Program-made: the position numbers and the translations under genes
Notes under the pieces: model-generated
Database searches by the model: none
What the model was told of the DNA's origin: nothing
The model's input: only the letters and a program-made list of their open reading frames with translations
Shown here: one piece after another, positions 1-64,000 of the stretch
How positions within the stretch are numbered: position 1 is the stretch's first letter
How the letters are laid out: every line of letters starts with the position of its first letter
IMG/VR virus record: IMGVR_UViG_3300035701_000012
Origin: a virus
Taxonomy: Duplodnaviria; Heunggongvirae; Uroviricota; Caudoviricetes
Strand: one strand, 5' to 3'
Length of the DNA stretch: 64,000 nt

Positions 1-472
1 TCCGGAAGGAAGTGATGTCGGGCTTTATGTCTTGAACAGCGTGGACAAATCTACAAGCGTTTTCATTCGATTTTTGGTAGAATCAAAATATGGGTATTTG
101 GTCGTGCCAAAAATGAAGATGTTCAGGCAGGTTCACATGGGAGATAAAGTCGAATTTAAGATTGAAGACCATGTGGAGTTATTGAAGAAAGTTGAATCAG
201 AGTGGAAGGAGATAGTAGAGAAGTTCTCGAAAACCACAGTGACACAAGAGAACTTGGCGGCAATCTTAGATGGAATCACAACTAACAAGGAATTTCATGA
301 ATACATCTCAGAACTGCATAAAAATGGCAATATTGCCAATTTCTGGGACTTGTTTTTGGAATTGACCAAGAATATAGACATTCTAAGATGCAGAAGCAAG
401 TTACAGCGTTTCAAGATAGTGGAGAGGATTTCCGATTTGCTTTACAATGTTTCAATGAGCATGAAACTGTAA
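1..472 (+). CDS. hypothetical protein; frame is open from position 2, so this is either a 5'-truncated CDS or a TTG start at 32
   Basis: ORF track 32-472; the frame continues without a stop back to the window edge. Confidence 0.4.
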   Translation, partial: PEGSDVGLYVLNSVDKSTSVFIRFLVESKYGYLVVPKMKMFRQVHMGDKVEFKIEDHVELLKKVESEWKEIVEKFSKTTVTQENLAAILDGITTNKEFHEYISELHKNGNIANFWDLFLELTKNIDILRCRSKLQRFKIVERISDLLYNVSMSMKL

Positions 473-578
473 AGCTGGTCATATCGCATAGCCTTTGGGA
501 TTTCGGTAAGTTAACTCTTACCGCCTCCTATAACCCATCGGCTATGCGAGACTAAAAATCGAATCGAGGTGAGATAAT

Positions 579-794
579 ATGCCAAATGCAAATTATACAA
601 TAGAAAAGTGTTTGATGTGCGGAAAACCAAATTCAAAGATTACCAAAAGATTTTTAGGTATTCCTTATAAAAAAGATGAATTTGGTTTTGCGTGTAAAGA
701 CTGCGAGGAAGCATCAGCAAAAGAAGATGAATTGTTTCAGGAAGCAAAAAGAAAGAAATGGTTAGAAAAAAGAAAACATCTTATTGGGAGATGA
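579..794 (+). CDS. small zinc-ribbon protein
   Basis: CxxC...CxxC (CLMCGK...CKDCEE); purine-rich RBS upstream. Confidence 0.5.
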   Translation: MPNANYTIEKCLMCGKPNSKITKRFLGIPYKKDEFGFACKDCEEASAKEDELFQEAKRKKWLEKRKHLIGR

Positions 795-1272
795 TTGAAT
801 GTCATGGAGTAAAGTCGATTCAGTTATCATAGAGTTTGATGATGGAATAACATTGAAACTTGGAGTTGAAAAACGAGGAATCTGATATGATAGACCCAAA
901 TATTTGGATAGGAATATTTAGTTTGGTAGTTGCTGGTATTATTTGCTATCCTGTTGCTAATAAAATATATCAATTCAAACAGAAAAGATACGAGCCAGAA
1001 AGAAAAGCCAGAGGTATGAGATGATTAATATGAAATGTATGTCGTGGAAAAACTCAAAGAAGGATGAGTCGCTATCTTGCGGATGCAAGAAAAAAAGAAA
1101 CCACAAAGGTAAGCACGAATGTAGTCGATGTGGAGACAAATGGTGATTGAGATGGCTCTGATAAAAGTAACCGTGAAACCACAAGCGTTTTGGTTAGGTG
1201 TTACTATAGGTGTCGCAGCAGGGATGGTAGCGACCAACATGATTTGGTTACAACATAAAGACAAACGAAAAA

Positions 1273-1509
1273 GTGATTGATATGAAAATAGTAAAAATAC
1301 GAAAATACCAAGCTGTTGGAAAATATGATTATTACAGCGAGAAATTTAAGAGAGATGTTGTAAGAAAATGGGATATTGGTTATAAACTTAGACATAGATG
1401 CAATAAGATAAGAGATATGCCAAGATATTTTGCCAATATTCTTTGGTGTAGTAAATGCAGGGATTATTTTGAAAGTCATGAATTTGTAAAAATCAAGAAA
1501 GGTGATTGA
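1273..1509 (+). CDS. hypothetical small Cys-containing protein
   Basis: ORF preceded by GGTGATTGATATG junction; CNK...CSKC motif. Confidence 0.45.
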   Translation: MIDMKIVKIRKYQAVGKYDYYSEKFKRDVVRKWDIGYKLRHRCNKIRDMPRYFANILWCSKCRDYFESHEFVKIKKGD

Positions 1510-1720
1510 TATGGTAGAGATAGATTTGTTGAATAAACGTCTGAAAGATGTCAAGGAAGCCTTTGATTCGATGAAAAAGGTAGGTGTAAGCGATGAGATT
1601 CTCATAGTTTACATCATGCACAAGACCAAACTGCCGAGAAAACGAGTTGAAGCGATGCTAAATGCACAGGAAGAATTTTATACGAATCTTGTCAAAACAG
1701 AGGTTGCGAAGAAGGTATAA
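1502..1720 (+). CDS. hypothetical protein
   Basis: ORF overlapping the previous stop via a GGTGATTGATATG junction. Confidence 0.45.
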   Translation: MIDMVEIDLLNKRLKDVKEAFDSMKKVGVSDEILIVYIMHKTKLPRKRVEAMLNAQEEFYTNLVKTEVAKKV

Positions 1721-1892
1721 ATATGAAAAAAGGACAACATCTATGGAATAGTATCATGGCTAAAAGCTTTGGAAGATTAATTAAAGGGAAATTAGGTTTT
1801 GCATACAATCTAAATTCAAATGAAATCGTTGGATGTAAACTTTTTTTGATGTCCGACAAAGAATTTGATGAAATCATGAAAAGGTGTAAATA

Positions 1893-2276
1893 ATGGAAAA
1901 TAAAGACCGAGCAATAGAGATTGTGGTAAAGTTCGAGAAAAAACATGGCAGAAAACCTATAGTATTACCGAATGGTCACGGTTATGACGTGCATTCCGGC
2001 AATAGACGTATTGAAGTGAAGAGCAAGGGTAGAGATTTGAAACATTCATGTGGTGTTTCTATGCACGAATCACTTTATAGAAAGATTTGGAAATTTGGTA
2101 AAAGATATTACATTTATTTTGTTTATAACATGAATGACAGACCTAAGATGAAGATAATCGAACCAAAACAAATATTTCCTAATCTCCGGATAGAAAATTC
2201 ATATCATTTGGATGGAAAATTCTTGAGAGATAGAAGCATACCTGAAATTGATGTTGAAGGTGAGGGATTGGAGTGA
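1893..2276 (+). CDS. hypothetical protein, possible PD-(D/E)xK nuclease fold
   Basis: GYDVH...RRIEVKSK resembles a D...ExK motif; weak. Confidence 0.4.
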   Translation: MENKDRAIEIVVKFEKKHGRKPIVLPNGHGYDVHSGNRRIEVKSKGRDLKHSCGVSMHESLYRKIWKFGKRYYIYFVYNMNDRPKMKIIEPKQIFPNLRIENSYHLDGKFLRDRSIPEIDVEGEGLE

Positions 2277-2452
2277 CATATTGTTATAGCGGTTGTTTTC
2301 CGGGAGCTATATGTGCAAAATGTGGAAAGAGTGACCCTAAAGAAATGATGTTTACCTATGCGAAAAGAACAAAATTCAAGATTTTGTGCAAAGATTGTCT
2401 TTTGAAACAGGACAAGACTGTATATCAAAGAATAGTGGCGGAATGGGTATGA
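2273..2452 (+). CDS. zinc-ribbon paralog 1 of a tandem family (GTG start, not in ORF track)
   Basis: translation gives CxxC...CxxC and a C-terminal ...RIVAEWV like the downstream paralogs; start overlaps the previous stop (GAGTGA). Confidence 0.35.
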   Translation: MTYCYSGCFPGAICAKCGKSDPKEMMFTYAKRTKFKILCKDCLLKQDKTVYQRIVAEWV

Positions 2453-2673
2453 AAAAAGCAAAACTCCAAAAGAAGTTCGTGATTGATAAATTGGAAAAAA
2501 CTTTAGCAAATATGTGGTCGGCACCATGTGATATGTGCAGAGAACAGGTGAGACTTTCGGAACATTTTCCTGTTAATATGAAAGGAGAGAGAACAGTGCA
2601 GAATTTATGTTTGAGATGTTTCATAGAAAATCATCCTAAACTTTATAAGGAATTCGTAGCGGAGGCAATTTGA
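2449..2673 (+). CDS. zinc-ribbon paralog 2 (track start 2386 looks over-extended; ATG 2449 overlaps the upstream stop as ATGA)
   Basis: CDMC...CLRC; C-terminal ...FVAEAI. Confidence 0.5.
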   Translation: MKKAKLQKKFVIDKLEKTLANMWSAPCDMCREQVRLSEHFPVNMKGERTVQNLCLRCFIENHPKLYKEFVAEAI

Positions 2674-2972
2674 TGGGAGAAATAATAGCAAAATGTGACC
2701 ATTGTAAAGCGGAATGGAAAGTTGTAGAAAAGCCGTTAGGTTCGGATTCAAGAATATACCCAAAGGTTGTAGACCTTGCTACAAGTGATATTAAAATAAA
2801 TGGAAAAACCATGTCGGTTTTTCAGGATAGATGTGACAATTGTGACGAAGTAAAATATTTGAAAGATTTAACAACTTTAAAGAAAGGCAATCAGGTAAGA
2901 ACTTTGTGTTTAGATTGCCTCAAAGAAACTGAAAAGGAGATATATGGCAAAATGATAGCAGAGAGGGTTTGA
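2670..2972 (+). CDS. zinc-ribbon paralog 3
   Basis: CDHC...CDNC...CLDC; ends ...MIAERV; ATGA overlap. Confidence 0.55.
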   Translation: MMGEIIAKCDHCKAEWKVVEKPLGSDSRIYPKVVDLATSDIKINGKTMSVFQDRCDNCDEVKYLKDLTTLKKGNQVRTLCLDCLKETEKEIYGKMIAERV

Positions 2973-3184
2973 ATATGCTCAAGGAACTTGAAAAAGAATT
3001 GATACAATTGAATCTTTATCCGTGTCAAAAATGCCATAAGCTTTTTGGGCGTGAAGAAATGTATGCGGTGCATTGGAGAAGAAATATATTTGGATGGAAA
3101 TCGAAGAAACATGAACTTATGTGCGTGAGATGTGCTGAAAAAAACAAGAGATTGCGGTCTCGTATCATGGCGGAGAGGATATGA
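2969..3184 (+). CDS. zinc-ribbon paralog 4
   Basis: CQKCHK...CVRCAEKNKRLRSRIMAERI; near-identical architecture to 3398-3613. Confidence 0.55.
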   Translation: MNMLKELEKELIQLNLYPCQKCHKLFGREEMYAVHWRRNIFGWKSKKHELMCVRCAEKNKRLRSRIMAERI

Positions 3185-3396
3185 TGATGAAGAAATTGAA
3201 AGTTGATATAAGAAAGGCAATGGATAACATTATGTTTCATAAATGTGATATATGCAAGAAGCGAGTGGTTGTCAGAGAAATTTTTACAGTCGGAACAGTC
3301 GAAAGAAAGGATACAAGACCTTTAGGATTATGCTTTTTTTGTTGCAAGAAAGAGTATCCTCAAATTTATAGAAAAATAATAGCGGAGAGAGTTTGA
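3181..3396 (+). CDS. zinc-ribbon paralog 5
   Basis: CDICKK...CFFCC; ends ...IIAERV. Confidence 0.55.
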   Translation: MMMKKLKVDIRKAMDNIMFHKCDICKKRVVVREIFTVGTVERKDTRPLGLCFFCCKKEYPQIYRKIIAERV

Positions 3397-3397
3397 T

Positions 3398-3613
3398 ATG
3401 TTGCAATCCGAAACACTCATAAATTTGGTAGGACAACCACCTTCCAGTTTATGTAAGAAATGTCATAAACATATTCCGAATGAAAAGATGTATGTTTTTC
3501 ATTATCGAAGAAATATTATCGGATGGAAAACAGAAAAAGAAGATGTTTTTTGTATAGAGTGTGCCAAGAAAGACAAGAGGTTACGGTCTCGCATCGTAGC
3601 GGAGGAGATTTGA
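3398..3613 (+). CDS. zinc-ribbon paralog 6
   Basis: CKKCHK...CIECAKKDKRLRSRIVAEEI; clear paralog of 2969-3184. Confidence 0.55.
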   Translation: MLQSETLINLVGQPPSSLCKKCHKHIPNEKMYVFHYRRNIIGWKTEKEDVFCIECAKKDKRLRSRIVAEEI

Positions 3614-3881
3614 ATGACAAGAAAGAAATGGGTATCAATATGGGTATCGCCTGATGTCAAGAAAGAACTTCAAAACGAAAAGATGACCAGAGGCGAATAT
3701 TGGGATGATTTACTGATGAGAATCCTGAAAAGGTATCGTGAGGTCGAAACAGATGAAAAATAATAAATATGTTCATATTGTTCCGTGCAAAAAATGTAAA
3801 GGTGGGCAGGGAATTATGCAAGAAGATGGAACAAATGTGAGATGTGTTATGTGTGGAACAAATGCGAGGGAGGAATGAGAA

Positions 3882-4292
3882 ATGATTTTGACAAAAGAAT
3901 ACCGAGAACAACGAAGTAAAATCAGAAAAGAAATAGCAGAATTGTTTTGTCTCTGTCTTGAAGATAAATGTTCATGCGGAAAATGTGATAAAGATTATGC
4001 TATCATTGATTTGACATTCCTGAAACTCGAAGATGATGTAATCAAAGATTTGAAAGAAAAGTTATCATTCGCTACAGAGTTTTGGTTCAGTGATAATTTG
4101 AGAATCTCGATTCGAGATAAAGAAAATGACAAATGGGCAATAACTGATGGTGTCAATTGTCTCTCTAAGAATTTTGGATGGGACTATGAATCTCAGCCAT
4201 CGAGCAGGACAGATGAGTTCAAAGAAACTCATAGATTTTCGTTTGATGAAGCATGGAAGATAGCATGGAAAATGAAAGGTGATATGAAATGA
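3882..4292 (+). CDS. hypothetical protein
   Basis: ORF, RBS, CxC/CxxC pair near N-terminus. Confidence 0.45.
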   Translation: MILTKEYREQRSKIRKEIAELFCLCLEDKCSCGKCDKDYAIIDLTFLKLEDDVIKDLKEKLSFATEFWFSDNLRISIRDKENDKWAITDGVNCLSKNFGWDYESQPSSRTDEFKETHRFSFDEAWKIAWKMKGDMK

Positions 4293-4585
4293 ATCAGAAA
4301 CTTGGTGATTGCTATCAGGTAGCAGGACACATGATAATGGATAATTCCAATTTTGTTTTGTGTCATGGTATGGTATCTGGGCAAGGAAAACTCAAAAGGA
4401 GGAGAATGGGTCATGCTTGGATTGAACATGGAGATGTTATATTTGATTTTTCAAACAATCGGAAAATAATTATGAGAAAGGAGAAATACTATAAAATAGG
4501 AAAAATAAAGAAGGTCAAAAAATATACACAAAAACAGGCGTGTAAAATGATGCTCAAACATAAAACATTCGGAGATTGGAGTTGA
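4289..4585 (+). CDS. hypothetical protein
   Basis: ORF with ATGA overlap to upstream gene. Confidence 0.4.
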   Translation: MNQKLGDCYQVAGHMIMDNSNFVLCHGMVSGQGKLKRRRMGHAWIEHGDVIFDFSNNRKIIMRKEKYYKIGKIKKVKKYTQKQACKMMLKHKTFGDWS

Positions 4586-5083
4586 TTGATTATGAAAGGA
4601 TGTTCAGTTCCAAATTGTAAAAACGTTCATTATGCGAGAGGTTTCTGTCAGAATCATTATATTCAAGCAAGGGTTAGAGGAGAATTGAAAACTGCTCCAA
4701 GAACAAGATATACTAAGGAAAACAAATCAGCAGTAGATACGGTTCTTTCTACTCTCGAAAATAGGCTTACAATATTGGCTCATGATGTAAAAATGTTGAG
4801 AAAGGCTCTTCACATAAAGAATTTCAGTATGCTTTCTTTTCAAGAAATGGCTAAGCGAAAACAAGATATTGAAGAAACCTATTTTCCTCATGTTTCAGAA
4901 AAAGAAGAGCCTGTTACCGTTATTCACGCAGGAACAAAGGTTTGCCCGAAGTGTAAAGAAGTTGTAGAAACACTTCTGAAACCTTTAGACCAAGACGATG
5001 GACTATGTGTAAACTGTTTGAAGAAAAAAGGTGATGCCAATGAAATGTCTAATATGCAAAGGAGAGACGATTCCTCAAATTGA
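4586..5083 (+). CDS. Cys-rich zinc-binding protein with a CxxxxC...GxCxxHY motif of the kind seen in phage HNH-associated proteins
   Basis: N-terminal GCSVPNCKNVHYARGFCQNHY; C-terminal CPKC...CVNC. Confidence 0.45.
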   Translation: MIMKGCSVPNCKNVHYARGFCQNHYIQARVRGELKTAPRTRYTKENKSAVDTVLSTLENRLTILAHDVKMLRKALHIKNFSMLSFQEMAKRKQDIEETYFPHVSEKEEPVTVIHAGTKVCPKCKEVVETLLKPLDQDDGLCVNCLKKKGDANEMSNMQRRDDSSN

Positions 5084-5104
5084 TGGAGGATGTTATTGTA
5101 AAAA

Positions 5105-5311
5105 ATGCCGACATATCAGTTATTAGATTGTGAGGTGAATAAAATGACAATTTCGATGGAAAGAATAAAAGAAATTATGAAGCCTGAGCAGTATATGAGA
5201 TTCAAAGATTTCATGACTGGTCAGACTGTGGAATCAGGAAAAGATGGCAAGACTCAGGTCTTTGACGGTGACTTTTTGCGTTGGGTAAAGAAAATGTCTG
5301 TGATTGATTGA
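5105..5311 (+). CDS. hypothetical protein
   Basis: ORF in operon-like series. Confidence 0.4.
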   Translation: MPTYQLLDCEVNKMTISMERIKEIMKPEQYMRFKDFMTGQTVESGKDGKTQVFDGDFLRWVKKMSVID

Positions 5312-5320
5312 GTTGTTTTT

Positions 5321-5533
5321 ATGAAAATTATAGAACCATATCAAGTTGATGATGTGGTTGATAAGGAATGGAAAACCCCGGAAGAACTATTCAAGATATT
5401 GAAGAAAAAAGAAACTGATGTAAGCCTGAATCAAGTCAAGACACGTTTGAGGATACTCAATGATAAGTGGAAATGTGTTGATAAGAAACGAGAAAAAGGA
5501 AAGATTTATTATCGAAAGAAGGTGATTGAATGA
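5321..5533 (+). CDS. hypothetical protein
   Basis: ORF in operon-like series. Confidence 0.4.
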   Translation: MKIIEPYQVDDVVDKEWKTPEELFKILKKKETDVSLNQVKTRLRILNDKWKCVDKKREKGKIYYRKKVIE

Positions 5534-5826
5534 CAAAAAAAATAAATTATGGTAAACCACCTCTTTATAACAGACCATTGATAGATGAAAAACTGATTCA
5601 AATAGAAAACAAATTAGCTTTTTTATTGCGTGAAGTCACTCTACTGAGAAAATCAATGTATTATAGGTCTCAGCCCTATTCTCAGAAAGACGTTAAAACA
5701 TTCGACCCACATGGAAGAGGTGGAGGTGGAGGAAGAAGGAAGAAGAAATATAAATCATGCACAGCAGGAATCGGTCATTTCTGCAAGAAGCATCAATGTG
5801 TTCATAGAGAGGAGGAATCGAAATGA
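5530..5826 (+). CDS. hypothetical basic protein
   Basis: ORF; Gly/Arg/Lys-rich segment then C...C...C...H. Confidence 0.4.
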   Translation: MTKKINYGKPPLYNRPLIDEKLIQIENKLAFLLREVTLLRKSMYYRSQPYSQKDVKTFDPHGRGGGGGRRKKKYKSCTAGIGHFCKKHQCVHREEESK

Positions 5827-6077
5827 TACCTGAAGAAGTAAAAAAAGAGTTACAGAAAAAAAAGATAGACGGTATTGAATGTCTATGTTACAAAGATGGA
5901 ACTATTCGCTACATTGATGTTTCAGAAAGTCCAATATTATCAAAAGATGATTTGATTTTCTTCGCCAGATTGTTTTTTGAAAACTTTATGGAAAAGGAAG
6001 TCATAGAGCAAATTAAGAAAGAAGCGGTGAATGAATTCAAAGAGAAATTGAAAGAAATGTTGAAATATATAGAATGA
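5823..6077 (+). CDS. hypothetical protein
   Basis: ORF with ATGA overlap. Confidence 0.4.
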   Translation: MIPEEVKKELQKKKIDGIECLCYKDGTIRYIDVSESPILSKDDLIFFARLFFENFMEKEVIEQIKKEAVNEFKEKLKEMLKYIE

Positions 6078-6081
6078 AAAG

Positions 6082-6267
6082 GTGATAAATATGGATGAAA
6101 AATGTTTTGTTAAAGATTGCCCTAACTTTGGAATATTTCCTTTTACTAAATATGTTAATGGAGTTGCGAGAGAAACTCGTTTTCTTTGTAAAGACCATTT
6201 TACAGAAGCCTTTCATGATGGAAAAATATCAATAGAATTTGTATCTACAGATGTTGATGGTGATTGA
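6082..6267 (+). CDS. small Cys-containing protein
   Basis: CFVKDC...CKDH. Confidence 0.4.
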   Translation: MINMDEKCFVKDCPNFGIFPFTKYVNGVARETRFLCKDHFTEAFHDGKISIEFVSTDVDGD

Positions 6268-6812
6268 GAATGACATACTTTTTTACAGCCGACACACATT
6301 TTGGTCATGCGAATATAATCAAATATTGCGATAGACCGTTCAAATCAGTCGAAGAAATGAATGAAGCACTTATCAGAAATTGGAATCAGCGTGTTAAACC
6401 GAATGATACGGTTTTCGTTCTCGGAGATTTTTGTTTCAAAAATACTGCTGGTGGTAAGGAAGGAGAAGGCTCTTTGAATAGGGCTGAATTCTATTCTTCA
6501 AAATTGAACGGAAATAAAGTTTTTATTCGTGGAAGTCATGATACAAATAATTCTCTAAATACAAAAATAGTATCGCTTGTTATAGAAATGAGTGGGCATG
6601 AGATATTTTGCGTTCATGACCCTATAGATTCTAATGGTGGATACCAAATAAATCTCGTTGGACATATTCATAAAGAATGGGAAATCAAGAAAACATATAG
6701 TGGTTATTTGATTAATGTTGGTGTTGATGTGTGGAGATTTATGCCTATCAATATGCAAGAAATCTTGGAAAGATTAGAAAAATTTAAAAAACGAGGAAGT
6801 GATTCAAAATGA
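6264..6812 (+). CDS. calcineurin-like metallophosphoesterase
   Basis: TADTHFGH (DxH), VLGDFCF (GDxx), RGSHD (GNHD-like), VGHIH (GHxH); matches the metallophosphoesterase motif order. Confidence 0.75.
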   Translation: MRMTYFFTADTHFGHANIIKYCDRPFKSVEEMNEALIRNWNQRVKPNDTVFVLGDFCFKNTAGGKEGEGSLNRAEFYSSKLNGNKVFIRGSHDTNNSLNTKIVSLVIEMSGHEIFCVHDPIDSNGGYQINLVGHIHKEWEIKKTYSGYLINVGVDVWRFMPINMQEILERLEKFKKRGSDSK

Positions 6813-7642
6813 AACCTATGATAGATATAATAAAAATGTCGGAAGAACCAACTCAATCAGAAAAAGAAATAGAACAAATCCGGGAGAAAGTCAGAGCAAT
6901 AATCAAGCAACATAACATTGAGAATATACCACGAAGAGATGACATAATAAATATTGTTTACGATTGTTGCAAACACATCTTTGAAAAAGAGAAGGAACAG
7001 TTCATAGATGAGATAGTTCAAGAAAGAATTGGTATTCAGAAAGAAGACGGTGAAAGAATCAAAGACTATAAAATGCAAATAAAAGAGATGATTGAAAAAA
7101 TTGATAAACTCAAAGACGAATATATCCAGCATTTATCGGGATTGCGAATAGAAAATAAAAACAGAGACATCAATCTGCCATTGAGTGGGTTTGATGGTTT
7201 CGTGGAAGCTGAAAGGAATTGGTGGAAAGAGAAGCTCGAAATAATAAAGAATGAAAAAAAAGGAGGATTTGCACTTATATCTGAATGTTGTGGTTCATCG
7301 GTATGGCATAAACCAGAAGACTGTCCGCAAAAAGTTGAACACGAAAAAAATGTTGCAATCTGTGGGTGTGGCGACCATATTGACAGTGAAGGCTCATGTT
7401 GGATATGTCATGCGAATAAAGTAAGCGATGCTAAGAATAGTAGCATATTGAAAGCGATGAAGATAGTTGATGATTTGGAGAATCTTTACCCAAAAGATAT
7501 TTTTCTCTGGAATAATAAAGAAGTTCTGGATTTTAACAGAGGAAGATTTAATAGGCATTGTTTTGAAATTGTTGAAAACACCAAGAAAAAAATAAAAGAA
7601 GAAATGGAAGAACTGAGAAGGGAGGAAATGAATCATGAGTAA
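6809..7642 (+). CDS. coiled-coil protein with C-terminal Cys/His cluster
   Basis: E/K-rich heptad-like N-terminal half; CCGSS...CPQK...CGCGDH...CWICH. Confidence 0.5.
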   Translation: MKPMIDIIKMSEEPTQSEKEIEQIREKVRAIIKQHNIENIPRRDDIINIVYDCCKHIFEKEKEQFIDEIVQERIGIQKEDGERIKDYKMQIKEMIEKIDKLKDEYIQHLSGLRIENKNRDINLPLSGFDGFVEAERNWWKEKLEIIKNEKKGGFALISECCGSSVWHKPEDCPQKVEHEKNVAICGCGDHIDSEGSCWICHANKVSDAKNSSILKAMKIVDDLENLYPKDIFLWNNKEVLDFNRGRFNRHCFEIVENTKKKIKEEMEELRREEMNHE

Positions 7643-7898
7643 ATGGATTGAATTCAAAGAAGTGCATGACACAGGAAAAACCAAAATCTTTCATGTTGTT
7701 TCAAAGGATGATGGATTTGTTTTAGGTTCAATTTATTGGTTAGCATCTTGGAGAAAATATGTTTTTTCTCCTTCACGATATACTCTCTTTGAAAAAACTT
7801 GTCTTGAAGATATAATATTATTTTTGAACGGTTTGATGATGAAGCATAAAATCCGTAAACAACCTGCAACTGAACCCTACAGTAGTCGTAAAAGCTGA
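7635..7898 (+). CDS. hypothetical protein
   Basis: ORF overlapping upstream stop. Confidence 0.4.
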   Translation: MSKWIEFKEVHDTGKTKIFHVVSKDDGFVLGSIYWLASWRKYVFSPSRYTLFEKTCLEDIILFLNGLMMKHKIRKQPATEPYSSRKS

Positions 7899-8255
7899 GG
7901 GTGATGCTTTGCGATTGGCGGATAATTTTGAAAAGAGGTGATTAATATGGCAGATGAAAAAATAAAAACAATGACAGTAGATACCCATTATCAATTGTTA
8001 GAAATAGAAACTGAGAATGGAAAGAAATTTGTGGTTGAGTTGACACCATCAGAATAAAATAATATTTGGAAAACAGGGATTCTGCACCAGAAGCGTGTGT
8101 CTGGTAGCTACCCCGAAAGGAGAACAACCTTGTCCAAAAAATGAGAGAGATGGGAAATGTCAGAAGAAACGAATCAATATTTTGAATCAAAGAAACGCAA
8201 AAAGTATCGAAGAGTTTATAAGAAAAGAATTAATCTTGTCTAAAAGGGATAAAGA

Positions 8256-8795
8256 ATGGATACTTTGATAAAACAAGTTATCCGGATGTCGAATAACATA
8301 TATTCAGGTTTGATAGCTTTACTAATTTCTTGGATAGTATCTCCTTTTAATCCTTTAGGAATCGTTTGTGCTTTGATAGTTTTTTTTTATACTGCCGGAG
8401 GAAATACACTCAACGAATTTTATGATAAAAAAACTGACATACCGAGAAATATGGTTTTGAAATATTCGTTGTTCTTCTTTGCTACAGGCTCGGCTTTGTT
8501 GATGTTTTTGCCTGTTCCTGCGGTTCTGTTAGCGTTATTTGTTATGATGTTATTGTTGTTTTATGATGTCAATTTTATTTATGTTAAAAATCATCTCAAT
8601 TTGAAAAATATTGTTGTGGCTCTTTGCACAGCGTTTGTTCCGATATTTGTGGTATTAAGCGTAGATAAAAATGAATTTCTTCCCCAATCTATTATTGTAG
8701 CGATAATCTTTTTCGGCTTCCAATTTTGGAGGGAACGATGGAAGGATATAGATGAAAAAGAGGCGATGAAATATTCCAAGAAAATGCGGAAGTGA
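8256..8795 (+). CDS. polytopic membrane protein with a UbiA-prenyltransferase-like Asp-rich motif (NEFYDKKTD); short, possibly a truncated homolog
   Basis: about 5 predicted TM helices; N(D/E)xxDxxxD-like motif after TM2. Confidence 0.45.
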   Translation: MDTLIKQVIRMSNNIYSGLIALLISWIVSPFNPLGIVCALIVFFYTAGGNTLNEFYDKKTDIPRNMVLKYSLFFFATGSALLMFLPVPAVLLALFVMMLLLFYDVNFIYVKNHLNLKNIVVALCTAFVPIFVVLSVDKNEFLPQSIIVAIIFFGFQFWRERWKDIDEKEAMKYSKKMRK

Positions 8796-9015
8796 TTACA
8801 GACCGAATCTAATTCATACACCTCACTGTGTCAAATGTGGAAGGGTTCTGCCGCATTATCTTATGCTCTGCGTAAAAAAGGAAAAATGTAAATATCATTA
8901 TTGTCCTGTTTGTCAGAAGGGTAAAAAAGAGTAAATTAGCTTGGGTAAATGACCAAGATTTTTTCTGGGAATATTTTTTAAAATACTGAAAATTGGAATA
9001 TGTATTTTAGTGATG

Positions 9016-9043
9016 TTCTAATTATAGAATTCTATAATTAGAA
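9016..9043. promoter_or_regulatory. perfect 28-bp palindrome TTCTAATTATAGAATTCTATAATTAGAA, 55 bp upstream of the integrase start
   Basis: read directly from the sequence; reverse complement is identical. Confidence 0.6.
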
Positions 9044-9098
9044 GATGGAGAGAGTTTAGATGAGAGTTATTTAAGGTTAATATGAATAATATTAAACT

Positions 9099-10055
9099 AT
9101 GAGGGATGAATCACTTCTAAAATTTGAGGAATGGTGGCATTCGAGAAGTCATAAGAGAAAGAGAATCAAGGGTCTCAAACTAAGTGATAAAACTTTGGTA
9201 TGTTATAAAAATATCTTATATAAAATGCCTGATATAGAGGTAACAACAGGCACGAATGTTGATAAAACAATCATGTTCCTGCGGAAATGGTTGGAAGATA
9301 ATGTTGGAGTTGATAAAATATTCAAAACGAATTATCCTCAAATGACTTTCGCATTGAGAACTTATTTGAAAATGTATGAGGATGACCCAGACCCAAAAAT
9401 AAACCGAAAAGCTAAAACGATTCGAGTTCAGATAAAAAATGTATTGACTCAGGATGTGAAAGGCACTCAGAAATTTTTCATATTTAAGGTTCTGTCGAAA
9501 ACTCAGATTAGAAAAATAATAGAATTGATACCGGATGAATTACCGCATAAAATGGATAGAGATATTTTTGTATTGCTACTGTCATTACTTTATGAGACAG
9601 GTTGCAGAATAGATGAGATTTGCAATATTAAGAAATCTGATATAAACTTTGAAGAGAGAAGTATAGATGTGTTCGGTAAGGGTCAGTATTTTAGAAGAGT
9701 CTCCTTTGAATTAGATGTTAAAGATATGCTTCATGAACGATGCGTATTTATTTCTGAAAAGGATTATATTTTTTCTTGGAAAACACAGACTGTTAAAAAT
9801 TATTTCAAAGCAATAATTAGAATTATGTATTCTAAACATAAGAAAGAACTGTGGGAAAATTTCACTAAAATATCACCGCATTGGTTCCGTCATTCGAGAG
9901 CTACACATTTAGCAGTTATTTGGAACGATATAATAAAAATTAAGGATTATATGGGTTGGTCGGACATAAAAATGGCTGAAGTATACATCGAAAATGCCAA
10001 TATACTTCCTGCGGAAATAAGGAAATATCATTCCTTATTGCTTTGGGAAGACTGA
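9099..10055 (+). CDS. tyrosine recombinase / integrase (XerC/D-phage integrase family)
   Basis: box I ...LLYETGCRIDEICNIKKSDI...; box II ...HWFRHSRATHLA...DYMGWSDIKMAEVY... (R, HxxR, Y). Confidence 0.85.
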   Translation: MRDESLLKFEEWWHSRSHKRKRIKGLKLSDKTLVCYKNILYKMPDIEVTTGTNVDKTIMFLRKWLEDNVGVDKIFKTNYPQMTFALRTYLKMYEDDPDPKINRKAKTIRVQIKNVLTQDVKGTQKFFIFKVLSKTQIRKIIELIPDELPHKMDRDIFVLLLSLLYETGCRIDEICNIKKSDINFEERSIDVFGKGQYFRRVSFELDVKDMLHERCVFISEKDYIFSWKTQTVKNYFKAIIRIMYSKHKKELWENFTKISPHWFRHSRATHLAVIWNDIIKIKDYMGWSDIKMAEVYIENANILPAEIRKYHSLLLWED

Positions 10056-10097
10056 AAGTAAATCTTCTTAAGCAAAATCCATTTAAATACTTTATTA

Positions 10098-10112
10098 TTC
10101 TAATTATAGAAT
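10098..10112. promoter_or_regulatory. 15-bp copy (TTCTAATTATAGAAT) of the half-site of the 9016-9043 palindrome, 43 bp downstream of the integrase stop
   Basis: exact match to the palindrome half. Confidence 0.4.
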
Positions 10113-10136
10113 AAGAATTGTTAGGGAGGATTTCAA

Positions 10137-10514
10137 ATGACTAAACCAAAACAGACATTCGATAGGCAACCCGAACCACATAAACAAAAATCATTGGTAG
10201 AGATTGGTGAAGACGTAAAGAAATTCTTTAAAGATGGCATGAGTGACGAACAAATCGCAGAAAAACTTGATTTGGCAGTCAATCATGTCCAAGCTGTAAG
10301 AAGTCTTACAAGCCTTCACAAACGAATACATCATTCGATTTTTGTGAAATCTCTAAAATTGAGAAAAGATGCCAAGAACCGATTCTTCGTGACGTTTTCA
10401 ATACCAAACGACATAGAAGAAAAAATTGGTCTTGAACAGGGCGGAGACTACCAAGTTTTTGCTCATGCTATCGGGAAAGGCAAAATAGAACTTCAGATAA
10501 CTGAAGAAGTTTGA
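10137..10514 (+). CDS. small protein with probable helix-turn-helix segment
   Basis: GMSDEQIAEKLDLAVNHVQAV resembles an HTH. Confidence 0.4.
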   Translation: MTKPKQTFDRQPEPHKQKSLVEIGEDVKKFFKDGMSDEQIAEKLDLAVNHVQAVRSLTSLHKRIHHSIFVKSLKLRKDAKNRFFVTFSIPNDIEEKIGLEQGGDYQVFAHAIGKGKIELQITEEV

Positions 10515-10525
10515 GAGAATAATCT

Positions 10526-11263
10526 TTGATAACTTCTTTTTTTTATTTCTCTCTTAATAATCATGGAGATGATGTTGTGAATAAAACAAGATTGTTGAAG
10601 ATAGAGGACATTGAAATCATGGGAGATTTATATCCAAGAAACACGGTTAATTGGAGAATCGTTTACAAGTATCAGATGGCTATGAAAGCTGGAGCAAAAT
10701 TTCCACCTATAGAGGTTGGTTATTTGAACAAGAAGCCTATTCTTGTTGATGGTCTTCATAGGATTACTGCAAGAAAGCACAACAAAGAGCAATATATCGA
10801 ATCTAAAATCATTGAAATAAAGAATGATGCTGATGTTTTAAAAAAAGCCATCGAAATAAATACCCGGCATGGATTGGCGCTGACTCAGGAGGAAATGGTC
10901 AAAGCAGTCCTCACTTTGAGGGATTTGAAATATTCCAATGAAGAAATTTCTCACATCATTTCAGTGCCTTTGGAAAAACTTGAGACTTATGTGAATGATA
11001 GGTTGATGTTGGCATCAGATACGAATAGCAAATTGGTTTTGAAAAAACCACTGAAGCGATTTTCGGAGATGTCTGTAGATGATAAAACACTCAAAAAGAT
11101 GGAGCATGACCAAGAAAGGATGGCTACAGGGCAGACTCAGGAAAAGATGATTGATGATTTTTTGTTGATGCTCGAAAACAATTATTTTGATATGGACAAT
11201 GAAAAAGTTAAAAAGAAACTTTTTCAAATTTATGATTTGTTGTTTACGTTGAAAAAAAGATAA
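10526..11263 (+). CDS. ParB/sulfiredoxin-like nuclease-domain protein (true start may be internal)
   Basis: KFPPIEVGYLNKKPILVDGLHRITARK resembles the ParB N-terminal domain DGHHR box. Confidence 0.5.
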   Translation: MITSFFYFSLNNHGDDVVNKTRLLKIEDIEIMGDLYPRNTVNWRIVYKYQMAMKAGAKFPPIEVGYLNKKPILVDGLHRITARKHNKEQYIESKIIEIKNDADVLKKAIEINTRHGLALTQEEMVKAVLTLRDLKYSNEEISHIISVPLEKLETYVNDRLMLASDTNSKLVLKKPLKRFSEMSVDDKTLKKMEHDQERMATGQTQEKMIDDFLLMLENNYFDMDNEKVKKKLFQIYDLLFTLKKR

Positions 11264-11557
11264 TAATTAAGGTTGGGTTCGATGCGGTTAGCTAAGGTCG
11301 GATGCGGTCAGGCACGGTTCGTTGAGTTAAGGTTTGATGAGGTAGGGAATCATATTTCCGTAAACAATATCGCATCACAATTACATGGCGGTAGTTTGTT
11401 TAACTACACTATAACTGATGGTCTGAGATGCGTGTCATGTGCATCCTCAAGACTATTGTTTCCCCAAGAATGCGAATTGGCGGAATAATAATGGCGAGGT
11501 TTTATTAGGTTCGGTGCGTTGGGGTTAGGAGAGTTTGGGTAAGGCAGGGAAATCATA

Positions 11558-11719
11558 ATGACAATGTTACAAACCATCGGTCTGATAATTTTCGGATTCG
11601 GGATAGTGATAGCGAATGTCAATTTGACAAAAAAAAGAAATAAATTTACGAGTTACATAACAGCTGTAGCAGGGTTCATGATAGGATTTGGAGCAGGGTT
11701 GTTTGCGAATAATTTATGA
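11558..11719 (+). CDS. possible 53-aa two-TM micro-protein inside the repeat region
   Basis: ATG directly after a box copy; hydrophobic GLIIFGFGIVIA / AVAGFMIGFGAGLFA segments. Confidence 0.3.
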   Translation: MTMLQTIGLIIFGFGIVIANVNLTKKRNKFTSYITAVAGFMIGFGAGLFANNL

Positions 11720-11905
11720 TTTTATATTGATTTCAGGTTATGGTTTGGTAGATTGAGTTGAGTTGGGGCGAGATAGCGTTTGGTTAGGTATGGCAGGGAA
11801 TTAATTCATACTTTCGAGGTTGGATGGGATTAGGTTTGATGGGGTTTGGTCTGTCAGGACATGGTTGTGCGTGGTAAGGCAAGGTTCATATTGAGGTGAG
11901 ATGAA

Positions 11906-12493
11906 ATGAGACAAATAACAGTGCAATTAACAGGAGCAAGTCCATTGCTTATGCACTCTATTAGCCTTCAAACTATGGAACAGATGATGAAGAAAGTAAA
12001 GAAAGGCGGAACAGGTTCGATTCCATCACCTGAAGACGAAGCCGAACAAGGTGCTTACAGGATGAAAAGCGGAGAGCTTTGCATTCCTGCGAGATGTATC
12101 AAAGCCTGTTTGGTCAACGCTTCAACATGGTATAAAATGGGAAAGAAATCTGCGAAGCAATTCATAGCAGGAAGCGTAACGATAGAGCCATACGAAGTCG
12201 GACTTGGAACAAAAAAGTATGAGATAGATTTGCGAACCGTTGTGATTCAAGGAAAAAGCAGAATAGTTCGAGCAAGACCGAGACTTGATAACTGGTCTGT
12301 GACTTTCAATATCATATACAATGATAAAGTCATGGAATCCGAAATCATAAAACAAATCATGGAAGAAGCTGGTTATCGGATTGGATTGCTTGATAACCGA
12401 CCACAGCGTGGTGGAGAATGCGGTTGCTTCAAGGTAACAGGATGGAAAGAAACTGAAGTAAAACCTATTCCAATTTCAAGAACGAGAGCATAG
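11906..12493 (+). CDS. hypothetical protein
   Basis: 195-aa ORF immediately downstream of a box copy; no recognisable family. Confidence 0.5.
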   Translation: MRQITVQLTGASPLLMHSISLQTMEQMMKKVKKGGTGSIPSPEDEAEQGAYRMKSGELCIPARCIKACLVNASTWYKMGKKSAKQFIAGSVTIEPYEVGLGTKKYEIDLRTVVIQGKSRIVRARPRLDNWSVTFNIIYNDKVMESEIIKQIMEEAGYRIGLLDNRPQRGGECGCFKVTGWKETEVKPIPISRTRA

Positions 12494-13407
12494 AAACGGT
12501 GAAAATCCGTTCTATGTTATTATGGTAGGTTGCGGTGAGTTACGGTGGAGTGGGACAAGGCAGGATGTGGTTTGGTTTGTTAAGGTAAGGTTCGATAGGG
12601 CGGGAAATTTTATAATCATATTTTCGGTATGGCTCGGTTTGATAGGATTGGGTGTGATTAGGTTTGGTATGGTGTAGTATGGTGTAGTATGGTTGGTTCA
12701 TGGCAAGGCAAGGAATAATATTTCATAATATCATGGCTCGGTTGGTCGTGTTGCGGTTTGGTGAGATTTGGTCTGGTATCAGCATGGTTGGGCATGATAT
12801 GTTTTGGTTTGGTCGGGTGAGGTAATTTTATTTTTATATTTCTGGTTCGGTGAGTTGGGAGTGCGGTTCGGTGGGGTAAGGTTGGATAAGATGAGGTAGG
12901 GTTATAATCATATTTGTGGTGTGATGGGTTACGGCACGGCACGATATGGTCTGGTTCGGTTTGGCAAGGCAAGGAAACTTTATACTTACGGTTCGGTTCG
13001 GTGTGTCAGGTCAGGTCTCGGTTCGGTGGGGCAGATTTTGGTAAGGTAAGGTGGGGAATTATTTTATATTTGGGGTATGGTTCGGTAAGATGAGATGAGC
13101 AGTGGTGAGATGCGTTTTGGTTTGGCGAGGTGGGGAAAGTTTATTTTATATTCGTGGTATGGTTCGATGGGGTCATTTGGGGTGTGGCGAGTCCGGGTTG
13201 TGTGAGATGAGGTAAGGAAATTATATTTCATATTTATGGTTAGGTGCGGTTAAATGGGATTTGGTGAGGTTTGTTTGGTTTAGGTGGTGTCTGGTGAGAT
13301 TTGGCAGGGAAATTATTTTCATATTTGCGGTATGGTAGTTTGGGTTGGGGCACGGTGCGGTTTGAGTCCGCTACGGTTGGGTAGGGCAAGGAAATTTCAT
13401 ATTCGAG

Positions 13408-13716
13408 GTGATTATAACAGAAGCATGGTATAAACAGAAAGAATGGAAACAACAGTTGAAGGACTTGAAATTTGCAGAGCATAAAAGAAGAGAACTTGAA
13501 AAAAGAATAAGGAAGAAAGAACGAGAGTTACAACGAAAAGAAGAAAAAAGCGGAGACTGTGAATCGTGTGGTAAGTTTTTCACGAATCTTACAGAGCATC
13601 ATACAACGATGCGAAAATGCAATCAGGAAGTTCAGATGATATGCAGAAAATGTCATCGTGAACATAATATGAAAAATCCAAAGCATCCGTGGGGTATAAT
13701 TCCAAAGAAATATTAA
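13408..13716 (+). CDS. small HNH-type endonuclease / zinc-finger protein
   Basis: CESCGKFF...LTEHH...N...CRKCHREHN fits an HNH beta-beta-alpha-Me signature. Confidence 0.5.
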   Translation: MIITEAWYKQKEWKQQLKDLKFAEHKRRELEKRIRKKERELQRKEEKSGDCESCGKFFTNLTEHHTTMRKCNQEVQMICRKCHREHNMKNPKHPWGIIPKKY

Positions 13717-13861
13717 TTTCATATTCATGGTATGGTGAGTTAGGGTCTGGTCAGATGGGACACGGCTTGGTAGGATGAGTTCGGGTGAATTAAGGTGTGT
13801 TATGGTCGGTTGGGTTATGGCATGATAGGGTAAGGAAATTGAAATAGTATTTGGTGATTCA

Positions 13862-14278
13862 ATGTCGATAGAAATGTTTGAAGGAAAAAAAGGGTCGGAA
13901 GATTTTGAGAAGAAGCTATCAAAAGTGATAAAAGACAAAAAGGAAGCAGAGAAAATATCAAAATTGCTGGAAAATGTTATGATGAGAGATAGAGAATCAC
14001 TTGATAGAATAACAAGAGATATTTTGGATTCTGATTTGAAGAGATATGGCGATAAATTATGCACTCTCAGTTCTGCGATAGCTAATGAGATGCTTGTAAG
14101 ATTGGTTATACTGAGAAAGTTGGATATAGCTTTTCATAGAGATGCAACTGTTGATGTTATCATGCCGGAATTGATAAATACTTCAAAAAAGATTGCAGAT
14201 GCAGAAAAAAATGAATTCCAAAAAATATTAGATGCGTTTCAAAAGAAAACCATTGATGACACGAATTATATTGGTTGA
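13862..14278 (+). CDS. hypothetical helical protein
   Basis: ORF following a box copy. Confidence 0.45.
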   Translation: MSIEMFEGKKGSEDFEKKLSKVIKDKKEAEKISKLLENVMMRDRESLDRITRDILDSDLKRYGDKLCTLSSAIANEMLVRLVILRKLDIAFHRDATVDVIMPELINTSKKIADAEKNEFQKILDAFQKKTIDDTNYIG

Positions 14279-14547
14279 GGCGAGATATGCTCCGTTCAGT
14301 TATGGCAAGGTGTGATAAGATTTGGTAAGGTAGGGAAATAATAATTTCATAATTTCGGCATGGTTCGTTTTGGTGCGTTGAGGTAGGGTTGGCTACAGTT
14401 AGGCGTGGTGCGTTGGGTTATGATTTGGTCTGGTCGGGTAGGGCAAGGAATTATAATCATATTAGGTATGTTGAGTCACGCTGAGTTGGGTTTCGGTTTG
14501 GCGAGGCAAGGTTCATTTTTGCGAGGATAGCCAAGACTGGTCGAATA

Positions 14548-15006
14548 TTGAGAGATGAAGAAAAAATGAAAACTAAATGGTCTGAAACAATAAGTAATGG
14601 GATTAAAAAGAAAATGGAGAATGACCCAGTTTTTAAAAAACAATGGATTGAAAAATGTAAATTAGGTCGAAAGAGACAACAGGAAATATATGGTTGTCTA
14701 TTGACTTTTGAAGATAGAAGTAAAGGTGGAAAAATAGGATGGAAAAAAAGCAATACTGCACTAATGGAAGGCGCAAAAAATTCAAGAAAATATGAAAATG
14801 CAGTAGCCGAAAACATAAAGACAGATTATGAATTTTTTTTGCATGGATATTCCATTTGTGATAGAGTTGGATTTAAAAACGGCACCATTTACTTCATTGA
14901 AATAAAAAGAAAAAATCGTAAACAAAATCCCAGACAAAAAATGTTTCAAGAATTGGTTCAGAAAGCTAAAAAATTCAAATATGTTATCGTTCATGACTCT
15001 CAATAG
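14548..15006 (+). CDS. hypothetical protein, possible PD-(D/E)xK nuclease fold
   Basis: ICDRVG...IYFIEIKRK resembles D...(E)xK. Confidence 0.4.
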   Translation: MRDEEKMKTKWSETISNGIKKKMENDPVFKKQWIEKCKLGRKRQQEIYGCLLTFEDRSKGGKIGWKKSNTALMEGAKNSRKYENAVAENIKTDYEFFLHGYSICDRVGFKNGTIYFIEIKRKNRKQNPRQKMFQELVQKAKKFKYVIVHDSQ

Positions 15007-15074
15007 ACTAAAGGCGCAAGGCTTAGGTGCGAAGCTTAAGGGCGATGCTCAAGAGTGATTAGGAAACCTTGTTG

Positions 15075-15118
15075 GGTTAGTCCCTCATCGTCAGTTCAAA
15101 TCTGACTCCTCGCATAAG
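15075..15118 (+). other. tRNA 3'-half-like fragment (anticodon-stem 3' strand, variable region, T-arm GTCAG-TTCAAAT-CTGAC, acceptor 3' strand TCCTCGC, then A) with no matching 5' half
   Basis: a canonical T-arm plus 7-nt acceptor strand are readable; the complementary GCGAGGA is absent upstream. Confidence 0.45.
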
Positions 15119-15195
15119 GTGGAGTTTGGCTTGTTGCGGTGAGGTAGTTGTGGGTTTTGTTTTGGCTGGGTAAGATGCGGTGAGGTGGGGTTGAT

Positions 15196-15591
15196 ATGCC
15201 ATCAAAAACAAAAGTGCAATGGTATGACAAAGATGGAAAACCGATAGATATGTTTGAAGCAGACAAGAAATTGCGAGATGGAGAATACAAGATAATCTTG
15301 AGAACCATCATAAAAGATAAAATGGTATCAACAATCTGGTTGGGATTAGACCACTCTTTTACCGGTTCAAGACCTATGATTTTTGAAGTAATGGTTTTCA
15401 AATGCAAAGAACTTGTTCCAAAAAAGAAAAGAAATGTTAATCAAGGAAAAAAAGATAAATTCAAAGTAAATCAAAGATTTGAAGTAGATTTTTCAAAAGA
15501 ATATTATTCAGAAAGATATTCAACTCAGGCAGAAGCAATTGAAGGTCATTTGAGTATTGTCAAAAGAATCATGGTGGGTGAGATAATATGA
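15196..15591 (+). CDS. hypothetical protein
   Basis: ORF after a box copy. Confidence 0.45.
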   Translation: MPSKTKVQWYDKDGKPIDMFEADKKLRDGEYKIILRTIIKDKMVSTIWLGLDHSFTGSRPMIFEVMVFKCKELVPKKKRNVNQGKKDKFKVNQRFEVDFSKEYYSERYSTQAEAIEGHLSIVKRIMVGEII

Positions 15592-15731
15592 CAGAAATAA
15601 AACGATGCACAGGTGCTTGTGTGTATTTTATAATTGGTAATGAGGATGTCATTGCCTGTGGAGTTTGTGGAAGAATCAAAGCCATCCGAGAAAGTGAACA
15701 TGGACAACGTGGCTGGAAGATTTTAATTTGA
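15588..15731 (+). CDS. 47-aa zinc-ribbon micro-protein (not in ORF track)
   Basis: ATGA overlap with upstream stop; CTGAC...CGVCG. Confidence 0.35.
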   Translation: MTEIKRCTGACVYFIIGNEDVIACGVCGRIKAIRESEHGQRGWKILI

Positions 15732-16071
15732 TATTTTTGGTTGGGCAGAATTCGGTTCGGCAAGGTTCGATGGGGTTAGGTTAGTTTAGATATGGTATGG
15801 TTAGGTAGGGAATTTTTATTTTCATATTTATGGCTGGATAGGGTTGGGCATGACCTGATGCGGTGAGGTTTGGTGTAGTAGGTCTTGGTAAGGTAAGGAA
15901 ATTTTGTTTTCATATTCGAGGCACGATGGGGCATGGCAGGGTATGATTCGGTTCGGTATGATATGATAAGGTTTGTCAGTGTGTGGTAAGGCAAGGTAAG
16001 GATTTTTATGCCGTTATGCAATTGTGATGTTGAAAGGAGAACAATCAAAATAAACACTGAATGTTACTATA

Positions 16072-16398
16072 GTGTTTGCACACAGTGTGGAAAAAAAGTC
16101 AAAGTATATACAGGTGGTAAAGTTGAAAATCAGATTAAGAATCGAAAAAGGTAAAAAAATCATTGAAATTCCATTCACAGATAATGAAATTCGAGACCTT
16201 TATGAAGTAGGATATATTCCGAGCTTTGAGAACATTAAAGACAACAAACTGAAGGATTTTCCTTCTGCTCATCATAAATTGACGTTTATTGTTCATGATA
16301 TTTTGGATAATGGTGGGGTTTGGATACCTGACAAGAATGGAAAATACAGATTAAAGTATGGTCAATGGCTTGTAAAGAAGCCGAGATGGAAACAGTGA
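16072..16398 (+). CDS. hypothetical protein
   Basis: ORF following the last box copies; CYYSVCTQCGK. Confidence 0.45.
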   Translation: MFAHSVEKKSKYIQVVKLKIRLRIEKGKKIIEIPFTDNEIRDLYEVGYIPSFENIKDNKLKDFPSAHHKLTFIVHDILDNGGVWIPDKNGKYRLKYGQWLVKKPRWKQ

Positions 16399-16433
16399 TT
16401 TAAATATTTATACTTTTAATTATGTAATAAGAG

Positions 16434-16679
16434 TTGATAACTATGGCAGGAAGACCAACAAAAGATTCGATAGAAGTAGAAAAAAAGATTTTGCAGATTC
16501 TCAGTGATGGAAAATGGCGCAATACATACGAATTACATTTTCGGGTTTTCAACATTTCTGAGTTCAACATAAAAAAATATAATCAAATCAGGTATATTCT
16601 CAGAAATTCTCTCGCTAATAAAATTGAGAAAAAGGAAAGTGAAAAAGGTAGCAAAGATTTCTATAGATTGAAGCGGTGA
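16434..16679 (+). CDS. small protein, possible winged-helix DNA binding
   Basis: ORF; weak HTH-like segment. Confidence 0.35.
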   Translation: MITMAGRPTKDSIEVEKKILQILSDGKWRNTYELHFRVFNISEFNIKKYNQIRYILRNSLANKIEKKESEKGSKDFYRLKR

Positions 16680-16832
16680 ATCAATGAAAGACAAAAGATG
16701 CGACTGCAATTGTGGAAGCATATATGGTCAATGCAATCATCCGGCAAAATATGTGGTTTATTATTGTGGGATTTGTTTGCCTGACCAATTTTTGAAAAAG
16801 GAGAAAAAGTTCAAAATAAATGTTGCTGGAAG

Positions 16833-17150
16833 GTGATTGGTATGTGCTGGACAGCTCAATTGTTAGAAATCTATCAAAAAAGAGATGGTAAAAATGGAAA
16901 AACAAAAAATATGACAAAAAATAAATTGTTTTTGATTAATGTCAATGTCAATAAAAAGCAAATAGAAACACACTGTTATGGGGATAATTGTGGCAAAGGA
17001 TGTATAGGATGTGTCATATTTCATGATGTTGAATGGCTTCCATGCAGAGAAATGGAATGCCCAATCAGTGATGCTGTATTGAATATAGGTGAGACAGAAC
17101 TATTTGGAAAAAATGAATTTATAGTTGTAAGAAAATTGAAGGTGAAATAA
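16833..17150 (+). CDS. Cys-rich hypothetical protein
   Basis: CYGDNCGKGCIGC...C...C. Confidence 0.4.
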   Translation: MIGMCWTAQLLEIYQKRDGKNGKTKNMTKNKLFLINVNVNKKQIETHCYGDNCGKGCIGCVIFHDVEWLPCREMECPISDAVLNIGETELFGKNEFIVVRKLKVK

Positions 17151-17333
17151 ATGAAACCAAAAGGAAGAACTTTTCATGTTAAAATATTAGGATATGGTCT
17201 GAGTCAAGACCGAGTAGGATTATTGGCTTTTATTCCAATCAGAAATAAAAGAATTGATTATTTTCATATCCATTCGGATGAAATGACTATAGAACAAAAA
17301 AAACTTCATAAAATATTATTAAAAATGGGATGA
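17151..17333 (+). CDS. hypothetical protein
   Basis: ORF, tight spacing. Confidence 0.35.
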   Translation: MKPKGRTFHVKILGYGLSQDRVGLLAFIPIRNKRIDYFHIHSDEMTIEQKKLHKILLKMG

Positions 17334-17336
17334 AAA

Positions 17337-17543
17337 ATGAAACCTGCAAAAATTCAGTGGTTTGAAAGAACAGATGAGTTTATCTTAGATAGAGAAACAT
17401 TGGCGGCAATCATGGATTTTTTGGATGGAATATCGTTGAGACATTCACAAGATTTGCCTCTTGGTTGGAAGGAATTTGATTCAAAAATTAGAATGCCGAT
17501 AAACAAGCTCATGACATCGTATGACATTAAAAAACGAAAATGA
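17337..17543 (+). CDS. hypothetical protein
   Basis: ORF, tight spacing. Confidence 0.35.
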   Translation: MKPAKIQWFERTDEFILDRETLAAIMDFLDGISLRHSQDLPLGWKEFDSKIRMPINKLMTSYDIKKRK

Positions 17544-17552
17544 TGTGAATAA

Positions 17553-17729
17553 ATGACCGATTTAAGATATTGGTGTCCGCAGTGTGGGAGTAAAAATACA
17601 CAATTGATAGTTACCGAAATCGGAAAGAATGGTGAGTCATTGAAAAGTATATTGTCATGCCATGATTGTAGAAGTTCAATGGGATTCATAGAACTAAAAT
17701 TGGGGTATATTTATGAAAAAAAAATCTGA
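17553..17729 (+). CDS. 58-aa zinc-ribbon protein (not in ORF track)
   Basis: CPQCGSK...CHDCRSS. Confidence 0.4.
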   Translation: MTDLRYWCPQCGSKNTQLIVTEIGKNGESLKSILSCHDCRSSMGFIELKLGYIYEKKI

Positions 17730-17970
17730 AGATATTGTTGCAGAATATATCGTATGTGATTTGAGGAAAATGTCCTCAAGAAAAATAGTGGAATCTATTA
17801 TTCGAGCTACTGATAAAAATGATACATACATTGACCCGATAACATTTCATCCAATTTTTGTTAGGATGATGTCAGATTATATCAGGCAAATGAGAAATGC
17901 AGATTTGCTTTTGGTTGATAAAAAAACAGGAAGAACCCATTTCGGAAAGGTGATTGATAGTGAAAAATAA
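17713..17970 (+). CDS. hypothetical protein
   Basis: ORF. Confidence 0.4.
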   Translation: MKKKSEDIVAEYIVCDLRKMSSRKIVESIIRATDKNDTYIDPITFHPIFVRMMSDYIRQMRNADLLLVDKKTGRTHFGKVIDSEK

Positions 17971-18217
17971 ACCCAGATATTGTGACCTTTGTGAAAGCAC
18001 AAAGTGTAATATGAAATTACATAAAAGTCTTGAGAAAGGAATGAAAGATTGTAAAGAAGGCAGGACATATATCTATTCTTGCCGCCATGTGAAAAAAGGA
18101 AAGATGAAAGGAATTACTTGGATATGCTGGGATTGTCATACGGAAGATTGTAAAAAATGGTATTTGTTGGGTCGAAAAGATGAAAGAAAAAAACTCAAGA
18201 AGGCGAAATCGAAATGA
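17954..18217 (+). CDS. Cys-rich basic protein
   Basis: CDLCEST...C...C...CWDCH. Confidence 0.4.
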   Translation: MIVKNKPRYCDLCESTKCNMKLHKSLEKGMKDCKEGRTYIYSCRHVKKGKMKGITWICWDCHTEDCKKWYLLGRKDERKKLKKAKSK

Positions 18218-18339
18218 AATCAAAATGTTGCGATGACGAACTTATCATGGATGTTAGTGGAGCATTGGGTTATATTAGCACAAAATATGTTTGCAGGAAA
18301 TGTAAAAAGGAATATTCACCGAATCAGGTGTGATTTGAT

Positions 18340-18651
18340 ATGACAAAATACAGATTATCATGGTCAGGACATAGTTTTTATAGTGGAAGTTTCAATACAT
18401 CGAGAGATTTTGATAGCCTCAAAGAAGCAGAATCTTTTATAAAAAAAGACCTCATTAAAAATGGTGATGTTGACATGATACATGAAATAATAAAATTCAC
18501 TCCAGCAAAACAAGTCCGTATGTCAAGAGATTGTATGATAGGCAAACATGATTTTGAAAGAAATGAAGGTCGTAGTGGTCGTGGTTGTGATGAAAGAAGA
18601 AGTTGTTCATGTAAATGTCATGAAGCTGCTATATTTAGTGAAAAACTTTGA
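18340..18651 (+). CDS. hypothetical protein
   Basis: ORF; C-terminal C...CSCKCH. Confidence 0.4.
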   Translation: MTKYRLSWSGHSFYSGSFNTSRDFDSLKEAESFIKKDLIKNGDVDMIHEIIKFTPAKQVRMSRDCMIGKHDFERNEGRSGRGCDERRSCSCKCHEAAIFSEKL

Positions 18652-18852
18652 AATAGGCGATAAAAAATGACTCAGATACCTGAAATTCATGTTTATGCCA
18701 ACGGAAAAGAGGACAAAGAACTATCTGAAAAGCTATCAAAAAAGATATTTCAGGCATCTGTAATATGCAATGAAACGAGATTGAAGATATTGACCGCATT
18801 GTTAATATCTGATGTTTTAGAAAAAGAAGCACAAGAAAAAAAGGTGAAATGA

Positions 18853-19104
18853 ATGGGGTATTTCAGTAATGGAACAGAAGGAGATTATTATCAAGAAGCA
18901 CATTGTAGTAAATGTGTTAATTGGATGCAGCGAGATGGAGAATCAATAGAAGGTTGTGCAGTGTGGGATTTGCATATCCTGTATGCGTATGGTTTGTGTA
19001 ACAGTAAGTCGAAAGGCAAGAAGATGCTTGACCATCTGATTCCGAGAAACAAGAAGACCGGGTTCAATGAAAGATGTAAAATGTTTTTTAAGAAAAGTGA
19101 TTGA
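18853..19104 (+). CDS. Cys-rich hypothetical protein
   Basis: ORF. Confidence 0.35.
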   Translation: MGYFSNGTEGDYYQEAHCSKCVNWMQRDGESIEGCAVWDLHILYAYGLCNSKSKGKKMLDHLIPRNKKTGFNERCKMFFKKSD

Positions 19105-19519
19105 AATGAAAATCGTGATAAATTCGTGCTATGGTGGATTCGGATTGAGTTATGAAGCGGTCATGTTATATGCCAAACTGAAAGGAATCAAGCTTTATGC
19201 TTTTCAAAGAAAGGTAGATAAAAAATCATTAACGTTTGAAAAATGTATTCCATACAAAAAAGGCGATAAAGCGTTCATGATTAGTTATTCTACTAAACCA
19301 CTGAAAGACGGAAAATATGAGAAAGACAGTTATTTTTTGGAAATAGACATTGAAAGAAATGACCCTGCTCTCGTCAAAGTTGTAGAAACACTCGGAAAAA
19401 AAGCAAGTGGGGATTGTGCTGAACTCAGAATTGTGGAAATTCCAAAAGGAATTAAATGGTCAATTGATGAATATGATGGTATAGAAAGTATTCATGAAGA
19501 ACATAGGAGTTGGAGTTGA
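19067..19519 (+). CDS. hypothetical protein (start possibly ATG 19097)
   Basis: ORF. Confidence 0.45.
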   Translation: MKDVKCFLRKVIEMKIVINSCYGGFGLSYEAVMLYAKLKGIKLYAFQRKVDKKSLTFEKCIPYKKGDKAFMISYSTKPLKDGKYEKDSYFLEIDIERNDPALVKVVETLGKKASGDCAELRIVEIPKGIKWSIDEYDGIESIHEEHRSWS

Positions 19520-19591
19520 AATGGATGGATGGTTCGTTTTTGATATTTTTTGTTATGATTTGGATTCCGATATGGCTGTTAATCATAGAAG

Positions 19592-20164
19592 ATGATGATG
19601 AAGAGGATGATTGATTTCATGCAATTCCAACGAGAAGAAATCATTGAAAAATTGGCACAATTGGAGCATGACCAATGGAGAGAATGGTCGCAAGAAATAA
19701 GTAATTCTGAAAAGATTTCTCCAAAGAGACTGGAAAGATGGGAAAGAGTTTGGAGACCATATCATTATTTGACAGAAGAAGAAAAAGAACAAGATAGATT
19801 CTGGGCAAGAAAAGTTCTCGAAATATTTGAAGATACATGGACTTTTTCAGGTTCATCCGAAATTCCAAAAACAAAATGTAAGTCATGTTGTCTTCATCGA
19901 GAACTCGAATTCTGTAGGGAATGTTATACGAAGGAAAATATAATTCTCAAAATGAAATTCAAACGACAAGCTTTCAAGAAATATGGGAAAAATTGTTCTG
20001 AATGCCACAAAAATCTTTCACAATTGATTAAATTGAAGATACCGCTTACAATACATCATATTGACCCGGATGGAGAGAGATTCGATTTGAATAATGTCCG
20101 TGTTGTTTGCAGGAAATGTCATGATAAATTGGACAGTGAGCCAAATGAAAAAGAGACCGTTTGA
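19592..20164 (+). CDS. HNH endonuclease
   Basis: CSECHK...IHHIDPDGERFDLNNVRVVCRKCHDKLD fits HH-x-N-x-CxxCH. Confidence 0.7.
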   Translation: MMMKRMIDFMQFQREEIIEKLAQLEHDQWREWSQEISNSEKISPKRLERWERVWRPYHYLTEEEKEQDRFWARKVLEIFEDTWTFSGSSEIPKTKCKSCCLHRELEFCRECYTKENIILKMKFKRQAFKKYGKNCSECHKNLSQLIKLKIPLTIHHIDPDGERFDLNNVRVVCRKCHDKLDSEPNEKETV

Positions 20165-20226
20165 TGATTGGGGAAAGATGAGATTCGGTTGGTTTTGTCC
20201 ATTGTGTAAAAGAAATCATCCAAAAG

Positions 20227-20865
20227 GTGAAAAATGTGAAAAAGAAACTGTTGAATGAGAAAGAATGCATCAAATTATGGGCAGAGGATGTGAATGTATT
20301 AGAAGATATGATAGACAGCAACAGACCTGAAGATTATCTGATAAGCAATCCAAAAACAGTGAAACGCACTGAACATCTTGTTAGATTGCTCAAAGAAATG
20401 CACAATAAAGGCTACCAATTCAGTTCATTGCACGAAATCGGTTGCAATGTCGGTAGAAATCTTATTGCCATCAAAAAGCAATTTACTGAAATGAAACTAA
20501 GCGGTAATGATGTGAATGCCAAAGCGTTTGCAGTCGGTGACAAGTTCTATGGTAAAGACATGAATGGAATAACGCTTTGGTTAGAATCTACTCAGGATTT
20601 TATCAGGCGTAAGGTTCATTTTGATGTTGTAATATCAATGGCTCACATCTTGCATCTTCCACATAGTTGTGATGAGTTGCTCAAGAAAAGATTGCCTGAA
20701 ATCTGCAATATTTTGATACTTTATGAGCCTAAACAGAACCATGATGATTCGTATATTTTTGGAAGAGACTTTCCGAAGTTTTTCGGTATCAAGCCGATAA
20801 AGAAGTTTTGGCGACCTGTGAGAGAAATCAACCGGGCTTATGTATTTGATTTTAGGAGGAATTAA
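20227..20865 (+). CDS. class I SAM-dependent methyltransferase-like protein
   Basis: motif I LHEIGCNVGRNL (E/DhGxGxG); post-I hydrophobic/acidic strand HFDVVIS. Confidence 0.5.
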   Translation: MKNVKKKLLNEKECIKLWAEDVNVLEDMIDSNRPEDYLISNPKTVKRTEHLVRLLKEMHNKGYQFSSLHEIGCNVGRNLIAIKKQFTEMKLSGNDVNAKAFAVGDKFYGKDMNGITLWLESTQDFIRRKVHFDVVISMAHILHLPHSCDELLKKRLPEICNILILYEPKQNHDDSYIFGRDFPKFFGIKPIKKFWRPVREINRAYVFDFRRN

Positions 20866-21156
20866 AATGAAATGGATAATTGTGGGATTTGAACATCCGA
20901 ACAAAACAAAATCATTAATCTACAGGCAAAATGTAAGTGATGAAAAACTTGGAGAAGTGATAAAACAAGGAATAGAAAAGGGATGTAATCTCTTTTCAAT
21001 AAGAGGTTTTAATCCGTAAACATTACCACGTTGATATACCCTCTATGGTAAACAGTTTCCACCGTGGAAGTGGCGGAATATGAAATGTGAGATTTGCGGA
21101 AAGGAAATCAGAACTTATATGGGAATGAAGATACATACGGCAAGGAGGCATAAATA

Positions 21157-21408
21157 ATGATAAGAATCCTACCTGAATGGTATTGTCAAGAGAGAAAAAA
21201 GTTGGAAGATTTAGTCAAAGATATTTCGGTCAGACAAAATCTCAATTATCGTTTTGTTTTTGATAGCTTTGCGATAAAAGAAGCGATTGACATAATCATG
21301 AATACACTTGAAAGAATAAAGAGAGAATCAATTCCTGACATCTCAGATGAAGAAATTGCAAATTGGAACAAGCTTGGTAAAACTTTGAAAAAAGCAAAGA
21401 GGAAATGA
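21157..21408 (+). CDS. hypothetical protein
   Basis: ORF. Confidence 0.4.
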   Translation: MIRILPEWYCQERKKLEDLVKDISVRQNLNYRFVFDSFAIKEAIDIIMNTLERIKRESIPDISDEEIANWNKLGKTLKKAKRK

Positions 21409-21496
21409 TATGACCAACAAAGAAGCAAAGACAAAAATATTTTTAATATTTGCTACATTAAGTGTGTTGGCTTTGATGGCAATGATTATAAAATAG

Positions 21497-21823
21497 GTGA
21501 TAAACATGAGCAAAGAACCCGAAATAATTTGTAAATGTGGTCATGACCACTTGAAAGATTGGCACACTGGAATGCCACCACTTAGAGTAATCACTGATTG
21601 TCCATATCCAAAGTGTGATTGCAAACTGTTTGTTCATACTGAAGAGAGTTACATAAAAAATCTTGAATATTGGAGAGAAGAGTATCGAAATAGAATAAAA
21701 GCAATTAACAAAGAGTTGATAAAATTCTCAAAAATAGAACAAAACAGACCTATGGAATTCACCGAAGAATTTTGGGAAACAAGACCACCTGCTGAAGTAG
21801 ATAAAAGGAGGAGAAAAAAATGA
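21497..21823 (+). CDS. hypothetical protein with Cys/His cluster
   Basis: CKCGHDH...CPYPKCDCK. Confidence 0.4.
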   Translation: MINMSKEPEIICKCGHDHLKDWHTGMPPLRVITDCPYPKCDCKLFVHTEESYIKNLEYWREEYRNRIKAINKELIKFSKIEQNRPMEFTEEFWETRPPAEVDKRRRKK

Positions 21824-21958
21824 GAGGAGATGGAATAAGCATTTGGTATGAGATGTTTGCATTTGTCATACTCGCATTGTCTAATATATGGCTTGGGGTA
21901 ACTCTTGCAATATTTTTTGCTTTAGAAGAAGTTTTGATTGAGAGGAAGAGAGATGTAA

Positions 21959-22597
21959 ATGGAAATAAAAAACATAAAAATCCATGATATGCCCAAGATA
22001 GAATCACCATTCGTCAGAAAAATGATTGATGGTCGGTATCTTGTAACGCCTGAAATAGCCGAAGGAATGGAATGGGTTTTCGAGGATGAAAGCGTTATGG
22101 CTATTGAAAAATTAGATGGCACTTGTGTTTCTATCGTGGTTGAAGATGGGTATATCAGTAGCGTTTGGAATCGAAAGAACAGGATATTGCCTTTCAGCAA
22201 AGGCAATGAACACATCATAGAATCCATTCTGGAAGCCATGAAAAGAGGTTATACAGACCTTTCTGATGGTCAATGGTTTGGTGAAGTTATTGGTGAAAAA
22301 GTCAATGGAAATCCCTATAAAATCAAGGGTCATGTATGGATTCCGTTCAAAACTTTCACTGAAGAGCATCTTAGATACAAAGCGTGGGGTAAATATCCGA
22401 AAGATTTTGATACGATTTCTGCTTGGTTTAGGGATGATATTTTCTCGCTTCTACATAGGATGTGGAATCAATCTAAGACATTTCCTGAAGGTGTTGTATT
22501 TGTTCATCCAGATGGAAGAATGGGAAAACTCAGGCGAGATATGTTTTCATTTTGGTTTGAGCAAGGTGGAAAGGCGCATAAAAATGAAAACAAATGA
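21959..22597 (+). CDS. RNA-ligase-like covalent nucleotidyltransferase (Rnl family)
   Basis: motif I EKLDGT, motif III FGEVIGEK, motif IV EGVVFVHPDG, motif V-like GKLRRD. Confidence 0.5.
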   Translation: MEIKNIKIHDMPKIESPFVRKMIDGRYLVTPEIAEGMEWVFEDESVMAIEKLDGTCVSIVVEDGYISSVWNRKNRILPFSKGNEHIIESILEAMKRGYTDLSDGQWFGEVIGEKVNGNPYKIKGHVWIPFKTFTEEHLRYKAWGKYPKDFDTISAWFRDDIFSLLHRMWNQSKTFPEGVVFVHPDGRMGKLRRDMFSFWFEQGGKAHKNENK

Positions 22598-22793
22598 ACC
22601 TTTGATTTGGGAAAGCAAGAAAGAAAAGAAAAGCTGGAGAATCAAAGCAGTTATACGATTCAAGAATAAAGACGATTACGAGAAATGGAAGGAATATATG
22701 GAAACCTTTGACGAGCAATATCATATCATAGGCGAAAATAGAAAGAAAAAGGAAATAATCGTGAGAAGAATATTTCAAAGTGAGAAGAAGTGA
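22584..22793 (+). CDS. hypothetical 69-aa protein (track ORF 22266-22793 is an over-extension)
   Basis: ATG 22584 overlaps the stop of the upstream gene. Confidence 0.4.
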   Translation: MKTNEPLIWESKKEKKSWRIKAVIRFKNKDDYEKWKEYMETFDEQYHIIGENRKKKEIIVRRIFQSEKK

Positions 22794-22967
22794 TGAAAAT
22801 GACAACTTGCGAATGGTGTAAGGAAGAATGTGACGGAAAGAATGTTGTAATCATAGCAGGACTCGTAAGAGACAATGAATCTCCTGCAAGATTTCGAGTA
22901 TGTAATGATTGTTTGAATAATTATGCGGCAGAAGATTACGATAAAATAAAATTGAAAAAGTGATTGA

Positions 22968-23210
22968 ATGATACGAAAAGTCACAATAGAACAGGAAGTC
23001 AGAGTTTGTGATGTATGTGAAGAGCCGAAGGACAATTGGTCGGTAAGCACAAGATTACCTAATTGTTATATTTGTGGCAGGGAGTTGTGCTTCAATCACA
23101 CAAAAAGGATAGGAGATTTGGCGTTTTGTCCGGAACATCACAAAGATATTTGGGATGTTATACGCAACATTAAGAAACAATATGATGGTGGGATTAAAAA
23201 TGAAATGTAA
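22968..23210 (+). CDS. zinc-ribbon protein
   Basis: CDVCEE...CYICG...C. Confidence 0.4.
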   Translation: MIRKVTIEQEVRVCDVCEEPKDNWSVSTRLPNCYICGRELCFNHTKRIGDLAFCPEHHKDIWDVIRNIKKQYDGGIKNEM

Positions 23211-23352
23211 CGGATTGCATCCAAAACGAAACGAATGTGCTATATGTTTTGCTGAGAAACATGGTGAGATTTGTATAGACAAAAAGCGGAAGACTTATTT
23301 TGTTTGTGATGAACATTTGAAATGGTTTGATAAAAAGAAGGTGAAAAAATGA
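23200..23352 (+). CDS. zinc-finger micro-protein
   Basis: CAICFAEKHGEIC...CDEH. Confidence 0.4.
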   Translation: MKCNGLHPKRNECAICFAEKHGEICIDKKRKTYFVCDEHLKWFDKKKVKK

Positions 23353-23706
23353 AACCAAAAAAGACTTTCGAGGGATGGATGCATATTCCAATGAAAAATA
23401 ATTATGATTACATATTTAGAACCAAGAAAGATGCCAAAGATACATTGTGTGTTCATGCTCACAAAGGTATCAAAAAAGTTCGCATCGAGGTGCTGGAATG
23501 AAAACTAAATTTGAAAATGAAACAATTGATGAGACTAATGTAGAATATGCTATTTACAAAGCTATTGAAAAATATGGTATTTTAGATAAAATATTTTGGT
23601 CTACAATAATAAGACTTTTGAAAGAAAAGTATCATTTTAAAGACAGTTTTCATGAAAATTTAACTGAACAAATAAAAAGATATGATAGTAAAAAGGTGAC
23701 TCGGAA

Positions 23707-23907
23707 ATGAAAGGATTTTCAGCGATAGCGGCTTTGGTTTTGGGAGTTTGTATAATCATAGCTGCCGGAATCGTGGTTGGAGCAGTAACCTTTCCTCAAG
23801 CGATTCACATGACTTGGACAATGTTGATATGGATAGTCGCAGGAACTTTGATTTTTCTCGGAATCATTTTTGCAATAATTATTATTGTAGCGTGGGCGAG
23901 TAAATGA
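23707..23907 (+). CDS. two-TM small membrane protein
   Basis: hydrophobic helices. Confidence 0.4.
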   Translation: MKGFSAIAALVLGVCIIIAAGIVVGAVTFPQAIHMTWTMLIWIVAGTLIFLGIIFAIIIIVAWASK

Positions 23908-24404
23908 AAAAAGATACGATTGAAAGAAAATATGTCAGAGATATGTCGTTTTTGGTAGTTTTGTTGATAATCATAATTTTTGCATTGCTGATAGGTATTC
24001 AGTCGAAAGATACCGAAATAGGAAGTTTACAATATAATGTGGCTCTGGAATCAAGAAGAATGGATGCAGTGAATGAAACAATCACTACGCAAAACAGGAT
24101 TATAGATACATTGATAGAGCTTTATGCTAACAAAACCTGTTATGATTTTCAGCCTGTTTTTCAGAACGTTTCTCAAAATGAATGGACAAATAATTTTACC
24201 TGCGTGAATTTCTCCGCAGAATTGAAAACTAAACTCAATAATCTTGGATATCAAGCGGAAGTTGTGCATGGCGATGTTCCTGCAAGATGTTTTGAAGGAG
24301 AATGTTATACTCGTCATGCTTTCGTAGAAATGTTTGTCGAACCTGAAACTGGACAATTTGTGAGAATCTCAGATGGTTATATTCCTGATGGAGTTGTATG
24401 TTGA
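23904..24404 (+). CDS. N-terminally membrane-anchored transglutaminase-like cysteine-protease-domain protein
   Basis: TCVNFSAEL...LGYQAEVVHG...HAFVEMFVEPETGQFVRISDG matches the Cys-His-Asp core. Confidence 0.5.
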   Translation: MKKDTIERKYVRDMSFLVVLLIIIIFALLIGIQSKDTEIGSLQYNVALESRRMDAVNETITTQNRIIDTLIELYANKTCYDFQPVFQNVSQNEWTNNFTCVNFSAELKTKLNNLGYQAEVVHGDVPARCFEGECYTRHAFVEMFVEPETGQFVRISDGYIPDGVVC

Positions 24405-24709
24405 TGAAGAAAAATATTTTTATGTTGCTTATGATAATTATAGCAATAACTATTTTGTTAAGTTTAGGATATGTTGCTTTTATATTGTATTATTCTGCAT
24501 CTATTTCAGAAAATAATTCATTGGAAAAACAGTGTTATAGTTATCGTCATGATAGTTTTGGAGGAAGTAATTTTCATTTTACAAAAGAAGTTTGCAATGA
24601 TGATTTTTATTCAAGTTGCAATGTTACTGGAGGTATCATGAAATATAATGTAAATGTTGGAAATCAATATGAAGAATGGTTAGAAGACCAATGTTGGTGG
24701 AAATCATGA
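24398..24709 (+). CDS. membrane-anchored Cys-rich protein
   Basis: N-terminal TM then 5 Cys. Confidence 0.4.
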   Translation: MLMKKNIFMLLMIIIAITILLSLGYVAFILYYSASISENNSLEKQCYSYRHDSFGGSNFHFTKEVCNDDFYSSCNVTGGIMKYNVNVGNQYEEWLEDQCWWKS

Positions 24710-24734
24710 AAAAACATAAACATAATGGAGTTGT

Positions 24735-25004
24735 ATGCTGATGGATAAACAAGACAAGATGTGGATTGGAATGATGTTGATTTGGATACCAGTATTAGCA
24801 ATATTTTCAGATGTTATGCACATCAATGTTTATTATCCTGAAATTCCTGTAGACATGACTTTGATTAGTGCTGGAATTTTAGTTTTCATGATAGGTTCAT
24901 ATTTGGTTTATTCAACAAGTTGGAAAGAAGATGAACCCGAATCGAGATACCATTATTATCGTTCAGGTCGTATAATAAAAAGAAGGAAGGCGATTAAAAA
25001 ATGA
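24735..25004 (+). CDS. small membrane protein
   Basis: two hydrophobic helices. Confidence 0.4.
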   Translation: MLMDKQDKMWIGMMLIWIPVLAIFSDVMHINVYYPEIPVDMTLISAGILVFMIGSYLVYSTSWKEDEPESRYHYYRSGRIIKRRKAIKK

Positions 25005-25378
25005 AATGTGTTGTTTGCAATAAAAATATAAAATGGCTTGAGACCTTTGTTAAAATTAGGGATGATTATGATTGGGATTATAGTTGTATTAAATCTCATG
25101 TAGATATGGATGAATCTGTTATTTGCGAAGACTGTAATCAGAAAAGAGTTGCATTGAATATGCATCCCTCATGTTTTTTAAAGACATTTGTAAAGGTGAA
25201 CAAAAAATGAAACCTCACAAACATAAATGGAAAGAAGATGAGATGTTCAAATCTGGTGCGGTGACAATGTTATGTGGAAATGCCAAAGATTTTTTGTCTG
25301 ACCCGATGTCTTGCCGAGAAATGAGAATGATTTGCAAATGTGGAGCTTTCAAATACGTTAAAATTAAGCGGTGATTTT

Positions 25379-25717
25379 ATGGTAACAGCATATTGTATCA
25401 AATGTAAGAAACCGATAAGAGACAGTTTTCATAATTTCAAAGATGTGTGCAGATGTGATGATTTTGCTTCAATAGAAAATTCCCGGTATTTGATAAAAAT
25501 ACCGAGACATCTCATAAGAAAAGATGCAAAACCTTTGGATTTGTTGCGAATAGAAGTTACTATCAAAAGAAAGAAAAGAAAAAATATGAATGAAAAGTTC
25601 GCTTTAGATGTGATACAATCTGCTGACACCGAGATTTTAGCAGGAACGGATTTATTCAAGCATAAATATTCTTTCAAAGAGGTCGAAAAGATAATAGAAG
25701 AAGCGAGAAAAAGGTGA
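25379..25717 (+). CDS. hypothetical Cys-containing protein (ATG 25379 preferred over the track GTG 25340)
   Basis: GGTGAT SD 4 nt upstream of ATG. Confidence 0.4.
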   Translation: MVTAYCIKCKKPIRDSFHNFKDVCRCDDFASIENSRYLIKIPRHLIRKDAKPLDLLRIEVTIKRKKRKNMNEKFALDVIQSADTEILAGTDLFKHKYSFKEVEKIIEEARKR

Positions 25718-25724
25718 AATATTC

Positions 25725-26441
25725 ATGAATGAAGAACTCAAAAAAAGATTAGAAAAATTGGAAGAACAGGGTCATGACGATGAATTTTTAGCAGGATTCA
25801 AAGTAGGATTTGAAGAGGGCAGAATCAACGTCATGGATGAACATGGTATCCTTTATGGCGAGGATGCCAAGAATTTCATTGAAGACATTGAACGCAACAA
25901 CAAACGAGCCGAAGAAATCAGGAATGGTGCGGAACTTACGCCTGAAGAAAAGGAATGGAGAGATAGTCTTCTTCAGGTCAGAGGAATCGTAGAACGGTCA
26001 GAAATGGAAGCAAAATTATCACCCGAAGATAAAGCAATGCTCGACCATGTGCGTAAAGTCATGAAAAAGGTAGCCCAAACAAGCTATTTTCACTGTCCGC
26101 AGTGTGGCGAACCTGCTCATGATGACCATTTTGGTTATAATCCGCCTGTTCCTGAGTGTGATAAATGTGGTCATTACTGCAATTGGCAGAATCCCGAAGA
26201 AGAATTCAGTGGACTAAAAGCTAAATATAATGAGATATTTGAGAAACAAAAAACAAGAAAAGAAGAATGGGAAGGAAATAAAAATGTAAAAATAGAGCCA
26301 CCAATAGATTGGTATGCTTTCGGTTTGTTCGATGGCGGAAAGCCTGAATTAATAGAACTTTATAGAAAAACTGAACTATGCAGGAAACTGTTAGAAGAAT
26401 TGAGAAAGGAGGAGAATAAAAATGCGATTAGTAAAACATAG
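25725..26441 (+). CDS. hypothetical protein with zinc-ribbon
   Basis: CPQCGE...CDKCGHYC. Confidence 0.5.
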   Translation: MNEELKKRLEKLEEQGHDDEFLAGFKVGFEEGRINVMDEHGILYGEDAKNFIEDIERNNKRAEEIRNGAELTPEEKEWRDSLLQVRGIVERSEMEAKLSPEDKAMLDHVRKVMKKVAQTSYFHCPQCGEPAHDDHFGYNPPVPECDKCGHYCNWQNPEEEFSGLKAKYNEIFEKQKTRKEEWEGNKNVKIEPPIDWYAFGLFDGGKPELIELYRKTELCRKLLEELRKEENKNAISKT

Positions 26442-26733
26442 GACAAAAGTAAATAAACGATTCAGAAGAAAACGTAAATTTAACAGACACATCAGAAATG
26501 AAGACAAACCAGTCCTTGTTGTCAGCAAACCTACCAGAGAGCAAAGAGAGGATGATATTTGGAAAGATTCTTTCAATGATGGCAGATTGGCTGCCGATAG
26601 AAAATGGATTGAAGCAATTAATGATAGAATAAAAGAGCTTGAAATTCAGGTAGGTATTCCTGAACTCAAAAAATTGAAGGAGAGAACAAAATATAAATGG
26701 AAGGAGGAAGATGAAAATGAAGCACGAACATGA
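26422..26733 (+). CDS. basic hypothetical protein
   Basis: ORF. Confidence 0.4.
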   Translation: MRLVKHRTKVNKRFRRKRKFNRHIRNEDKPVLVVSKPTREQREDDIWKDSFNDGRLAADRKWIEAINDRIKELEIQVGIPELKKLKERTKYKWKEEDENEART

Positions 26734-26832
26734 ATGGAATTTGCATCAATCGGGATTTCACAACAAGGAAGGAAAACGTTATGCAACTTTTATCTGCCAT
26801 TGTGGTGAAATGAAAATATCAAGGTTGAAAGA

Positions 26833-27048
26833 ATGAAAAACGATGACAATTTAAAGAAATGGTTTTGGAATTTGAATGAGGCATTTTATGTAATTACTCT
26901 CATCGGTGGAATGTTGGTCATACCATTTTTAATATTACATTTTCCATTAACGGCAGGGATACTCTTAGCTCTTGCTTGGATTTTCATCATGCCATATTAT
27001 TTTCCTAATAAGCATTTCGAGAAATATAAAAAGAGTGTGAAAAAATGA
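26833..27048 (+). CDS. small membrane protein
   Basis: two TM helices. Confidence 0.4.
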   Translation: MKNDDNLKKWFWNLNEAFYVITLIGGMLVIPFLILHFPLTAGILLALAWIFIMPYYFPNKHFEKYKKSVKK

Positions 27049-27171
27049 AATGCAAAAACTGTAATAGTTTGATGTTGCAATGCTTTGCAGATGATATTCA
27101 TTATTATTGGTTTTGCAATTGCGACTATGATGGCAACGACCAAATAAAAAAAGGTGTATGGAGTTGGATGA

Positions 27172-27393
27172 ATGAACATCGAAAAATACCGTCTTTGCCG
27201 GTATCATAAAGGCAGACCTGTAACCAAATGTCAGCTTTGTGTTCAATACAAAGTTACCAAAGCGAGAGAAGAGGGCATCGAAATAGGAAAAAAACTCACG
27301 ACAGAACAATATGACAAAGTTGATAAAATACTCAAAGACCTTGCGAAAAGAGTTGATGCTATAGAACTGAGATACAATGCAATAAAAATATGA
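27172..27393 (+). CDS. hypothetical protein
   Basis: ORF; CRYHKGRPVTKCQLC. Confidence 0.35.
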   Translation: MNIEKYRLCRYHKGRPVTKCQLCVQYKVTKAREEGIEIGKKLTTEQYDKVDKILKDLAKRVDAIELRYNAIKI

Positions 27394-27446
27394 GGCGATA
27401 AAAATGATGCTTTGGGAAACTCTTGTTATGGTGATATGTAGTATTT

Positions 27447-27998
27447 TTGATGGAATATTCATCGGATGGATGTGGTGTGAAGGTCATTATCATGTTTGGT
27501 CAAATATCAAAAAAGGTGAAAATAATGGGAATATTTGATGAAGTAACTGTGAAAGTATATTGTCCGAGATGTATGACCGAGACTGAATGGGTTGTGCAAT
27601 TCAAGTGGGAACACAACATAATGAGCAAATTTAAGGTCGGAGATTTCTTAGGAAAAGGCATCAGAAGAGATTTGTGGAAGGAAATCAAAAATGTATCTTT
27701 CAAAGCGGATGGTATTGGCGATTGTAAAAATTGCCGGGACAATGACCATATCGTATATTGGCACTTCAAAGAAAAACACGCTTTAAATGAAGGGTGTAAA
27801 GGCATTATGATTGAAAAGAAAAAAGGTAAAATCATTTGTTTGTTCGGTGCTTGTAATTGCGGTAAACTCGGAAAAATATGCGAAGAAAAAAGATTGGGAT
27901 ATTGGTTTCAAGATTTTTGGGTTGTAGTCAGAAAAGGAAAGATTGTAAGAGTCTATAAACAAGATTCTCCTATAAAATTCAGTGTTCATTCAGCGTGA
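27447..27998 (+). CDS. Cys-rich hypothetical protein
   Basis: CPRC...CKNC...C...CNCGK. Confidence 0.45.
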   Translation: MMEYSSDGCGVKVIIMFGQISKKVKIMGIFDEVTVKVYCPRCMTETEWVVQFKWEHNIMSKFKVGDFLGKGIRRDLWKEIKNVSFKADGIGDCKNCRDNDHIVYWHFKEKHALNEGCKGIMIEKKKGKIICLFGACNCGKLGKICEEKRLGYWFQDFWVVVRKGKIVRVYKQDSPIKFSVHSA

Positions 27999-28309
27999 TT
28001 CTCATGAAACTGCGAACAGCCAATATAGTTTTATTGATGGTATTTCTCACATTTATTTTTATGGTCGGATTGTGGACTGTAGATGTCTCAGTCTCTTCAA
28101 TCGCTTTGAATTCAGGAAACACCGAAAATGTAATCGTTCAAAGTATGTTTGTTAATTTCACTCCGAGAATATCCTACCATATAGGATTATTGCTTTCAAC
28201 CGTAGCCTTTTTATCAATTACATTCATATTAATCATAATCTGTTTTGAGAATGGTGATAAAATTGAAAAAACTCAAAAAATGTCCGGAATGCGGAAACAA
28301 AGATATTGA
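27995..28309 (+). CDS. membrane protein
   Basis: two to three TM helices. Confidence 0.45.
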   Translation: MILMKLRTANIVLLMVFLTFIFMVGLWTVDVSVSSIALNSGNTENVIVQSMFVNFTPRISYHIGLLLSTVAFLSITFILIIICFENGDKIEKTQKMSGMRKQRY

Positions 28310-29265
28310 AATCACAAATGGCTCGTGGTGGTGTAGAACCTGCCGTGCCTTTTCAAAGTTGTGATATTTATGGAATATTTCAAATGTAAATTCTGTAAAG
28401 AAGAGTTTGCTACTAAAAAAGCATTAAACGGTCATATCACTTTGAAACATTTCGTGCAACGTGATTATAATGGATAGATTCTATGAATGTCCTAAATGCG
28501 GAACGTTCAATATCAAAGGTCAGGGTTGTGAAATATGCCGGAGAAGAAGGCAAAGAATTCGCATGAAAGATTGGTAACTATCCTTATATGAAGTAAGATA
28601 CTACCTTTTAGCAGTATATGGTGAGATTCATTCTCAAAGATTGAATATAAATATTTTTTACTCTAATGTTAATCAGTAGGCGACCAATTCCGTAAAAAGA
28701 CTGTGTATGCAGTTTACCCACTTTAAAGAGGTCAATGGTTGGGAAGATTGTTCTCGCCTACTATGTGATTACAATGAACAACAAAATCAGAGTATCTGCC
28801 AAATAAGTGCGAATTCCAGCAACGCTGGTCTTTAGATTCGTGCTTGGCAGGTGCGAACTTTGAAAAAAGAAAAAAAGACTAAGAGAAGAAAAGGTAGTAG
28901 CGGAAGTAAAAGTTTTACCCCGATTTGGATAAAACAAAACTACATTCCGAACAAAAAAAACGTGAGAGAACTTCACCAAGAAGATTATCGGAAAAGATTT
29001 GTTTTACCTGAAGGTAAAGGAACAAATAGAAGTTTCGGTAGCAACAAAAGATTAAAGAAAATGGTTGGATTTTGATTTGCATGGAATAGGTTGCCACATT
29101 CTGTGGGATATTGCGACAAAAAATCGCAGGAACTCAACGGTCTGGGGAGGACACCATAAACCGACTTTGCTCAGGCAGATGTGGTGTAAAAGGCACAGGC
29201 TTGACCTGTAATAACCTACCATGCAAAGCTTCGTTTAAATATCATTGAGGCTACATTTAACTTTT

Positions 29266-29354
29266 GTGGTAGTAGTTCAACTGGAAGAACACTCGCCCTG
29301 CATCGTTAGTTGCAAGATAGCGAGAGGCTGCGTGTTCAACTCACGCCTACTACA
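29266..29354 (+). tRNA. tRNA-Ala(UGC) with 16-nt intron at the canonical 37/38 position
   Basis: acceptor GTGGTAG/CTACTAC with G3:U70, U8A9, D-arm GTTC-AACTGGAA-GAAC, anticodon stem CTCGC/GCGAG around CCTGCA|intron|A, variable AGGCT, T-arm GCGTG-TTCAACT-CACGC, discriminator A73; C at position 33 is unusual. Confidence 0.8.
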
Positions 29355-29532
29355 TTTAGAACGATGTGAAAAAAATGTCAGTAATACTAAATTGGCGGTG
29401 CGATTTCTGTAATGGAGAGCTTGTTCCTATTGCATATCCTGATAATAAATGTATGTATGTTCGTTGTAGAAAATGCGGTGTTGGTGCTAAACACTATCTT
29501 GATGGCAGAACAATTTGGGATGAGGGTGCTTC

Positions 29533-29763
29533 ATGATTATCGACCACAAATATATAGGCAAAAAAGTTATCATTCTGACTTATGACAGATATGCGAGAGA
29601 AAAAGGTGAGAAAGGGATTTACTTCGGGAAAGTAACTAAAATAGAAAAAGGCACAGTTAAATTAAAAAATGCCTTTTTCTTCGTCAAACAATTCACAAAT
29701 TGGAAGGAATATACCACAATAACTATAGACTCAAGGCGTGTTCTTAGCATCATAGAAACCTGA
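29533..29763 (+). CDS. hypothetical protein
   Basis: ORF. Confidence 0.4.
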   Translation: MIIDHKYIGKKVIILTYDRYAREKGEKGIYFGKVTKIEKGTVKLKNAFFFVKQFTNWKEYTTITIDSRRVLSIIET

Positions 29764-29821
29764 TTTATATACTCGATGGTATATAAGAGATATTTAAATA
29801 CTTTCAGAACAAGTAGATTGC

Positions 29822-30160
29822 ATGAACGAGGATGACAGAGTGTTCTTCCAATCCTACAATATGGGATATTGGTTCTGTATGTTATTCGCTACTCTTTTTG
29901 TTATATTGAGTTTTGTCGCTGGAATGTTTCAGAATGTTTTTGTTGTGATTGTAAGCATAATTTTTGCAGTTTTATGGTTAATACAAGCTGCATTACTTTC
30001 AAGACAATCAATAAAAGTTCTCGATAGAAGCATCGAAAGATTAGAAAATGAGTTGAAATATGCAAACGAAAAATTAAGAATCGTGAGTGAATTATCATGC
30101 CAAGACCAAAACAAAAACAGAAAACCATCAAAGACCTCGAAAAGGAAATCAAGAGCCTGA
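29822..30160 (+). CDS. membrane protein
   Basis: two TM helices then coiled-coil. Confidence 0.45.
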   Translation: MNEDDRVFFQSYNMGYWFCMLFATLFVILSFVAGMFQNVFVVIVSIIFAVLWLIQAALLSRQSIKVLDRSIERLENELKYANEKLRIVSELSCQDQNKNRKPSKTSKRKSRA

Positions 30161-30317
30161 GAGCAAATATATTTTTGTTGTCGGTTCTTTTTTTCATATT
30201 AGTAATAGCCTTTTCGTTTTGGATGAGCCGGTTCGATGCTCACATTCTTTGTATGCCCGAAGTAAATATTATTCCAAACATTGACGGTGGTCAATCTATC
30301 ACACAGCCGAATTTAGT

Positions 30318-30866
30318 TTGTCATTTATATTGGATTGTAAAAGGTGTTTGAATATGAAAGCAGCTTTCATAATATTTATGATTTTCATAATGATAGTATA
30401 TGGAGTAGCTGCGTATATTTTTTCCTATGGATACGACAGAAATATCGGTTCGTATTATGAATTATCTAATCAGGCTTCAACCGCAACATTGAAAGTTCAA
30501 TATCTTCAAACATTTCGAGATAAATTAGCTCAAAACGACCTTTTATCTGGTCAGGCTGTTTTGATATTTCCAACGCCACAAACTTCTGTGGATGAACAAA
30601 CAAAAATATTGGATAGCCTGATTGACCGATTGAATAAAACTGCCGGGATGAATGAATCTTCTTTTGAATATCAACAGGCTCTTTATCAAATAACTCGAAA
30701 TGAATTTTGCGAAGGCATAGGTTGTGAGAATGTTCAATTATTCAAAGACCTTTACACAATCAAGAACGGAATCATTTACAATTCATTAATTATGGGAATC
30801 GCATATTTGATTCTTTTCCTCGCTTTAGTTTTTGGCGCAGCGTGGATGGATTCGGAGGGAATGTAA
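30318..30866 (+). CDS. membrane protein
   Basis: N- and C-terminal TM helices. Confidence 0.45.
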   Translation: MSFILDCKRCLNMKAAFIIFMIFIMIVYGVAAYIFSYGYDRNIGSYYELSNQASTATLKVQYLQTFRDKLAQNDLLSGQAVLIFPTPQTSVDEQTKILDSLIDRLNKTAGMNESSFEYQQALYQITRNEFCEGIGCENVQLFKDLYTIKNGIIYNSLIMGIAYLILFLALVFGAAWMDSEGM

Positions 30867-31247
30867 ATGGATGCTTTATTCACCTTTCCATTTGACCCGA
30901 TTCAAACAATGTTTTTGATAATTGTAATAATTGTTTTTATAGCTCTTGCTTCGAGATTTTGGAGAAGCGATGGACATGACGAACATGGAGAAAAAGTCAA
31001 AGGGAAACAACCTGTTTCGCAAGATGAAGAAACCGAAGAAGAAGAAACGGAGGATGATGAAATGTCAGAAACATTAACTATTCATACAACCGACCAAGAT
31101 TCCACTGACTACGATGTAAAGGATTCAGAGGCAGAATACAAACGAATCAAAACCGAAATAGATGGCGGTGCAAAAACAATCGAAATCGACAATGATTTGT
31201 ATGTTGTTAACAACATCGTAGCCATAACTTATGATGATGAAGAATAG
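30867..31247 (+). CDS. membrane-anchored acidic protein
   Basis: N-terminal TM, D/E-rich tail. Confidence 0.45.
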   Translation: MDALFTFPFDPIQTMFLIIVIIVFIALASRFWRSDGHDEHGEKVKGKQPVSQDEETEEEETEDDEMSETLTIHTTDQDSTDYDVKDSEAEYKRIKTEIDGGAKTIEIDNDLYVVNNIVAITYDDEE

Positions 31248-31258
31248 GAGTGATTTGA

Positions 31259-31537
31259 ATGAAAAAAATAACGACAACAATCGTAGATGACCAAAGCGAT
31301 AGAGTCGACAAAACCCTGTGCGATATATTTAGCATGGGAAGTTTTTTGATTTTTTTCGTTGGAGGTCTCTTTGGAATCATGGAAAATGTTACAAACACAT
31401 CTTTAGGAACAGCGATTATTTCAGCTGCAATCGTTTTTGGATTTCTAACAGCAATTCCAGCAGCATACTATTACGGAAAGAAAATGGCAAAAACAAAGAC
31501 AACGATTGAAACAAAAGAAGAAAAAAGAAGGAGATGA
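31259..31537 (+). CDS. small membrane protein
   Basis: two TM helices. Confidence 0.4.
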   Translation: MKKITTTIVDDQSDRVDKTLCDIFSMGSFLIFFVGGLFGIMENVTNTSLGTAIISAAIVFGFLTAIPAAYYYGKKMAKTKTTIETKEEKRRR

Positions 31538-31543
31538 AAATAA

Positions 31544-32461
31544 ATGGATTTACTAACAATGGGAGTGATTGGCTTTTTTGTAGTAGTTTTGCTGGTCATT
31601 ATAGCATCAGGGATAAGAATAATTCGACCCACACACAAAGGAGTAATAGAACGCTTGGGGCGATACCGCAGGGTTCAAGGGCAGGGAATCACTGTGATTA
31701 TTCCCTTCATAGACAAAATGTATCCTGTGAACATAACAGAAAGAATAACTGACATCGAAACACAAGAAATCATAACCCAAGATAACCTGAACGCTATGGT
31801 AGATTTGCAAGTTTACTATAAAGTAAGACCTGATGACGACTCTGTGAAAAAATCCCAGTATAACGTATGGGATTACAAAACACAGATTATAGCCTTAGCC
31901 AGAACAACTATGAGAAATGTAATCGGAAACAAGCCTTTTGCAGACGTAAATAGCAAGAGAAACGAGCTTAATGTGATGTTGCGATTTACAATGCAACAAG
32001 AAGTTGATTCGTGGGGTATAGACATTGTTCGATGTGAGTTAAAAGAAATCAGACCTCCTGCAAATGTTCAGGATGCGATGAACAATGTTTTGGTAGCACA
32101 AAACACCAAGAACGCTGCAATTGATTTTGCAACTGCAACAGAAACAAAAGCAGATGGAGAAAAAAGAGCAGTGGTTAAAAAAGCAGAAGGAGATAAGCAA
32201 TCGGCAATCTTGAGAGCAGAAGGACAAGCAACAGCCATACAAAAAGTAGCCGATGCAGATGCCTACCAAATAAAGATTGTAAACGAATCTGCCGAAAAAT
32301 ACTTCACAGGCAACGCACAAAAGCTAAAACGCTATGAAGTAACACAGGCTTCTCTCGAAAACAATAGCAAGATTGTGATAACTGAAGAAGGAATTACACC
32401 TGTCATTGTTCTCGGAAAGGAAGAAGTAATACCGATTGACAAGAAGGAGGCTAAGAAATGA
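31544..32461 (+). CDS. SPFH/band-7 (stomatin-prohibitin) family protein
   Basis: N-terminal TM, then ...GVIERLGRYRRVQGQGITVIIPFIDK... and the A/E/K-rich C-terminal coiled segment typical of the family. Confidence 0.8.
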   Translation: MDLLTMGVIGFFVVVLLVIIASGIRIIRPTHKGVIERLGRYRRVQGQGITVIIPFIDKMYPVNITERITDIETQEIITQDNLNAMVDLQVYYKVRPDDDSVKKSQYNVWDYKTQIIALARTTMRNVIGNKPFADVNSKRNELNVMLRFTMQQEVDSWGIDIVRCELKEIRPPANVQDAMNNVLVAQNTKNAAIDFATATETKADGEKRAVVKKAEGDKQSAILRAEGQATAIQKVADADAYQIKIVNESAEKYFTGNAQKLKRYEVTQASLENNSKIVITEEGITPVIVLGKEEVIPIDKKEAKK

Positions 32462-32730
32462 AAAGAGGACTGTTTTTTGTAAATTTTTTTATTTCCTTAT
32501 ATTTACTATACGCATGGCTTAACAACATTGGCGGTTTTGGAACTTTTACGATGTTCGGATGGATAATAACTATGGGAAACATGGCATATATTGTTCTGAC
32601 CGCAAAAACATCAAAACCTGATGAAACAGACGATGGGGATGATGAAAATGAGCAGGATTTACAAGAAAAAAAGAAAATTCCTATGGTTAAGAGACCCGAA
32701 GAAATGAACCAACCAAGAGATGATGAATAA
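32458..32730 (+). CDS. small membrane protein downstream of SPFH (NfeD-like position)
   Basis: ATGA overlap; two TM helices; acidic tail. Confidence 0.4.
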   Translation: MKRGLFFVNFFISLYLLYAWLNNIGGFGTFTMFGWIITMGNMAYIVLTAKTSKPDETDDGDDENEQDLQEKKKIPMVKRPEEMNQPRDDE

Positions 32731-32954
32731 TGCGAACAACAATAACAACTTCGGTTGATACTAAAACTGCTGAAAAATTGAGGCAAATAAAAGCCAAAAC
32801 AGGTATGTCTATAGGAGCCCAGATAGATGAAGCAATTGCAGTTTATGGGGTGAAAAAATCATGAGCAAGAAATACAAAAATACTAAGATGAGACCCGATG
32901 AATACAAAGCTAAAAAAACACAAAGAAAAACTGAGCTTAGATTGAGAAGAAAGA

Positions 32955-33365
32955 ATGGGTGAAAAAGTCATGAACAAACAAGATAGAGAAAAAGTTGAAG
33001 AAATAGCATACGAAGAAATGCAAAAAGGGATTGATGCAAATATGTTAGCTACTGCACTTATTGTTTTATTCGCTTTTACGATATACTTCATCTTTTTTCA
33101 GCATTTTGGTGAACATCTGGAAAATTATAATTGCAGGAATGAAAGTGTTTTGATAACAGGAACATTTTGTTGTCAGATACCTGACTGGTATGAAGGTCAT
33201 GAATACTGCTCAGGGAGACAGGTCTTTTTTCCATACCAAGCTAATCACAACGCTTTAGAATCTGAAGGATACCACTGCAAACCATTTATACAGAGTATGG
33301 TTGACGGTGGATATTTAAATGAAACCAAAGAAATCTGCAAACAAATCTGGGTGAAAAATTCATGA
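32955..33365 (+). CDS. membrane-anchored Cys-rich protein
   Basis: one TM helix, 6 Cys. Confidence 0.4.
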   Translation: MGEKVMNKQDREKVEEIAYEEMQKGIDANMLATALIVLFAFTIYFIFFQHFGEHLENYNCRNESVLITGTFCCQIPDWYEGHEYCSGRQVFFPYQANHNALESEGYHCKPFIQSMVDGGYLNETKEICKQIWVKNS

Positions 33366-33709
33366 ACAACCGGGAATATTTCAAAATAGATAATTTTGTC
33401 AAGAATTGGTGGCACGAAGCATTCGGAATAAAACCCAAAGAAGTATCTATTCGTGAAGGATATTTAGAAGGAATGAGATTCTTTGGGTGTGTTGTTTCAT
33501 ACGAAAAGAAACAAGGTTGTATTGTTATTGATGAAAAAATGAAAATAAAATATATCACACAGACCGCAGATAAAATGGATGTAAGAAATCCATTTGCTGT
33601 ATTTAGCCCAATAAAAGTGATTGTTATTAGGAGAGGAATCTCTAATGTGCGAACCGAAATCGAACCTATTAAAAAACCTGTTAGAAGAAAGAAAAAAACA
33701 TCTCGATAG
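33362..33709 (+). CDS. hypothetical protein
   Basis: ORF. Confidence 0.4.
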   Translation: MNNREYFKIDNFVKNWWHEAFGIKPKEVSIREGYLEGMRFFGCVVSYEKKQGCIVIDEKMKIKYITQTADKMDVRNPFAVFSPIKVIVIRRGISNVRTEIEPIKKPVRRKKKTSR

Positions 33710-33729
33710 GATGATGAAAATGGGATGGT

Positions 33730-34224
33730 GTGAAAATGGCAAGAAATAAAAATTATTCAGAGCAAATAGGAATGAAAAAAATTCTATTTGTTTTAATTGT
33801 ATTTGCTATCGCAGTATCTTTTATCGCAGGAGAAAACTGGGGAGAAATTGTTGGCGAGAAAATAGGTAAAGACCGTTGCCTCAGGGATACCTGTGATTCA
33901 GCTATCAAAGATTGTAATATTTATTACAATGTTACTTTGATGAACAAAGATGAAATAGATGCCCTATGTCAAGATAAAGGATACAGGTGGGGATGGTTTG
34001 GTTGTAGTTTAGATGTAGGATACACCTGTTACAAAAAGAATTCTGACGGTTCGGTAAATAATGATTGTTTCCCTGCTAAAGACCTAATCAAAATATCAGG
34101 CGAAAGACGACCTAATGAAGAAAACAAAGACGTTTGCAATCTTACTATAGAATGGGTATGGAAAAATATGACACCACTAAACTATACCCCAAACTTGACG
34201 AACATCACATATATTCCATTGTAG
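33730..34224 (+). CDS. secreted Cys-rich protein with N-glycosylation sequons
   Basis: signal peptide/TM, about 10 Cys, NVT/NMT/NYT/NLT/NIT. Confidence 0.5.
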   Translation: MKMARNKNYSEQIGMKKILFVLIVFAIAVSFIAGENWGEIVGEKIGKDRCLRDTCDSAIKDCNIYYNVTLMNKDEIDALCQDKGYRWGWFGCSLDVGYTCYKKNSDGSVNNDCFPAKDLIKISGERRPNEENKDVCNLTIEWVWKNMTPLNYTPNLTNITYIPL

Positions 34225-34234
34225 ATGACAAAAA

Positions 34235-34744
34235 ATGGTAACAACAATCACAGAAGAAGGTGAAATGTTCATAATAGGTATCGTATTAGTGTTACTTATC
34301 GGAACATATATGATAGCTTACCAAGTAGGTCTGAATGAAAACATTTCGAGAAAACCAGTATTAACAATCACTATGTGTTGCAGGAACGTCACTGAAGTTC
34401 ATTCATTAGACCGTGTTCCTATAGACTGTCAAAATAATTTGATAGCAGATGATTTGTTAAGTCTCAATGGAACTATAATCAACCATTCATTCAGTTATAC
34501 AACTTGCTCATGCCGAACTATGGATGGTTATCATGTGATAAAAGCTGACTCGACAATTCTCCTCAATTATAATCACCATTATTTTATTCCGAACATTGCT
34601 TATGTTGAAGGAGAAAACATTCTTTGTATCAATCAAACATTGCTTACAAATATGACATCTTCTCTACCACCCGGTGATATAACAATTCTGGTTGATGCCT
34701 TTGTAAATGAAACGAGAACGGTATGTGATGGTGATTTATCATGA
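34235..34744 (+). CDS. membrane-anchored Cys-rich protein with sequons
   Basis: N-terminal TM, multiple Cys and NxT/S. Confidence 0.5.
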   Translation: MVTTITEEGEMFIIGIVLVLLIGTYMIAYQVGLNENISRKPVLTITMCCRNVTEVHSLDRVPIDCQNNLIADDLLSLNGTIINHSFSYTTCSCRTMDGYHVIKADSTILLNYNHHYFIPNIAYVEGENILCINQTLLTNMTSSLPPGDITILVDAFVNETRTVCDGDLS

Positions 34745-35079
34745 AAATCACAAAGAAAGGTAATTATCTAATCATGAATGGAAAATGGTATGTTTTCAAT
34801 ATTCCTATCCAAGATGGTGATTTCAATACAGGCGATTGGGAAATGACTGAGGTCAAAAAGCCGAAGGAATTGAACGAAAAAATCAATAAAATCACAGAGG
34901 AAATTTTTGAATCTCTTGACAGGGAAATTATCATGAAAGATGCGTTATTTGATATGACACCAATTGAAATAGAAGTTATCTATCAGAAACTCTTCAAGAA
35001 TAAAAGAAAACCAAAACTTAAAATGAAAAAACATTGTATCCAACTCGATGTTGGCGGTATTGGAATTCCAATCAGATAA
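34741..35079 (+). CDS. hypothetical protein
   Basis: ORF. Confidence 0.4.
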   Translation: MKITKKGNYLIMNGKWYVFNIPIQDGDFNTGDWEMTEVKKPKELNEKINKITEEIFESLDREIIMKDALFDMTPIEIEVIYQKLFKNKRKPKLKMKKHCIQLDVGGIGIPIR

Positions 35080-35324
35080 AATCCTTTATAAACTAAAATC
35101 TTTATATGACACCGAACACAATATAGTGAAGGTGATTACCATGAAGATACGAAAACACGATTGCGGAGATGGTTTCAAAGGTCGTATTATAGAAATTAAA
35201 AGACCTTTCAAAACCTTCAAAGCGTGTGATTTTTGCGGTAAGGAAGTGCCTTGATGCCAATAATAACCGAGTATAAAGACAAGAATCTTAGAATTGATGT
35301 AGTTATTTAGCGGAAGTAAGACTT

Positions 35325-35630
35325 ATGCGAGACCCAAAACGAATTGATAGAATTCTGAAACTTCTCAGAGAAATCTGGGATGAATGCCCGGATTTGAGGC
35401 TCGGTCAGATGATTTACAATGCAACAAAAGCCTCGAAAAACAAGGATATTTTCTATCTGGAAGATAACGATTTAGAAGATTTTCTATTCTTTCTGCTCGG
35501 AACGTTGAAACAGCAGAAGAAACTTCCTAAAACAAAGAATCTAAAAATGAAAAAACTTTTCAAAGATTTGAAAATTGGGGAGAAAATGAAGATTGGAGGA
35601 GAAAACTATGAAAAAACTAAGATTCAATGA
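35325..35630 (+). CDS. hypothetical protein
   Basis: ORF. Confidence 0.4.
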   Translation: MRDPKRIDRILKLLREIWDECPDLRLGQMIYNATKASKNKDIFYLEDNDLEDFLFFLLGTLKQQKKLPKTKNLKMKKLFKDLKIGEKMKIGGENYEKTKIQ

Positions 35631-35722
35631 TGACTTAATTGTTATGGAAACAACGCTTCCCTTTTTTGGAAGACAACGATTAATAAATAATAAATTTGGT
35701 GAGAAAATAAAATGCAAATCCT

Positions 35723-35953
35723 GTGGAAATGTTTTCAGATGGTTTCATTTATGTAAGAAAGGTGATTGATATACTTTTTCGGTGTTGCGGTTGTGGTGAA
35801 ATATTCGAGAAGATTGGTCATGAAGTAAACAAAATGAATATTTGCTGTCCAGAGTGCAGAAGTAAAGATGTTACTGAAATTCAGCCCGATGAGGAAGAAA
35901 CCAATCCCGACCAATTTCAACAGCCCTATGAAGAAGTTCGAGATGATTTTTGA
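35723..35953 (+). CDS. zinc-ribbon protein
   Basis: CCGCGE...CCPEC. Confidence 0.4.
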   Translation: MEMFSDGFIYVRKVIDILFRCCGCGEIFEKIGHEVNKMNICCPECRSKDVTEIQPDEEETNPDQFQQPYEEVRDDF

Positions 35954-36222
35954 TGAACAAAAAAGCAATAGAAAATAATATTCGGGTTGGAACTATGATT
36001 GGATTAATCATGGCTTCAATCCTCTCAATGTCATTCTTCTTGATATTTTATTACCATCTATTGAAAACAGAAGCACTATTTCCCACACTGATAGATACAT
36101 TTTTGGTGATTGTGATAATTTTTGGCACTGTAGATACATTCGTTGGAATATATGAATATTGCTTTAAAAAAATCGGATGGATACAAGAAAATAACTGGTT
36201 GATTATAAAAAGATTGAGATGA
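35950..36222 (+). CDS. membrane protein
   Basis: two TM helices. Confidence 0.4.
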   Translation: MMNKKAIENNIRVGTMIGLIMASILSMSFFLIFYYHLLKTEALFPTLIDTFLVIVIIFGTVDTFVGIYEYCFKKIGWIQENNWLIIKRLR

Positions 36223-36407
36223 TTTTGATGAACAAACTACCATATCATGATAGATATTTATTTTGTAAAAATATCATCAAGAAAAGATTCGAGAATTCGA
36301 TGTCGAGAACTAAGGTATATTTTTGTGTAGTTTTAAACCAACCTATCTCAACATCGTCTTATAGTAAATGTAAAGATTGCAAACATTTCAAGATGAGATG
36401 ATTTTCG

Positions 36408-36929
36408 ATGAAATATTCGATAAAAGAATATAGAAAAAAATATTATAATGGTATGAAAGTATCAGAAATGAATAAAGAAGAAAAAAATGGTATGTGGAAA
36501 GGAGATAATGTAGGATATGCTGCTGTTCATGATTGGGTTAAAAATAGAAAACCAAAACCGAAAGTTTGTAAAACTTGTCAAAAACATAAACCGTTAGCAT
36601 TACATAATAAAGATAAAAAATATTCGAGGAAATTAGATAAATGGGAATGGTTATGTTTTTCGTGTCATCATAAAAAAGATGAAGGATATACAAAAACTTA
36701 TACCAAATCAATTATAAAAAAATGTGGGAATTGCAGTAAAGAATTTTTTATTACTCCGATAAATATAAATCATGTAAAATATTGTTCACGAAAATGCTAT
36801 TTAAATAAAAATCAAAAAAGAATAAATAGAGTTCATCGAAAATGGTATCAAAAAAATATAATTCACATGAGAACATGGTGGAAAAATTACTATAGAGAAA
36901 AACGGAGATTGATTCAAAATGAAACATAA
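36408..36929 (+). CDS. HNH-like Cys-rich endonuclease candidate
   Basis: CKTCQK...LHNKDKKY...WLCFSCHHKKD; extra CGNC...CSRKC. Confidence 0.45.
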   Translation: MKYSIKEYRKKYYNGMKVSEMNKEEKNGMWKGDNVGYAAVHDWVKNRKPKPKVCKTCQKHKPLALHNKDKKYSRKLDKWEWLCFSCHHKKDEGYTKTYTKSIIKKCGNCSKEFFITPININHVKYCSRKCYLNKNQKRINRVHRKWYQKNIIHMRTWWKNYYREKRRLIQNET

Positions 36930-37170
36930 AGAATGTTTATTTTATAATCGTGCCTTTTGTCGGACTATGCGACAAAAAGGATACACCAATCCATGCGATA
37001 AAATAGCTCAAAGAGTTCTTGGTCGTTCATTGCCTTCTGAAACTTATAGGCAGTGTGCAATATACGAAGCACTTATTGAAGACCATAGAGAGCTTCAGAA
37101 TGAATTAACTCAAACTTATTATTCAAAATTTCCGAAAACTCCGTCAAATGGTGATGCACATCTCAATTAA
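36919..37170 (+). CDS. hypothetical protein
   Basis: ORF. Confidence 0.4.
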   Translation: MKHKECLFYNRAFCRTMRQKGYTNPCDKIAQRVLGRSLPSETYRQCAIYEALIEDHRELQNELTQTYYSKFPKTPSNGDAHLN

Positions 37171-37295
37171 AAACACTCTAATAGAAGGGCTGAAGCTCGT
37201 TGTCGTTATCGTGACTCTTGGTGTTCCTATCATAATTTGGGCAATGATTGATACTGAAAGGCAGTGGAAAAAAAAGGATGGGAGAGTGAAAAATT

Positions 37296-37775
37296 ATGAC
37301 GGACTTTGAACTATTCGTAGAAGCTATATCAATAGCAGGAGTCGTTTGTTTTGCAGCTATAGTGATTCATCTGAGAAAAATGAACAAACATTTAGATGCT
37401 GTAAACAACCACACATATTATGGGACAGGATTTCTGAAAGAGATAAAACAGCATATAACCCGACCCAAAATCGAAGATAGACCTGTAGAAAGACCACAAA
37501 GACCATTGCAACAAGAACAATATTATGAACCAAGACCACAACCACAGAGGCGACCTGAATCACAATATGAAACTCCTATTCAACATGAACCACTCTATGA
37601 ACCAAAACCACGACCACAACAGCAGCAACCTATCCCTCTTCCTGAACAACAAGAGAGGAGGGATACTTATCCTTCTTCCAATCCAATCTCAGATAGGGAA
37701 GCAGAACCGCCAAGAAGAAGCCTTAAACCTATAGATTTAGCCACTTTAAAGCAATTTCAAGAAAAAGATGCGTAA
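37296..37775 (+). CDS. membrane-anchored Q/P/E-rich protein
   Basis: N-terminal TM, low-complexity PQ-rich tail. Confidence 0.45.
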   Translation: MTDFELFVEAISIAGVVCFAAIVIHLRKMNKHLDAVNNHTYYGTGFLKEIKQHITRPKIEDRPVERPQRPLQQEQYYEPRPQPQRRPESQYETPIQHEPLYEPKPRPQQQQPIPLPEQQERRDTYPSSNPISDREAEPPRRSLKPIDLATLKQFQEKDA

Positions 37776-38079
37776 TTATTATCATCAATCTAAGATGGTA
37801 AGAGATGATACTATGAGTCTGGAAAAAGATATACTATCCAATAGAGTTGTGGAAACAATTTTGAACTTAGGATATTCAGAGAAAAAGTGCAATGTTTCCG
37901 CATTAGGTTTTGACACAAAAACAACATATTCACACATGAGTATGAGTATAATTCCACATCTGGAAAAGTTAGGAATAATTACAACTGAAAAGATGGGAAG
38001 AGAAAAGATAATAAAATTAACAGCTAAAGGCAAAGAACTCTTTGAAATATTTCAAAGAATTGAGAAACTTCTAAAATAA
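37768..38079 (+). CDS. winged-helix transcription regulator candidate
   Basis: SALGFDTKTTYSHMSMSIIPHLEKLGIITTEK resembles a MarR/ArsR-type wHTH. Confidence 0.4.
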   Translation: MRNYYHQSKMVRDDTMSLEKDILSNRVVETILNLGYSEKKCNVSALGFDTKTTYSHMSMSIIPHLEKLGIITTEKMGREKIIKLTAKGKELFEIFQRIEKLLK

Positions 38080-38412
38080 TCACCGATTCCAAGTATCATG
38101 TTTCATCTCAGAAGGATTGAATTTTTCTTTCAAATATTTCAAGACTTTATCATGGTCAAAATCTCTACAGCTAAAAATATCAAGATTAATCAGGTTCGTT
38201 TTGTCAAAGGTATGGATTGCTATATGAGACGTGCAGATGATAACCACACCTGTCCATCCGGGGTCTTCTGGCAAACCTTTCACGACAATCGGTGGTGTAA
38301 GCTTGTCCATCTTGATTCTGTCGGGCAATTCGTCTAAAATATTATAAATAAATTCTTGACCAACATCTTTAAGGTCGCATTTTATATCAACTACTAAGTG
38401 TCTTCCTGACAT
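38080..38412 (-). CDS. S-adenosylmethionine decarboxylase (SpeH/SpeD class 1b)-like small protein
   Basis: GRHLVVDIKCD...GWTGVVIICTSHIAIHTFDK...DIFSC...KYLKEKF parallels the archaeal SpeH layout, but has T-S where the self-cleavage E-S site is expected. Confidence 0.5.
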   Translation of the reverse strand: MSGRHLVVDIKCDLKDVGQEFIYNILDELPDRIKMDKLTPPIVVKGLPEDPGWTGVVIICTSHIAIHTFDKTNLINLDIFSCRDFDHDKVLKYLKEKFNPSEMKHDTWNR

Positions 38413-41400
38413 TTATTTACCTCTGAAAGCTAATATTGAAATTACAATAATTATTATAAGAACAATTATTGCAAAAATCATCAAAGGGCTTAGACCTATC
38501 CCTGCTTGAACTGTCTTGGTTGCGACAACATCAAAAGTTATTGAGTTCGCACTATCTTTGTATGTTCCAACAACATAGTATCTGTAAGGCACATTAGGTG
38601 GTTTCGGATAATATTTAGTAGCATCTGAAGGCAAACACATTCTGTAACTTACAGTTTTCTTTGCTACAGCAGGTATTGTTACATTCATAGTTCTCTTAGC
38701 TATATCTATGTCGCTGAATGAATTCCAAAGGCTTGACCCATCTCCGCTATCGTGAAATGAAAGTTCTATAGTTATCGGGTCATAATTCAGATTCGTAAGC
38801 GTTACATCTATATTATCACACTGACCCAATCCCATAGATTCGGTTTTTTTGTTCGTATCCATAGTCCATGTAGCGTTCAATCCAAGAGCTGCTCCTGTTA
38901 AGCCTATTCCTCCTGTTCCTCGAATGAGTTGAGATATTGTGAAATTCACTACGATTGTTTGCACTGTAGAATTGTAGCAGGTTATGTTGAAAAGATTTGA
39001 CCCTGTATGACCGAGATTGTTACTATCTGTGAATAAAGTATTATTAGCTACGAGAAATTCTCCGCTTTGACCATTTACATCCCAAACACAGGTATAATTA
39101 CCATTTGTTCCTGTTATGTTGAGAACAATATTGATGACTGTTCCGCCATCATAAATGGTAGAAACAGGCGAATAGAGTGTGATGTTGATTGATGGAATCA
39201 ATACAGTTATTGTGATATTGTTGCTAAATGAATGTGTGCAATTATTTTGGTCACAGGCGGAAACTCGTATTGAATAACTTCCTGTTGTCGAAGCATTTAC
39301 AGTCCAATTAAAATATGTATTTGTTGTATTCCCAATAAACCTTTCTTCAGATAAATGATAACCATCAGATAAACTGATATTGTAAAATATCGGGAATCCG
39401 TTAGGCGAACTTGAAGCATTCCATGTTATATTGATTGAATCTAATCCTGCTATGAATGAACCACCTGTTGGATTCGTTATAACAGGTGAAGTAGGCGGTA
39501 AAATCAGCGTGAAGGAAACATTTGATGAATTTACTATCCCTACTCCTGTTGCAGCATATATAATAAGCAAGTTACTGTTCGGAGTAACGTTGAACGTGAC
39601 ATTTCGGCAATTAGGTAGGGTAATATTCGGAGAACCATTCAAAGAATAGGAACAGTTTGTTATATCGTTAGAAACTGTATAATTCATGGAAATAATTGTA
39701 TCATTGTCTCCATGATAATATGTTGTATTTGTTGGCGATTGAACCGAAAGATTACCAGCGATATGAACCAAAGTAAAAGGTCTTGATAAAGCAAATGATG
39801 TCTGAGATGAATTGTCAATAGCGGTAACTCTGATTACATATTGAGTAGGAGTGTTAAAAGTGAAATTCGTTGAGTTCCAAACATAATAAAGATTCGGATA
39901 GTTGTTTTCTATTATCGTTGAATTGAACGATTCGTTTGCATTTAATAGAGAAATATTGTAGCTTACTATAGCAAATTCATTAGGAGACACACTCATTATG
40001 TATGTTATGTTAATCAATCCATCTCCATAACTTGTATTTTTTGGGTTAGTTAAAGCAGGTGCTGAAGGAGGTAGCCCACCAGCTTCTAACAAATCAGGTC
40101 TTATATCCGAACAGTTCTGACCGTATGAACCGTTGTCAAGATACCCATTAGCACATACATAATAATACAATGATTCATTTCCTTGATATTGATGTAAATG
40201 AGAATCTAATGTTCCTGAAAGATTCAACCAAGTTGTTCCTAAATCTGTAGTTATTTGTGTAGCATCGACTCTACTCACATTAGATATATACCAAGCATCC
40301 CATATCGCTGCTGTAGTTACAGGAACGAAAATAAAATACGAAGTAGGTGTTACTTTCACAATACTTCCATTAGCGTATCCTGATGTTGCGTTCACAGGAA
40401 ATGAAACAACGTGATGACTGCTGTATTGTGAATGAGTATGATTAAACGGAACAGTCGGGCTTAATGTGAATGTATTATCGCAGAATGGACTGAAGAATGG
40501 GTCTCCTGTTACATAACTCGAATTACAATACCAAACTTGTATAGAGCCAATTGATGTTGAATTCATATTCACTTCTAAAAATGAAAATGTAGATGAGTTA
40601 CTGACATTCAAAAACTGAACCTTTATTGCATACGATGTTGAAAGCATAGAAAAGTTCAAATGTGGTGTAGTTTCCATATCGTCTTCTGGGAAATTATAAA
40701 TCGCTGGATAGACTTCATTATCATCCATCGTGAATGACCAATTTATTGTTTGATTTGAATAAGTTACTCCTGCTGTCTGAAAACCTGAGCTTCTCGCTGT
40801 TCCGTTTACAAAAACGATTTGGTCTGTGATAGAATTGTTTGTTTTATAATAGAAAACTACCGAATCGTTGTCATACTGAATCGTATAATTCGCTTGAAAT
40901 TTACTTTTCCCGAATAGATTTGTTGAACTAATATCAACAGGATATTGATTGATATATGTTATCAACAACGCATTAATTTTTATCGTGAAATAAACCGTAG
41001 ATGATGTTGAATTTTGCGGAAATGTATCTTGACAAATAACATAAACATGATTCGAGCCTATTGAAACATTCGCCAAATTGAATCTCGTCAAAGTATTATT
41101 TGAGACCGAGCCAAGCGAAACGTTTGCTGTATCATTCAATGAATACCAGCATAATGAAGAGGTCGCTATATCATCTATTATTGTTATATTCAAATCTATT
41201 TGATTCGTTGGAGACGATACAAAAATAGTTGTATTCGTTGGATAGCTCAAATTGATTGAAGGCGGATTGTCAATTATTTCTGTGAAAAATGTTGTGTTAG
41301 TAGCGTTCTGAGGAAGACTGTCTTGGCAAGTTATTCCTATTGTATGAGACCCTGAAGTTGAAAAGTTAATATATTCTTGATAAGAGCTTCCGTTATTCAC

Positions 41401-43719
41401 ATTACTTATTGATACATTAGCCGAATTATCAACACTCTTCCAACAAGTCATAATAGATGCTGTATCATCGGTTACTGTGAAATTTAATTTCACTAAAGTG
41501 CTTCTTGAACTAACGGTTGTTGTCGTATTCAAAGGCGAATTTATTGTTATGATAGGCGGAGAATCAATAGTAGCTGTAACATTCTGAGGACTTCCAAACG
41601 ACATAGATTCAAGATTGCTTGGATAATCTAAGAAAACTTTCATGTTATCGCTTTCAGAATGATAAATATATCCGCTATCATATTGATTGAAGAAAGGTTT
41701 TAGAAGTGTATCATTTCCCAACGAGGTCGAATTGAATAGAATATAAGGTGTAGTAGTATCATTATCCGATACTTTAATATAACCTGCATAACCACTACTA
41801 CCGATGACTTTTAATTTGACATCATAAGTAACATTTACTAAAAAATCGAAGTCTTCTGTTGAACCGCTTGAGCAAAGAGCACCTTCACATTTTCCAATTT
41901 TCCAAGAAGGTTGCCAAAGCGAACCCCAGAGATTAGTTGACAATCCACTTGTAACAGTAGTATCTTTCCATCCTGTTCCCGAATATGGATTTAAAACTAA
42001 AATTATGTCTCTCCAAGTAGTTTTAAAATAAAATGTCAGACCATCTTCTCTTGTAAAGTTTTGGTCAGTCATGAGAACCATTTTGTCCCATCCACCACCT
42101 GTTCCTGCTGTGACATTTAATATATCATTTTGAAGTTTGAAACCTACAGAAAGATTGATGATAACAAATTTTGAAAGATTGAGTGAAGCTGTAGTGAAAT
42201 CATCAGCAAACATATATGCAGTATTAAATCTGCTTGTATTTTCTACATTAGAATTATTCCAATAGAACCAAATCGTGTAAAGAGAATTATTTGCTATAAA
42301 ATCAGTAACTCTCACATCTACTATTGTATTTCCTGTCGGACTGTTATTCACGATATAATAATTCAATGGGTTTGAAACATTCAAAGAAATATTGAAAAAT
42401 CTCAAGCTCGATAAATTATTCGATTGAGAATAATTGAAATTTGTATCATTCAAAACCAACCTGAAGGTAAAATTATTGCTTCCTTTCCATGTGTTATTTA
42501 TTATTACATTATTTTTTTTTGTCCAATCAGTTAAAAAAACAGGCGGAGATTCAGGCGAACCTAACTGTTGAGTTACAGGGAAAAACATTTTCTTGGCTGA
42601 ATTGACCCTTTGATTCTGAGGATACAATGATTTTGGCAAGTCTACATTAATTTTGAAGGTTTGATTAGCATATAAATCTGGGTCAGTATTGATAAATCCC
42701 CACCCGGTTGAGATAGAAAATGTTTCATTTCTTCCGAGAGCAGAATCTATTGCCATAGATTCTCCTATACCTGTTCCATTATCAACACCTGTAAAATATG
42801 ATGTGTTATATTGACCTGCTTTACTTATATCTTGTTCTGTTGTATTTTGGGCAGTTTGGAAAAATTCAAAAAGGAAACTTATACCTGCATTTGGAACATG
42901 AGCCCACGAATCATCTGACCTCCAAGTTTCTACTCCTATCCAAGCATCGTGCCTTGTAGTTCCATAATAAAATGTAAATATTTCTGTTGGATGACATGAT
43001 GCGGATGTAGCTTGAGATAGTTTATATCTCTTAACGAAAGTTCCGTTATATAAATGTGTCAAAGTCCAAACTGTAGCATGAATATCTACACCGCAGAATC
43101 GGTGCATTCCATCCCAACCATAATTCGGAGAAACAGGTGATGTTTCATTTACCGTAGGGTCTTGAATAAATAGTTGTCTTATACCATTTCTTTGAGTGTT
43201 GCTGACTCCAGAACATAGCCAATATATTGTTGAAGTAGTGTTGATTTTATATACACAATCTGAGAAAAATCCTACTGTTCCATCTGATTCTTTGATACCT
43301 GTGAAAGTATAGGCTACCGCACCTGTTTTGTTATAATAAATCCAATAGTCAGAAGTATTTGTCGTGAAATTTATGACAAAAATAGCAAAGGAATCGTTGT
43401 TACTTGCCCATACTCCAGAAGAATCCTCATAAAGATTAGACCCATTTATGATTTCAAAATTCACATTCTCGTTAAGACCTGTTCGGTTTGTAATTATTCT
43501 GATATCTTTGTATCCGTAGATTTTTGGAATATTCAATGCTGTCAGATTGATTGTTACGACCTCATCGGGTCTATAGATAGAATAGACATCGTTAAATGTC
43601 ATTTGAATCCTATTTTTATAGGATGTATCCCACCAATCTGTGGCGTGAACATTCATAGCCATTGCAAGAAAAATTATGCTGAACAAAATAACTATAAATT
43701 TTCTTTCCATCCTTTGCAC
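38413..43719 (-). CDS. giant (1768 aa) surface glycoprotein: signal peptide, very high N-x-S/T density, C-terminal TM anchor
   Basis: MQRMERKFIVILFSIIFLAMAMNVHA signal; C-terminal LSPLMIFAIIVLIIIIVISILAFRGK; dozens of sequons. Confidence 0.8.
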   Translation of the reverse strand: MQRMERKFIVILFSIIFLAMAMNVHATDWWDTSYKNRIQMTFNDVYSIYRPDEVVTINLTALNIPKIYGYKDIRIITNRTGLNENVNFEIINGSNLYEDSSGVWASNNDSFAIFVINFTTNTSDYWIYYNKTGAVAYTFTGIKESDGTVGFFSDCVYKINTTSTIYWLCSGVSNTQRNGIRQLFIQDPTVNETSPVSPNYGWDGMHRFCGVDIHATVWTLTHLYNGTFVKRYKLSQATSASCHPTEIFTFYYGTTRHDAWIGVETWRSDDSWAHVPNAGISFLFEFFQTAQNTTEQDISKAGQYNTSYFTGVDNGTGIGESMAIDSALGRNETFSISTGWGFINTDPDLYANQTFKINVDLPKSLYPQNQRVNSAKKMFFPVTQQLGSPESPPVFLTDWTKKNNVIINNTWKGSNNFTFRLVLNDTNFNYSQSNNLSSLRFFNISLNVSNPLNYYIVNNSPTGNTIVDVRVTDFIANNSLYTIWFYWNNSNVENTSRFNTAYMFADDFTTASLNLSKFVIINLSVGFKLQNDILNVTAGTGGGWDKMVLMTDQNFTREDGLTFYFKTTWRDIILVLNPYSGTGWKDTTVTSGLSTNLWGSLWQPSWKIGKCEGALCSSGSTEDFDFLVNVTYDVKLKVIGSSGYAGYIKVSDNDTTTPYILFNSTSLGNDTLLKPFFNQYDSGYIYHSESDNMKVFLDYPSNLESMSFGSPQNVTATIDSPPIITINSPLNTTTTVSSRSTLVKLNFTVTDDTASIMTCWKSVDNSANVSISNVNNGSSYQEYINFSTSGSHTIGITCQDSLPQNATNTTFFTEIIDNPPSINLSYPTNTTIFVSSPTNQIDLNITIIDDIATSSLCWYSLNDTANVSLGSVSNNTLTRFNLANVSIGSNHVYVICQDTFPQNSTSSTVYFTIKINALLITYINQYPVDISSTNLFGKSKFQANYTIQYDNDSVVFYYKTNNSITDQIVFVNGTARSSGFQTAGVTYSNQTINWSFTMDDNEVYPAIYNFPEDDMETTPHLNFSMLSTSYAIKVQFLNVSNSSTFSFLEVNMNSTSIGSIQVWYCNSSYVTGDPFFSPFCDNTFTLSPTVPFNHTHSQYSSHHVVSFPVNATSGYANGSIVKVTPTSYFIFVPVTTAAIWDAWYISNVSRVDATQITTDLGTTWLNLSGTLDSHLHQYQGNESLYYYVCANGYLDNGSYGQNCSDIRPDLLEAGGLPPSAPALTNPKNTSYGDGLINITYIMSVSPNEFAIVSYNISLLNANESFNSTIIENNYPNLYYVWNSTNFTFNTPTQYVIRVTAIDNSSQTSFALSRPFTLVHIAGNLSVQSPTNTTYYHGDNDTIISMNYTVSNDITNCSYSLNGSPNITLPNCRNVTFNVTPNSNLLIIYAATGVGIVNSSNVSFTLILPPTSPVITNPTGGSFIAGLDSINITWNASSSPNGFPIFYNISLSDGYHLSEERFIGNTTNTYFNWTVNASTTGSYSIRVSACDQNNCTHSFSNNITITVLIPSINITLYSPVSTIYDGGTVINIVLNITGTNGNYTCVWDVNGQSGEFLVANNTLFTDSNNLGHTGSNLFNITCYNSTVQTIVVNFTISQLIRGTGGIGLTGAALGLNATWTMDTNKKTESMGLGQCDNIDVTLTNLNYDPITIELSFHDSGDGSSLWNSFSDIDIAKRTMNVTIPAVAKKTVSYRMCLPSDATKYYPKPPNVPYRYYVVGTYKDSANSITFDVVATKTVQAGIGLSPLMIFAIIVLIIIIVISILAFRGK

Positions 43720-43771
43720 CTGCCTTTTATGTTATATACATATTGTATGTCCCTGAATAAAAAGATTTTTT

Positions 43772-44467
43772 TCAGCCTGTTGGAAGCAAAAACAATATCA
43801 ATAGCAACAAAATTGCCAAAATTAAAGTGAAAGCTAACCATTTCACAGGTTTTTTTCTGAAATCTTTCAACTTAAACAAAACAAACAATCCGATTATAAG
43901 CATGAAAAAAATCCATTTAGGAAGTATAAATCCATCGGAAGTAGTTTGCTGGGTTATAGTATTATTCGTATCATTCTGAAGAACAGAATTTTTTGTCCAA
44001 GACACTCTCCATCCGGTAGATAATCCACAATATAAAAACTGAGAAATCCCGGAATCTATCTGATTTGTCCCGAATGCTATCATGGTTTTTCTTAAACAAT
44101 CCTGCTTGACAACATCTATTGAAACAGGTATGACTGAAAAGTAGTTATCAGTAGTATCGTTTACAAAAATGAAATTTCTCACAGTTTGATTGTTCACAAA
44201 AAAATAAAGAGTAAAATTTGAATATGGCTGAAAATCATTCTTTGGATTGACTATTATGATAGATGGCGATGGTGATGAAAATTCCACAGTTATGTTGAAA
44301 TTGGCTGTATTACGAAAGTCAATCGTTCCATATCCTTCTGAAAGCGTATCATCAATAAAACTTCTGTCTGCTCTTACATAAGGCAAAAACGTATCGGGTT
44401 TTGCTGTGGCTATAAATATCGCCAAAAGAATAAACATCGCCAAGATTACTATCCAGAATTTATCCAT
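43772..44467 (-). CDS. membrane protein (signal peptide plus C-terminal TM pair) between the two giant genes
   Basis: hydrophobic N-terminus and C-terminus; overlaps the upstream gene by 8 nt. Confidence 0.55.
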   Translation of the reverse strand: MDKFWIVILAMFILLAIFIATAKPDTFLPYVRADRSFIDDTLSEGYGTIDFRNTANFNITVEFSSPSPSIIIVNPKNDFQPYSNFTLYFFVNNQTVRNFIFVNDTTDNYFSVIPVSIDVVKQDCLRKTMIAFGTNQIDSGISQFLYCGLSTGWRVSWTKNSVLQNDTNNTITQQTTSDGFILPKWIFFMLIIGLFVLFKLKDFRKKPVKWLAFTLILAILLLLILFLLPTG

Positions 44468-47400
44468 TTTTTCGTCTCCTCTTTTTACTTGCTCTTCTGA
44501 TAAGCCAAATCGTAATTATAATTAAAACTATGATTATCCAAAGCAATGGCGTAGAAAAAGCTCTGACTATTGCTGATGGAGAATCTTTGAAAACAAACGG
44601 AGATGTCATGAAATCGGCAAAAGCCTGAACTATTATTGGCACTGCTGGTATATTGGTAACTTCTACATCAATCGGTATGATTTTTGCCCAGTTTTGAGAC
44701 TTGGTTAGTATGTTAAAAGAATATCTTTTATATACTGTTCCATCGGGAACGCAAGTTGTCACATTAAAAAACGCTTTTCTGTTGTATTCTGTCGAACCTC
44801 CGGGAACTACCATAAAAAACGTAGTTGAAGTGCCATTGAATCTTGTCCAAGTTGCTGAATGGTCTCCCAAATCAACCAAAACTAATCCCAATTCTAAATC
44901 ATTTGCTTTTGTATTGCCTACTAAAAAATCATAAGTAAAACACTGAGCTTTATCCAATTGAATTATTCTATGGTCTGGTGTGAAATACCAAGTAACATTA
45001 CCACAATCTATCAAACAAATCTGTTCTTCACCGGGAGTGCAAACACCATCACCACATATATTCAATCCACCTCCACCACCAGTTAAAATCACTCCTCCTG
45101 TCACACCGCCACCACTTGGCGGAGCAGCAACAAATAAACCTAATGTGAAGTTGAGATTAATTGTCGAGTTTGTAATATTCAAATCGGTTACGTTGATTTG
45201 CCAATGACCAATATTAAAATAATCAGCAAAAGGCAGATACATGAAAAAATATCCTGTGCCATTGACAGTTGTATTGGTTTCATTCGCTAAAAAAAGAATA
45301 GATGAATTCGTAACATTCGGAGCATACCATCTAATCCTTATTGTTGCATTGTCATAATATGTTCCATTTGACTGATAAAGATGACCTGAAACAAAACCTT
45401 GCTCATTCGTAAGATATTGTATATTACCTACACTTGCTGTAAAAATAATTGGTGGAGGCGGTAGCGGAATAAATTCTACTGTGAAATTAGTTGTAATCAA
45501 ATCTGCTGAATGAACAGGTATCATTAAAAAGATAGTCACAAAAACCAAAAGCACGACCATTATCGGCTTTTTTGAATCATTCTTGAAAAGATAAATGCAA
45601 CCAAATGCTGACGAACCCACTAATATTAACATGATAATGTTAATAACATTAACAGGATAATAACTCGCCATTGGGTCGATGATTGCTGAAGGCACTGTAT
45701 TTTCCTGAGTAGCGACAACTCTTCCGATAGGCTCTGTGCCGTAGCTTATCCAAACTTCATTCGGGTCTATCTGAATTTCCCTGATAACGCTATAAGTTCC
45801 AACCGGCACTTGAGGTCTTAATTTTACTATGAACGAAATGTTTGTCAACATTTTTCCTACAGTTTCAACCTCTAATGGTTGGCAATGAGGAGTCGAATTT
45901 GTTGATTCATTGAATTGGTCAATACAATTTCCATTGCTATCCAAAAACCAATAATTTATTCTCACAGGAAGATAATTTGTATCATTGAATCCTGCCTTCA
46001 AAGGTATGAAAATACTGTAATTGATTGTAAGCGATGATGTTTCGTTCAATATTAAATTTGTTATGTTCTCTGATAGCAATACGCTTTGGTTTGTTCTGAA
46101 CAAATAATTCCAAAGATTATTCACAACCGTATTAGTATTGGCAGTATAAATTGTGACCTGAGTTCCATTTAGGTCTGTGAGAGTTCTATATGAAAACGAC
46201 CAAATGTCTGCTGCGGTCACATTCACGAATGTGGTGTTATAGTATGTCAGCGTTCTTTGAGTAGAATTCCAAATATAGAGAGCTTGTGTTTGATAATCAA
46301 AAACTGTCAGGCTTCTATTTGGGAAATTCCAAACATCTTCGCCTGTTATGTTCGCCATACCTTTGAGGATGCCTATTATTTCTGTATTATTGTAGTCCGT
46401 AAGAGACCTGACTGAAAAGTTCCAAACATCTGATGCTGTTATGTTTGACAACCCATTCAGCAATCCTATTATTTCTGTGTTGTTATATTCTGTCAGAGAC
46501 CTGTTTCCAAAAGTCCAAACATTTGCTGCTGAAAGATTCGACAATCCATTTATCAAACCGATGATTTCAGTATTGTTATATTCCGTCAAAATTCTGTTGG
46601 AATAAATCCAAACAGATTGGGCGGTGAGATTAGAAAGATTGTAAAATCCCTGACCGATTGTTACATTTATATCAGAAAGTATGATATAGATTCCACTGAG
46701 ATTGTAATCTGAAAGTGTGCGGTTTGTATATGCCCAAACTTGTCCTGCTGTCAAATTAGATTGACCTAATAAAATTCCTTTAATTTCAAAGGTCGTATCG
46801 TTGATTCCTAAAACATATCCTTTCATCTCACTCAAATTATAATCCGTTAAAACTCTTGATGCAAACGACCATACTTGGTCGGCAGTCAGATTCGATAGTC
46901 CGAGTAGGATTCCCTTGTTTGTATAAACTGTGCCGTTGATGTCTATCACGAACCCACGAATCTCGCTAAGATTGGCTTCTATATTTGAGAAATTTATTCC
47001 TGATGTATTATAGAAAGTAAGTGTCCTATTGGAATAAGACCATACTTGGTCAGCTGTCAAATTCGCCATGCCTTTTATCAATCCATTATTTTCATAGACT
47101 GTGCCGTTGATGTCTATCACGAATCCATGAATTACTGAATTGTTGTAGTCAGTCAATTCTCTGACCGTATAATTCCAAACTTGTCCAGCTGTCAGATTCG
47201 ACAAACCAAGCAGGATTCCTTTGTTTTCATAGGTCGTTCCGTTTATTTCAATGATTATAGATTTTATTTCACTCAAGTTATAATCTGTTAGAGTTCTCGA
47301 TGAAAAACTCCAAATTGCTGAAGGTGTTGTCGCATTGAATGTTAGGTTAAATAACAAATTTTTATTGATGTAAACAGTATCATTAATGTCCACGATGTAT

Positions 47401-50400
47401 CCGAAGATTTGGCTACTATTGTAATCTGAAAGTGTGCGATTAACATAATTCCAAACTTGCTGTGCGGTTAGATTCGATGAGCCGAGCAGAATGCCTTTGT
47501 TCTCAAAGACCGTTCCGTTTATTGATACCAAGAATTCTCGGATTTCAGTCAGATTATAATCTGTCAAAGTCCTGACAGTGTAATTCCATGTTGCATTCGG
47601 AAGATTTATCAACAGATTATTATTTGAGTAAATCGTTCCATTGATGTCAATCAGAAAAGCTCTAATCTCAGATAGATTATAATCTGTAAGTGTGCGGTTT
47701 ATGTAAGACCATACTTGTTGAGCAGTTAGATTCGCCTGTCCGAGCAGGATTGCCTGATTCGTATAGACAGTTCCGTTTATATCAATCGCATATCCCTTAA
47801 TCTCAGATAAATTATAATCTGTCAATGTGCGATTCAAATATTCCCATACCTGTTTAGCGGTAAGATTCGACATTCCCTGAAGTAAACCTTTATTTTCGTA
47901 AACCGTGCTGTTGATGTCCACAACATAAAGATATATCTGAGAATTGTTGTAATCAGTCAAAGTGCGGTTTGAATAAGTCCAAACCTGCTGTGCGGTCAAA
48001 TTCGCTTGTCCGAGCAACACACCAAGAATTTGCGTTACTGTATCATTTATTGAAGTCAAATCTGTGGAAGTAGTATTATAAAACGTAAGTGTTCTGGTTG
48101 TGTAGTTCCAAACCTGCTCGGCAGTAAGATTGGCAAGACCACGAATCAGATTGCGGTTTTCATAAACCGTATCATTGATATCAACTACATACAGATATAA
48201 TTGAGTTGTGTTATAGTCCGTAAGAGTTCGTGTGCTATAAGTCCATACTTGAGCTGCGGTTAGGTTTGCCTGACCCAAAACTATGCCAACTATCTCTTTT
48301 GTGGTCAAATTTATGTCATTTAGGTAGGCTAAAACATCACTTTGATTATAATCAGTGAGAGTTCTTGTCGTATATGACCAAATTTCTCCGGCAGTAAGAT
48401 TTGTTGAATTATAGAAAGTCAGAGTCCTTGTTGTCGAATTCCAGACATACAATGCCTGAGTTTCGTAATCAAAAAACGTCAAAGACCGATTGCTATATAA
48501 CCAAACATCCTGTGCTGTAAGGTTAGACATTCCTTTCAGGAGTCCTGCTATCTCAGATAGATTGTATTCTGTCAGACTTCTATTGGAAAATGACCATATT
48601 TGCGAAGCAGTGAGATTAGACTGTCCGAGTAGAATACCTACTATCTCAGATTGATTATAATCCGTCAAAGTTCGGTTATTGAATGCCCACACCTGCTCGG
48701 CTGTCAGATTTGACATTCCTTTCAATAGACCGACAATTTCCGAATTATTATAGTCGGTAAGACTTCTATTGACATAAGTCCATACCTGTTGTGCAGTGAG
48801 ATTTGATAACCCATTAAGAATTCCAATGCTATCATGCATAGTTGCATTTATGTCCACCAAATAAATGAATGTTTGGCTATTGTTGTAATCCGTCAGACTT
48901 CTTTGAGTGAATGACCAAATTTGTGTGGTGAGATTTTCTGTAAGGTTTCCGAGCAAAAGTTTGTTAACATAAACGGTATCATTTATGGTAACAACATAAC
49001 CTTTGATTTCGGAAAGATTGTAATCGGTCAAAGTTCGACTCACATACGACCATACCTGAGCCGATGTAAGATTAGAAAGTCCTCTGATTAATCCTCTATT
49101 TTCGTAAACGGTATCATTGATTGCCACAACATACATATAGATTTGAGAGTTATTGTAATCTGTGAGAGTCCTGCTATTGAACGACCATACTTGCGAGGCG
49201 GTAAGATTTGCTTGACCAAGAACGATACCTTTTATGTCCCAAAGTGTTGTATTGATGTCCGCCAAAAAGAGATAGATGCCTGATTGATTATAATTTGTCA
49301 AATCTCTAACAGGAAAACTCCAAATATCTGCGGTTGTTATGTTATTCACGGTTGTATTATAGAAAGTAAGCGTTCTGCTCGTTGCGTTCCAAACATAGAG
49401 AGATTGCGTTTCATAATCAAAGAAGGTTAGATTGCGACTGTTGAAATCCCATACTTGCTGTGCGGTTAGATTACTCATACCTTGAAGTAGTCCTTGAATT
49501 TCAGATAGATTATACGAGGTAAGACTGCGATTACTGAATGTCCATACTTCGGTGGCAGTCAGGTTGGATAAACCACGAATTAATCCAATGACTTCTGAAT
49601 TATTGCTATTCGTAAGTTCACGGTTCATATAAGTCCAAATTTCCTGAGCTGATAAATTATGCAGACCATGAATTGTTGTGTTGATGTCAATGACTGTTCC
49701 GTTGATTTGCGTGAGAATCAGGAATGATTCACTCATATTATAATCCGTCAAAGTTCTTGTTGTAAATGACCATATTCTCGAAGGCATTGTATTGTTGATG
49801 TCATTTACAGTCCCATTTATTTCCGTTACGAATGACCTGACCACATAGATTGTTTGGTTAGCATCAATGACGATTCCTCGAATCTCCGTCAGATTATTCA
49901 TCACACCTGAAAGATTATAATCAGTCAAAACTCTGTTATTAAAATTCCATACAAAATATGGCATCGTTGAATTCATGACTGCAAGAAATTGCTGTATGTT
50001 CGTAAAATTATTCGGTATACTGACTTGTAAAGTCTGATTCCAATAGACGAAATATCGGTTTTCCCAATTCTGAATCGCTGTAAAGTTATTAAAAATATTC
50101 GTATAATTCACATTTTGCGATAGAATGATTGCATCGAGCTTCTGATTAATAGCGGTGAAATTGTTGTTCCATGCCACGAACAAGGTATTATTGAAATATG
50201 TCAGGTAAAGATTGCTCGATGATGAATTGCTCAGTATGAGTGAAAGATTTTCCAAAACCTGAGAAAAGTTTATCTGTTGAGTATCAAGTTTCTGATTTAT
50301 CACTGTGAAGTTATTATTCCAATACTGATACAGCGTTCCGTTCCAATATATGAGAAAACTGTTTTGATAGCTCTGATTATTCAAAACGAATGTCAGATTT

Positions 50401-52664
50401 GCGAGGATGCTGTTCAATTGATTTGTGTGACCAACGAGTTTGTTATTGATGTCAGTGAAATTATTGTTGTAATTTATGAAGACCGTTCCATTCCAATACA
50501 AGAAGTATCGGCTTTCCCAGTTCTGTATGGCTGTGAAATTATTGAAAATATTTGTCATGTTTGTATTGAGATTAGTATTGATAGCGTTTACTGTGAAATT
50601 TGTCTGATTCGTCAGCACCAATACCTGATACAATGTTCCGTTTATCGAAATGATATTTGTTAATGAAGTATTAATCAAATATCCCAACAAAAATTGATAT
50701 TGTTGTCTAAGTTGAACTGATGCAAAAGTTTCAAATTCTTGATAATAACCTACCAAATCTCCTGCATCTATTGAAGTAAAAGATTGATTCCAAAAAGTGT
50801 ATGCCCAATATTCAACGTCTTTTAAATAATGACAAGTTTGCAATTGAAAATTTGTAGAAATATTTGTCGTAGCAAGTATTGGAACTGTATAATTATAATT
50901 ATTCAAAGTAGCCAAAGGGTCACAAAATACACCATTTGTGTTGTTGACATAATCCAGTTGATTTTTATACTGTACCATTTTATATCTCATGTAATTATCC
51001 ATCTTAATCCAATATCGTGTTGTCTGACTTGAAACCAAATCTATTGGAATATCTAATTGACAATTTGCTGCTATAGGCGTTGTCATAATTATATTACTGT
51101 TCAATCCAGCAGAGGTATTTACATCCTGCCACTGATTGGATGTTGTGTTCAAGAATTTTACCCAATAGACACCTTGACAACTTACTGCTGTTGGTGTCTG
51201 ATATGTCCAATAAGACCCTGCTTGATTTACCGAGCCTGTTATATTAATATAATCATCTAAATCGCCTTCAGGAAAGCCATACAAATCAGTATTGTTTATT
51301 AATGCACATGAAGATGAACCTGCCCGACCTACAGGAGAATTAGCATATTTAGAACCGCAGAGAGTTGTTATCGTATAAAGTTGTTTGTTTGCAACACTTG
51401 TAACGTGCATTTCTCCTGAACCTTTTATTTCCTGAACCATTCCCTGAGCAGTCGCTATCTGTATATTCAGCCAATTATCAAATTCAGAAAAAGAACTTCC
51501 GAATGTATTTAACATTCTTATTCTTATCATACCTGTTGTTGAGTTAATAATGTTAGTAAGAGGCAATGTATTTGATTGAAAATCACTGATACCTATTGGT
51601 GCGGTAGTCGCTGTGCCTGAAAATGTCAAAGTGTTCGGTAAAGTTATCCAAGAACCATTAGTCCAATTCCAAACATAATAAGTCATCAAAGACGTAACGC
51701 TACTTTCTCCCATATAAAAAAGACTCATATATGTTACATTTGTTAAATTTGAAAAATGTATGGTAGTATTGAAATCATAATAGGAATCACAGGTTTTTGT
51801 AGCACCTCCTGTTGAAGAACATTCCTGATAAATCCAATCTTCATAATCAGTCAAGAAAAACGGAGACCCTGCGAATGTTCCTGCTGTGACAGTTCTGTTC
51901 GGAAAAAATGTTTCGTCACCTGACAGAGAATAAACAAAAGCCTGACTTGTAGCATAAGAACATTTTGATGACAACATATAAACTCCAAGCAAAGATGGTA
52001 TGTTGAAATCATAATAATATATTCCATCATCACCAACAGCTTTTAGCATAGGTGCATCATGAATTGTGTATGGATGTGTTAGATTCGGAGAACTTGGATA
52101 CCAAATATCAACAAAGCATGAAGCCTGACCCACAGGCAAACCTTGTTCGTCAATTACTTGAACAAAAATAGTAGCGAGGTCTCCCTGTGAATATTCTGTT
52201 CCTGACATTTTTATTTGTCCTATTGGTTTATTTGTATAAGTTATTTCTAAAAATCCAACTGAAGAACCAACATCTTTATCGGAAAATATTGTAAAATTAT
52301 AGAGACCTGATTGTGTTATGATATTTGAACAATCAAACGAAGCTATTGCAAACCCAGAAGAAGTTCCCGACCAACTTGGATTATTACATCTTTTACCATT
52401 TGCCCAAAAATCAATTCTTTGAGGCGATGAAGTCACAAACAATTGAAAACTGACCATAGCTGAAATTACACTACCGATTTTATCAGGTGGATTAAGTGTT
52501 AGATTGTAAGTGTAATTTATGTTTTTTGTCATGGATTCTCTGTAGAAAGGATTGAGATAAATCTTGCTGTAAATTTGACCCTGTTGGTCGGCTTTGACCG
52601 TCTGAACTGCTAAGACTAATGAGAAAGCTATGAATACCAAAATCATTACACAAATTTTCTTCAT
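44460..52664 (-). CDS. giant (2734 aa) surface glycoprotein with about 40 tandem ~38-40-aa repeats (SNLTAxQVWxYxNRxLTDYNxSEI...) and C-terminal TM anchor
   Basis: signal peptide MKKICVMILVFIAFSLVLAVQTVKA; each repeat carries 2-3 sequons; C-terminal LLWIIIVLIIITIWLIRRASKKRRRKNG. Confidence 0.8.
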   Translation of the reverse strand: MKKICVMILVFIAFSLVLAVQTVKADQQGQIYSKIYLNPFYRESMTKNINYTYNLTLNPPDKIGSVISAMVSFQLFVTSSPQRIDFWANGKRCNNPSWSGTSSGFAIASFDCSNIITQSGLYNFTIFSDKDVGSSVGFLEITYTNKPIGQIKMSGTEYSQGDLATIFVQVIDEQGLPVGQASCFVDIWYPSSPNLTHPYTIHDAPMLKAVGDDGIYYYDFNIPSLLGVYMLSSKCSYATSQAFVYSLSGDETFFPNRTVTAGTFAGSPFFLTDYEDWIYQECSSTGGATKTCDSYYDFNTTIHFSNLTNVTYMSLFYMGESSVTSLMTYYVWNWTNGSWITLPNTLTFSGTATTAPIGISDFQSNTLPLTNIINSTTGMIRIRMLNTFGSSFSEFDNWLNIQIATAQGMVQEIKGSGEMHVTSVANKQLYTITTLCGSKYANSPVGRAGSSSCALINNTDLYGFPEGDLDDYINITGSVNQAGSYWTYQTPTAVSCQGVYWVKFLNTTSNQWQDVNTSAGLNSNIIMTTPIAANCQLDIPIDLVSSQTTRYWIKMDNYMRYKMVQYKNQLDYVNNTNGVFCDPLATLNNYNYTVPILATTNISTNFQLQTCHYLKDVEYWAYTFWNQSFTSIDAGDLVGYYQEFETFASVQLRQQYQFLLGYLINTSLTNIISINGTLYQVLVLTNQTNFTVNAINTNLNTNMTNIFNNFTAIQNWESRYFLYWNGTVFINYNNNFTDINNKLVGHTNQLNSILANLTFVLNNQSYQNSFLIYWNGTLYQYWNNNFTVINQKLDTQQINFSQVLENLSLILSNSSSSNLYLTYFNNTLFVAWNNNFTAINQKLDAIILSQNVNYTNIFNNFTAIQNWENRYFVYWNQTLQVSIPNNFTNIQQFLAVMNSTMPYFVWNFNNRVLTDYNLSGVMNNLTEIRGIVIDANQTIYVVRSFVTEINGTVNDINNTMPSRIWSFTTRTLTDYNMSESFLILTQINGTVIDINTTIHGLHNLSAQEIWTYMNRELTNSNNSEVIGLIRGLSNLTATEVWTFSNRSLTSYNLSEIQGLLQGMSNLTAQQVWDFNSRNLTFFDYETQSLYVWNATSRTLTFYNTTVNNITTADIWSFPVRDLTNYNQSGIYLFLADINTTLWDIKGIVLGQANLTASQVWSFNSRTLTDYNNSQIYMYVVAINDTVYENRGLIRGLSNLTSAQVWSYVSRTLTDYNLSEIKGYVVTINDTVYVNKLLLGNLTENLTTQIWSFTQRSLTDYNNSQTFIYLVDINATMHDSIGILNGLSNLTAQQVWTYVNRSLTDYNNSEIVGLLKGMSNLTAEQVWAFNNRTLTDYNQSEIVGILLGQSNLTASQIWSFSNRSLTEYNLSEIAGLLKGMSNLTAQDVWLYSNRSLTFFDYETQALYVWNSTTRTLTFYNSTNLTAGEIWSYTTRTLTDYNQSDVLAYLNDINLTTKEIVGIVLGQANLTAAQVWTYSTRTLTDYNTTQLYLYVVDINDTVYENRNLIRGLANLTAEQVWNYTTRTLTFYNTTSTDLTSINDTVTQILGVLLGQANLTAQQVWTYSNRTLTDYNNSQIYLYVVDINSTVYENKGLLQGMSNLTAKQVWEYLNRTLTDYNLSEIKGYAIDINGTVYTNQAILLGQANLTAQQVWSYINRTLTDYNLSEIRAFLIDINGTIYSNNNLLINLPNATWNYTVRTLTDYNLTEIREFLVSINGTVFENKGILLGSSNLTAQQVWNYVNRTLSDYNSSQIFGYIVDINDTVYINKNLLFNLTFNATTPSAIWSFSSRTLTDYNLSEIKSIIIEINGTTYENKGILLGLSNLTAGQVWNYTVRELTDYNNSVIHGFVIDINGTVYENNGLIKGMANLTADQVWSYSNRTLTFYNTSGINFSNIEANLSEIRGFVIDINGTVYTNKGILLGLSNLTADQVWSFASRVLTDYNLSEMKGYVLGINDTTFEIKGILLGQSNLTAGQVWAYTNRTLSDYNLSGIYIILSDINVTIGQGFYNLSNLTAQSVWIYSNRILTEYNNTEIIGLINGLSNLSAANVWTFGNRSLTEYNNTEIIGLLNGLSNITASDVWNFSVRSLTDYNNTEIIGILKGMANITGEDVWNFPNRSLTVFDYQTQALYIWNSTQRTLTYYNTTFVNVTAADIWSFSYRTLTDLNGTQVTIYTANTNTVVNNLWNYLFRTNQSVLLSENITNLILNETSSLTINYSIFIPLKAGFNDTNYLPVRINYWFLDSNGNCIDQFNESTNSTPHCQPLEVETVGKMLTNISFIVKLRPQVPVGTYSVIREIQIDPNEVWISYGTEPIGRVVATQENTVPSAIIDPMASYYPVNVINIIMLILVGSSAFGCIYLFKNDSKKPIMVVLLVFVTIFLMIPVHSADLITTNFTVEFIPLPPPPIIFTASVGNIQYLTNEQGFVSGHLYQSNGTYYDNATIRIRWYAPNVTNSSILFLANETNTTVNGTGYFFMYLPFADYFNIGHWQINVTDLNITNSTINLNFTLGLFVAAPPSGGGVTGGVILTGGGGGLNICGDGVCTPGEEQICLIDCGNVTWYFTPDHRIIQLDKAQCFTYDFLVGNTKANDLELGLVLVDLGDHSATWTRFNGTSTTFFMVVPGGSTEYNRKAFFNVTTCVPDGTVYKRYSFNILTKSQNWAKIIPIDVEVTNIPAVPIIVQAFADFMTSPFVFKDSPSAIVRAFSTPLLWIIIVLIIITIWLIRRASKKRRRKNG
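46400..50600 (-). repeat. DNA-level degenerate tandem repeats (~114-120 bp) encoding the protein repeats of the 2734-aa gene
   Basis: periodic recurrence of ...aatctcag/ttataatc.../gtcaga... units on the + strand, mirrored in the protein periodicity. Confidence 0.55.
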
Positions 52665-52855
52665 TCCTTCACCTTTATTTCTATCGGATAGGGTTTTGAT
52701 TCTATTCTTGAAAATTCATCGAAAAAATTACCTTTCAAAATTCTATATCTGAACAAAGCTTTTCCACAGACACATTTTAGTTTTGTTTGGTTGCTTTTTT
52801 GTTCCTTACCTATTGCAAACTTTTTTTTGCAGTGGATACATACATACTTGGGCAT
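52661..52855 (-). CDS. zinc-ribbon micro-protein
   Basis: CIHCKK...CVCGK. Confidence 0.4.
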   Translation of the reverse strand: MPKYVCIHCKKKFAIGKEQKSNQTKLKCVCGKALFRYRILKGNFFDEFSRIESKPYPIEIKVKE

Positions 52856-53006
52856 CGCTTTTCACCTTCTCCTTCAAAGACTGCCTTAGCTGTTTTATTC
52901 TTTTTTCATATTCTTGTTTTCTTTCAAAACACCAATCACAGATTCCCAGATTTTGCTCATTTTCGCCATTTGTGATTTCAAACCCACATTTCCAACAGCT
53001 TGGCAT
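52806..53006 (-). CDS. zinc-ribbon micro-protein (50-nt overlap with the previous ORF)
   Basis: CWKCG...CDWC. Confidence 0.4.
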   Translation of the reverse strand: MPSCWKCGFEITNGENEQNLGICDWCFERKQEYEKRIKQLRQSLKEKVKSDAQVCMYPLQKKVCNR

Positions 53007-53017
53007 ATCTCATCACC

Positions 53018-53833
53018 TCATTTTCTTAATCTGAAAAACAAAACTGCTGTCATTGAAAGCATGAAAAGTATTATTGTCCAACCAATCCACATGATTCCGG
53101 GGATTCCTCCTGTTCCTGAAAATATCGTAATGGCGAAATTATTGGCAGCGTGAATCATAAACGGAAATAGCAAATTTCTTGTAACCAAAACTGCCAATGA
53201 CATCATGAGACCGAAGAAAAATACGCTGGTTGAAGCCGGAACGTTAACGGTTCCATACACTAAAAAATGGAAAAACATGAAGGACAATGGAGTAAGTATT
53301 CCTGTTATAGCCATCGAAATATATTGATTTTTAGTTCCTATGTAAACTACTCCATATATCAATGCGAGTAAAACGCCCCAGAAGAAAAAATCTTCCATAG
53401 AACTTGTAAATACGACCAGAATCGCTTGGACTCCGGGAGTGGAAGCAATCACTTGAAACTGCGGAGCAGCTACGAGCTGAAATAAAGGTGTTCCTGCAAC
53501 GCTGAAAAAAACATAAATTGCGATTATTGATGCAATCAAAAACATCAAAACTGTCTGCCGTCTATCAACTTTTCCAAAAACATTTTCTGATTCCCAGATT
53601 ATAGGATTTGGAAAATCAACACTGCCTTTGACTTTTGTGATACCTTTTGAAACTCCCCAAATAGCTATTCCAGATAATCCCAAAACCCAATAGATTAGAG
53701 CCTTATCCTTGAGACCGGGGACATTAATTGTATAGAATGCGAGAACTATAATAGATATTGTAAGATACATGAGAAAGATTATCTTTAAAGATGTCACTTC
53801 GTCTGTTGCAAGATTGTCCGGGCTATTAGCCAA
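53018..53833 (-). CDS. CPBP-family (CAAX protease-like) intramembrane metalloprotease
   Basis: about 7 TM helices; motifs MEDFFFWG (EExxxR-like), FMFFH (FxxxH), IHAANN (HxxxN). Confidence 0.55.
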   Translation of the reverse strand: MANSPDNLATDEVTSLKIIFLMYLTISIIVLAFYTINVPGLKDKALIYWVLGLSGIAIWGVSKGITKVKGSVDFPNPIIWESENVFGKVDRRQTVLMFLIASIIAIYVFFSVAGTPLFQLVAAPQFQVIASTPGVQAILVVFTSSMEDFFFWGVLLALIYGVVYIGTKNQYISMAITGILTPLSFMFFHFLVYGTVNVPASTSVFFFGLMMSLAVLVTRNLLFPFMIHAANNFAITIFSGTGGIPGIMWIGWTIILFMLSMTAVLFFRLRK

Positions 53834-53909
53834 TATGAAACACCTGATAATCTATTGTATCTCGTAATATATAAAGAAAAAGGGAAAGAAAAAAAATTAA
53901 AATGGTTTC

Positions 53910-54914
53910 TTATGAGTTGTTCAGCGTTGCCTTTACCTGCGATACTCCGACTTTTGTTCCTGCTGAATCAAATGTGCCGACCTTTATCGTTGAATCTATG
54001 TCTTGGAAGTAATTCACATCGTTGAAATAGACAACTGGGTCGTCACTTGCACCTGCTGATGTGCCTCCGTCATTGCTGACTTTTCCGTTTACGGTTACTG
54101 CAGCCATATTCGAGTTGATTGCAGGTATCTTGTAACATCGGTTACACGATTCCACAGCAGTCATCTTCGGATATTGAGTGCAATCCACTTCGGTAAGAGC
54201 AATGTCAGATGATGTCAGAGCAACAGCCTTGTCGGTGAACACAGCAGAGTTAACGGTGTCGATGCAAATTACTCCACCAAATTCCGTGCTACCAAATTGT
54301 GCAAATTGTGTTACTCCCGGAGTTACAAGAATCTTGAAGTTTCTTGTCTGTCCGCTACTCATTGCGGAAGCAGCCTCTTCGGTTGTAACAGCATTTTGAA
54401 CTGATGTATTTACACCAGTATTGTAGTCAAGGAAAGTTAGGTTGACTTGTCCTGCCAAAGGTGCATCAACAATAACGTTTGCTGCGGTTCCTGCTATTGT
54501 GTAGGTTGCTTTTGCAGATGTTTGATTTGCAGCTGCAAGAACATACAAGTTACCATTGAAGTTCTCTGATGTGCAAGGAACTGAAATTGCTGTTCCATAG
54601 CTCAAAGAAGAACCGCCAACGGTTGTGCCTGTTGCTACCAATAGGTTATTTGCGTTCACAATGTTAACAGATGTTGACAGATATTGCGTTGAAGGACTCA
54701 CAGGATTTCTTACAGCGGCATACAGACCCAAATTCGTCAGACCTTGACAAGTCTGAAGAGATGGTGCTGATGGAGTGACAGGAGCTCCCGGAACGGGTGC
54801 GCCTACTGCCTGAAATGTAACAAGACCTGTTGAACTTCCTATAAACACAAGAGCTGCAACCAGAACTACCAACATTGTAAGGGTTACGACAACACTTGTT
54901 GATTTTTTAGCCAT
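53910..54914 (-). CDS. secreted or cell-surface Thr/Ser/Ala/Val/Asn-rich protein with N-terminal signal anchor (possibly class III/pilin-like)
   Basis: MAKKSTSVVVTLTMLVVLVAALVFIG... then low-hydrophobicity T/S/N-rich beta-type composition. Confidence 0.55.
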   Translation of the reverse strand: MAKKSTSVVVTLTMLVVLVAALVFIGSSTGLVTFQAVGAPVPGAPVTPSAPSLQTCQGLTNLGLYAAVRNPVSPSTQYLSTSVNIVNANNLLVATGTTVGGSSLSYGTAISVPCTSENFNGNLYVLAAANQTSAKATYTIAGTAANVIVDAPLAGQVNLTFLDYNTGVNTSVQNAVTTEEAASAMSSGQTRNFKILVTPGVTQFAQFGSTEFGGVICIDTVNSAVFTDKAVALTSSDIALTEVDCTQYPKMTAVESCNRCYKIPAINSNMAAVTVNGKVSNDGGTSAGASDDPVVYFNDVNYFQDIDSTIKVGTFDSAGTKVGVSQVKATLNNS

Positions 54915-55099
54915 GTATAAATCACTTTTTTATCCTCGCTACAAGGCGAGTTGCTTGGTGAAGATGCTTCGAGTAAATATCAAGTTCAGAGTTTTTGTAG
55001 CATCTTGCAGATTCCACCGACTGTGGTTTATAAAGTGCTTTTGCCCGAACTCGCTATATAAAGGTTATCATGGAAAACCAGAACAGACTGTTTATATAC

Positions 55100-55690
55100 T
55101 CAGAGAACTCCACCGAATATTGATTCATCATCATTGATAGCTTCTGATAACTTCCATTCGATGTTTTGTTTCCAAAACTTCACAATATTTGCTTTATTCA
55201 CTCTGTAATAATCGGTTTTGATTTTTTCCAATATTTTGATATCTTCCGAAGCAAAACCTTCCAAAAAGAAGATTGTAGTCGGGCTGTAATCATTGCCTTC
55301 CAACTTTTGTGCTATCTGTTGAATCGAACCGAAAATATTTTTACTATCTTTATAAAGTGTATAGAGAATACGAGCCTTTTTTGTATTATTTCTCATGATT
55401 ATCTCTGATAACTTGTATTCTATACGATTTTCCCAAATGAAACGTATCTTGTTCGGGTCAGCTTTATATTTGGCATTTCTCTGCCTATTGGAATCCATTT
55501 CCTCAATTCCGACAACATTGAAGATGCTTTCTCTCACACAGTCCTGAATAAACTCGTATGTGGTTGATGTCCAATTCACTCCTTCAAGATATTTTGCAAT
55601 ATCTTTGATAGTTCCGGCATCCATTCTATTATGCTCGGTATAGATTCTGAACAACAAATGCGTTCTTTTTGGATTTATTTTCATCAACAT
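55100..55690 (-). CDS. hypothetical protein with internal ~80-aa duplication
   Basis: IKDIAKYLEGVNWTSTTYEFIQD...IRFIWENRIEYKLSEI parallels IQQIAQKLEGNDYSPTTIFFLEGF...IVKFWKQNIEWKLSEAI. Confidence 0.5.
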   Translation of the reverse strand: MLMKINPKRTHLLFRIYTEHNRMDAGTIKDIAKYLEGVNWTSTTYEFIQDCVRESIFNVVGIEEMDSNRQRNAKYKADPNKIRFIWENRIEYKLSEIIMRNNTKKARILYTLYKDSKNIFGSIQQIAQKLEGNDYSPTTIFFLEGFASEDIKILEKIKTDYYRVNKANIVKFWKQNIEWKLSEAINDDESIFGGVL

Positions 55691-55699
55691 CTCAAAACC

Positions 55700-55819
55700 T
55701 CAACATTCATTGCCATCTTCGTCAAAAAATATACCACAGGCACAACATTGAAAAGTTCCTATATCATAAATATCAGGAACTATCAGTTTCGACCCACATT
55801 TTGGACATTTTTCTATCAC
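55700..55819 (-). CDS. 39-aa zinc-ribbon micro-protein (GTG start, not in ORF track)
   Basis: VIEKCPKCGSKLIVPDIYDIGTFQCCACGIFFDEDGNEC; GGTGGTTG RBS. Confidence 0.35.
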   Translation of the reverse strand: MIEKCPKCGSKLIVPDIYDIGTFQCCACGIFFDEDGNEC

Positions 55820-55948
55820 GCAACCACCTATATTCTATTTTCATCAGCCACAATTGAACTTTTCTCACTGCAATCGAACTAAATGCAATGGATGAAATGA
55901 AGACTACCATTAAAATTACTACATTTATTATTTGTTCATACATCCTAA

Positions 55949-57277
55949 TCAACCCGTCTCTTCCAAGTGTTCACTAAGTGGTGGATACGGAAAAAATATG
56001 GTTTCTTCTTTCAGAATTCCATCCACCATATACCATTCTCTTTCTCCGTTTGCTTTTGTCCGCATACCTCTGATAGTATCAGAAACATCTCTCGTAAAAC
56101 TTGGGTGAAAATCCGCTTTTTGGTAAGCCTTCAGGATGCACACCAATGACTGTGTATCAATATTATTGGCACAAAAAGTATATCTCGATTGCGTTAACAC
56201 CCAATTTGGCAACATATCCGCCCTTTGGGCAGCAAACAAAATATAAATTCCCAATATTCTCCATTGGTTCACTGCTCTCATTAGTTCTTCTTTGGTAGTT
56301 TCCATTCTCAAAAACACAGGAGCTTCATCTATCACTAACAACATTCTTCTTTTTTTGTCAAGATATTTTTCTTTTGCATTTCTGATGATTCTTTGACAAA
56401 CAGAAAAGAAAACTAAAGGAGTAGTAACGAATTCTCCTTTTGCTATATCTTCAAAGTGCTGATGATTGAAAACTACAACATAATCATCTTTCAAAGCCTG
56501 AACAATATCGCCAAGACCTTCTTTACTGCAAATCTTGTATCTAATCAACCCTTCTATCCTGCGAGATATTTTTTCCTTCATAGATTTTGAAACTTTTTCA
56601 TCTTCTTTGATTTTTTGTCTCAATTCTTCAAGAGAATCAACATAATTATAGTAAAGCGATACAATATTCGCATGGTCAACTGTTTGTGGTGTCGTAAAAT
56701 TAAGAAGTGAAAGAAGGTCATTGAGAGAAAGGTCTGAATATTTCAACTGAAATGGTTCATTGTCTTCCGGCAATTCTTCATCAAAATAAGCGGTATAAAA
56801 TGTTGGTCTGTATACTTTCATTTTCATAGGCATAGGCATATCTTCTTTTGCGAGAAGTGGAATGAATCTCCTTTGGCTTTCCATTGATGACCTCATTTCA
56901 TTTTTTACATCAGTCAAAAAGACAATATAAAACTTTGCGCCATTAGCCATATCGCATAATCGTCTCAATATAAAAGTTTTTCCAGAACCCGATTGACCAA
57001 CTACTAACATCCGGATAACCCTTTTCATATCGAGCCATAATTCTTCTCTCATTCTTTGCCTTTCTCTGAAATTGAATTTCTCAGTATAGCCGAAATGAAA
57101 ATACGATTTAGAGAATGCCATTTCTTTTTTCAAAGGATATTGTCTCACGACCATGAAGTTTCTGCCTTCACTCACATTCTTGAATGATTCAAAACTGCGT
57201 AGACCTCTGAATTGCGGAGATTGATACTGCTGATTAGTAAAAGGAAATTCTAACATACCACTATCAAATAATGTCAT
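55949..57277 (-). CDS. FtsK/HerA-superfamily P-loop ATPase (putative DNA translocase or packaging/secretion ATPase)
   Basis: Walker A VVGQSGSGKT; Walker B MLLVIDEAPVF; downstream LFAAQRADM resembling the (T)QR(P) sensor/arginine-finger box. Confidence 0.65.
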   Translation of the reverse strand: MTLFDSGMLEFPFTNQQYQSPQFRGLRSFESFKNVSEGRNFMVVRQYPLKKEMAFSKSYFHFGYTEKFNFRERQRMREELWLDMKRVIRMLVVGQSGSGKTFILRRLCDMANGAKFYIVFLTDVKNEMRSSMESQRRFIPLLAKEDMPMPMKMKVYRPTFYTAYFDEELPEDNEPFQLKYSDLSLNDLLSLLNFTTPQTVDHANIVSLYYNYVDSLEELRQKIKEDEKVSKSMKEKISRRIEGLIRYKICSKEGLGDIVQALKDDYVVVFNHQHFEDIAKGEFVTTPLVFFSVCQRIIRNAKEKYLDKKRRMLLVIDEAPVFLRMETTKEELMRAVNQWRILGIYILFAAQRADMLPNWVLTQSRYTFCANNIDTQSLVCILKAYQKADFHPSFTRDVSDTIRGMRTKANGEREWYMVDGILKEETIFFPYPPLSEHLEETG

Positions 57278-57379
57278 GCGGTCTCACCATTCTATTTTTT
57301 CTTTTGAACTGTCACCAGAACCTTCTCGCCAAATTTGAAGAATTCAGTTGGCACAGGCACGGATATTCTCAAAGCATCT

Positions 57380-57580
57380 TCATGATTTCGCCAATGGAAC
57401 TGAACTTTTGCCTTTCTGGTGTATTTCAATTTTTTCTTTTCCATAGTTTATCCTCCATCTTTTTGGGCTTTTTACAGCCCGATTTTTGCAGGTTGGACAT
57501 CTCATTGTGAATTCTTCGGGAGCATAAAATACTTGGTCACATTTTCTGCAATAATATTTTTTATACTCAATTTTCATCAT
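57380..57580 (-). CDS. zinc-ribbon micro-protein
   Basis: CRKCDQ...CPTCKN. Confidence 0.45.
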   Translation of the reverse strand: MMKIEYKKYYCRKCDQVFYAPEEFTMRCPTCKNRAVKSPKRWRINYGKEKIEIHQKGKSSVPLAKS

Positions 57581-57589
57581 TTATTCGCC

Positions 57590-58063
57590 TCAAGGCATGA
57601 TTCCTAAAAGCATCAAAATTATTCCGATTATGAAAATCACAACAAGTATGATTACAAATATCATAGCAGTTCTTTCAAACTTTTCTCTCCATGACCAAAT
57701 AGCAATTGCAATAATCGGTATAAAAATGAGCCAACCTGTCCACGAAGGGCAAGTAGCTGAATGATTAAACATATTCACAAAAATACACACAACCCATGAA
57801 AATGGAGTAATTATCCAGCTTGTCAAAATCCAAATTCCTGACAACATATTTTGCAAAAATGCAATTCCGGGAAACGACCAAAGCCACTTTCCTATATCTA
57901 TTTTCTTACCTGAATCGTCTATTATAGTTTTATTCAAATTTGCGTGTATTGTGCTATTATCTGATATTTGAGATGATGGTTGGGTGTAACCTGCCAAAAT
58001 GCTTCCTCCGGCTACAGATGCAATAACAATCAATCCTATCAAAATCAATAATTGCCATACCAT
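57590..58063 (-). CDS. polytopic membrane protein
   Basis: 4 TM helices. Confidence 0.5.
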   Translation of the reverse strand: MVWQLLILIGLIVIASVAGGSILAGYTQPSSQISDNSTIHANLNKTIIDDSGKKIDIGKWLWSFPGIAFLQNMLSGIWILTSWIITPFSWVVCIFVNMFNHSATCPSWTGWLIFIPIIAIAIWSWREKFERTAMIFVIILVVIFIIGIILMLLGIMP

Positions 58064-58657
58064 TTAATCGCCTTTTTTATCTTCTTCATCCTGATATTCC
58101 TTGCCAACATTTACAACTACTCGTTCTTTTTCTTGTTCAGTAGGCATAATATTCCTAAATGGAATCAATGGATGCGGAACTGGCGAACCGCCACCTGTCA
58201 TTTCGGTCTCCAAACCGAAAAAGGGATTTGCTTCGTCTTCATGAGAAGCTACTTCTCGAACTTTAGCTACTGAAAATCCATTAGAAGTTTTTTTCAAAAC
58301 GATACATCCTTTCTGAGCAGTTCTTCCTGAACCACGCATTACCCACCCACCAAAATATCGTTCTGTGCCATAGAATCTCTCAACGAAATAAATAAATCGT
58401 TCTTCTAATTTTTCACTAAATCTTTGAAGCCACCATGCCATTGCAAAATTAATAGCTTTTTGCATTGGTTCTTCTTCAGTTCCTTTCCACATTAGAAGCA
58501 AAACAATTATAGAAACAATAGCCATTACAATTAATGCAGCAACCAAAGTGTCGCCTGATACTTGAATATTAGCTGCAAACATAATAAAAATTATGAAAAA
58601 GACTACAGCCAAAATAATCAGCAGGGCTATAATAGGTTTATTTTTACCCACTATCAA
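58064..58657 (-). CDS. membrane protein (N-terminal TM pair) with cytoplasmic domain
   Basis: hydrophobic N-terminus; ATGA-type overlap with the upstream gene. Confidence 0.5.
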   Translation of the reverse strand: MIVGKNKPIIALLIILAVVFFIIFIMFAANIQVSGDTLVAALIVMAIVSIIVLLLMWKGTEEEPMQKAINFAMAWWLQRFSEKLEERFIYFVERFYGTERYFGGWVMRGSGRTAQKGCIVLKKTSNGFSVAKVREVASHEDEANPFFGLETEMTGGGSPVPHPLIPFRNIMPTEQEKERVVVNVGKEYQDEEDKKGD

Positions 58658-59394
58658 TCACCTGCTCGTTGTATCTTTAAGTTTATTCTTTCAAAAATAT
58701 TTTTGTCAATATCATGCTCCCAAATTCTGACAATATTGTATCCCATTTCTTGTAATTTAGTATTTATTTTGTCATCTTTCAGACGTTTTTTCAAATTATA
58801 TGTTTTAGGATGATGAATAGGACAAGAATGCCAATAACATCCGTCAACAAATATACAGATATTAGGCTTAATAAAAATATCTGGTTGACCGATAATTGAT
58901 TTATGTGTTTCAAAAATTATATTGTTTATTCTGAGAACATCTTGGATTATTTTTTCAGGTTTTGTATCTTTATATGGAATATGTGCTTTCAAACGCATTT
59001 CTCTCATTTTTTCTTTACGGAACGGTTCATCTTCAAACATTTTCTTTCTTTTTTCTTTCATTATTTTTTTTGTTTCTTTTGAATGATGTTTACCATAAAA
59101 ATGATTTTGCTCTTTAAAAAACCTAATTCCATACATAGAATTATTTTTTCCTTTCTGCCATTCTGGATGATTTTTACAATATTCTAATCTCTTTTTACTC
59201 ATCTTTTCTAAAGTTTTTTGTGAAAATTTTCTATTTATAAGTTTCAATTTACATTTTTCTATTGATTCTGGTCTATGTTTTTTTCTATACATCGGATGAT
59301 TTTCTTTATTTTTATAAAACTTTATTCGTGCCTTTTTCATTTCTTTGGCTTTTTTTTCACCATATCTCTCTTCCCAAGTTTTGCCTTTTTTCAT
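58654..59394 (-). CDS. Vsr/DUF559-like endonuclease domain fused to a Lys-rich N-terminal region
   Basis: C-terminal ...FVDGCYWHSCP...GYNIVRIWEHDI resembles the Vsr very-short-patch-repair endonuclease core (FVDGCFWH...LRxWE); N-terminal 130 aa about 35% K/R. Confidence 0.5.
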   Translation of the reverse strand: MKKGKTWEERYGEKKAKEMKKARIKFYKNKENHPMYRKKHRPESIEKCKLKLINRKFSQKTLEKMSKKRLEYCKNHPEWQKGKNNSMYGIRFFKEQNHFYGKHHSKETKKIMKEKRKKMFEDEPFRKEKMREMRLKAHIPYKDTKPEKIIQDVLRINNIIFETHKSIIGQPDIFIKPNICIFVDGCYWHSCPIHHPKTYNLKKRLKDDKINTKLQEMGYNIVRIWEHDIDKNIFERINLKIQRAGD

Positions 59395-59397
59395 ACA

Positions 59398-59628
59398 TCA
59401 CACCAACTTTGCTGAACAATCAAAAATCGTGCTGATATATGGAGCAAGTATCAATGTAAGAACAAAAAAAATCATCGACACTCCAAAGACTGCAAGAACT
59501 TGTCCATTCCAGCCACTTTTTCTTCCTACCATAAGACCAATCAAAGCCCCAACACTGGTCATGAGACCTATGGATGCTGATGAAAAAGTTATTCCTGAAC
59601 TTAAAGCACACATCACCATTTTTTTCAC
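59398..59628 (-). CDS. small two-TM membrane protein
   Basis: hydrophobic helices. Confidence 0.4.
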   Translation of the reverse strand: MKKMVMCALSSGITFSSASIGLMTSVGALIGLMVGRKSGWNGQVLAVFGVSMIFFVLTLILAPYISTIFDCSAKLV

Positions 59629-59939
59629 CCGGTCTCATAACAACTATAAATTATTTGTTTGTTTTCCGCAAATATTATTTTAAAACCATGAACATTTTTT
59701 GAATCTCTTGAATATTCACCAAAATTTCTCAATCCATGAACACATTCTTCGTTGCAAAAATTCATGTCAAGCCAATCTGCTACTGTATCAAAATCTCCGC
59801 TATTGAGTGCTTCAACTATCTCTTTCGGAAGCACAATATCTTCTGAATACCAACTCAAAAGCTTCCTTCCTGTTTTTTCTTCTTCATCTATATTTTTCGT
59901 GAGATGTTGGACAGTTACTATCGTAGACATTTTATTCAT
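59625..59939 (-). CDS. hypothetical protein
   Basis: ORF with ATGA overlap. Confidence 0.4.
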   Translation of the reverse strand: MNKMSTIVTVQHLTKNIDEEEKTGRKLLSWYSEDIVLPKEIVEALNSGDFDTVADWLDMNFCNEECVHGLRNFGEYSRDSKNVHGFKIIFAENKQIIYSCYETG

Positions 59940-60660
59940 CTTCTTTATCTTCCAATTCTTTCTTCAATCTTTGTAATTTATCCAAAGATTCCTGCGTGGA
60001 GGATTGACCACGATTTTCAATTTCATGATTCTTTGGCAATGTTCTTTTCAGCTCATTGATATGTTTTCTTTCATCATCTAATTGTTCTCTCAATTTCTTT
60101 ATCGTCTCATCTGTCTGCTCTCTTGTGATTCTTATATGATTTTCAAACATTTCTCCTTGCTTTTTGAGAAGATTCTCCCGGTTCTCTTTTTCCAAATCTG
60201 ACTTTATTTTATCGTGCTGAACTCCTTTATATTCAGTAATCATATTGACTAATTTCTCCCATGCTTCATAAATAATATCCAGTGAGATATTCAACCAAGT
60301 TATGATAGAAATCAGGTTCTTGATACTATCTTCTGATAGCTTTACAGCATCAGTATATGGATTTCTCGGAACTTTTCCCTGCTCTGCATTGATAACTTTA
60401 TTGTTTTTGGCATCTATCTTCTGTATTGCCTGAAATCTGAACTCTGAAACGAACTGGTCAACATTAGAGACCAAACTGTCCATCTCTCTTATAAAATCCT
60501 CATAAGTAGCCATGTTAAGTTTTGAATATCTTTCCATGATTATTTTCTTTTTTGTCATGATGTCCTTAATTTGGACAGTAAGATTAGCCTGTTCCTGCTG
60601 AGACATCTTGCTTATTTCAACCGATGTTAATCCAACTTCATCGCCTTCAATTGTCATCAT
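59932..60660 (-). CDS. coiled-coil protein
   Basis: E/K/Q-rich heptad pattern through most of the length. Confidence 0.5.
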   Translation of the reverse strand: MMTIEGDEVGLTSVEISKMSQQEQANLTVQIKDIMTKKKIIMERYSKLNMATYEDFIREMDSLVSNVDQFVSEFRFQAIQKIDAKNNKVINAEQGKVPRNPYTDAVKLSEDSIKNLISIITWLNISLDIIYEAWEKLVNMITEYKGVQHDKIKSDLEKENRENLLKKQGEMFENHIRITREQTDETIKKLREQLDDERKHINELKRTLPKNHEIENRGQSSTQESLDKLQRLKKELEDKEDE

Positions 60661-60665
60661 ATCAC

Positions 60666-60917
60666 CTACAAACTATTATTTTGTGAAATAGTTTCTTCTT
60701 CTTTCACAATTATCACTTTTAATTTATCTCCATCTTTGAAAGTTTTCTTCAATATTTCAAGCTCTTCTTTTTTCAAACAATCATCTCTTATAATAAAATC
60801 ATATAAAAAACGTGCAAACTTTCTACGGTATATCGCTGGAGCAAATCTTCCACTCTTGAAAAATCCGCTTATTTCTAAAATCGTTTTCTGCATTGCTGAC
60901 AACCTCCGTATATACAT
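60666..60917 (-). CDS. hypothetical protein
   Basis: ORF. Confidence 0.4.
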   Translation of the reverse strand: MYIRRLSAMQKTILEISGFFKSGRFAPAIYRRKFARFLYDFIIRDDCLKKEELEILKKTFKDGDKLKVIIVKEEETISQNNSL

Positions 60918-60926
60918 TGTATATAC

Positions 60927-61076
60927 TTAACAAGTCTTTTTCTTTTTCTTTTCCATTTTATTCACCTCTAACGATGTTTTCAAAGCAGGGAGGCAGTCCT
61001 TACAAACACCAGCTTTGCGACCCACGAAAGCCATGTCATCCAATTTTTTCTTAGTGCCACAAAACACACACTTCAT
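60927..61076 (-). CDS. 49-aa zinc-ribbon micro-protein (not in ORF track)
   Basis: MKCVFCGTKKK...VCKDC...; ATG overlaps the upstream stop. Confidence 0.35.
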   Translation of the reverse strand: MKCVFCGTKKKLDDMAFVGRKAGVCKDCLPALKTSLEVNKMEKKKKKTC

Positions 61077-61531
61077 AATAATCGTCTCCTTGCTCCCATC
61101 GGAATTCCTTCGGGTTGTGTGGCTCTCTTCAATTTTTCGACTTTCTCAAGCTCTCGATTTATTGTTTGCTCGGCTGTCTGAGAAACCTGCCATGCTTCTA
61201 CTTCTTTACCGGCAATCGCTGCTTCTTCACTCTCCTTGCTTCTGCTCAATGCTTCGTGTAAAGCTCCAATAGAAATATTTATTGCTTCCAAGACAGGCGA
61301 TTCACCACTCCTATCAGAGAGAATTATTTTCAAAAGATTCCTTCCTAATCCGGGACATTTCGATGAATCTATAGTCAACACCGAAGATTCCGGGATGTCA
61401 GAAAGCAATTCCTTCCCAAATATACCTTTTCTTACCCATATATTACGTCTGTGTGGTTTGTTGGAAGGTAAATCTTCAAGAAGCGAATAACATAAACCAT
61501 TATTAAAATTCCAAAGGACTACATCGACCAT
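61073..61531 (-). CDS. hypothetical protein
   Basis: ORF. Confidence 0.45.
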   Translation of the reverse strand: MVDVVLWNFNNGLCYSLLEDLPSNKPHRRNIWVRKGIFGKELLSDIPESSVLTIDSSKCPGLGRNLLKIILSDRSGESPVLEAINISIGALHEALSRSKESEEAAIAGKEVEAWQVSQTAEQTINRELEKVEKLKRATQPEGIPMGARRRLL

Positions 61532-61533
61532 GC

Positions 61534-61809
61534 TTAACGACCTCCATCTTTTCTATTGATTTTTATTATAGCTTCATCCGTTCTCGATATAAAATATAAT
61601 TCAAAATATGATGGTGTTTTTTTCAACGATTTCAGTAAATTACACACAGTTATTGTTTGAATCTTCTTGCCTGTCACCTTTCTTATCATCTCTACTGCAC
61701 GAACAGTATCAATATTATATGGAAGCAGAGCATAGACTCCCATTTTTCCTTCTTCCAAATCTTTCCGTATTTGATTTTCAACATATTTCATTATCATTAA
61801 TTTCACCAA
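61534..61809 (-). CDS. hypothetical protein
   Basis: ORF. Confidence 0.4.
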   Translation of the reverse strand: MVKLMIMKYVENQIRKDLEEGKMGVYALLPYNIDTVRAVEMIRKVTGKKIQTITVCNLLKSLKKTPSYFELYFISRTDEAIIKINRKDGGR

Positions 61810-61926
61810 TTTTTACAAATTTTATTTTGAATCCATTCAAATAAGCTCTATCTAAAATGGCTCTTGCCATAAAAGTCATTCCATGCTGTCGTGCCGTGAT
61901 AATTTTTATTTTCATATTTTCACCTT

Positions 61927-63639
61927 TCAATGACGATGCCAGAACCTCCAAATAAACCAATAAAATAAAATTATTATTGTTCCAGCGATTACCAATATCA
62001 ATAATCCGTTTCTCCAAGCCTCGGCTGCATCTCTTTGCATAGCAATTGTCGTGGCATTACGTTCATATCCTTCTTTCAAATTTTGATACGCTGTAACTGA
62101 TGTTATCACAGGGAGATTATCACTACCTATATCAATTGGATATGAGATTGTGCAATCATAGGTAGAATTATCAAAATAGCCGATGTCATTCGGATTGCAA
62201 TACATATATTTTGTTATGACTGCTCCGTTAGAAATCACAGGGATTCCAACATATTGTGATGGTGTCACAGTATATTCTCCGAAGCTTCCACGAAACTTTA
62301 TCATAGGTGCCGGATTATCAGTATCAGCAGCAGTTTCGGTATCTATGACTCCGTTATAAGTAACATAATAATCGTATGGAATCGTAGCGTTTTCATATCC
62401 GATTTCTTCTACTTTGATGAACAAAACCATCGGGTCAGCGAAGACGAGTGTTGAATTTTCTTTGAGAAGTTTGTCATTGACATAAATATTTACTGTGATG
62501 TTAGGATTGCTGACATCTATCATTCTCAATTTAAATTCATAATAAGTTCCTGATTGCTGAATCTCACCGAGCTTCAGGAAACGAGTTTGCAAGTATTTGA
62601 CCTTCCCAAATGCAACTGTGTCCAGAACAAAAATAGCCTGTTTTTTCTTTACTTCAAACAGACCTGTTTGTGTGGCAACATTGATACCATCTGAAACAAA
62701 AAGCGTGTAATTGACAATTTCAGGAGCATTAGTCTTGTTCCACACGAATTTGTAAGAAGTTTGATTTACTACTGTAAAATTATAAACATCACCCTTGATT
62801 GCTATTCCAACCCATTCAATTGCTCTGTCATCATGAGCAGTCAGATAAAACAAAACTGCTTCGCCCATCTTGACTTCTGTCTGTGCTAATTCCACGCTGT
62901 CTATAACAGGCAATCTATCATCTGTCACATTGAAATTTAAAAGAGATGATTTAACATTTCCAGATGTATCAACTATAGAAATATTTATAGGATAAACTGC
63001 CGGAATCAAAGTTTGATTGATATAGTAATACACAGGTCTTGCTAATTGACTGAATGGAAGAAGCCTGAACGCTGATGTATCGAACCATACCAAATTGTTT
63101 GAATTTATTAAATTCGTGGTGAATGTTACATCAACATTTCCATTGTTGGTTACTGTTAAGTCATATATCTTTCCCCAATCTCCACGTTTGACCTGAATCG
63201 TTGTGTTTGTTGGACTTATTGCCCAAACAGTTGATTCTAAAACATTTATCTGAATATCTAATTGTTCTATATCAGTCAAAGAAAGGAACATAATTCTTTC
63301 TGAATAATTTCCTGACTGTGTGAGTAAAGGAACCGTGACATCCGCAAAAAGTTGATGGCAAGTATTCTCGGTGAGATTTGTAATAGAACTTTCCGAAAAA
63401 GCGATATTCCAAACTCCGAAATGGAAGAGCTTGACAAGAGAAATATTTTCACCGATTGCACATACCGAGAAATTTATGTTTATAGTTCTGTTTGTAGTGA
63501 TATCTCTCGAAATCGTATTAATATTATTTCCCAAATTATCCTGAATTCTTACCGAAGCGTGACTAATTCCGATTCCGAGCAACAATGCCAAACACATTAA
63601 CATCGTTATATTTTTTATTTTCATTTGAGACCCTTCCAA
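61927..63639 (-). CDS. surface glycoprotein (570 aa): signal peptide, NxS/T-rich ectodomain, C-terminal TM anchor
   Basis: MKIKNITMLMCLALLLGIGISHA; C-terminal LLILVIAGTIIILFYWFIWRFWHRH. Confidence 0.7.
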   Translation of the reverse strand: MEGSQMKIKNITMLMCLALLLGIGISHASVRIQDNLGNNINTISRDITTNRTININFSVCAIGENISLVKLFHFGVWNIAFSESSITNLTENTCHQLFADVTVPLLTQSGNYSERIMFLSLTDIEQLDIQINVLESTVWAISPTNTTIQVKRGDWGKIYDLTVTNNGNVDVTFTTNLINSNNLVWFDTSAFRLLPFSQLARPVYYYINQTLIPAVYPINISIVDTSGNVKSSLLNFNVTDDRLPVIDSVELAQTEVKMGEAVLFYLTAHDDRAIEWVGIAIKGDVYNFTVVNQTSYKFVWNKTNAPEIVNYTLFVSDGINVATQTGLFEVKKKQAIFVLDTVAFGKVKYLQTRFLKLGEIQQSGTYYEFKLRMIDVSNPNITVNIYVNDKLLKENSTLVFADPMVLFIKVEEIGYENATIPYDYYVTYNGVIDTETAADTDNPAPMIKFRGSFGEYTVTPSQYVGIPVISNGAVITKYMYCNPNDIGYFDNSTYDCTISYPIDIGSDNLPVITSVTAYQNLKEGYERNATTIAMQRDAAEAWRNGLLILVIAGTIIILFYWFIWRFWHRH

Positions 63640-63803
63640 GCGATAAAGAAGAAAAATAAAATTATCACAACTACTCCAATCATCACACCAATCTGACCTA
63701 AGAATCCCTGCATTGCACTCATCACAAAGAGAAGCATAACTGCAATGAATACGAAAAGAATGACCAATACAGCGATTAGTTTTATTATCAACCTGTCCAT
63801 CAT
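63621..63803 (-). CDS. small two-TM membrane protein
   Basis: hydrophobic helices. Confidence 0.4.
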   Translation of the reverse strand: MMDRLIIKLIAVLVILFVFIAVMLLFVMSAMQGFLGQIGVMIGVVVIILFFFFIAWKGLK

Positions 63804-63826
63804 GACACCTCTTTCTTTTTTTTGTT

Positions 63827-64000
63827 CAAATCAGCATCAATCAAATCCATAATATATTGCCGCAGTGCATCGTTCTGGATTGAACCGAGCTTTTTCATGA
63901 TTTTGTCACCACGTTCATCATCAAAGCTTATGGTTATAGCCAAAGTCATGCCGACCAACTCATTACTGTTAATATTAACGTTAATGTTACTGCTAATAGA
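63827..64000 (-). CDS. 3' end of a - strand CDS continuing beyond the window
   Basis: open - strand frame running to the window edge with stop (tca on +) at 63827. Confidence 0.35.

What the first reader, a model, noticed from the sequence alone, without database searches (positions are those of the whole stretch)
11270..16070. Array of ~22 BRE/TATA-like boxes with G+T-rich spacers, partly orphan, interleaved with six genes
A degenerate ~30-35 bp box (approx. GGTAAGGCAAGGAAATTTTATATTTCATATTT; purine-rich element followed by TTTATATT, then often GGTATGG) recurs about 22 times over 4.8 kb. Each copy is followed by 50-90 bp of G+T-rich sequence made of GGTT(Y)GG, GGTGAGAT and GATGAGGTA units. 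Six + strand genes start within a few tens of nt of a box: 11906, 13408 (HNH), 13862, 14548 (PD-(D/E)xK-like), 15196 and 16072. The 12494-13407 stretch has 11 copies and no credible ORF; only 10-33-aa MVRF/MARL micro-frames begin at the recurrent ATGG(Y)TCGG. The box combines the archaeal BRE/TATA arrangement with an oligo-T run, which is also what archaeal terminators look like. Three non-exclusive explanations: (a) modular promoter cassettes that drive recombinational gene shuffling, analogous to promoter-stem-loop repeats in T4-like phage hyperplastic regions; (b) a tandem family of autonomously transcribed ~80-nt GU-rich small RNAs, each unit ending in the next unit's T-run; (c) replication-origin or packaging iterons. 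None of these is an annotated feature class, and the array is the most unusual structure in the window.
Basis: partly seen in the sequence, partly recalled or inferred. Interest (0 to 1): 0.8.

Follow-up and report, generated by a model that had tools for sequence, protein, structure and literature searches.

The report
VIPR guide-RNA array in a virus
The "boxes and G+T-rich spacers" are about 22 guide-RNA genes of a VIPR system, a CRISPR-like RNA-guided DNA-silencing system of viruses first described in 2026 preprints, lying around the gene for its Cas7-like Vipr protein.

Summary
The array is real and far beyond chance. However, its defining feature is not a promoter box. It is a strict five-base periodicity, (GGY-NN)n, on the + strand only, confined to 11271-16014.

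The 195-aa gene inside the array (11906-12493) is a Vipr protein. A profile of its homologues matches the solved SUSP1 Vipr structure (E=5.8e-15). The AlphaFold model has a Csm3/Cas7 RAMP fold. Five of six published RNA/DNA-contact residues are conserved.

I parsed 22 units of 10-22 pentamers each. G1 is 92% conserved, position 3 is a pyrimidine in 94%, and the NN positions have near-maximal entropy. That matches published vrRNAs.

In 58 of 60 loci carrying a Vipr homologue, same-strand period-5 tracts flank the gene. A ParB-like gene is a recurrent neighbour and a likely accessory gene.

The "BRE/TATA box" is a clade-conserved inter-guide motif: GGTAAGGCAAGGAAA, then an A/T run, then WTCATRYT. 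Relatives keep the TCAT core but lose any TATA resemblance.

No targets were found, and how the RNAs are expressed is unresolved.

Verdict: a new, unusually large, gene-interleaved member of a known (2026) system, probably from an archaeal virus.

The parts
10526..11263 (+). ParB-like gene (245 aa); candidate vipr-accessory gene (vap)
   Evidence: It matches PHROG 1033, ParB-like partition protein (E=2.9e-8). A homologue lies within 3 kb of vipr on the same strand in 20 of 66 related loci. The neighbour in L169 carries a weak Pfam ParB_N hit. No Pfam or PDB hit for the window protein itself.
11264..11356 (+). vrRNA unit U01 (16 pentamers, tract 11271-11350, then box ending 11356)
   Evidence: Parse; period-5 chain. 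It starts 7 nt after the ParB-like stop codon.
11357..11488 (+). Non-periodic 130-nt insert between U01 and U02
   Evidence: It is not period-5. The RNA fold z-score is -1.6, not significant. Function unknown.
11489..11559 (+). vrRNA unit U02 (12 pentamers); its box overlaps the ATG of a 53-aa membrane ORF (11558-11719)
11729..11812 (+). vrRNA unit U03 (13 pentamers), opened by the box at 11723
11813..11892 (+). vrRNA unit U04 (14 pentamers). It ends GGTAAGGCAAGGTTCATATT, followed by GAGGTGA and the vipr ATG.
11906..12493 (+). vipr gene: 195-aa Cas7-like RAMP protein (Vipr)
   Evidence: A profile of 42 homologues matches PDB 36pp 'SUSP1 Vipr protein' (E=5.8e-15). hhalign against the phage SUSP2 homologue gives 97.8% probability. 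The AF2 model has pLDDT 86.5. Top Foldseek hits are Csm3 and type VII Cas7. SUSP1 contact residues H17, K33, R138, D177 and R179 are conserved as H17, K33, R124, D163 and R165.
12495..12511 (+). Hairpin plus T-rich tail directly after the vipr stop codon (terminator-like)
12494..12622 (+). vrRNA unit U05 (about 16 true pentamers, 12524-12603, plus box)
12623..12729 (+). vrRNA unit U06 (18 pentamers). It carries the only polymorphism among metagenome copies, a 10-nt (two-pentamer) indel at 12667-12676.
12730..12840 (+). vrRNA unit U07 (18 pentamers)
12841..12914 (+). vrRNA unit U08 (12 pentamers)
12915..12986 (+). vrRNA unit U09 (12 pentamers)
12987..13070 (+). vrRNA unit U10 (14 pentamers)
13071..13152 (+). 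vrRNA unit U11 (14 pentamers)
13153..13234 (+). vrRNA unit U12 (13 pentamers)
13235..13325 (+). vrRNA unit U13 (15 pentamers)
13326..13403 (+). vrRNA unit U14 (13 pentamers); its box abuts the start of the HNH-like gene
13726..13852 (+). vrRNA unit U15 (22 pentamers), opened by the box at 13720
14279..14353 (+). vrRNA unit U16 (12 pentamers)
14354..14463 (+). vrRNA unit U17 (19 pentamers)
14464..14517 (+). vrRNA unit U18 (10 pentamers)
15110..15195 (+). vrRNA-like tract U22 (15 pentamers). It has no box and ends 2 nt before the ATG of the 131-aa gene.
15736..15828 (+). vrRNA unit U19 (15 pentamers), opened by the box at 15730
15829..15916 (+). vrRNA unit U20 (14 pentamers)
15917..16008 (+). 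vrRNA unit U21 (17 pentamers), the last unit of the locus
13408..13716 (+). HNH-like 102-aa gene between array blocks (cargo, not a conserved VIPR neighbour)
   Evidence: Weak PHROG HNH hit. No homologue next to vipr in 66 related loci.
14548..15006 (+). 152-aa gene with weak resolvase/endonuclease-like similarity between array blocks (cargo)

Best explanation
The region 10.5-16.0 kb is a VIPR (Viral Interference Programmable Repeat) locus of a virus or provirus, probably archaeal.

**Components**
- The gene at 11906-12493 encodes Vipr, a minimal Cas7-like RAMP protein.
- The G+T-rich "spacers" are the guide parts of about 22 vrRNA genes. Each is a run of 10-22 GGY-NN pentamers.
- The "boxes" are the conserved element between guides. 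Each consists of three near-invariant terminal repeats (GGTAA GGCAA GGAAA), an A/T run of 0-11 nt, and the core WTCATRYT.

**Mechanism (inferred by homology with the SUSP1 system, not shown here)**
1. One Vipr protomer binds each pentamer. It sequesters the GGY and displays the NN dinucleotide.
2. The resulting helical filament reads double-stranded DNA with the pattern NNxNNx... (one base skipped per repeat).
3. It silences transcription of competing mobile elements.

The ParB-like gene next to the array is the likely accessory (vap) gene.

**Expression (inferred, weaker)**
The arrays are most likely transcribed with the surrounding + strand genes and cut at the TCAT motif into individual vrRNAs. 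This fits better than each unit being driven by its own BRE/TATA promoter.
For: **Protein**
- The homologue profile matches PDB 36pp 'SUSP1 Vipr protein' (E=5.8e-15).
- The single sequence matches at E=8e-6, with H17, K33, R138, D177 and R179 conserved.
- hhalign against the phage SUSP2 homologue gives 97.8% probability.
- The AF2 model (pLDDT 86.5) hits Csm3 and type VII Cas7 best.

**RNA**
- GGT period 5 has z of about 20.
- The 325 pentamers show G1 92%, G2 66%, Y3 94%, and N4/N5 entropy of 1.81/1.96 bits.
- There are 22 units with a median of 14 repeats.
- All tracts are on the + strand and confined to the locus.

**Association**
- 58 of 60 loci with a Vipr homologue have same-strand period-5 tracts beside it: 144 tracts on the + strand against 4 on the - strand.
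- The same detector finds four tracts flanking the Vipr homologue of phage SUSP2, the sister of the experimentally studied SUSP1.

**Published definition:** Vipr plus vrRNAs of 9-16 YNNGG repeats, with GGY conserved, NN hypervariable and an invariable 3' tail.

**Box**
- The core WTCATRYT is shared by L060, L019, L016, L009, L169 and L012.
- It also opens arrays directly after a stop codon.

**Other**
- No self-targets, as reported for other VIPR systems.
- The only polymorphism among copies is a register-preserving 10-nt indel.
Against: - No target was found under the 1-nt-skip rule. This covers 1.5 Mb of local sequence, where the observed best match equals that of shuffled guides, five exact core patterns in IMG/VR, and two in metagenomes. 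The only hits were at chance level.
- Position 2 of the pentamer is G in only 66%. The residue that stacks on G2 in SUSP1 (W178) is N164 here.
- Five units exceed the published 9-16 repeats.
- The tail region has no stable predicted fold (mean z +0.25), unlike the SUSP1 pseudoknot.
- No RNA data exist for this locus, so transcript ends and the mode of expression are inferred.
- The VIPR type (I-VII) could not be assigned because the paper's figures and data files are not held.
Confidence: 0.9

Rival explanations
1. This is the same VIPR locus, but each unit is an autonomous mini-gene. The A/T-rich box would be an archaeal BRE/TATA promoter for the next vrRNA, and its T-run would terminate the previous one. 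It is a sub-model of expression and is compatible with the VIPR identification.
For: - Relatives occur mainly in archaeal MAGs: Bathyarchaeota, Thermoplasmata, Woesearchaeota and Aenigmatarchaeota.
- Seven boxes fit RNWAAW+TTTAWATA within 2 mismatches.
- About half the boxes carry four or more Ts.
- A box opens array blocks after stop codons at 11723, 13720 and 15730.
- A terminator-like hairpin follows vipr, so the downstream block may need its own promoter.
- L031 has about 45 nt of TATA-like sequence between guides.
Against: - The BRE/TATA pattern is not above chance in the window (109 found, 141 expected).
- With a TATA at the box, the transcription start would fall 2-4 pentamers into the guide. 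For the boxes in front of vipr and the HNH gene it would fall beyond the start codon.
- The homologous element in L060 is about 12 nt with no T-run.
- In L009 it is TTCATGCTTA, and in L012 it is TTTCRTGG in 51% G+C DNA.
- In L008, tracts run from a stop codon to the next Shine-Dalgarno sequence with no promoter-like sequence.
Confidence: 0.3
2. The period-5 tracts are cis-acting leaders. Vipr, or another oligomeric RNA-binding protein, would bind GGY triplets spaced by 2 nt in the polycistronic mRNA. This would occlude the adjacent Shine-Dalgarno sequence, as TRAP does on (G/U)AG repeats.
For: - Several tracts end at or inside the ribosome-binding site of the next gene. Examples are U04 before vipr, U22 ending 2 nt before the ATG at 15196, and the L008 tracts ending GGTAAGGTAAGGAG...ATG.
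- The triplet-plus-2-nt geometry equals that of TRAP sites (my own knowledge of the Bacillus trp leader).
Against: - Ten consecutive units at 12494-13407, and about 3.7 kb in L009, have no gene to regulate.
- The hypervariable NN positions are explained by guide function, not by leader function.
- This reading could only be an add-on to the VIPR explanation.
Confidence: 0.1
3. The array is double-stranded-DNA iterons, that is, a centromere or origin bound by the adjacent ParB-like protein.
For: - A ParB-like gene lies next to vipr and the array in the window and in 20 of 66 relatives.
- Plasmid centromeres are often arrays of short degenerate repeats (my own knowledge).
Against: - The strand bias is absolute: 144 tracts on the + strand against 4 on the - strand across relatives, and 16 against 0 in the window.
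- Tracts are present in most loci that lack a detectable ParB-like gene, including phage SUSP2.
- The cryo-EM structures account for GGY-NN as RNA bound one pentamer per Vipr protomer.
Confidence: 0.04
4. The boxes are modular promoter cassettes whose repetition drives recombinational shuffling of the interleaved genes, analogous to T4 PeSL.
For: - The interleaved genes (HNH-like, the 152-aa endonuclease-like gene, and the 138-aa and 131-aa genes) are not conserved next to vipr in relatives. The region therefore varies in gene content.
- Repeats could promote recombination as a by-product.
Against: - No promoter enrichment was found: sigma-70-type matches are 16 against 16.4 expected, and BRE/TATA matches are below expectation.
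- The repeat structure is fully accounted for by vrRNAs.
- No stem-loop is present at the boxes.
Confidence: 0.04

Closest known systems
VIPR systems (Vipr protein plus vrRNA), type II of Escherichia phage SUSP1 and the Pseudomonas fulva prophage; bioRxiv 10.64898/2026.04.26.720920 and 10.64898/2026.04.26.720927
   Same: - The protein is a homologous roughly 20-kDa RAMP with conserved GGY- and DNA-contact residues.
- Same-strand GGY-NN pentamer tracts flank vipr, with hypervariable NN positions.
- A conserved element follows each tract.
- An adjacent DNA-binding-type accessory gene is present.
- The context is viral, and there are no self-targets.
   Different: - About 22 vrRNAs here against 4 in SUSP1. 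They form seven blocks interleaved with unrelated small genes.
- The inter-guide element is 15-30 nt, A/U-rich and unstructured. SUSP1/SUSP2 have a roughly 50-60-nt structured tail with a pseudoknot.
- Pentamer position 2 is relaxed (G 66%) and W178 is replaced by N.
- Units reach up to 22 repeats.
- The accessory gene is ParB-like.
- The host is probably archaeal and the genome is 34% G+C.
- No targets have been identified.
Class 1 CRISPR-Cas effector backbone (Cas7/Csm3 on crRNA) and CRISPR arrays
   Same: - The RAMP fold is shared, with Csm3 and type VII Cas7 as top structural hits.
- A protein filament forms on a guide RNA, with periodic base flipping.
- Variable guides are separated by a conserved element in an array.
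   Different: - There are no cas1/cas2, Cas5, Cas6 or large-subunit genes.
- There is no 24-48-nt repeat.
- The guide is a 5-nt-periodic scaffold in which only 2 of every 5 bases carry information. A crRNA has 5 pairing bases in every 6.
- The system is encoded by a virus.
TRAP (trp RNA-binding attenuation protein) binding sites in Bacillus
   Same: Conserved triplets are separated by 2-3 variable nucleotides, with one triplet per protein subunit of an oligomer. Some sites overlap ribosome-binding sites.
   Different: The protein fold is unrelated. The triplet is GAG/UAG rather than GGY. TRAP sites occur once per leader and have no guide function. This is a resemblance recalled from memory, not tested here.
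T4-type promoter-early stem-loop (PeSL) repeats
   Same: Repeated short elements lie between small genes in a variable phage region.
   Different: There is no promoter enrichment and no stem-loop here. The repeats are accounted for by guide RNAs.

Membership tests
VIPR system | A Vipr protein: a minimal RAMP (RRM core, G-loop, thumb) homologous to SUSP1 Vipr | tested here: met
   The profile matches PDB 36pp at E=5.8e-15. hhalign against the SUSP2 homologue gives 97.8% probability. The model has a Csm3/Cas7 fold, and a low-confidence glycine-rich loop at 160-175.
VIPR system | Conservation of residues that contact GGY and the target backbone (SUSP1 H17, K33, R138, D177, W178, R179) | tested here: met
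   Five of six are conserved: H17, K33, R124, D163 and R165. W178 is N164. R124 is invariant in the 42-sequence alignment, and D163 and R165 are at least 90% conserved.
VIPR system | vipr flanked on the same strand by tandem YNNGG/GGYNN repeats (at least 4 units; 9-16 per vrRNA) | tested here: met
   Period 5 has z of about 20. There are 22 units of 10-22 repeats with a median of 14; five units exceed 16. Tracts are on the + strand only.
VIPR system | GGY conserved while NN is hypervariable | tested here: met
   G1 92%, G2 66%, Y3 94%. N4 and N5 entropy is 1.81 and 1.96 bits, and all 16 dinucleotides are used. Position 2 is looser than in the published consensus.
VIPR system | An invariable 3' tail after the repeat tract (structured, with a pseudoknot, in the SUSP1 clade) | tested here: inconclusive
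   A conserved element is present: GGTAA GGCAA GGAAA, then an A/T run, then WTCATRYT. It has no stable predicted fold (mean z +0.25). Whether it lies at the 3' end, the 5' end or both ends of the mature RNA is unknown.
VIPR system | An adjacent accessory (vap) gene with a predicted DNA-interacting function | tested here: met
   The ParB-like gene 10526-11263 matches PHROG 1033 (E=2.9e-8). It recurs within 3 kb on the same strand in 20 of 66 relatives. The L169 neighbour has a weak Pfam ParB_N hit. Its identity with one of the paper's vap1-6 could not be checked.
VIPR system | vrRNAs expressed as discrete RNAs of about 100 nt or less that co-purify with Vipr | not testable with these tools
   No transcriptome data are available for this metagenomic element.
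VIPR system | Natural targets in competing mobile elements under the 1-nt-skip rule (NNxNNx...), with no self-targets | tested here: inconclusive
   No self-target was found, and no target in 1.5 Mb of related loci (observed best match equals that of shuffled guides). Seven exact core patterns in IMG/VR and metagenomes gave nothing or chance hits. A mismatch-tolerant search of large collections was not possible.
VIPR system | Viral or proviral genomic context | tested here: met
   A tyrosine integrase lies at 9099-10055 and several genes have PHROG hits. 54 relatives are in IMG/VR and 136 GenBank phages carry homologues.
CRISPR array | Near-identical 24-48-nt direct repeats separating unique spacers, with cas1/cas2 or other cas genes nearby | tested here: not met
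   No such repeat family was found. There are no cas gene hits in Pfam, PADLOC or NCBIfam apart from the RAMP fold of Vipr.
Array of archaeal BRE/TATA promoters | A BRE (RNWAAW) abutting a TATA (TTTAWATA) about 25 nt upstream of the transcript or gene start, above background | tested here: not met
   Only 7 of about 24 boxes match within 2 mismatches. The pattern occurs 109 times in the window against 141 expected. The spacing to gene starts is too short at 11887 and 13398. The homologous boxes in L060, L009 and L012 are not TATA-like.

The most novel reading that the evidence does not exclude
In this clade, which is probably of archaeal viruses, vrRNA biogenesis may differ from the described architectures (SUSP1-type structured tails, hammerhead-interspersed arrays and staggered arrays). 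The short unstructured motif WUCAURYU would be a new maturation signal. It could be cut by Vipr itself, making Vipr a combined Cas6/Cas7, or it could be part of a compact promoter-terminator that makes each guide an autonomous mini-gene. Tracts abutting ribosome-binding sites, including the one in front of vipr, would then couple guide production to translation of the neighbouring genes. This would allow arrays of 20-40 guides interleaved with cargo genes.
Probability: 0.25. Interest if true: 0.65.

Novelty: new member of a known kind. Interest (0 to 1): 0.5.

Why it matters
VIPR was described only in 2026 preprints, as a minimal, PAM-free, RNA-guided DNA-binding system proposed to predate CRISPR. 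This locus shows that a raw-sequence scan can recover such systems. It also adds a divergent, low-G+C example, probably from an archaeal virus, with several useful features:
- It has one of the larger arrays seen here, about 22 guides. A relative in assembly GCA_964352345.1 has about 3.7 kb of guides.
- It has a different, unstructured inter-guide motif.
- It has a ParB-like accessory gene.
- It has a relaxed GNY-NN code with a matching change in the G2-stacking residue.

These features bear on how guides are made and diversified, on which the preprints say little.

The locus also flags a practical problem. Gene callers annotate these arrays as proteins, and Vipr genes in 136 GenBank phages are labelled hypothetical.

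Tried and rejected
**Searches with no informative result**
- Rfam at gathering and at permissive thresholds found no family, including no hammerhead ribozyme and no tRNA.
- ARAGORN found no tRNA in the window.
- blastn of the array against GenBank phages found no match.
- Pfam, NCBIfam and PADLOC were uninformative for Vipr and most neighbouring genes.
- The exact-sequence contigs L001-L006 were identical to the window, so they were no use for comparison apart from one indel.
- The afdb50 fold library was unavailable.
- The paper's supplementary tables are not held, so no VIPR type could be assigned.

**Readings I considered before the Vipr hit and then dropped**
- Sigma-70 -10 elements with leaderless AUG starts (one search shows no enrichment).
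- Clusters of Shine-Dalgarno-like sequences acting as ribosome landing pads.
- Two-tetrad G-quadruplex arrays.
- Chi-like sites.
- Telomere-like TTAGG repeats.
- Rep or large-T-antigen-type pentanucleotide iterons.
- Packaging signals.

None of these explains the strict period 5 together with variable NN positions and the association with Vipr.

**Hairpin around the TCAT core**
A small hairpin such as GAAA...UUUC looked plausible by eye. It is not supported by folding against shuffles.

**Target searches**
- The local search under skip rules 0-3 found nothing.
- The variable-core-only search gave the same best scores as guides with shuffled dinucleotide order.
- Five IMG/VR scans and two metagenome scans were run.
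- The 96 metagenome hits had flanking matches at the chance level.
- The single IMG/VR hit (L173, 58% G+C) matched 21 of 28 positions. Only 3 of the 10 positions outside the searched core matched, which is the chance level.

Full report
**1. What is in the sequence**

Reading 10.8-16.6 kb and anchoring on the CATATT/TATATT hexamer gives 23-24 boxes between 11351 and about 16003. They are spaced 54-127 nt apart within seven non-coding blocks. Those blocks alternate with + strand genes starting at 11558, 11906, 13408, 13862, 14548, 15196 and 16072.

The decisive feature was missed, however. The "spacers" are strictly pentanucleotide-periodic. GGT autocorrelation in the non-coding blocks is 53, 47, 41, 40, 42 and 33 at lags 5, 10, 15, 20, 25 and 30, against about 4 expected (z of about 18-22), and is at or below expectation at other lags. 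A chain detector finds 16 long period-5 tracts. All are on the + strand and all lie within 11271-16014. It finds none on the - strand, none elsewhere in the 64 kb, and about 0.3 in shuffles.

**2. The clue from relatives**

The 195-aa protein encoded at 11906-12493 has only a PHROG hit of unknown function. Distant homologues in IMG/VR contigs of 50-54% G+C (L007, L008) are also flanked by G+T-rich period-5 tracts, without any A+T-rich box. The tract, not the box, is therefore the conserved partner of this gene.

A contig from assembly GCA_964352345.1 (L009) carries about 3.7 kb of such units with almost no called genes. In L012 the array had been miscalled as a 248-aa protein.

**3. Identification**

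- A profile of 42 homologues (A1) matches one entry in the PDB sequence library: 36pp, "SUSP1 Vipr protein", E=5.8e-15.
- The AlphaFold model (pLDDT 86.5, pTM 0.81) is most similar to Csm3 and type VII Cas7 backbone subunits.
- hhalign against the homologue in phage SUSP2 gives 97.8% probability.

Two 2026 preprints describe VIPR systems. A Vipr RAMP protein polymerises one protomer per repeat on vrRNAs made of 9-16 GGY/NN pentamers. It hides the GGY and presents the NN. It then recognises double-stranded DNA with a one-base skip (NNxNNx...) and silences competing phages.

SUSP1 residues H17, K33, R138, D177 and R179 align with H17, K33, R124, D163 and R165 here. W178, which stacks on G2, is N164.

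**4. Anatomy of the array**

A register-aware parse gives 22 units of 10-22 pentamers, with a median of 14. Over 325 pentamers:

| Position | Composition |
|---|---|
| 1 | G 92% |
| 2 | G 66%, A 15%, T 17% |
| 3 | pyrimidine 94% |
| 4 | entropy 1.81 bits |
| 5 | entropy 1.96 bits |

- The last three repeats are nearly fixed (GGTAA GGCAA GGAAA) and the first two are semi-fixed (GGTAT GGYTC).
- The MVRF/MARL micro-frames are simply these first repeats read as codons.
- Among otherwise identical metagenome copies, the only difference is a 10-nt, two-pentamer indel in U06, which keeps the register.

**5. Generality and a positive control**

- 58 of 60 loci fetched through Vipr homology have period-5 GG tracts beside the gene on its strand: 144 tracts against 4 on the other strand.
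- The same detector applied to phage SUSP2 finds two tracts upstream and two downstream of its Vipr homologue, each with about 12 repeats followed by a longer tail.
- A ParB-like gene is within 3 kb on the same strand in 20 of 66 loci, in varying order relative to vipr and the array. The other interleaved genes are not conserved neighbours.
- Genomes holding relatives are mostly archaeal MAGs (Bathyarchaeota, Thermoplasmata, Woesearchaeota, Aenigmatarchaeota), plus two Chloroflexi MAGs.

**6. What the box is**

The core WTCATRYT recurs in relatives in these forms:

| Locus | Form of the box |
|---|---|
| L060 | AAGG-AATCATATTCA, only about 12 nt between guides |
| L019 | core present |
| L016 | core present |
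| L169 | TTCATATTCATATTT |
| L009 | TTCATGCTTA |
| L012 | TTTCRTGG |

- In the window an A/T run of 0-11 nt is inserted between GGAA and the core. That insertion creates the TATA-like look.
- A generic BRE/TATA pattern fits only 7 boxes at 2 mismatches and is not above chance in this genome. Sigma-70-type promoters and intrinsic terminators are not enriched.
- The box region has no stable fold.
- The box both closes units and opens blocks after stop codons. In L008, tracts run from stop codon to ribosome-binding site.

I therefore favour transcription with the surrounding operon and cleavage at the motif, at about 55%. Per-unit promoters come second, at about 30-35%. Neither model has been demonstrated.

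**7. Targets**

- Under the published rule, no guide matches the window or 1.5 Mb of related loci better than guides with shuffled dinucleotide order.
- Exact variable-core patterns gave no hit, or only chance hits, in IMG/VR and metagenomes.
- The absence of self-targets agrees with the preprint. The absence of external targets is uninformative, because only exact matches could be searched in the large collections.

**8. Verdict**

This is a VIPR locus and a new member of a recently described kind. Its distinctive features are:
- the array size and its interleaving with cargo genes;
- the short, unstructured inter-guide motif;
- the ParB-like accessory gene;
- a relaxed second position of the pentamer, together with the W-to-N change in the protein.

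Its promoter, iteron and shuffling readings are not supported.

Noticed in passing
window 15027-15116: A tRNA-like cloverleaf remnant lies between the 152-aa gene and tract U22. It has a T-arm (GTCAG-TTCAAAT-CTGAC) and an acceptor-like stem. ARAGORN and Rfam do not call it, and its fold z-score is +0.6. It may be an attP or att remnant for the integrase at 9099-10055.
   Followed up: partly
window 11357-11488: A 130-nt stretch between U01 and U02 is neither pentamer-periodic nor G+T-rich. Gene callers merge it with U01 into a 68-71-aa ORF. The RNA fold z-score is -1.6, and its function is unknown.
   Followed up: partly
L012 1377-2123; L002/L003 ORFs of 51 and 41 aa; window ORFs 12522-12677 and 12700-12825: Automatic gene callers annotate vrRNA arrays as proteins. 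One example is a 248-aa 'gene' in L012. This is a systematic annotation artefact for VIPR loci.
   Followed up: partly
L008 6070-6137, 7885-7994, 8575-8685, 13788-13906: On a 128-kb viral contig (50% G+C), single GGYNN tracts fill four separate intergenic gaps. Each runs from a stop codon to the next AAGGAG ribosome-binding site. The guides are dispersed among genes rather than arrayed.
   Followed up: partly
L009 11400-15100 (GCA_964352345.1, contig CAYGRS010000001.1): About 3.7 kb of continuous vrRNA units, with at least 24 TTCATGCTTA-type boxes and almost no called genes (one 54-aa ORF at 13536-13700), lies directly after vipr and a ParB-like gene. This was the largest array seen here.
   Followed up: partly
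GenBank phages: 136 GenBank phage records encode homologues of this Vipr, and all those listed are annotated 'hypothetical protein'. They include Felixounavirus/Suspvirus coliphages, Salmonella, Shigella, Mycobacterium and Gordonia phages, and Pseudomonas phages such as LESphi2.
   Followed up: no
window 16008-16154: A 48-aa ORF with two CxxC pairs (zinc-ribbon-like) starts right after the last unit U21, preceded by AAGGA.
   Followed up: no
window 37000-64000: Gene orientation and GC skew flip near 38 kb. The right part, on the - strand, encodes two giant proteins of 1768 and 2734 aa. The latter has a 93-nt tandem repeat at 46372-46614. It also encodes a VirB4/CedB-like ATPase (55949-57277) and a Vsr-like endonuclease (58654-59394). 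This may be a different module or element from the + strand virus-like part.
   Followed up: no
L007 5103-7673 and 12330-12677: This 54% G+C relative carries 10 tRNA genes around its VIPR locus. One of them, tRNA-Arg(CCG), lies about 320 nt upstream of vipr.
   Followed up: no

Follow-up and report, generated by a model that had tools for sequence, protein, structure and literature searches.

A giant sequon-rich repeat protein as a candidate membrane-anchored adhesion fibre of a putatively archaeal virus-like mobile element

The VP4-type spikes of pleolipoviruses and the end-fibre proteins of fuselloviruses combine a signal peptide and a large N-glycosylated ectodomain with a carboxy-terminal transmembrane (TM) segment and a short basic tail, and function in host attachment. 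The adenovirus fibre and reovirus sigma1 contain triple beta-spirals made of 15–16-residue repeats with variable loops. Archaeal fusexin elements, which are integrated mobile elements defined in haloarchaeal genomes, are described in passages of Moi et al. (2022; PMC9259645) as large (>50 kb) and as carrying a XerC/D-type integrase and a HerA/VirB4-type ATPase. The 64-kb stretch of DNA analysed here (the window) resembles the latter in size and in these two genes, differs from them in having no detectable fusexin, and encodes a giant protein with the anchor layout of the former spikes. With somewhat more confidence than doubt, we read this protein as a fibre for adhesion or receptor binding, anchored in the membrane and heavily N-glycosylated, that belongs to an archaeal virus-like mobile element, the host of which is probably a DPANN archaeon.

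The open reading frame (ORF) is a single uninterrupted frame, with the extent that the earlier note had assigned to it. Its DNA matches three other assemblies letter for letter, which excludes an assembly artefact; these copies, the only others of the gene, come from different samples but represent one clone, 100.000% identical across 28 kb. Features of the ORF and of the two adjoining genes are given below in window positions, with N-x-S/T motifs as sequons.

44460–52664, minus strand: whole ORF, 2,734 amino acids plus stop codon; DNA identical in L003, L004 and L005
52590–52664, minus strand: signal-peptide-like amino-terminus (residues 1–25), a hydrophobic segment with cleavage likely after VKA
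51357–52589, minus strand: conserved amino-terminal head (residues 26–436), three beta-sandwich domains with the family motif KGSGEMHV at the end
50598–51356, minus strand: optional domain D (residues 437–689), with blastp homologues in part of the family
49977–50597, minus strand: second repeat type (residues 690–896), about four units of about 50 residues with NNFT; 17 sequons
46137–49976, minus strand: main repeat block (residues 897–2176), 34–36 NLTxxQVWxYxNRTLT cores in units of 31, 45, 20 or 23 residues; 110 sequons
46372–46614, minus strand: DNA tandem repeat detected by TRF, 93 bp x 2.5, spanning three 31-residue units
45654–46136, minus strand: post-repeat membrane-proximal domain (residues 2177–2337), similar to P0027
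45501–45653, minus strand: TM hairpin, from hydrophobicity: TM segment (residues 2338–2358), basic loop KNDSKKP and second, signal-like TM segment (residues 2366–2386)
44577–45500, minus strand: second ectodomain (residues 2389–2696), Gly-rich linker, CGDGVC...DC cysteine motif and beta-rich domain; 15 sequons
44463–44576, minus strand: final TM segment and basic cytoplasmic tail RRASKKRRRKNG, from sequence and hydrophobicity
43772–44467, minus strand: 231-residue membrane protein, overlapping the stop codon of the giant ORF by 8 nt
38413–43719, minus strand: 1,768-residue partner glycoprotein with signal peptide, DUF2341-like amino-terminus, 105 sequons and a carboxy-terminal anchor module of the same type

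The chain starts with the hydrophobic segment MKKICVMILVFIAFSLVLAVQTVKA, followed by DQQ, which resembles a signal peptide in its hydrophobicity; such a segment is also present in 61 of the 73 sequon-rich proteins among the matches to the repeat profile. Including it, there are four hydrophobic segments, the other three being TM segments. Both sequon-rich stretches are predicted to lie outside, while the basic loop of the hairpin and the basic tail that follows the last TM segment are predicted to lie inside. The signal peptide, long ectodomain, carboxy-terminal TM segment and basic tail proposed before are thus retained, but with three TM segments instead of one. The post-repeat domain is 48.5% identical to residues 2086–2218 of the homologue P0027 (E 1e-39), which shares the repeats, this domain and the first TM segment with our protein and stops about 10 residues past the counterpart of that segment. 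In our protein, the hairpin of two extra TM segments (residues 2338–2386) leads into the second sequon-bearing ectodomain, of which residues 2479–2609 resemble residues 1563–1668 of the 1,768-residue neighbour (E 4e-6). The upstream giant protein in contig L018 has a carboxy-terminus of the same layout as this second module, as judged by eye. The giant ORF therefore looks like a complete anchored protein fused, at the TM hairpin, to a second anchored module of 366 residues.

Sequons number 174 in the ORF, about three times the expectation by chance (58.6 +/- 6.5, with a maximum of 81, in 1,000 shuffles). The repeat block has a density of 8.6 per 100 residues, compared with 0.3–0.5 in two cytoplasmic proteins encoded in the window, the ATPase and the integrase. 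Their positions are fixed relative to the tryptophan of the core: W-7 in 26 of 34 cores, W+4 in 13, W+11 in 31 and W+23/24 in 25. More than one hundred potential N-glycosylation sites had been predicted for an anchored, extracellular, sequon-rich protein, and both the number and the placement, only on the predicted outside and almost never in the cytoplasmic proteins of the element, agree with that description. From this pattern, the protein is presumably N-glycosylated in the cell.

The protein belongs to a metagenomic family without annotation, in which a signal peptide is followed by a three-domain beta-sandwich head ending in GSGEMHV and by 0 to 78 WxYxxRxLT repeats. Head homologues (n=47) are 34–54% identical. 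Most members have 0–9 cores, ours has 35 and P0001 has 78, so that copy number varies greatly over evolutionary time; the carboxy-termini form a set of alternative endings, TM anchors among them. Domain D is matched in P0180, P0051, P0131, P0005, P0043 and P0025 (E 5e-26 to 1e-10). The fold class of the head comes from a confident AlphaFold2 model of a homologue (pLDDT >90), in which two domains are predicted as jelly-rolls similar to carbohydrate-binding modules and the third as a macroglobulin/invasin-like Ig domain. Sequence identity to CBM29/61/27/22/4 and to macroglobulin/invasin Ig-like domains is 7–14%, and these folds are very common and on their own no proof of sugar binding. The head most likely functions in binding, to a glycan or protein of the target-cell surface.

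Genes of 226–238 residues come after those of P0001, P0044 and P0164, similar in size to the 231-residue gene of the window, with no sequence similarity detected to its product. In L018, L009 and L014, the giant protein encoded next to a family member is a homologue of the 1,768-residue partner (E 6e-11 and below). Sharing of the anchor module and conservation of a giant neighbour suggest that the two proteins probably have a joint role.

The window contains no tRNA or rRNA genes and none of its ORFs matches a Pfam family of the kind expected for the core functions of a cell; apart from a tyrosine-type integrase, a HerA/A32/CedB-like ATPase and Vsr/HNH nucleases, its genes are mostly ORFans. 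The six neighbourhoods of family members that were examined are all dense in ORFans, virus-like or resembling mobile genetic elements (MGEs), and without housekeeping genes; relatives lie on contigs of 30–104 kb with this character. Except for the giant partner, their genes have no detectable homology to those of the window. Three related contigs, among them the 57,176-bp contig of P0044, are listed in IMG/VR as UViGs. A scan of 185,579 species-representative genomes, using only two peptide patterns, gave one match, on a 5.6-kb scaffold of a Candidatus Nanoarchaeia MAG; the only named homologue, QXR60_04095, is from a Candidatus Nanoarchaeia MAG. The contexts thus bear out the association with an element assumed in the earlier note, and the single genome match in the two-pattern scan removes the ordinary chromosomal adhesin that it had named as the counter-case. 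One binned 5.6-kb scaffold points to a DPANN (Nanoarchaeia) archaeon as the probable host, and contigs of mobile elements are easily mis-binned, a caveat also made for fusexin elements in passages of PMC9259645.

Neither the window nor the related contigs yielded a recognisable capsid, portal or other virion gene, so the element could be plasmid-like or conjugative instead of a virus. It is possible, albeit doubtful, that the two giant glycoproteins are cell-surface adhesins, as opposed to virion proteins, of a conjugation-like or cell-fusion mobile element, docking a recipient or a DPANN partner cell before DNA transfer or fusion. An integrase together with an ATPase is the reported gene signature of the >50-kb fusexin elements (passages of PMC9259645, among those searched, which make no mention of the glycoprotein family), and in L018 the family member P0009 is located between the homologue of the 1,768-residue partner and a gene for a HAP2/GCS1-family fusexin, 0.65 kb from the latter. 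The HerA/DUF87 ATPase of the window, with several small multi-TM proteins around it, has its best NCBIfam matches with the archaeal DNA-import protein CedB (3e-9) and, weakly, with VirB4/TraC. However, the poxvirus A32 packaging ATPase and a terminase-annotated PHROG are among its matches as well, and every match of this ATPase falls far below the family cut-offs. Fusexins are undetectable both in the window and across the 10 kb past its end, the repeat core otherwise occurs on phage-like contigs, and IMG/VR classes related contigs as viral.

In the main repeat block, each unit is composed of the 16-residue core and a variable linker. Eight units are 31 residues long and about 17 are about 45 residues long, the latter being a 31-residue unit with a 14-residue insert; with the units of 20 and 23 residues, the mean is about 38. 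A higher-order pattern of units, 31-31-31-20-23, occurs three times. The NNFT-containing block that precedes the main block has no homologue within the fetched protein set. The repeats reported earlier are therefore real, but without a regular unit of 38–40 residues, and residues 690–896, which had been counted with them, are of a different kind. Two AlphaFold2 runs gave the repeats a pLDDT below 50, with short helices drawn at low confidence; the beta-solenoid expected in the earlier note was not obtained, at a confidence too low to count against it. In the DNA, TRF reports for this gene only the 93-bp array, with 73–78% matches. Nucleotide identity between units has a mean of 0.54–0.60 and a maximum of 0.73, and positions with the same amino acid use the same codon in only 39% of cases. 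The proposed DNA-level tandem array of about 117-bp units (46.4–50.6 kb) is thus not borne out: at 54–60% identity the units form no slippage-prone array, and with so little codon sharing there is no trace of recent duplication or homogenisation. The repeats are old and their DNA has diverged, contrary to the view of the gene as a natural substrate for repeat-number variation. A contingency locus, in which copy number would change within populations through recombination or slippage between units and so alter receptor reach or antigenicity, is unlikely, even if the range of copy number in relatives, the threefold block and the one three-unit stretch of higher identity would fit it; among 241 million metagenome records there is no near-identical strain with another copy number, and the three identical assemblies, being one clone, add weak evidence to the same effect.

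Least likely among S-layer protein, adhesin and virion spike, and in our view very improbable, is a glycoprotein of the host archaeon's own S-layer or cell envelope, encoded by chance within a variable genomic island: the signal peptide, membrane anchor, very high sequon density, large size and the DUF2341-like amino-terminus of the neighbour (a domain common among archaeal surface proteins) are in its favour, but Pfam and NCBIfam give no S-layer family match, the window lacks tRNA, rRNA and core-cellular genes, the family is almost absent from the genomes scanned with the two patterns, and the repeat number and carboxy-terminal endings are too variable for a lattice-forming protein.

As an adhesion fibre of the element, the protein would be taken across the membrane by the Sec pathway, directed by its signal peptide, and the host oligosaccharyltransferase would glycosylate the many sites, which lie only on the outside segments. 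The three TM segments and the two basic inside segments would anchor it in the cell membrane or in a virion envelope derived from it, with the head at the distal end, in contact with its target. About 1,500 residues of repeats may form a long, glycan-shielded stalk, the copy number of which would set its length and thus the reach of the head; since the repeats gave no confident fold, this role is deduced from their anatomy only. The 1,768-residue glycoprotein probably acts alongside it.

The relatives P0027, P0009, P0001, P0076, P0044 and QXR60_04095 have the same repeat core, 3–10 sequons per 100 residues and virus- or MGE-like contigs. Our protein is among the largest and differs in its 45-residue long unit, its extra NNFT block and its fused second anchored module, present in none of the compared relatives. 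The unit profile matches 804 representative proteins at E<=1e-3 (1.84 billion searched), and the tandem-core pattern matches 14 IMG/VR contigs, nine of them with sequon-poor IWEYxTRTLT repeats and two more with sequon-rich ones. Proteins with IWEYxTRTLT repeats (P0055, P0060, P0065 and those of the nine contigs) have, as in our family, variable linkers, virus-like contigs and tandem copies of the 16-residue core, in which W, R, L and T vary little or not at all. They differ in having no signal peptide in 45 of 57 cases, 0.31 sequons per core compared with 1.31 (T or S standing at the position of the archaeal N), unlike amino-terminal domains and a GC content of up to 63%. The gene for P0055 is on a 109-kb contig, with a tape-measure gene 7 kb away. 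P0060 has an amino-terminal domain with 53% identity to a Microcystis phage gene product, the gene of which comes after an 849-residue hypothetical gene and about 1.5 kb upstream of the lysin gene. The IWEYxTRTLT repeat is absent as a repeat family from Pfam, PHROGs and NCBIfam and has no match in 50,697 deposited phage genomes; the repeat block of our protein is likewise an undescribed repeat.

Pleolipovirus and fusellovirus spikes and end-fibres, as generally described, are like our protein in anchor, glycosylation and attachment layout, but they are 5–10 times smaller and lack a comparable repeat stalk; no sequence similarity to them was detected, and their virion genes were not recognised here. 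The repeats do not share the consensus of triple beta-spiral shafts, have no PDB match by sequence, and were modelled as low-confidence short helices and not as beta-spirals. Monomer structure prediction usually fails for obligate trimers, and it likewise failed for the window repeats. Common to both are a short minimal unit (16 residues also in P0001), very variable linkers and a copy number that sets, or here would set, the length of the fibre.

The 2,734-residue protein is encoded by a single open reading frame on the minus strand (44460–52664), which bears out the earlier note on this DNA. Judged by hydrophobicity, the product has four hydrophobic segments: a signal-like one at the amino-terminus, two about 10 residues apart (residues 2338–2386) and a last one (residues 2697–2720), which is followed by RRASKKRRRKNG. 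The signal peptide, carboxy-terminal transmembrane (TM) segment and basic tail proposed earlier are retained, while the single TM segment is not, as the middle pair adds two more. The product contains 174 N-x-S/T sequons, in line with the more than 100 that had been claimed and against 58.6 ± 6.5 (maximum 81) in 1,000 shuffles. The repeats hold 8.6 sequons per 100 residues and the remaining outside parts about 5, while the tail has none; for the window's cytoplasmic ATPase and integrase the figure is 0.3–0.5 per 100 residues. From this statistical excess and outside-only placement, the protein is predicted to be an N-glycoprotein.

The signal-like segment is followed by a conserved head of about 400 residues (residues 26–436), in which the motifs GTEY, DGIYYYD-like and GSxEMH are invariant across the family alignments A3 and A4. 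The next domain (domain D, residues 437–689) is common to a subset of the head-family members. It leads into a first type of repeat:

49977–50597, minus strand, residues 690–896: repeat of about 50 residues, YWNGT...NNNFT.IN.KL, with 17 sequons

This NNFT repeat had no homologue in a set of about 195 fetched family proteins. The main repeat block (residues 897–2176) consists of 34 cores, located after the head as tandem matches to the regular expression (V/I)W-x-[YFA]-x-x-R-x-L-T, and two near-cores, all anchored on W-x-[YFA]-x-x-R-x-L-T. The cores are spaced by 31 residues (8 copies), by about 45 residues (about 17 copies) or by 20 or 23 residues, the 45-residue unit being the 31-residue unit with a 14-residue insert of type YVVDINDTVYENKG. 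A block with the unit pattern 31-31-31-20-23 is seen three times, and sequons occupy fixed positions in the repeat (W-7, W+4, W+11 and W+23/24). The repeats are indeed back-to-back, but a 38–40-residue unit is not found; the figure of about 38 arose because this is the mean spacing.

Sequence searches with the protein against Pfam, PHROGs, NCBIfam and the PDB returned nothing meaningful, no curated tail-fibre or fibre-repeat model in Pfam or PHROGs matched it, and its phage-like relatives likewise gave nothing meaningful. Pfam yielded nothing beyond matches below threshold or spurious by summation; those to NCBP3, SAM_PNT and DnaA_C contain no individually significant stretch and were rejected as summed repeat noise. 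With the repeat profile, polyubiquitin entries of the PDB scored up to E 4e-16; this is a chance likeness of ubiquitin residues 54–62 (the 9-mer RTLSDYNIQ) to the repeat core, scoring highly because the 9-mer recurs in each ubiquitin copy, and it could mislead automated annotation. Neither the protein nor its phage-like relative P0055 was matched in a tblastn search of 50,697 phage genomes, and the literature search yielded nothing on the repeat motif.

The sole homologue from the first, word-indexed search is P0001, a metagenomic protein of 3,610 residues with 78 cores and 219 sequons. Its periods are 16, 21, 24 and 27 residues, and therefore the 16-residue core is taken as the minimal unit and the remainder as linker. 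A two-core profile search produced 93 candidates, with one match only, of 53 residues. When the unit profile was run as an exhaustive HMM search, 804 representative proteins among 1.84 billion matched at E ≤ 1e-3 (255 at ≤ 1e-10 and 66 at ≤ 1e-30), the 804 being clusters at 50% identity. The best of these matches were divided into two classes.

Table. The two repeat classes, among the best 150 of the 804 unit-profile matches, those with at least 5 cores (class 1, n = 73; class 2, n = 57)
Sequons per 100 residues: class 1, 3 or more; class 2, below 3
Amino-terminal hydrophobic segment: class 1, 61 of 73; class 2, 12 of 57
Sequons per core: class 1, 1.31; class 2, 0.31
Head: class 1, same as in the window protein; class 2, other amino-terminal domains
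Residue at W+4: class 1, N in 42%; class 2, N in 11%, with T or S common
Residue at W+6: class 1, N in 48%; class 2, N outside the four commonest residues (the rest each at 4% or less)

The contrast between the classes thus shows the sequons to be a lineage-specific overlay on a common structural core. Fixed-position N-x-S/T occurs only in the secreted, archaeal-type proteins, with T/S in the phage-type ones; this natural experiment suggests that a glycan coat has been selected for on an exposed fibre. The head profile retrieved 47 proteins (E 1e-53 to 1e-160), of 460–760 residues and with 0–9 cores, to which the window head is 34–54% identical. Many family members (P0003, P0012–14, P0025, P0028, P0030, P0044 and others) contain no TM segment and have a conserved carboxy-terminal motif instead. 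The alternative carboxy-termini of the family include VWNYxARYTHG(V/I)IL (also as ARYTHGxIL), Cys...EWGVxIxxC, LNVTLYVxK and TM anchors, of which those conserved without TM may be alternative attachment or sorting signals.

Structure prediction (AF2) of residues 1286–1597 with a self-derived alignment gave a mean pLDDT of 36.5. For P0044, a relative with a 45% identical head, AF2 with 48 sequences produced an all-beta head with pLDDT above 90 over residues 28–430, and repeats with pLDDT below 50, modelled as short helices ending at W-x-Y and then extended segments. Foldseek comparison with the PDB and with viral models returned the same fold classes; tail-fibre and minor-tail proteins were among them, and whole-chain TM-scores were low. 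The unit lengths, from 16 to 57 residues, argue against one uniform coil; because of these lengths and the failed monomer prediction, an oligomeric fibre would be a better fit than a uniform solenoid; the earlier note had expected a beta-solenoid. On balance we favour a fibre of an archaeal virus-like element that serves adhesion or receptor binding and is shielded by glycans, with a distal CBM/Ig-like head, a repeat stalk and a multi-TM anchor. The copy number of the stalk repeats would set the reach of the head, and the site of display would be the virion envelope or the carrier cell.

The closest relative with the full architecture is P0027 (2,268 residues), in which window-type repeats are followed by a post-repeat domain (48% identity to that of the window protein, E 1e-39) and then a TM segment. 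P0027 ends about 10 residues past this segment, while the window protein runs on via ...KNDSKKP-IMVVLLVFVTIFLMIPVHSA... into a carboxy-terminal module of 366 residues. This module begins with a signal-like segment and contains in addition a Cys motif and a beta-rich domain, then a TM segment and a basic tail; it resembles the carboxy-terminus of the neighbouring 1,768-residue protein (E 4e-6). The stop point of P0027, the module's own start and the likeness to the neighbour make a fusion of two anchored proteins the best reading of the window gene. The presumed junction is:

45501–45653, minus strand, residues 2338–2388: TM segment, KNDSKKP loop and signal-peptide-like TM segment, in frame without a stop

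It looks as if the stop codon that separated two adjacent genes was lost, and an internal start at Met2369 is possible. The predicted topology is consistent with one chain, both sequon-rich parts being outside and both basic parts inside. The genes of the window that could be assigned or that concern this region include:

9099–10055, plus strand: tyrosine integrase (Pfam, 6e-23)
31544–32461, plus strand: SPFH/Band 7 protein (1.2e-34)
38080–38412, minus strand: small AdoMet decarboxylase (Pfam, 1.7e-19)
38413–43719, minus strand: partner glycoprotein of 1,768 residues; signal peptide, DUF2341-like start TDWWDTSYKNRI, 105 sequons, Ig-like repeats
53018–53833, minus strand: Rce1-like (CAAX/CPBP) intramembrane protease, just upstream of the giant gene; six TM segments, zero sequons
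53910–54914, minus strand: 334-residue protein; amino-terminal TM segment, then A/V/T/G/S-rich, its neighbours being N/K/I-rich
55949–57277, minus strand: 442-residue P-loop ATPase; weak matches to HerA/DUF87, poxvirus A32, a terminase-annotated PHROG and CedB/VirB4
58654–59394, minus strand: Vsr + NUMOD3 homing-type endonuclease
61927–63624, minus strand: third anchored glycoprotein, 565 residues; signal peptide, 19 sequons, carboxy-terminal TM segment, basic tail

The carboxy-terminal anchor module of the partner is the same as that of the giant protein. The Rce1-like protease may process surface proteins or protect against them. The 334-residue protein, a candidate major structural protein, is encoded between the ATPase gene and those of the giant glycoproteins. 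The A32/HerA-like ATPase gene is 3.3 kb upstream of the giant gene; used as an IMG/VR probe, the ATPase found nothing. The 565-residue glycoprotein, for which no family match was obtained, is a candidate divergent fusogen or spike. Also encoded are a methyltransferase, an RNA-ligase-like protein and an HNH nuclease, and about 70 other open reading frames of the window fall into no family. In the window, no capsid gene was recognised, nor any tRNA or Rfam match, and no attachment site was seen. The AdoMet decarboxylase gene, at about 38.0–38.4 kb, is the meeting point of plus-strand (1–38 kb) and minus-strand (38–64 kb) genes, and the GC skew tracks the coding strand on both sides of about 38 kb. 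Past the 64-kb end, a matching contig (L037:1–10000, JGI Ga0373628_0000604) encodes a 623-residue AAA_25 helicase-like protein, an RHH protein and an N6/N4 DNA methyltransferase. The source element runs at least 13 kb past the window, so it measures at least about 77 kb.

Family members occur on 30–104-kb contigs of like character, with Prim-Pol with DUF5906, RNA ligase, Vsr (found also in the related element L014), HNH and many ORFans. Three of these loci (L009, L014 and L018) have, beside the family member, a giant DUF2341-like glycoprotein homologous to the partner; this partner aside, sequence comparison detected no homologues of the window's neighbouring genes next to family members. At least three class-1 contigs are in IMG/VR, among them the 57,176-bp contig of P0044. 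Low-sequon IWEYxTRTLT repeats are carried by 9 of the 14 IMG/VR contigs that match the core pattern, and two more carry sequon-rich repeats. Class-2 proteins are found on phage-like contigs. A tape-measure gene is located 7 kb from P0055, and the amino-terminal domain of P0060 matches a Microcystis phage gene, after an 849-residue hypothetical gene, about 1.5 kb upstream of a lysin gene. A match of P0060 to Xanthomonas phage XaC1 was discarded as an unrelated S/T-rich repeat.

In L018, the family member P0009 (1,894 residues, 30 cores, carboxy-terminal TM hairpin) lies between the homologue of the giant partner and a fusexin of the HAP2/GCS1 family:

L018:10340–12034, plus strand: fusexin, 564 residues (PF10699 at 7.7e-10, its 38.4 bits exceeding the cut-off of 27.4; precomputed PF28161 Fsx1)

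This fusexin gene, 0.65 kb downstream of that of P0009, encodes a signal peptide, a CGNGVC...DC motif, a TM segment and a basic tail. No fusexin was detectable in the window or in the 10 kb past its end, and the HAP2-GCS1/Fsx1 models matched neither the giant protein nor its carboxy-terminal module, nor the 570- and 334-residue neighbours. The main rival to the fibre favoured above is cell-surface docking for conjugation-like or fusion-based transfer, which we hold to be possible though the less probable of the two. That the two giant glycoproteins and the fusexin (in relatives such as L018) form one dedicated apparatus for cell-cell docking and membrane fusion, in mobile elements of DPANN-type archaea, is a conjecture we consider improbable. 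On that conjecture the repeat stalk would be a length-adjustable tether across the glycan coats of two cells, prior to fusion. The arrangement would parallel, in archaea, gamete adhesion with subsequent HAP2-driven fusion, and the stalk module would have come from bacteriophage fibres or been passed on to them.

The earlier note had also taken the repeats to be tandem at the DNA level. Nucleotide identity between units is 0.54–0.60 on average and 0.73 at most, positions with the same amino acid use the same codon only 39% of the time, and Tandem Repeats Finder (TRF) reports only 93 bp × 2.5 at 46372–46614. As DNA, the units are old. Tandem repetition in the DNA, as claimed, is therefore not borne out, and neither is the slippage argument built on it, as near-identical units are not present. 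Three further assemblies, from two Logan runs and one JGI metagenome, carry the gene's 8,205 bp unchanged, and for up to 28 kb their contigs match the window at 100.000% identity; since the repeat units are well diverged in DNA, collapse or mis-assembly is unlikely. All other copies of the gene are the same clone, and no near-identical variant was found. The idea that the repeat block is a contingency locus is poorly supported and very doubtful. Poorly supported too, and scarcely credible, is an S-layer glycoprotein: no Pfam or NCBIfam S-layer model matched, the window and six family neighbourhoods contain mobile-element genes and no housekeeping genes, at odds with a core-genome gene, and patterns of limited sensitivity found one match in 185,579 species genomes. 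The same gene content upholds the link of the family to mobile elements, as opposed to ordinary chromosomal adhesins. The one match, obtained with two peptide patterns, is a relative on a scaffold of 5.6 kb from a Candidatus Nanoarchaeia MAG, and its protein is also the only named homologue.

A repeat-stalked surface fibre of a virus or mobile element is, as a kind of object, already known; in the libraries and literature searched there is no description of the repeat and head families, of their bacterial and archaeal spread, of the sequon overlay or of the two-gene fusion. The repeat is abundant (804 clusters), occurs in phage-like and archaeal elements and has no entry in Pfam, NCBIfam, PHROGs or the PDB, and a definition of the repeat family would annotate hundreds of large dark-matter proteins. 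The family is also a marker of 30–100-kb archaeal elements, possibly of DPANN hosts, about whose viruses and plasmids almost nothing is known. A HAP2-type fusogen adjoins a family member in one element, and therefore the family proteins are concrete candidates for the attachment step in archaeal virus entry or in fusion-based gene exchange.

Low GC and strand-polarised genes had raised the idea of a Borg-like element. Borgs are described as having near-perfect tandem arrays; TRF found none here, and the open reading frames are small and virus-like, so this idea was rejected. Another comparison is with the archaeal fusexins, which are described inside integrated elements of more than 50 kb with XerC/D, HerA and VirB4 signature genes and are proposed as drivers of fusion-based gene exchange (PMC9259645). 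Compared with the elements as described there, the window differs in having no detectable fusexin, while it does encode an integrase and a HerA-like ATPase.
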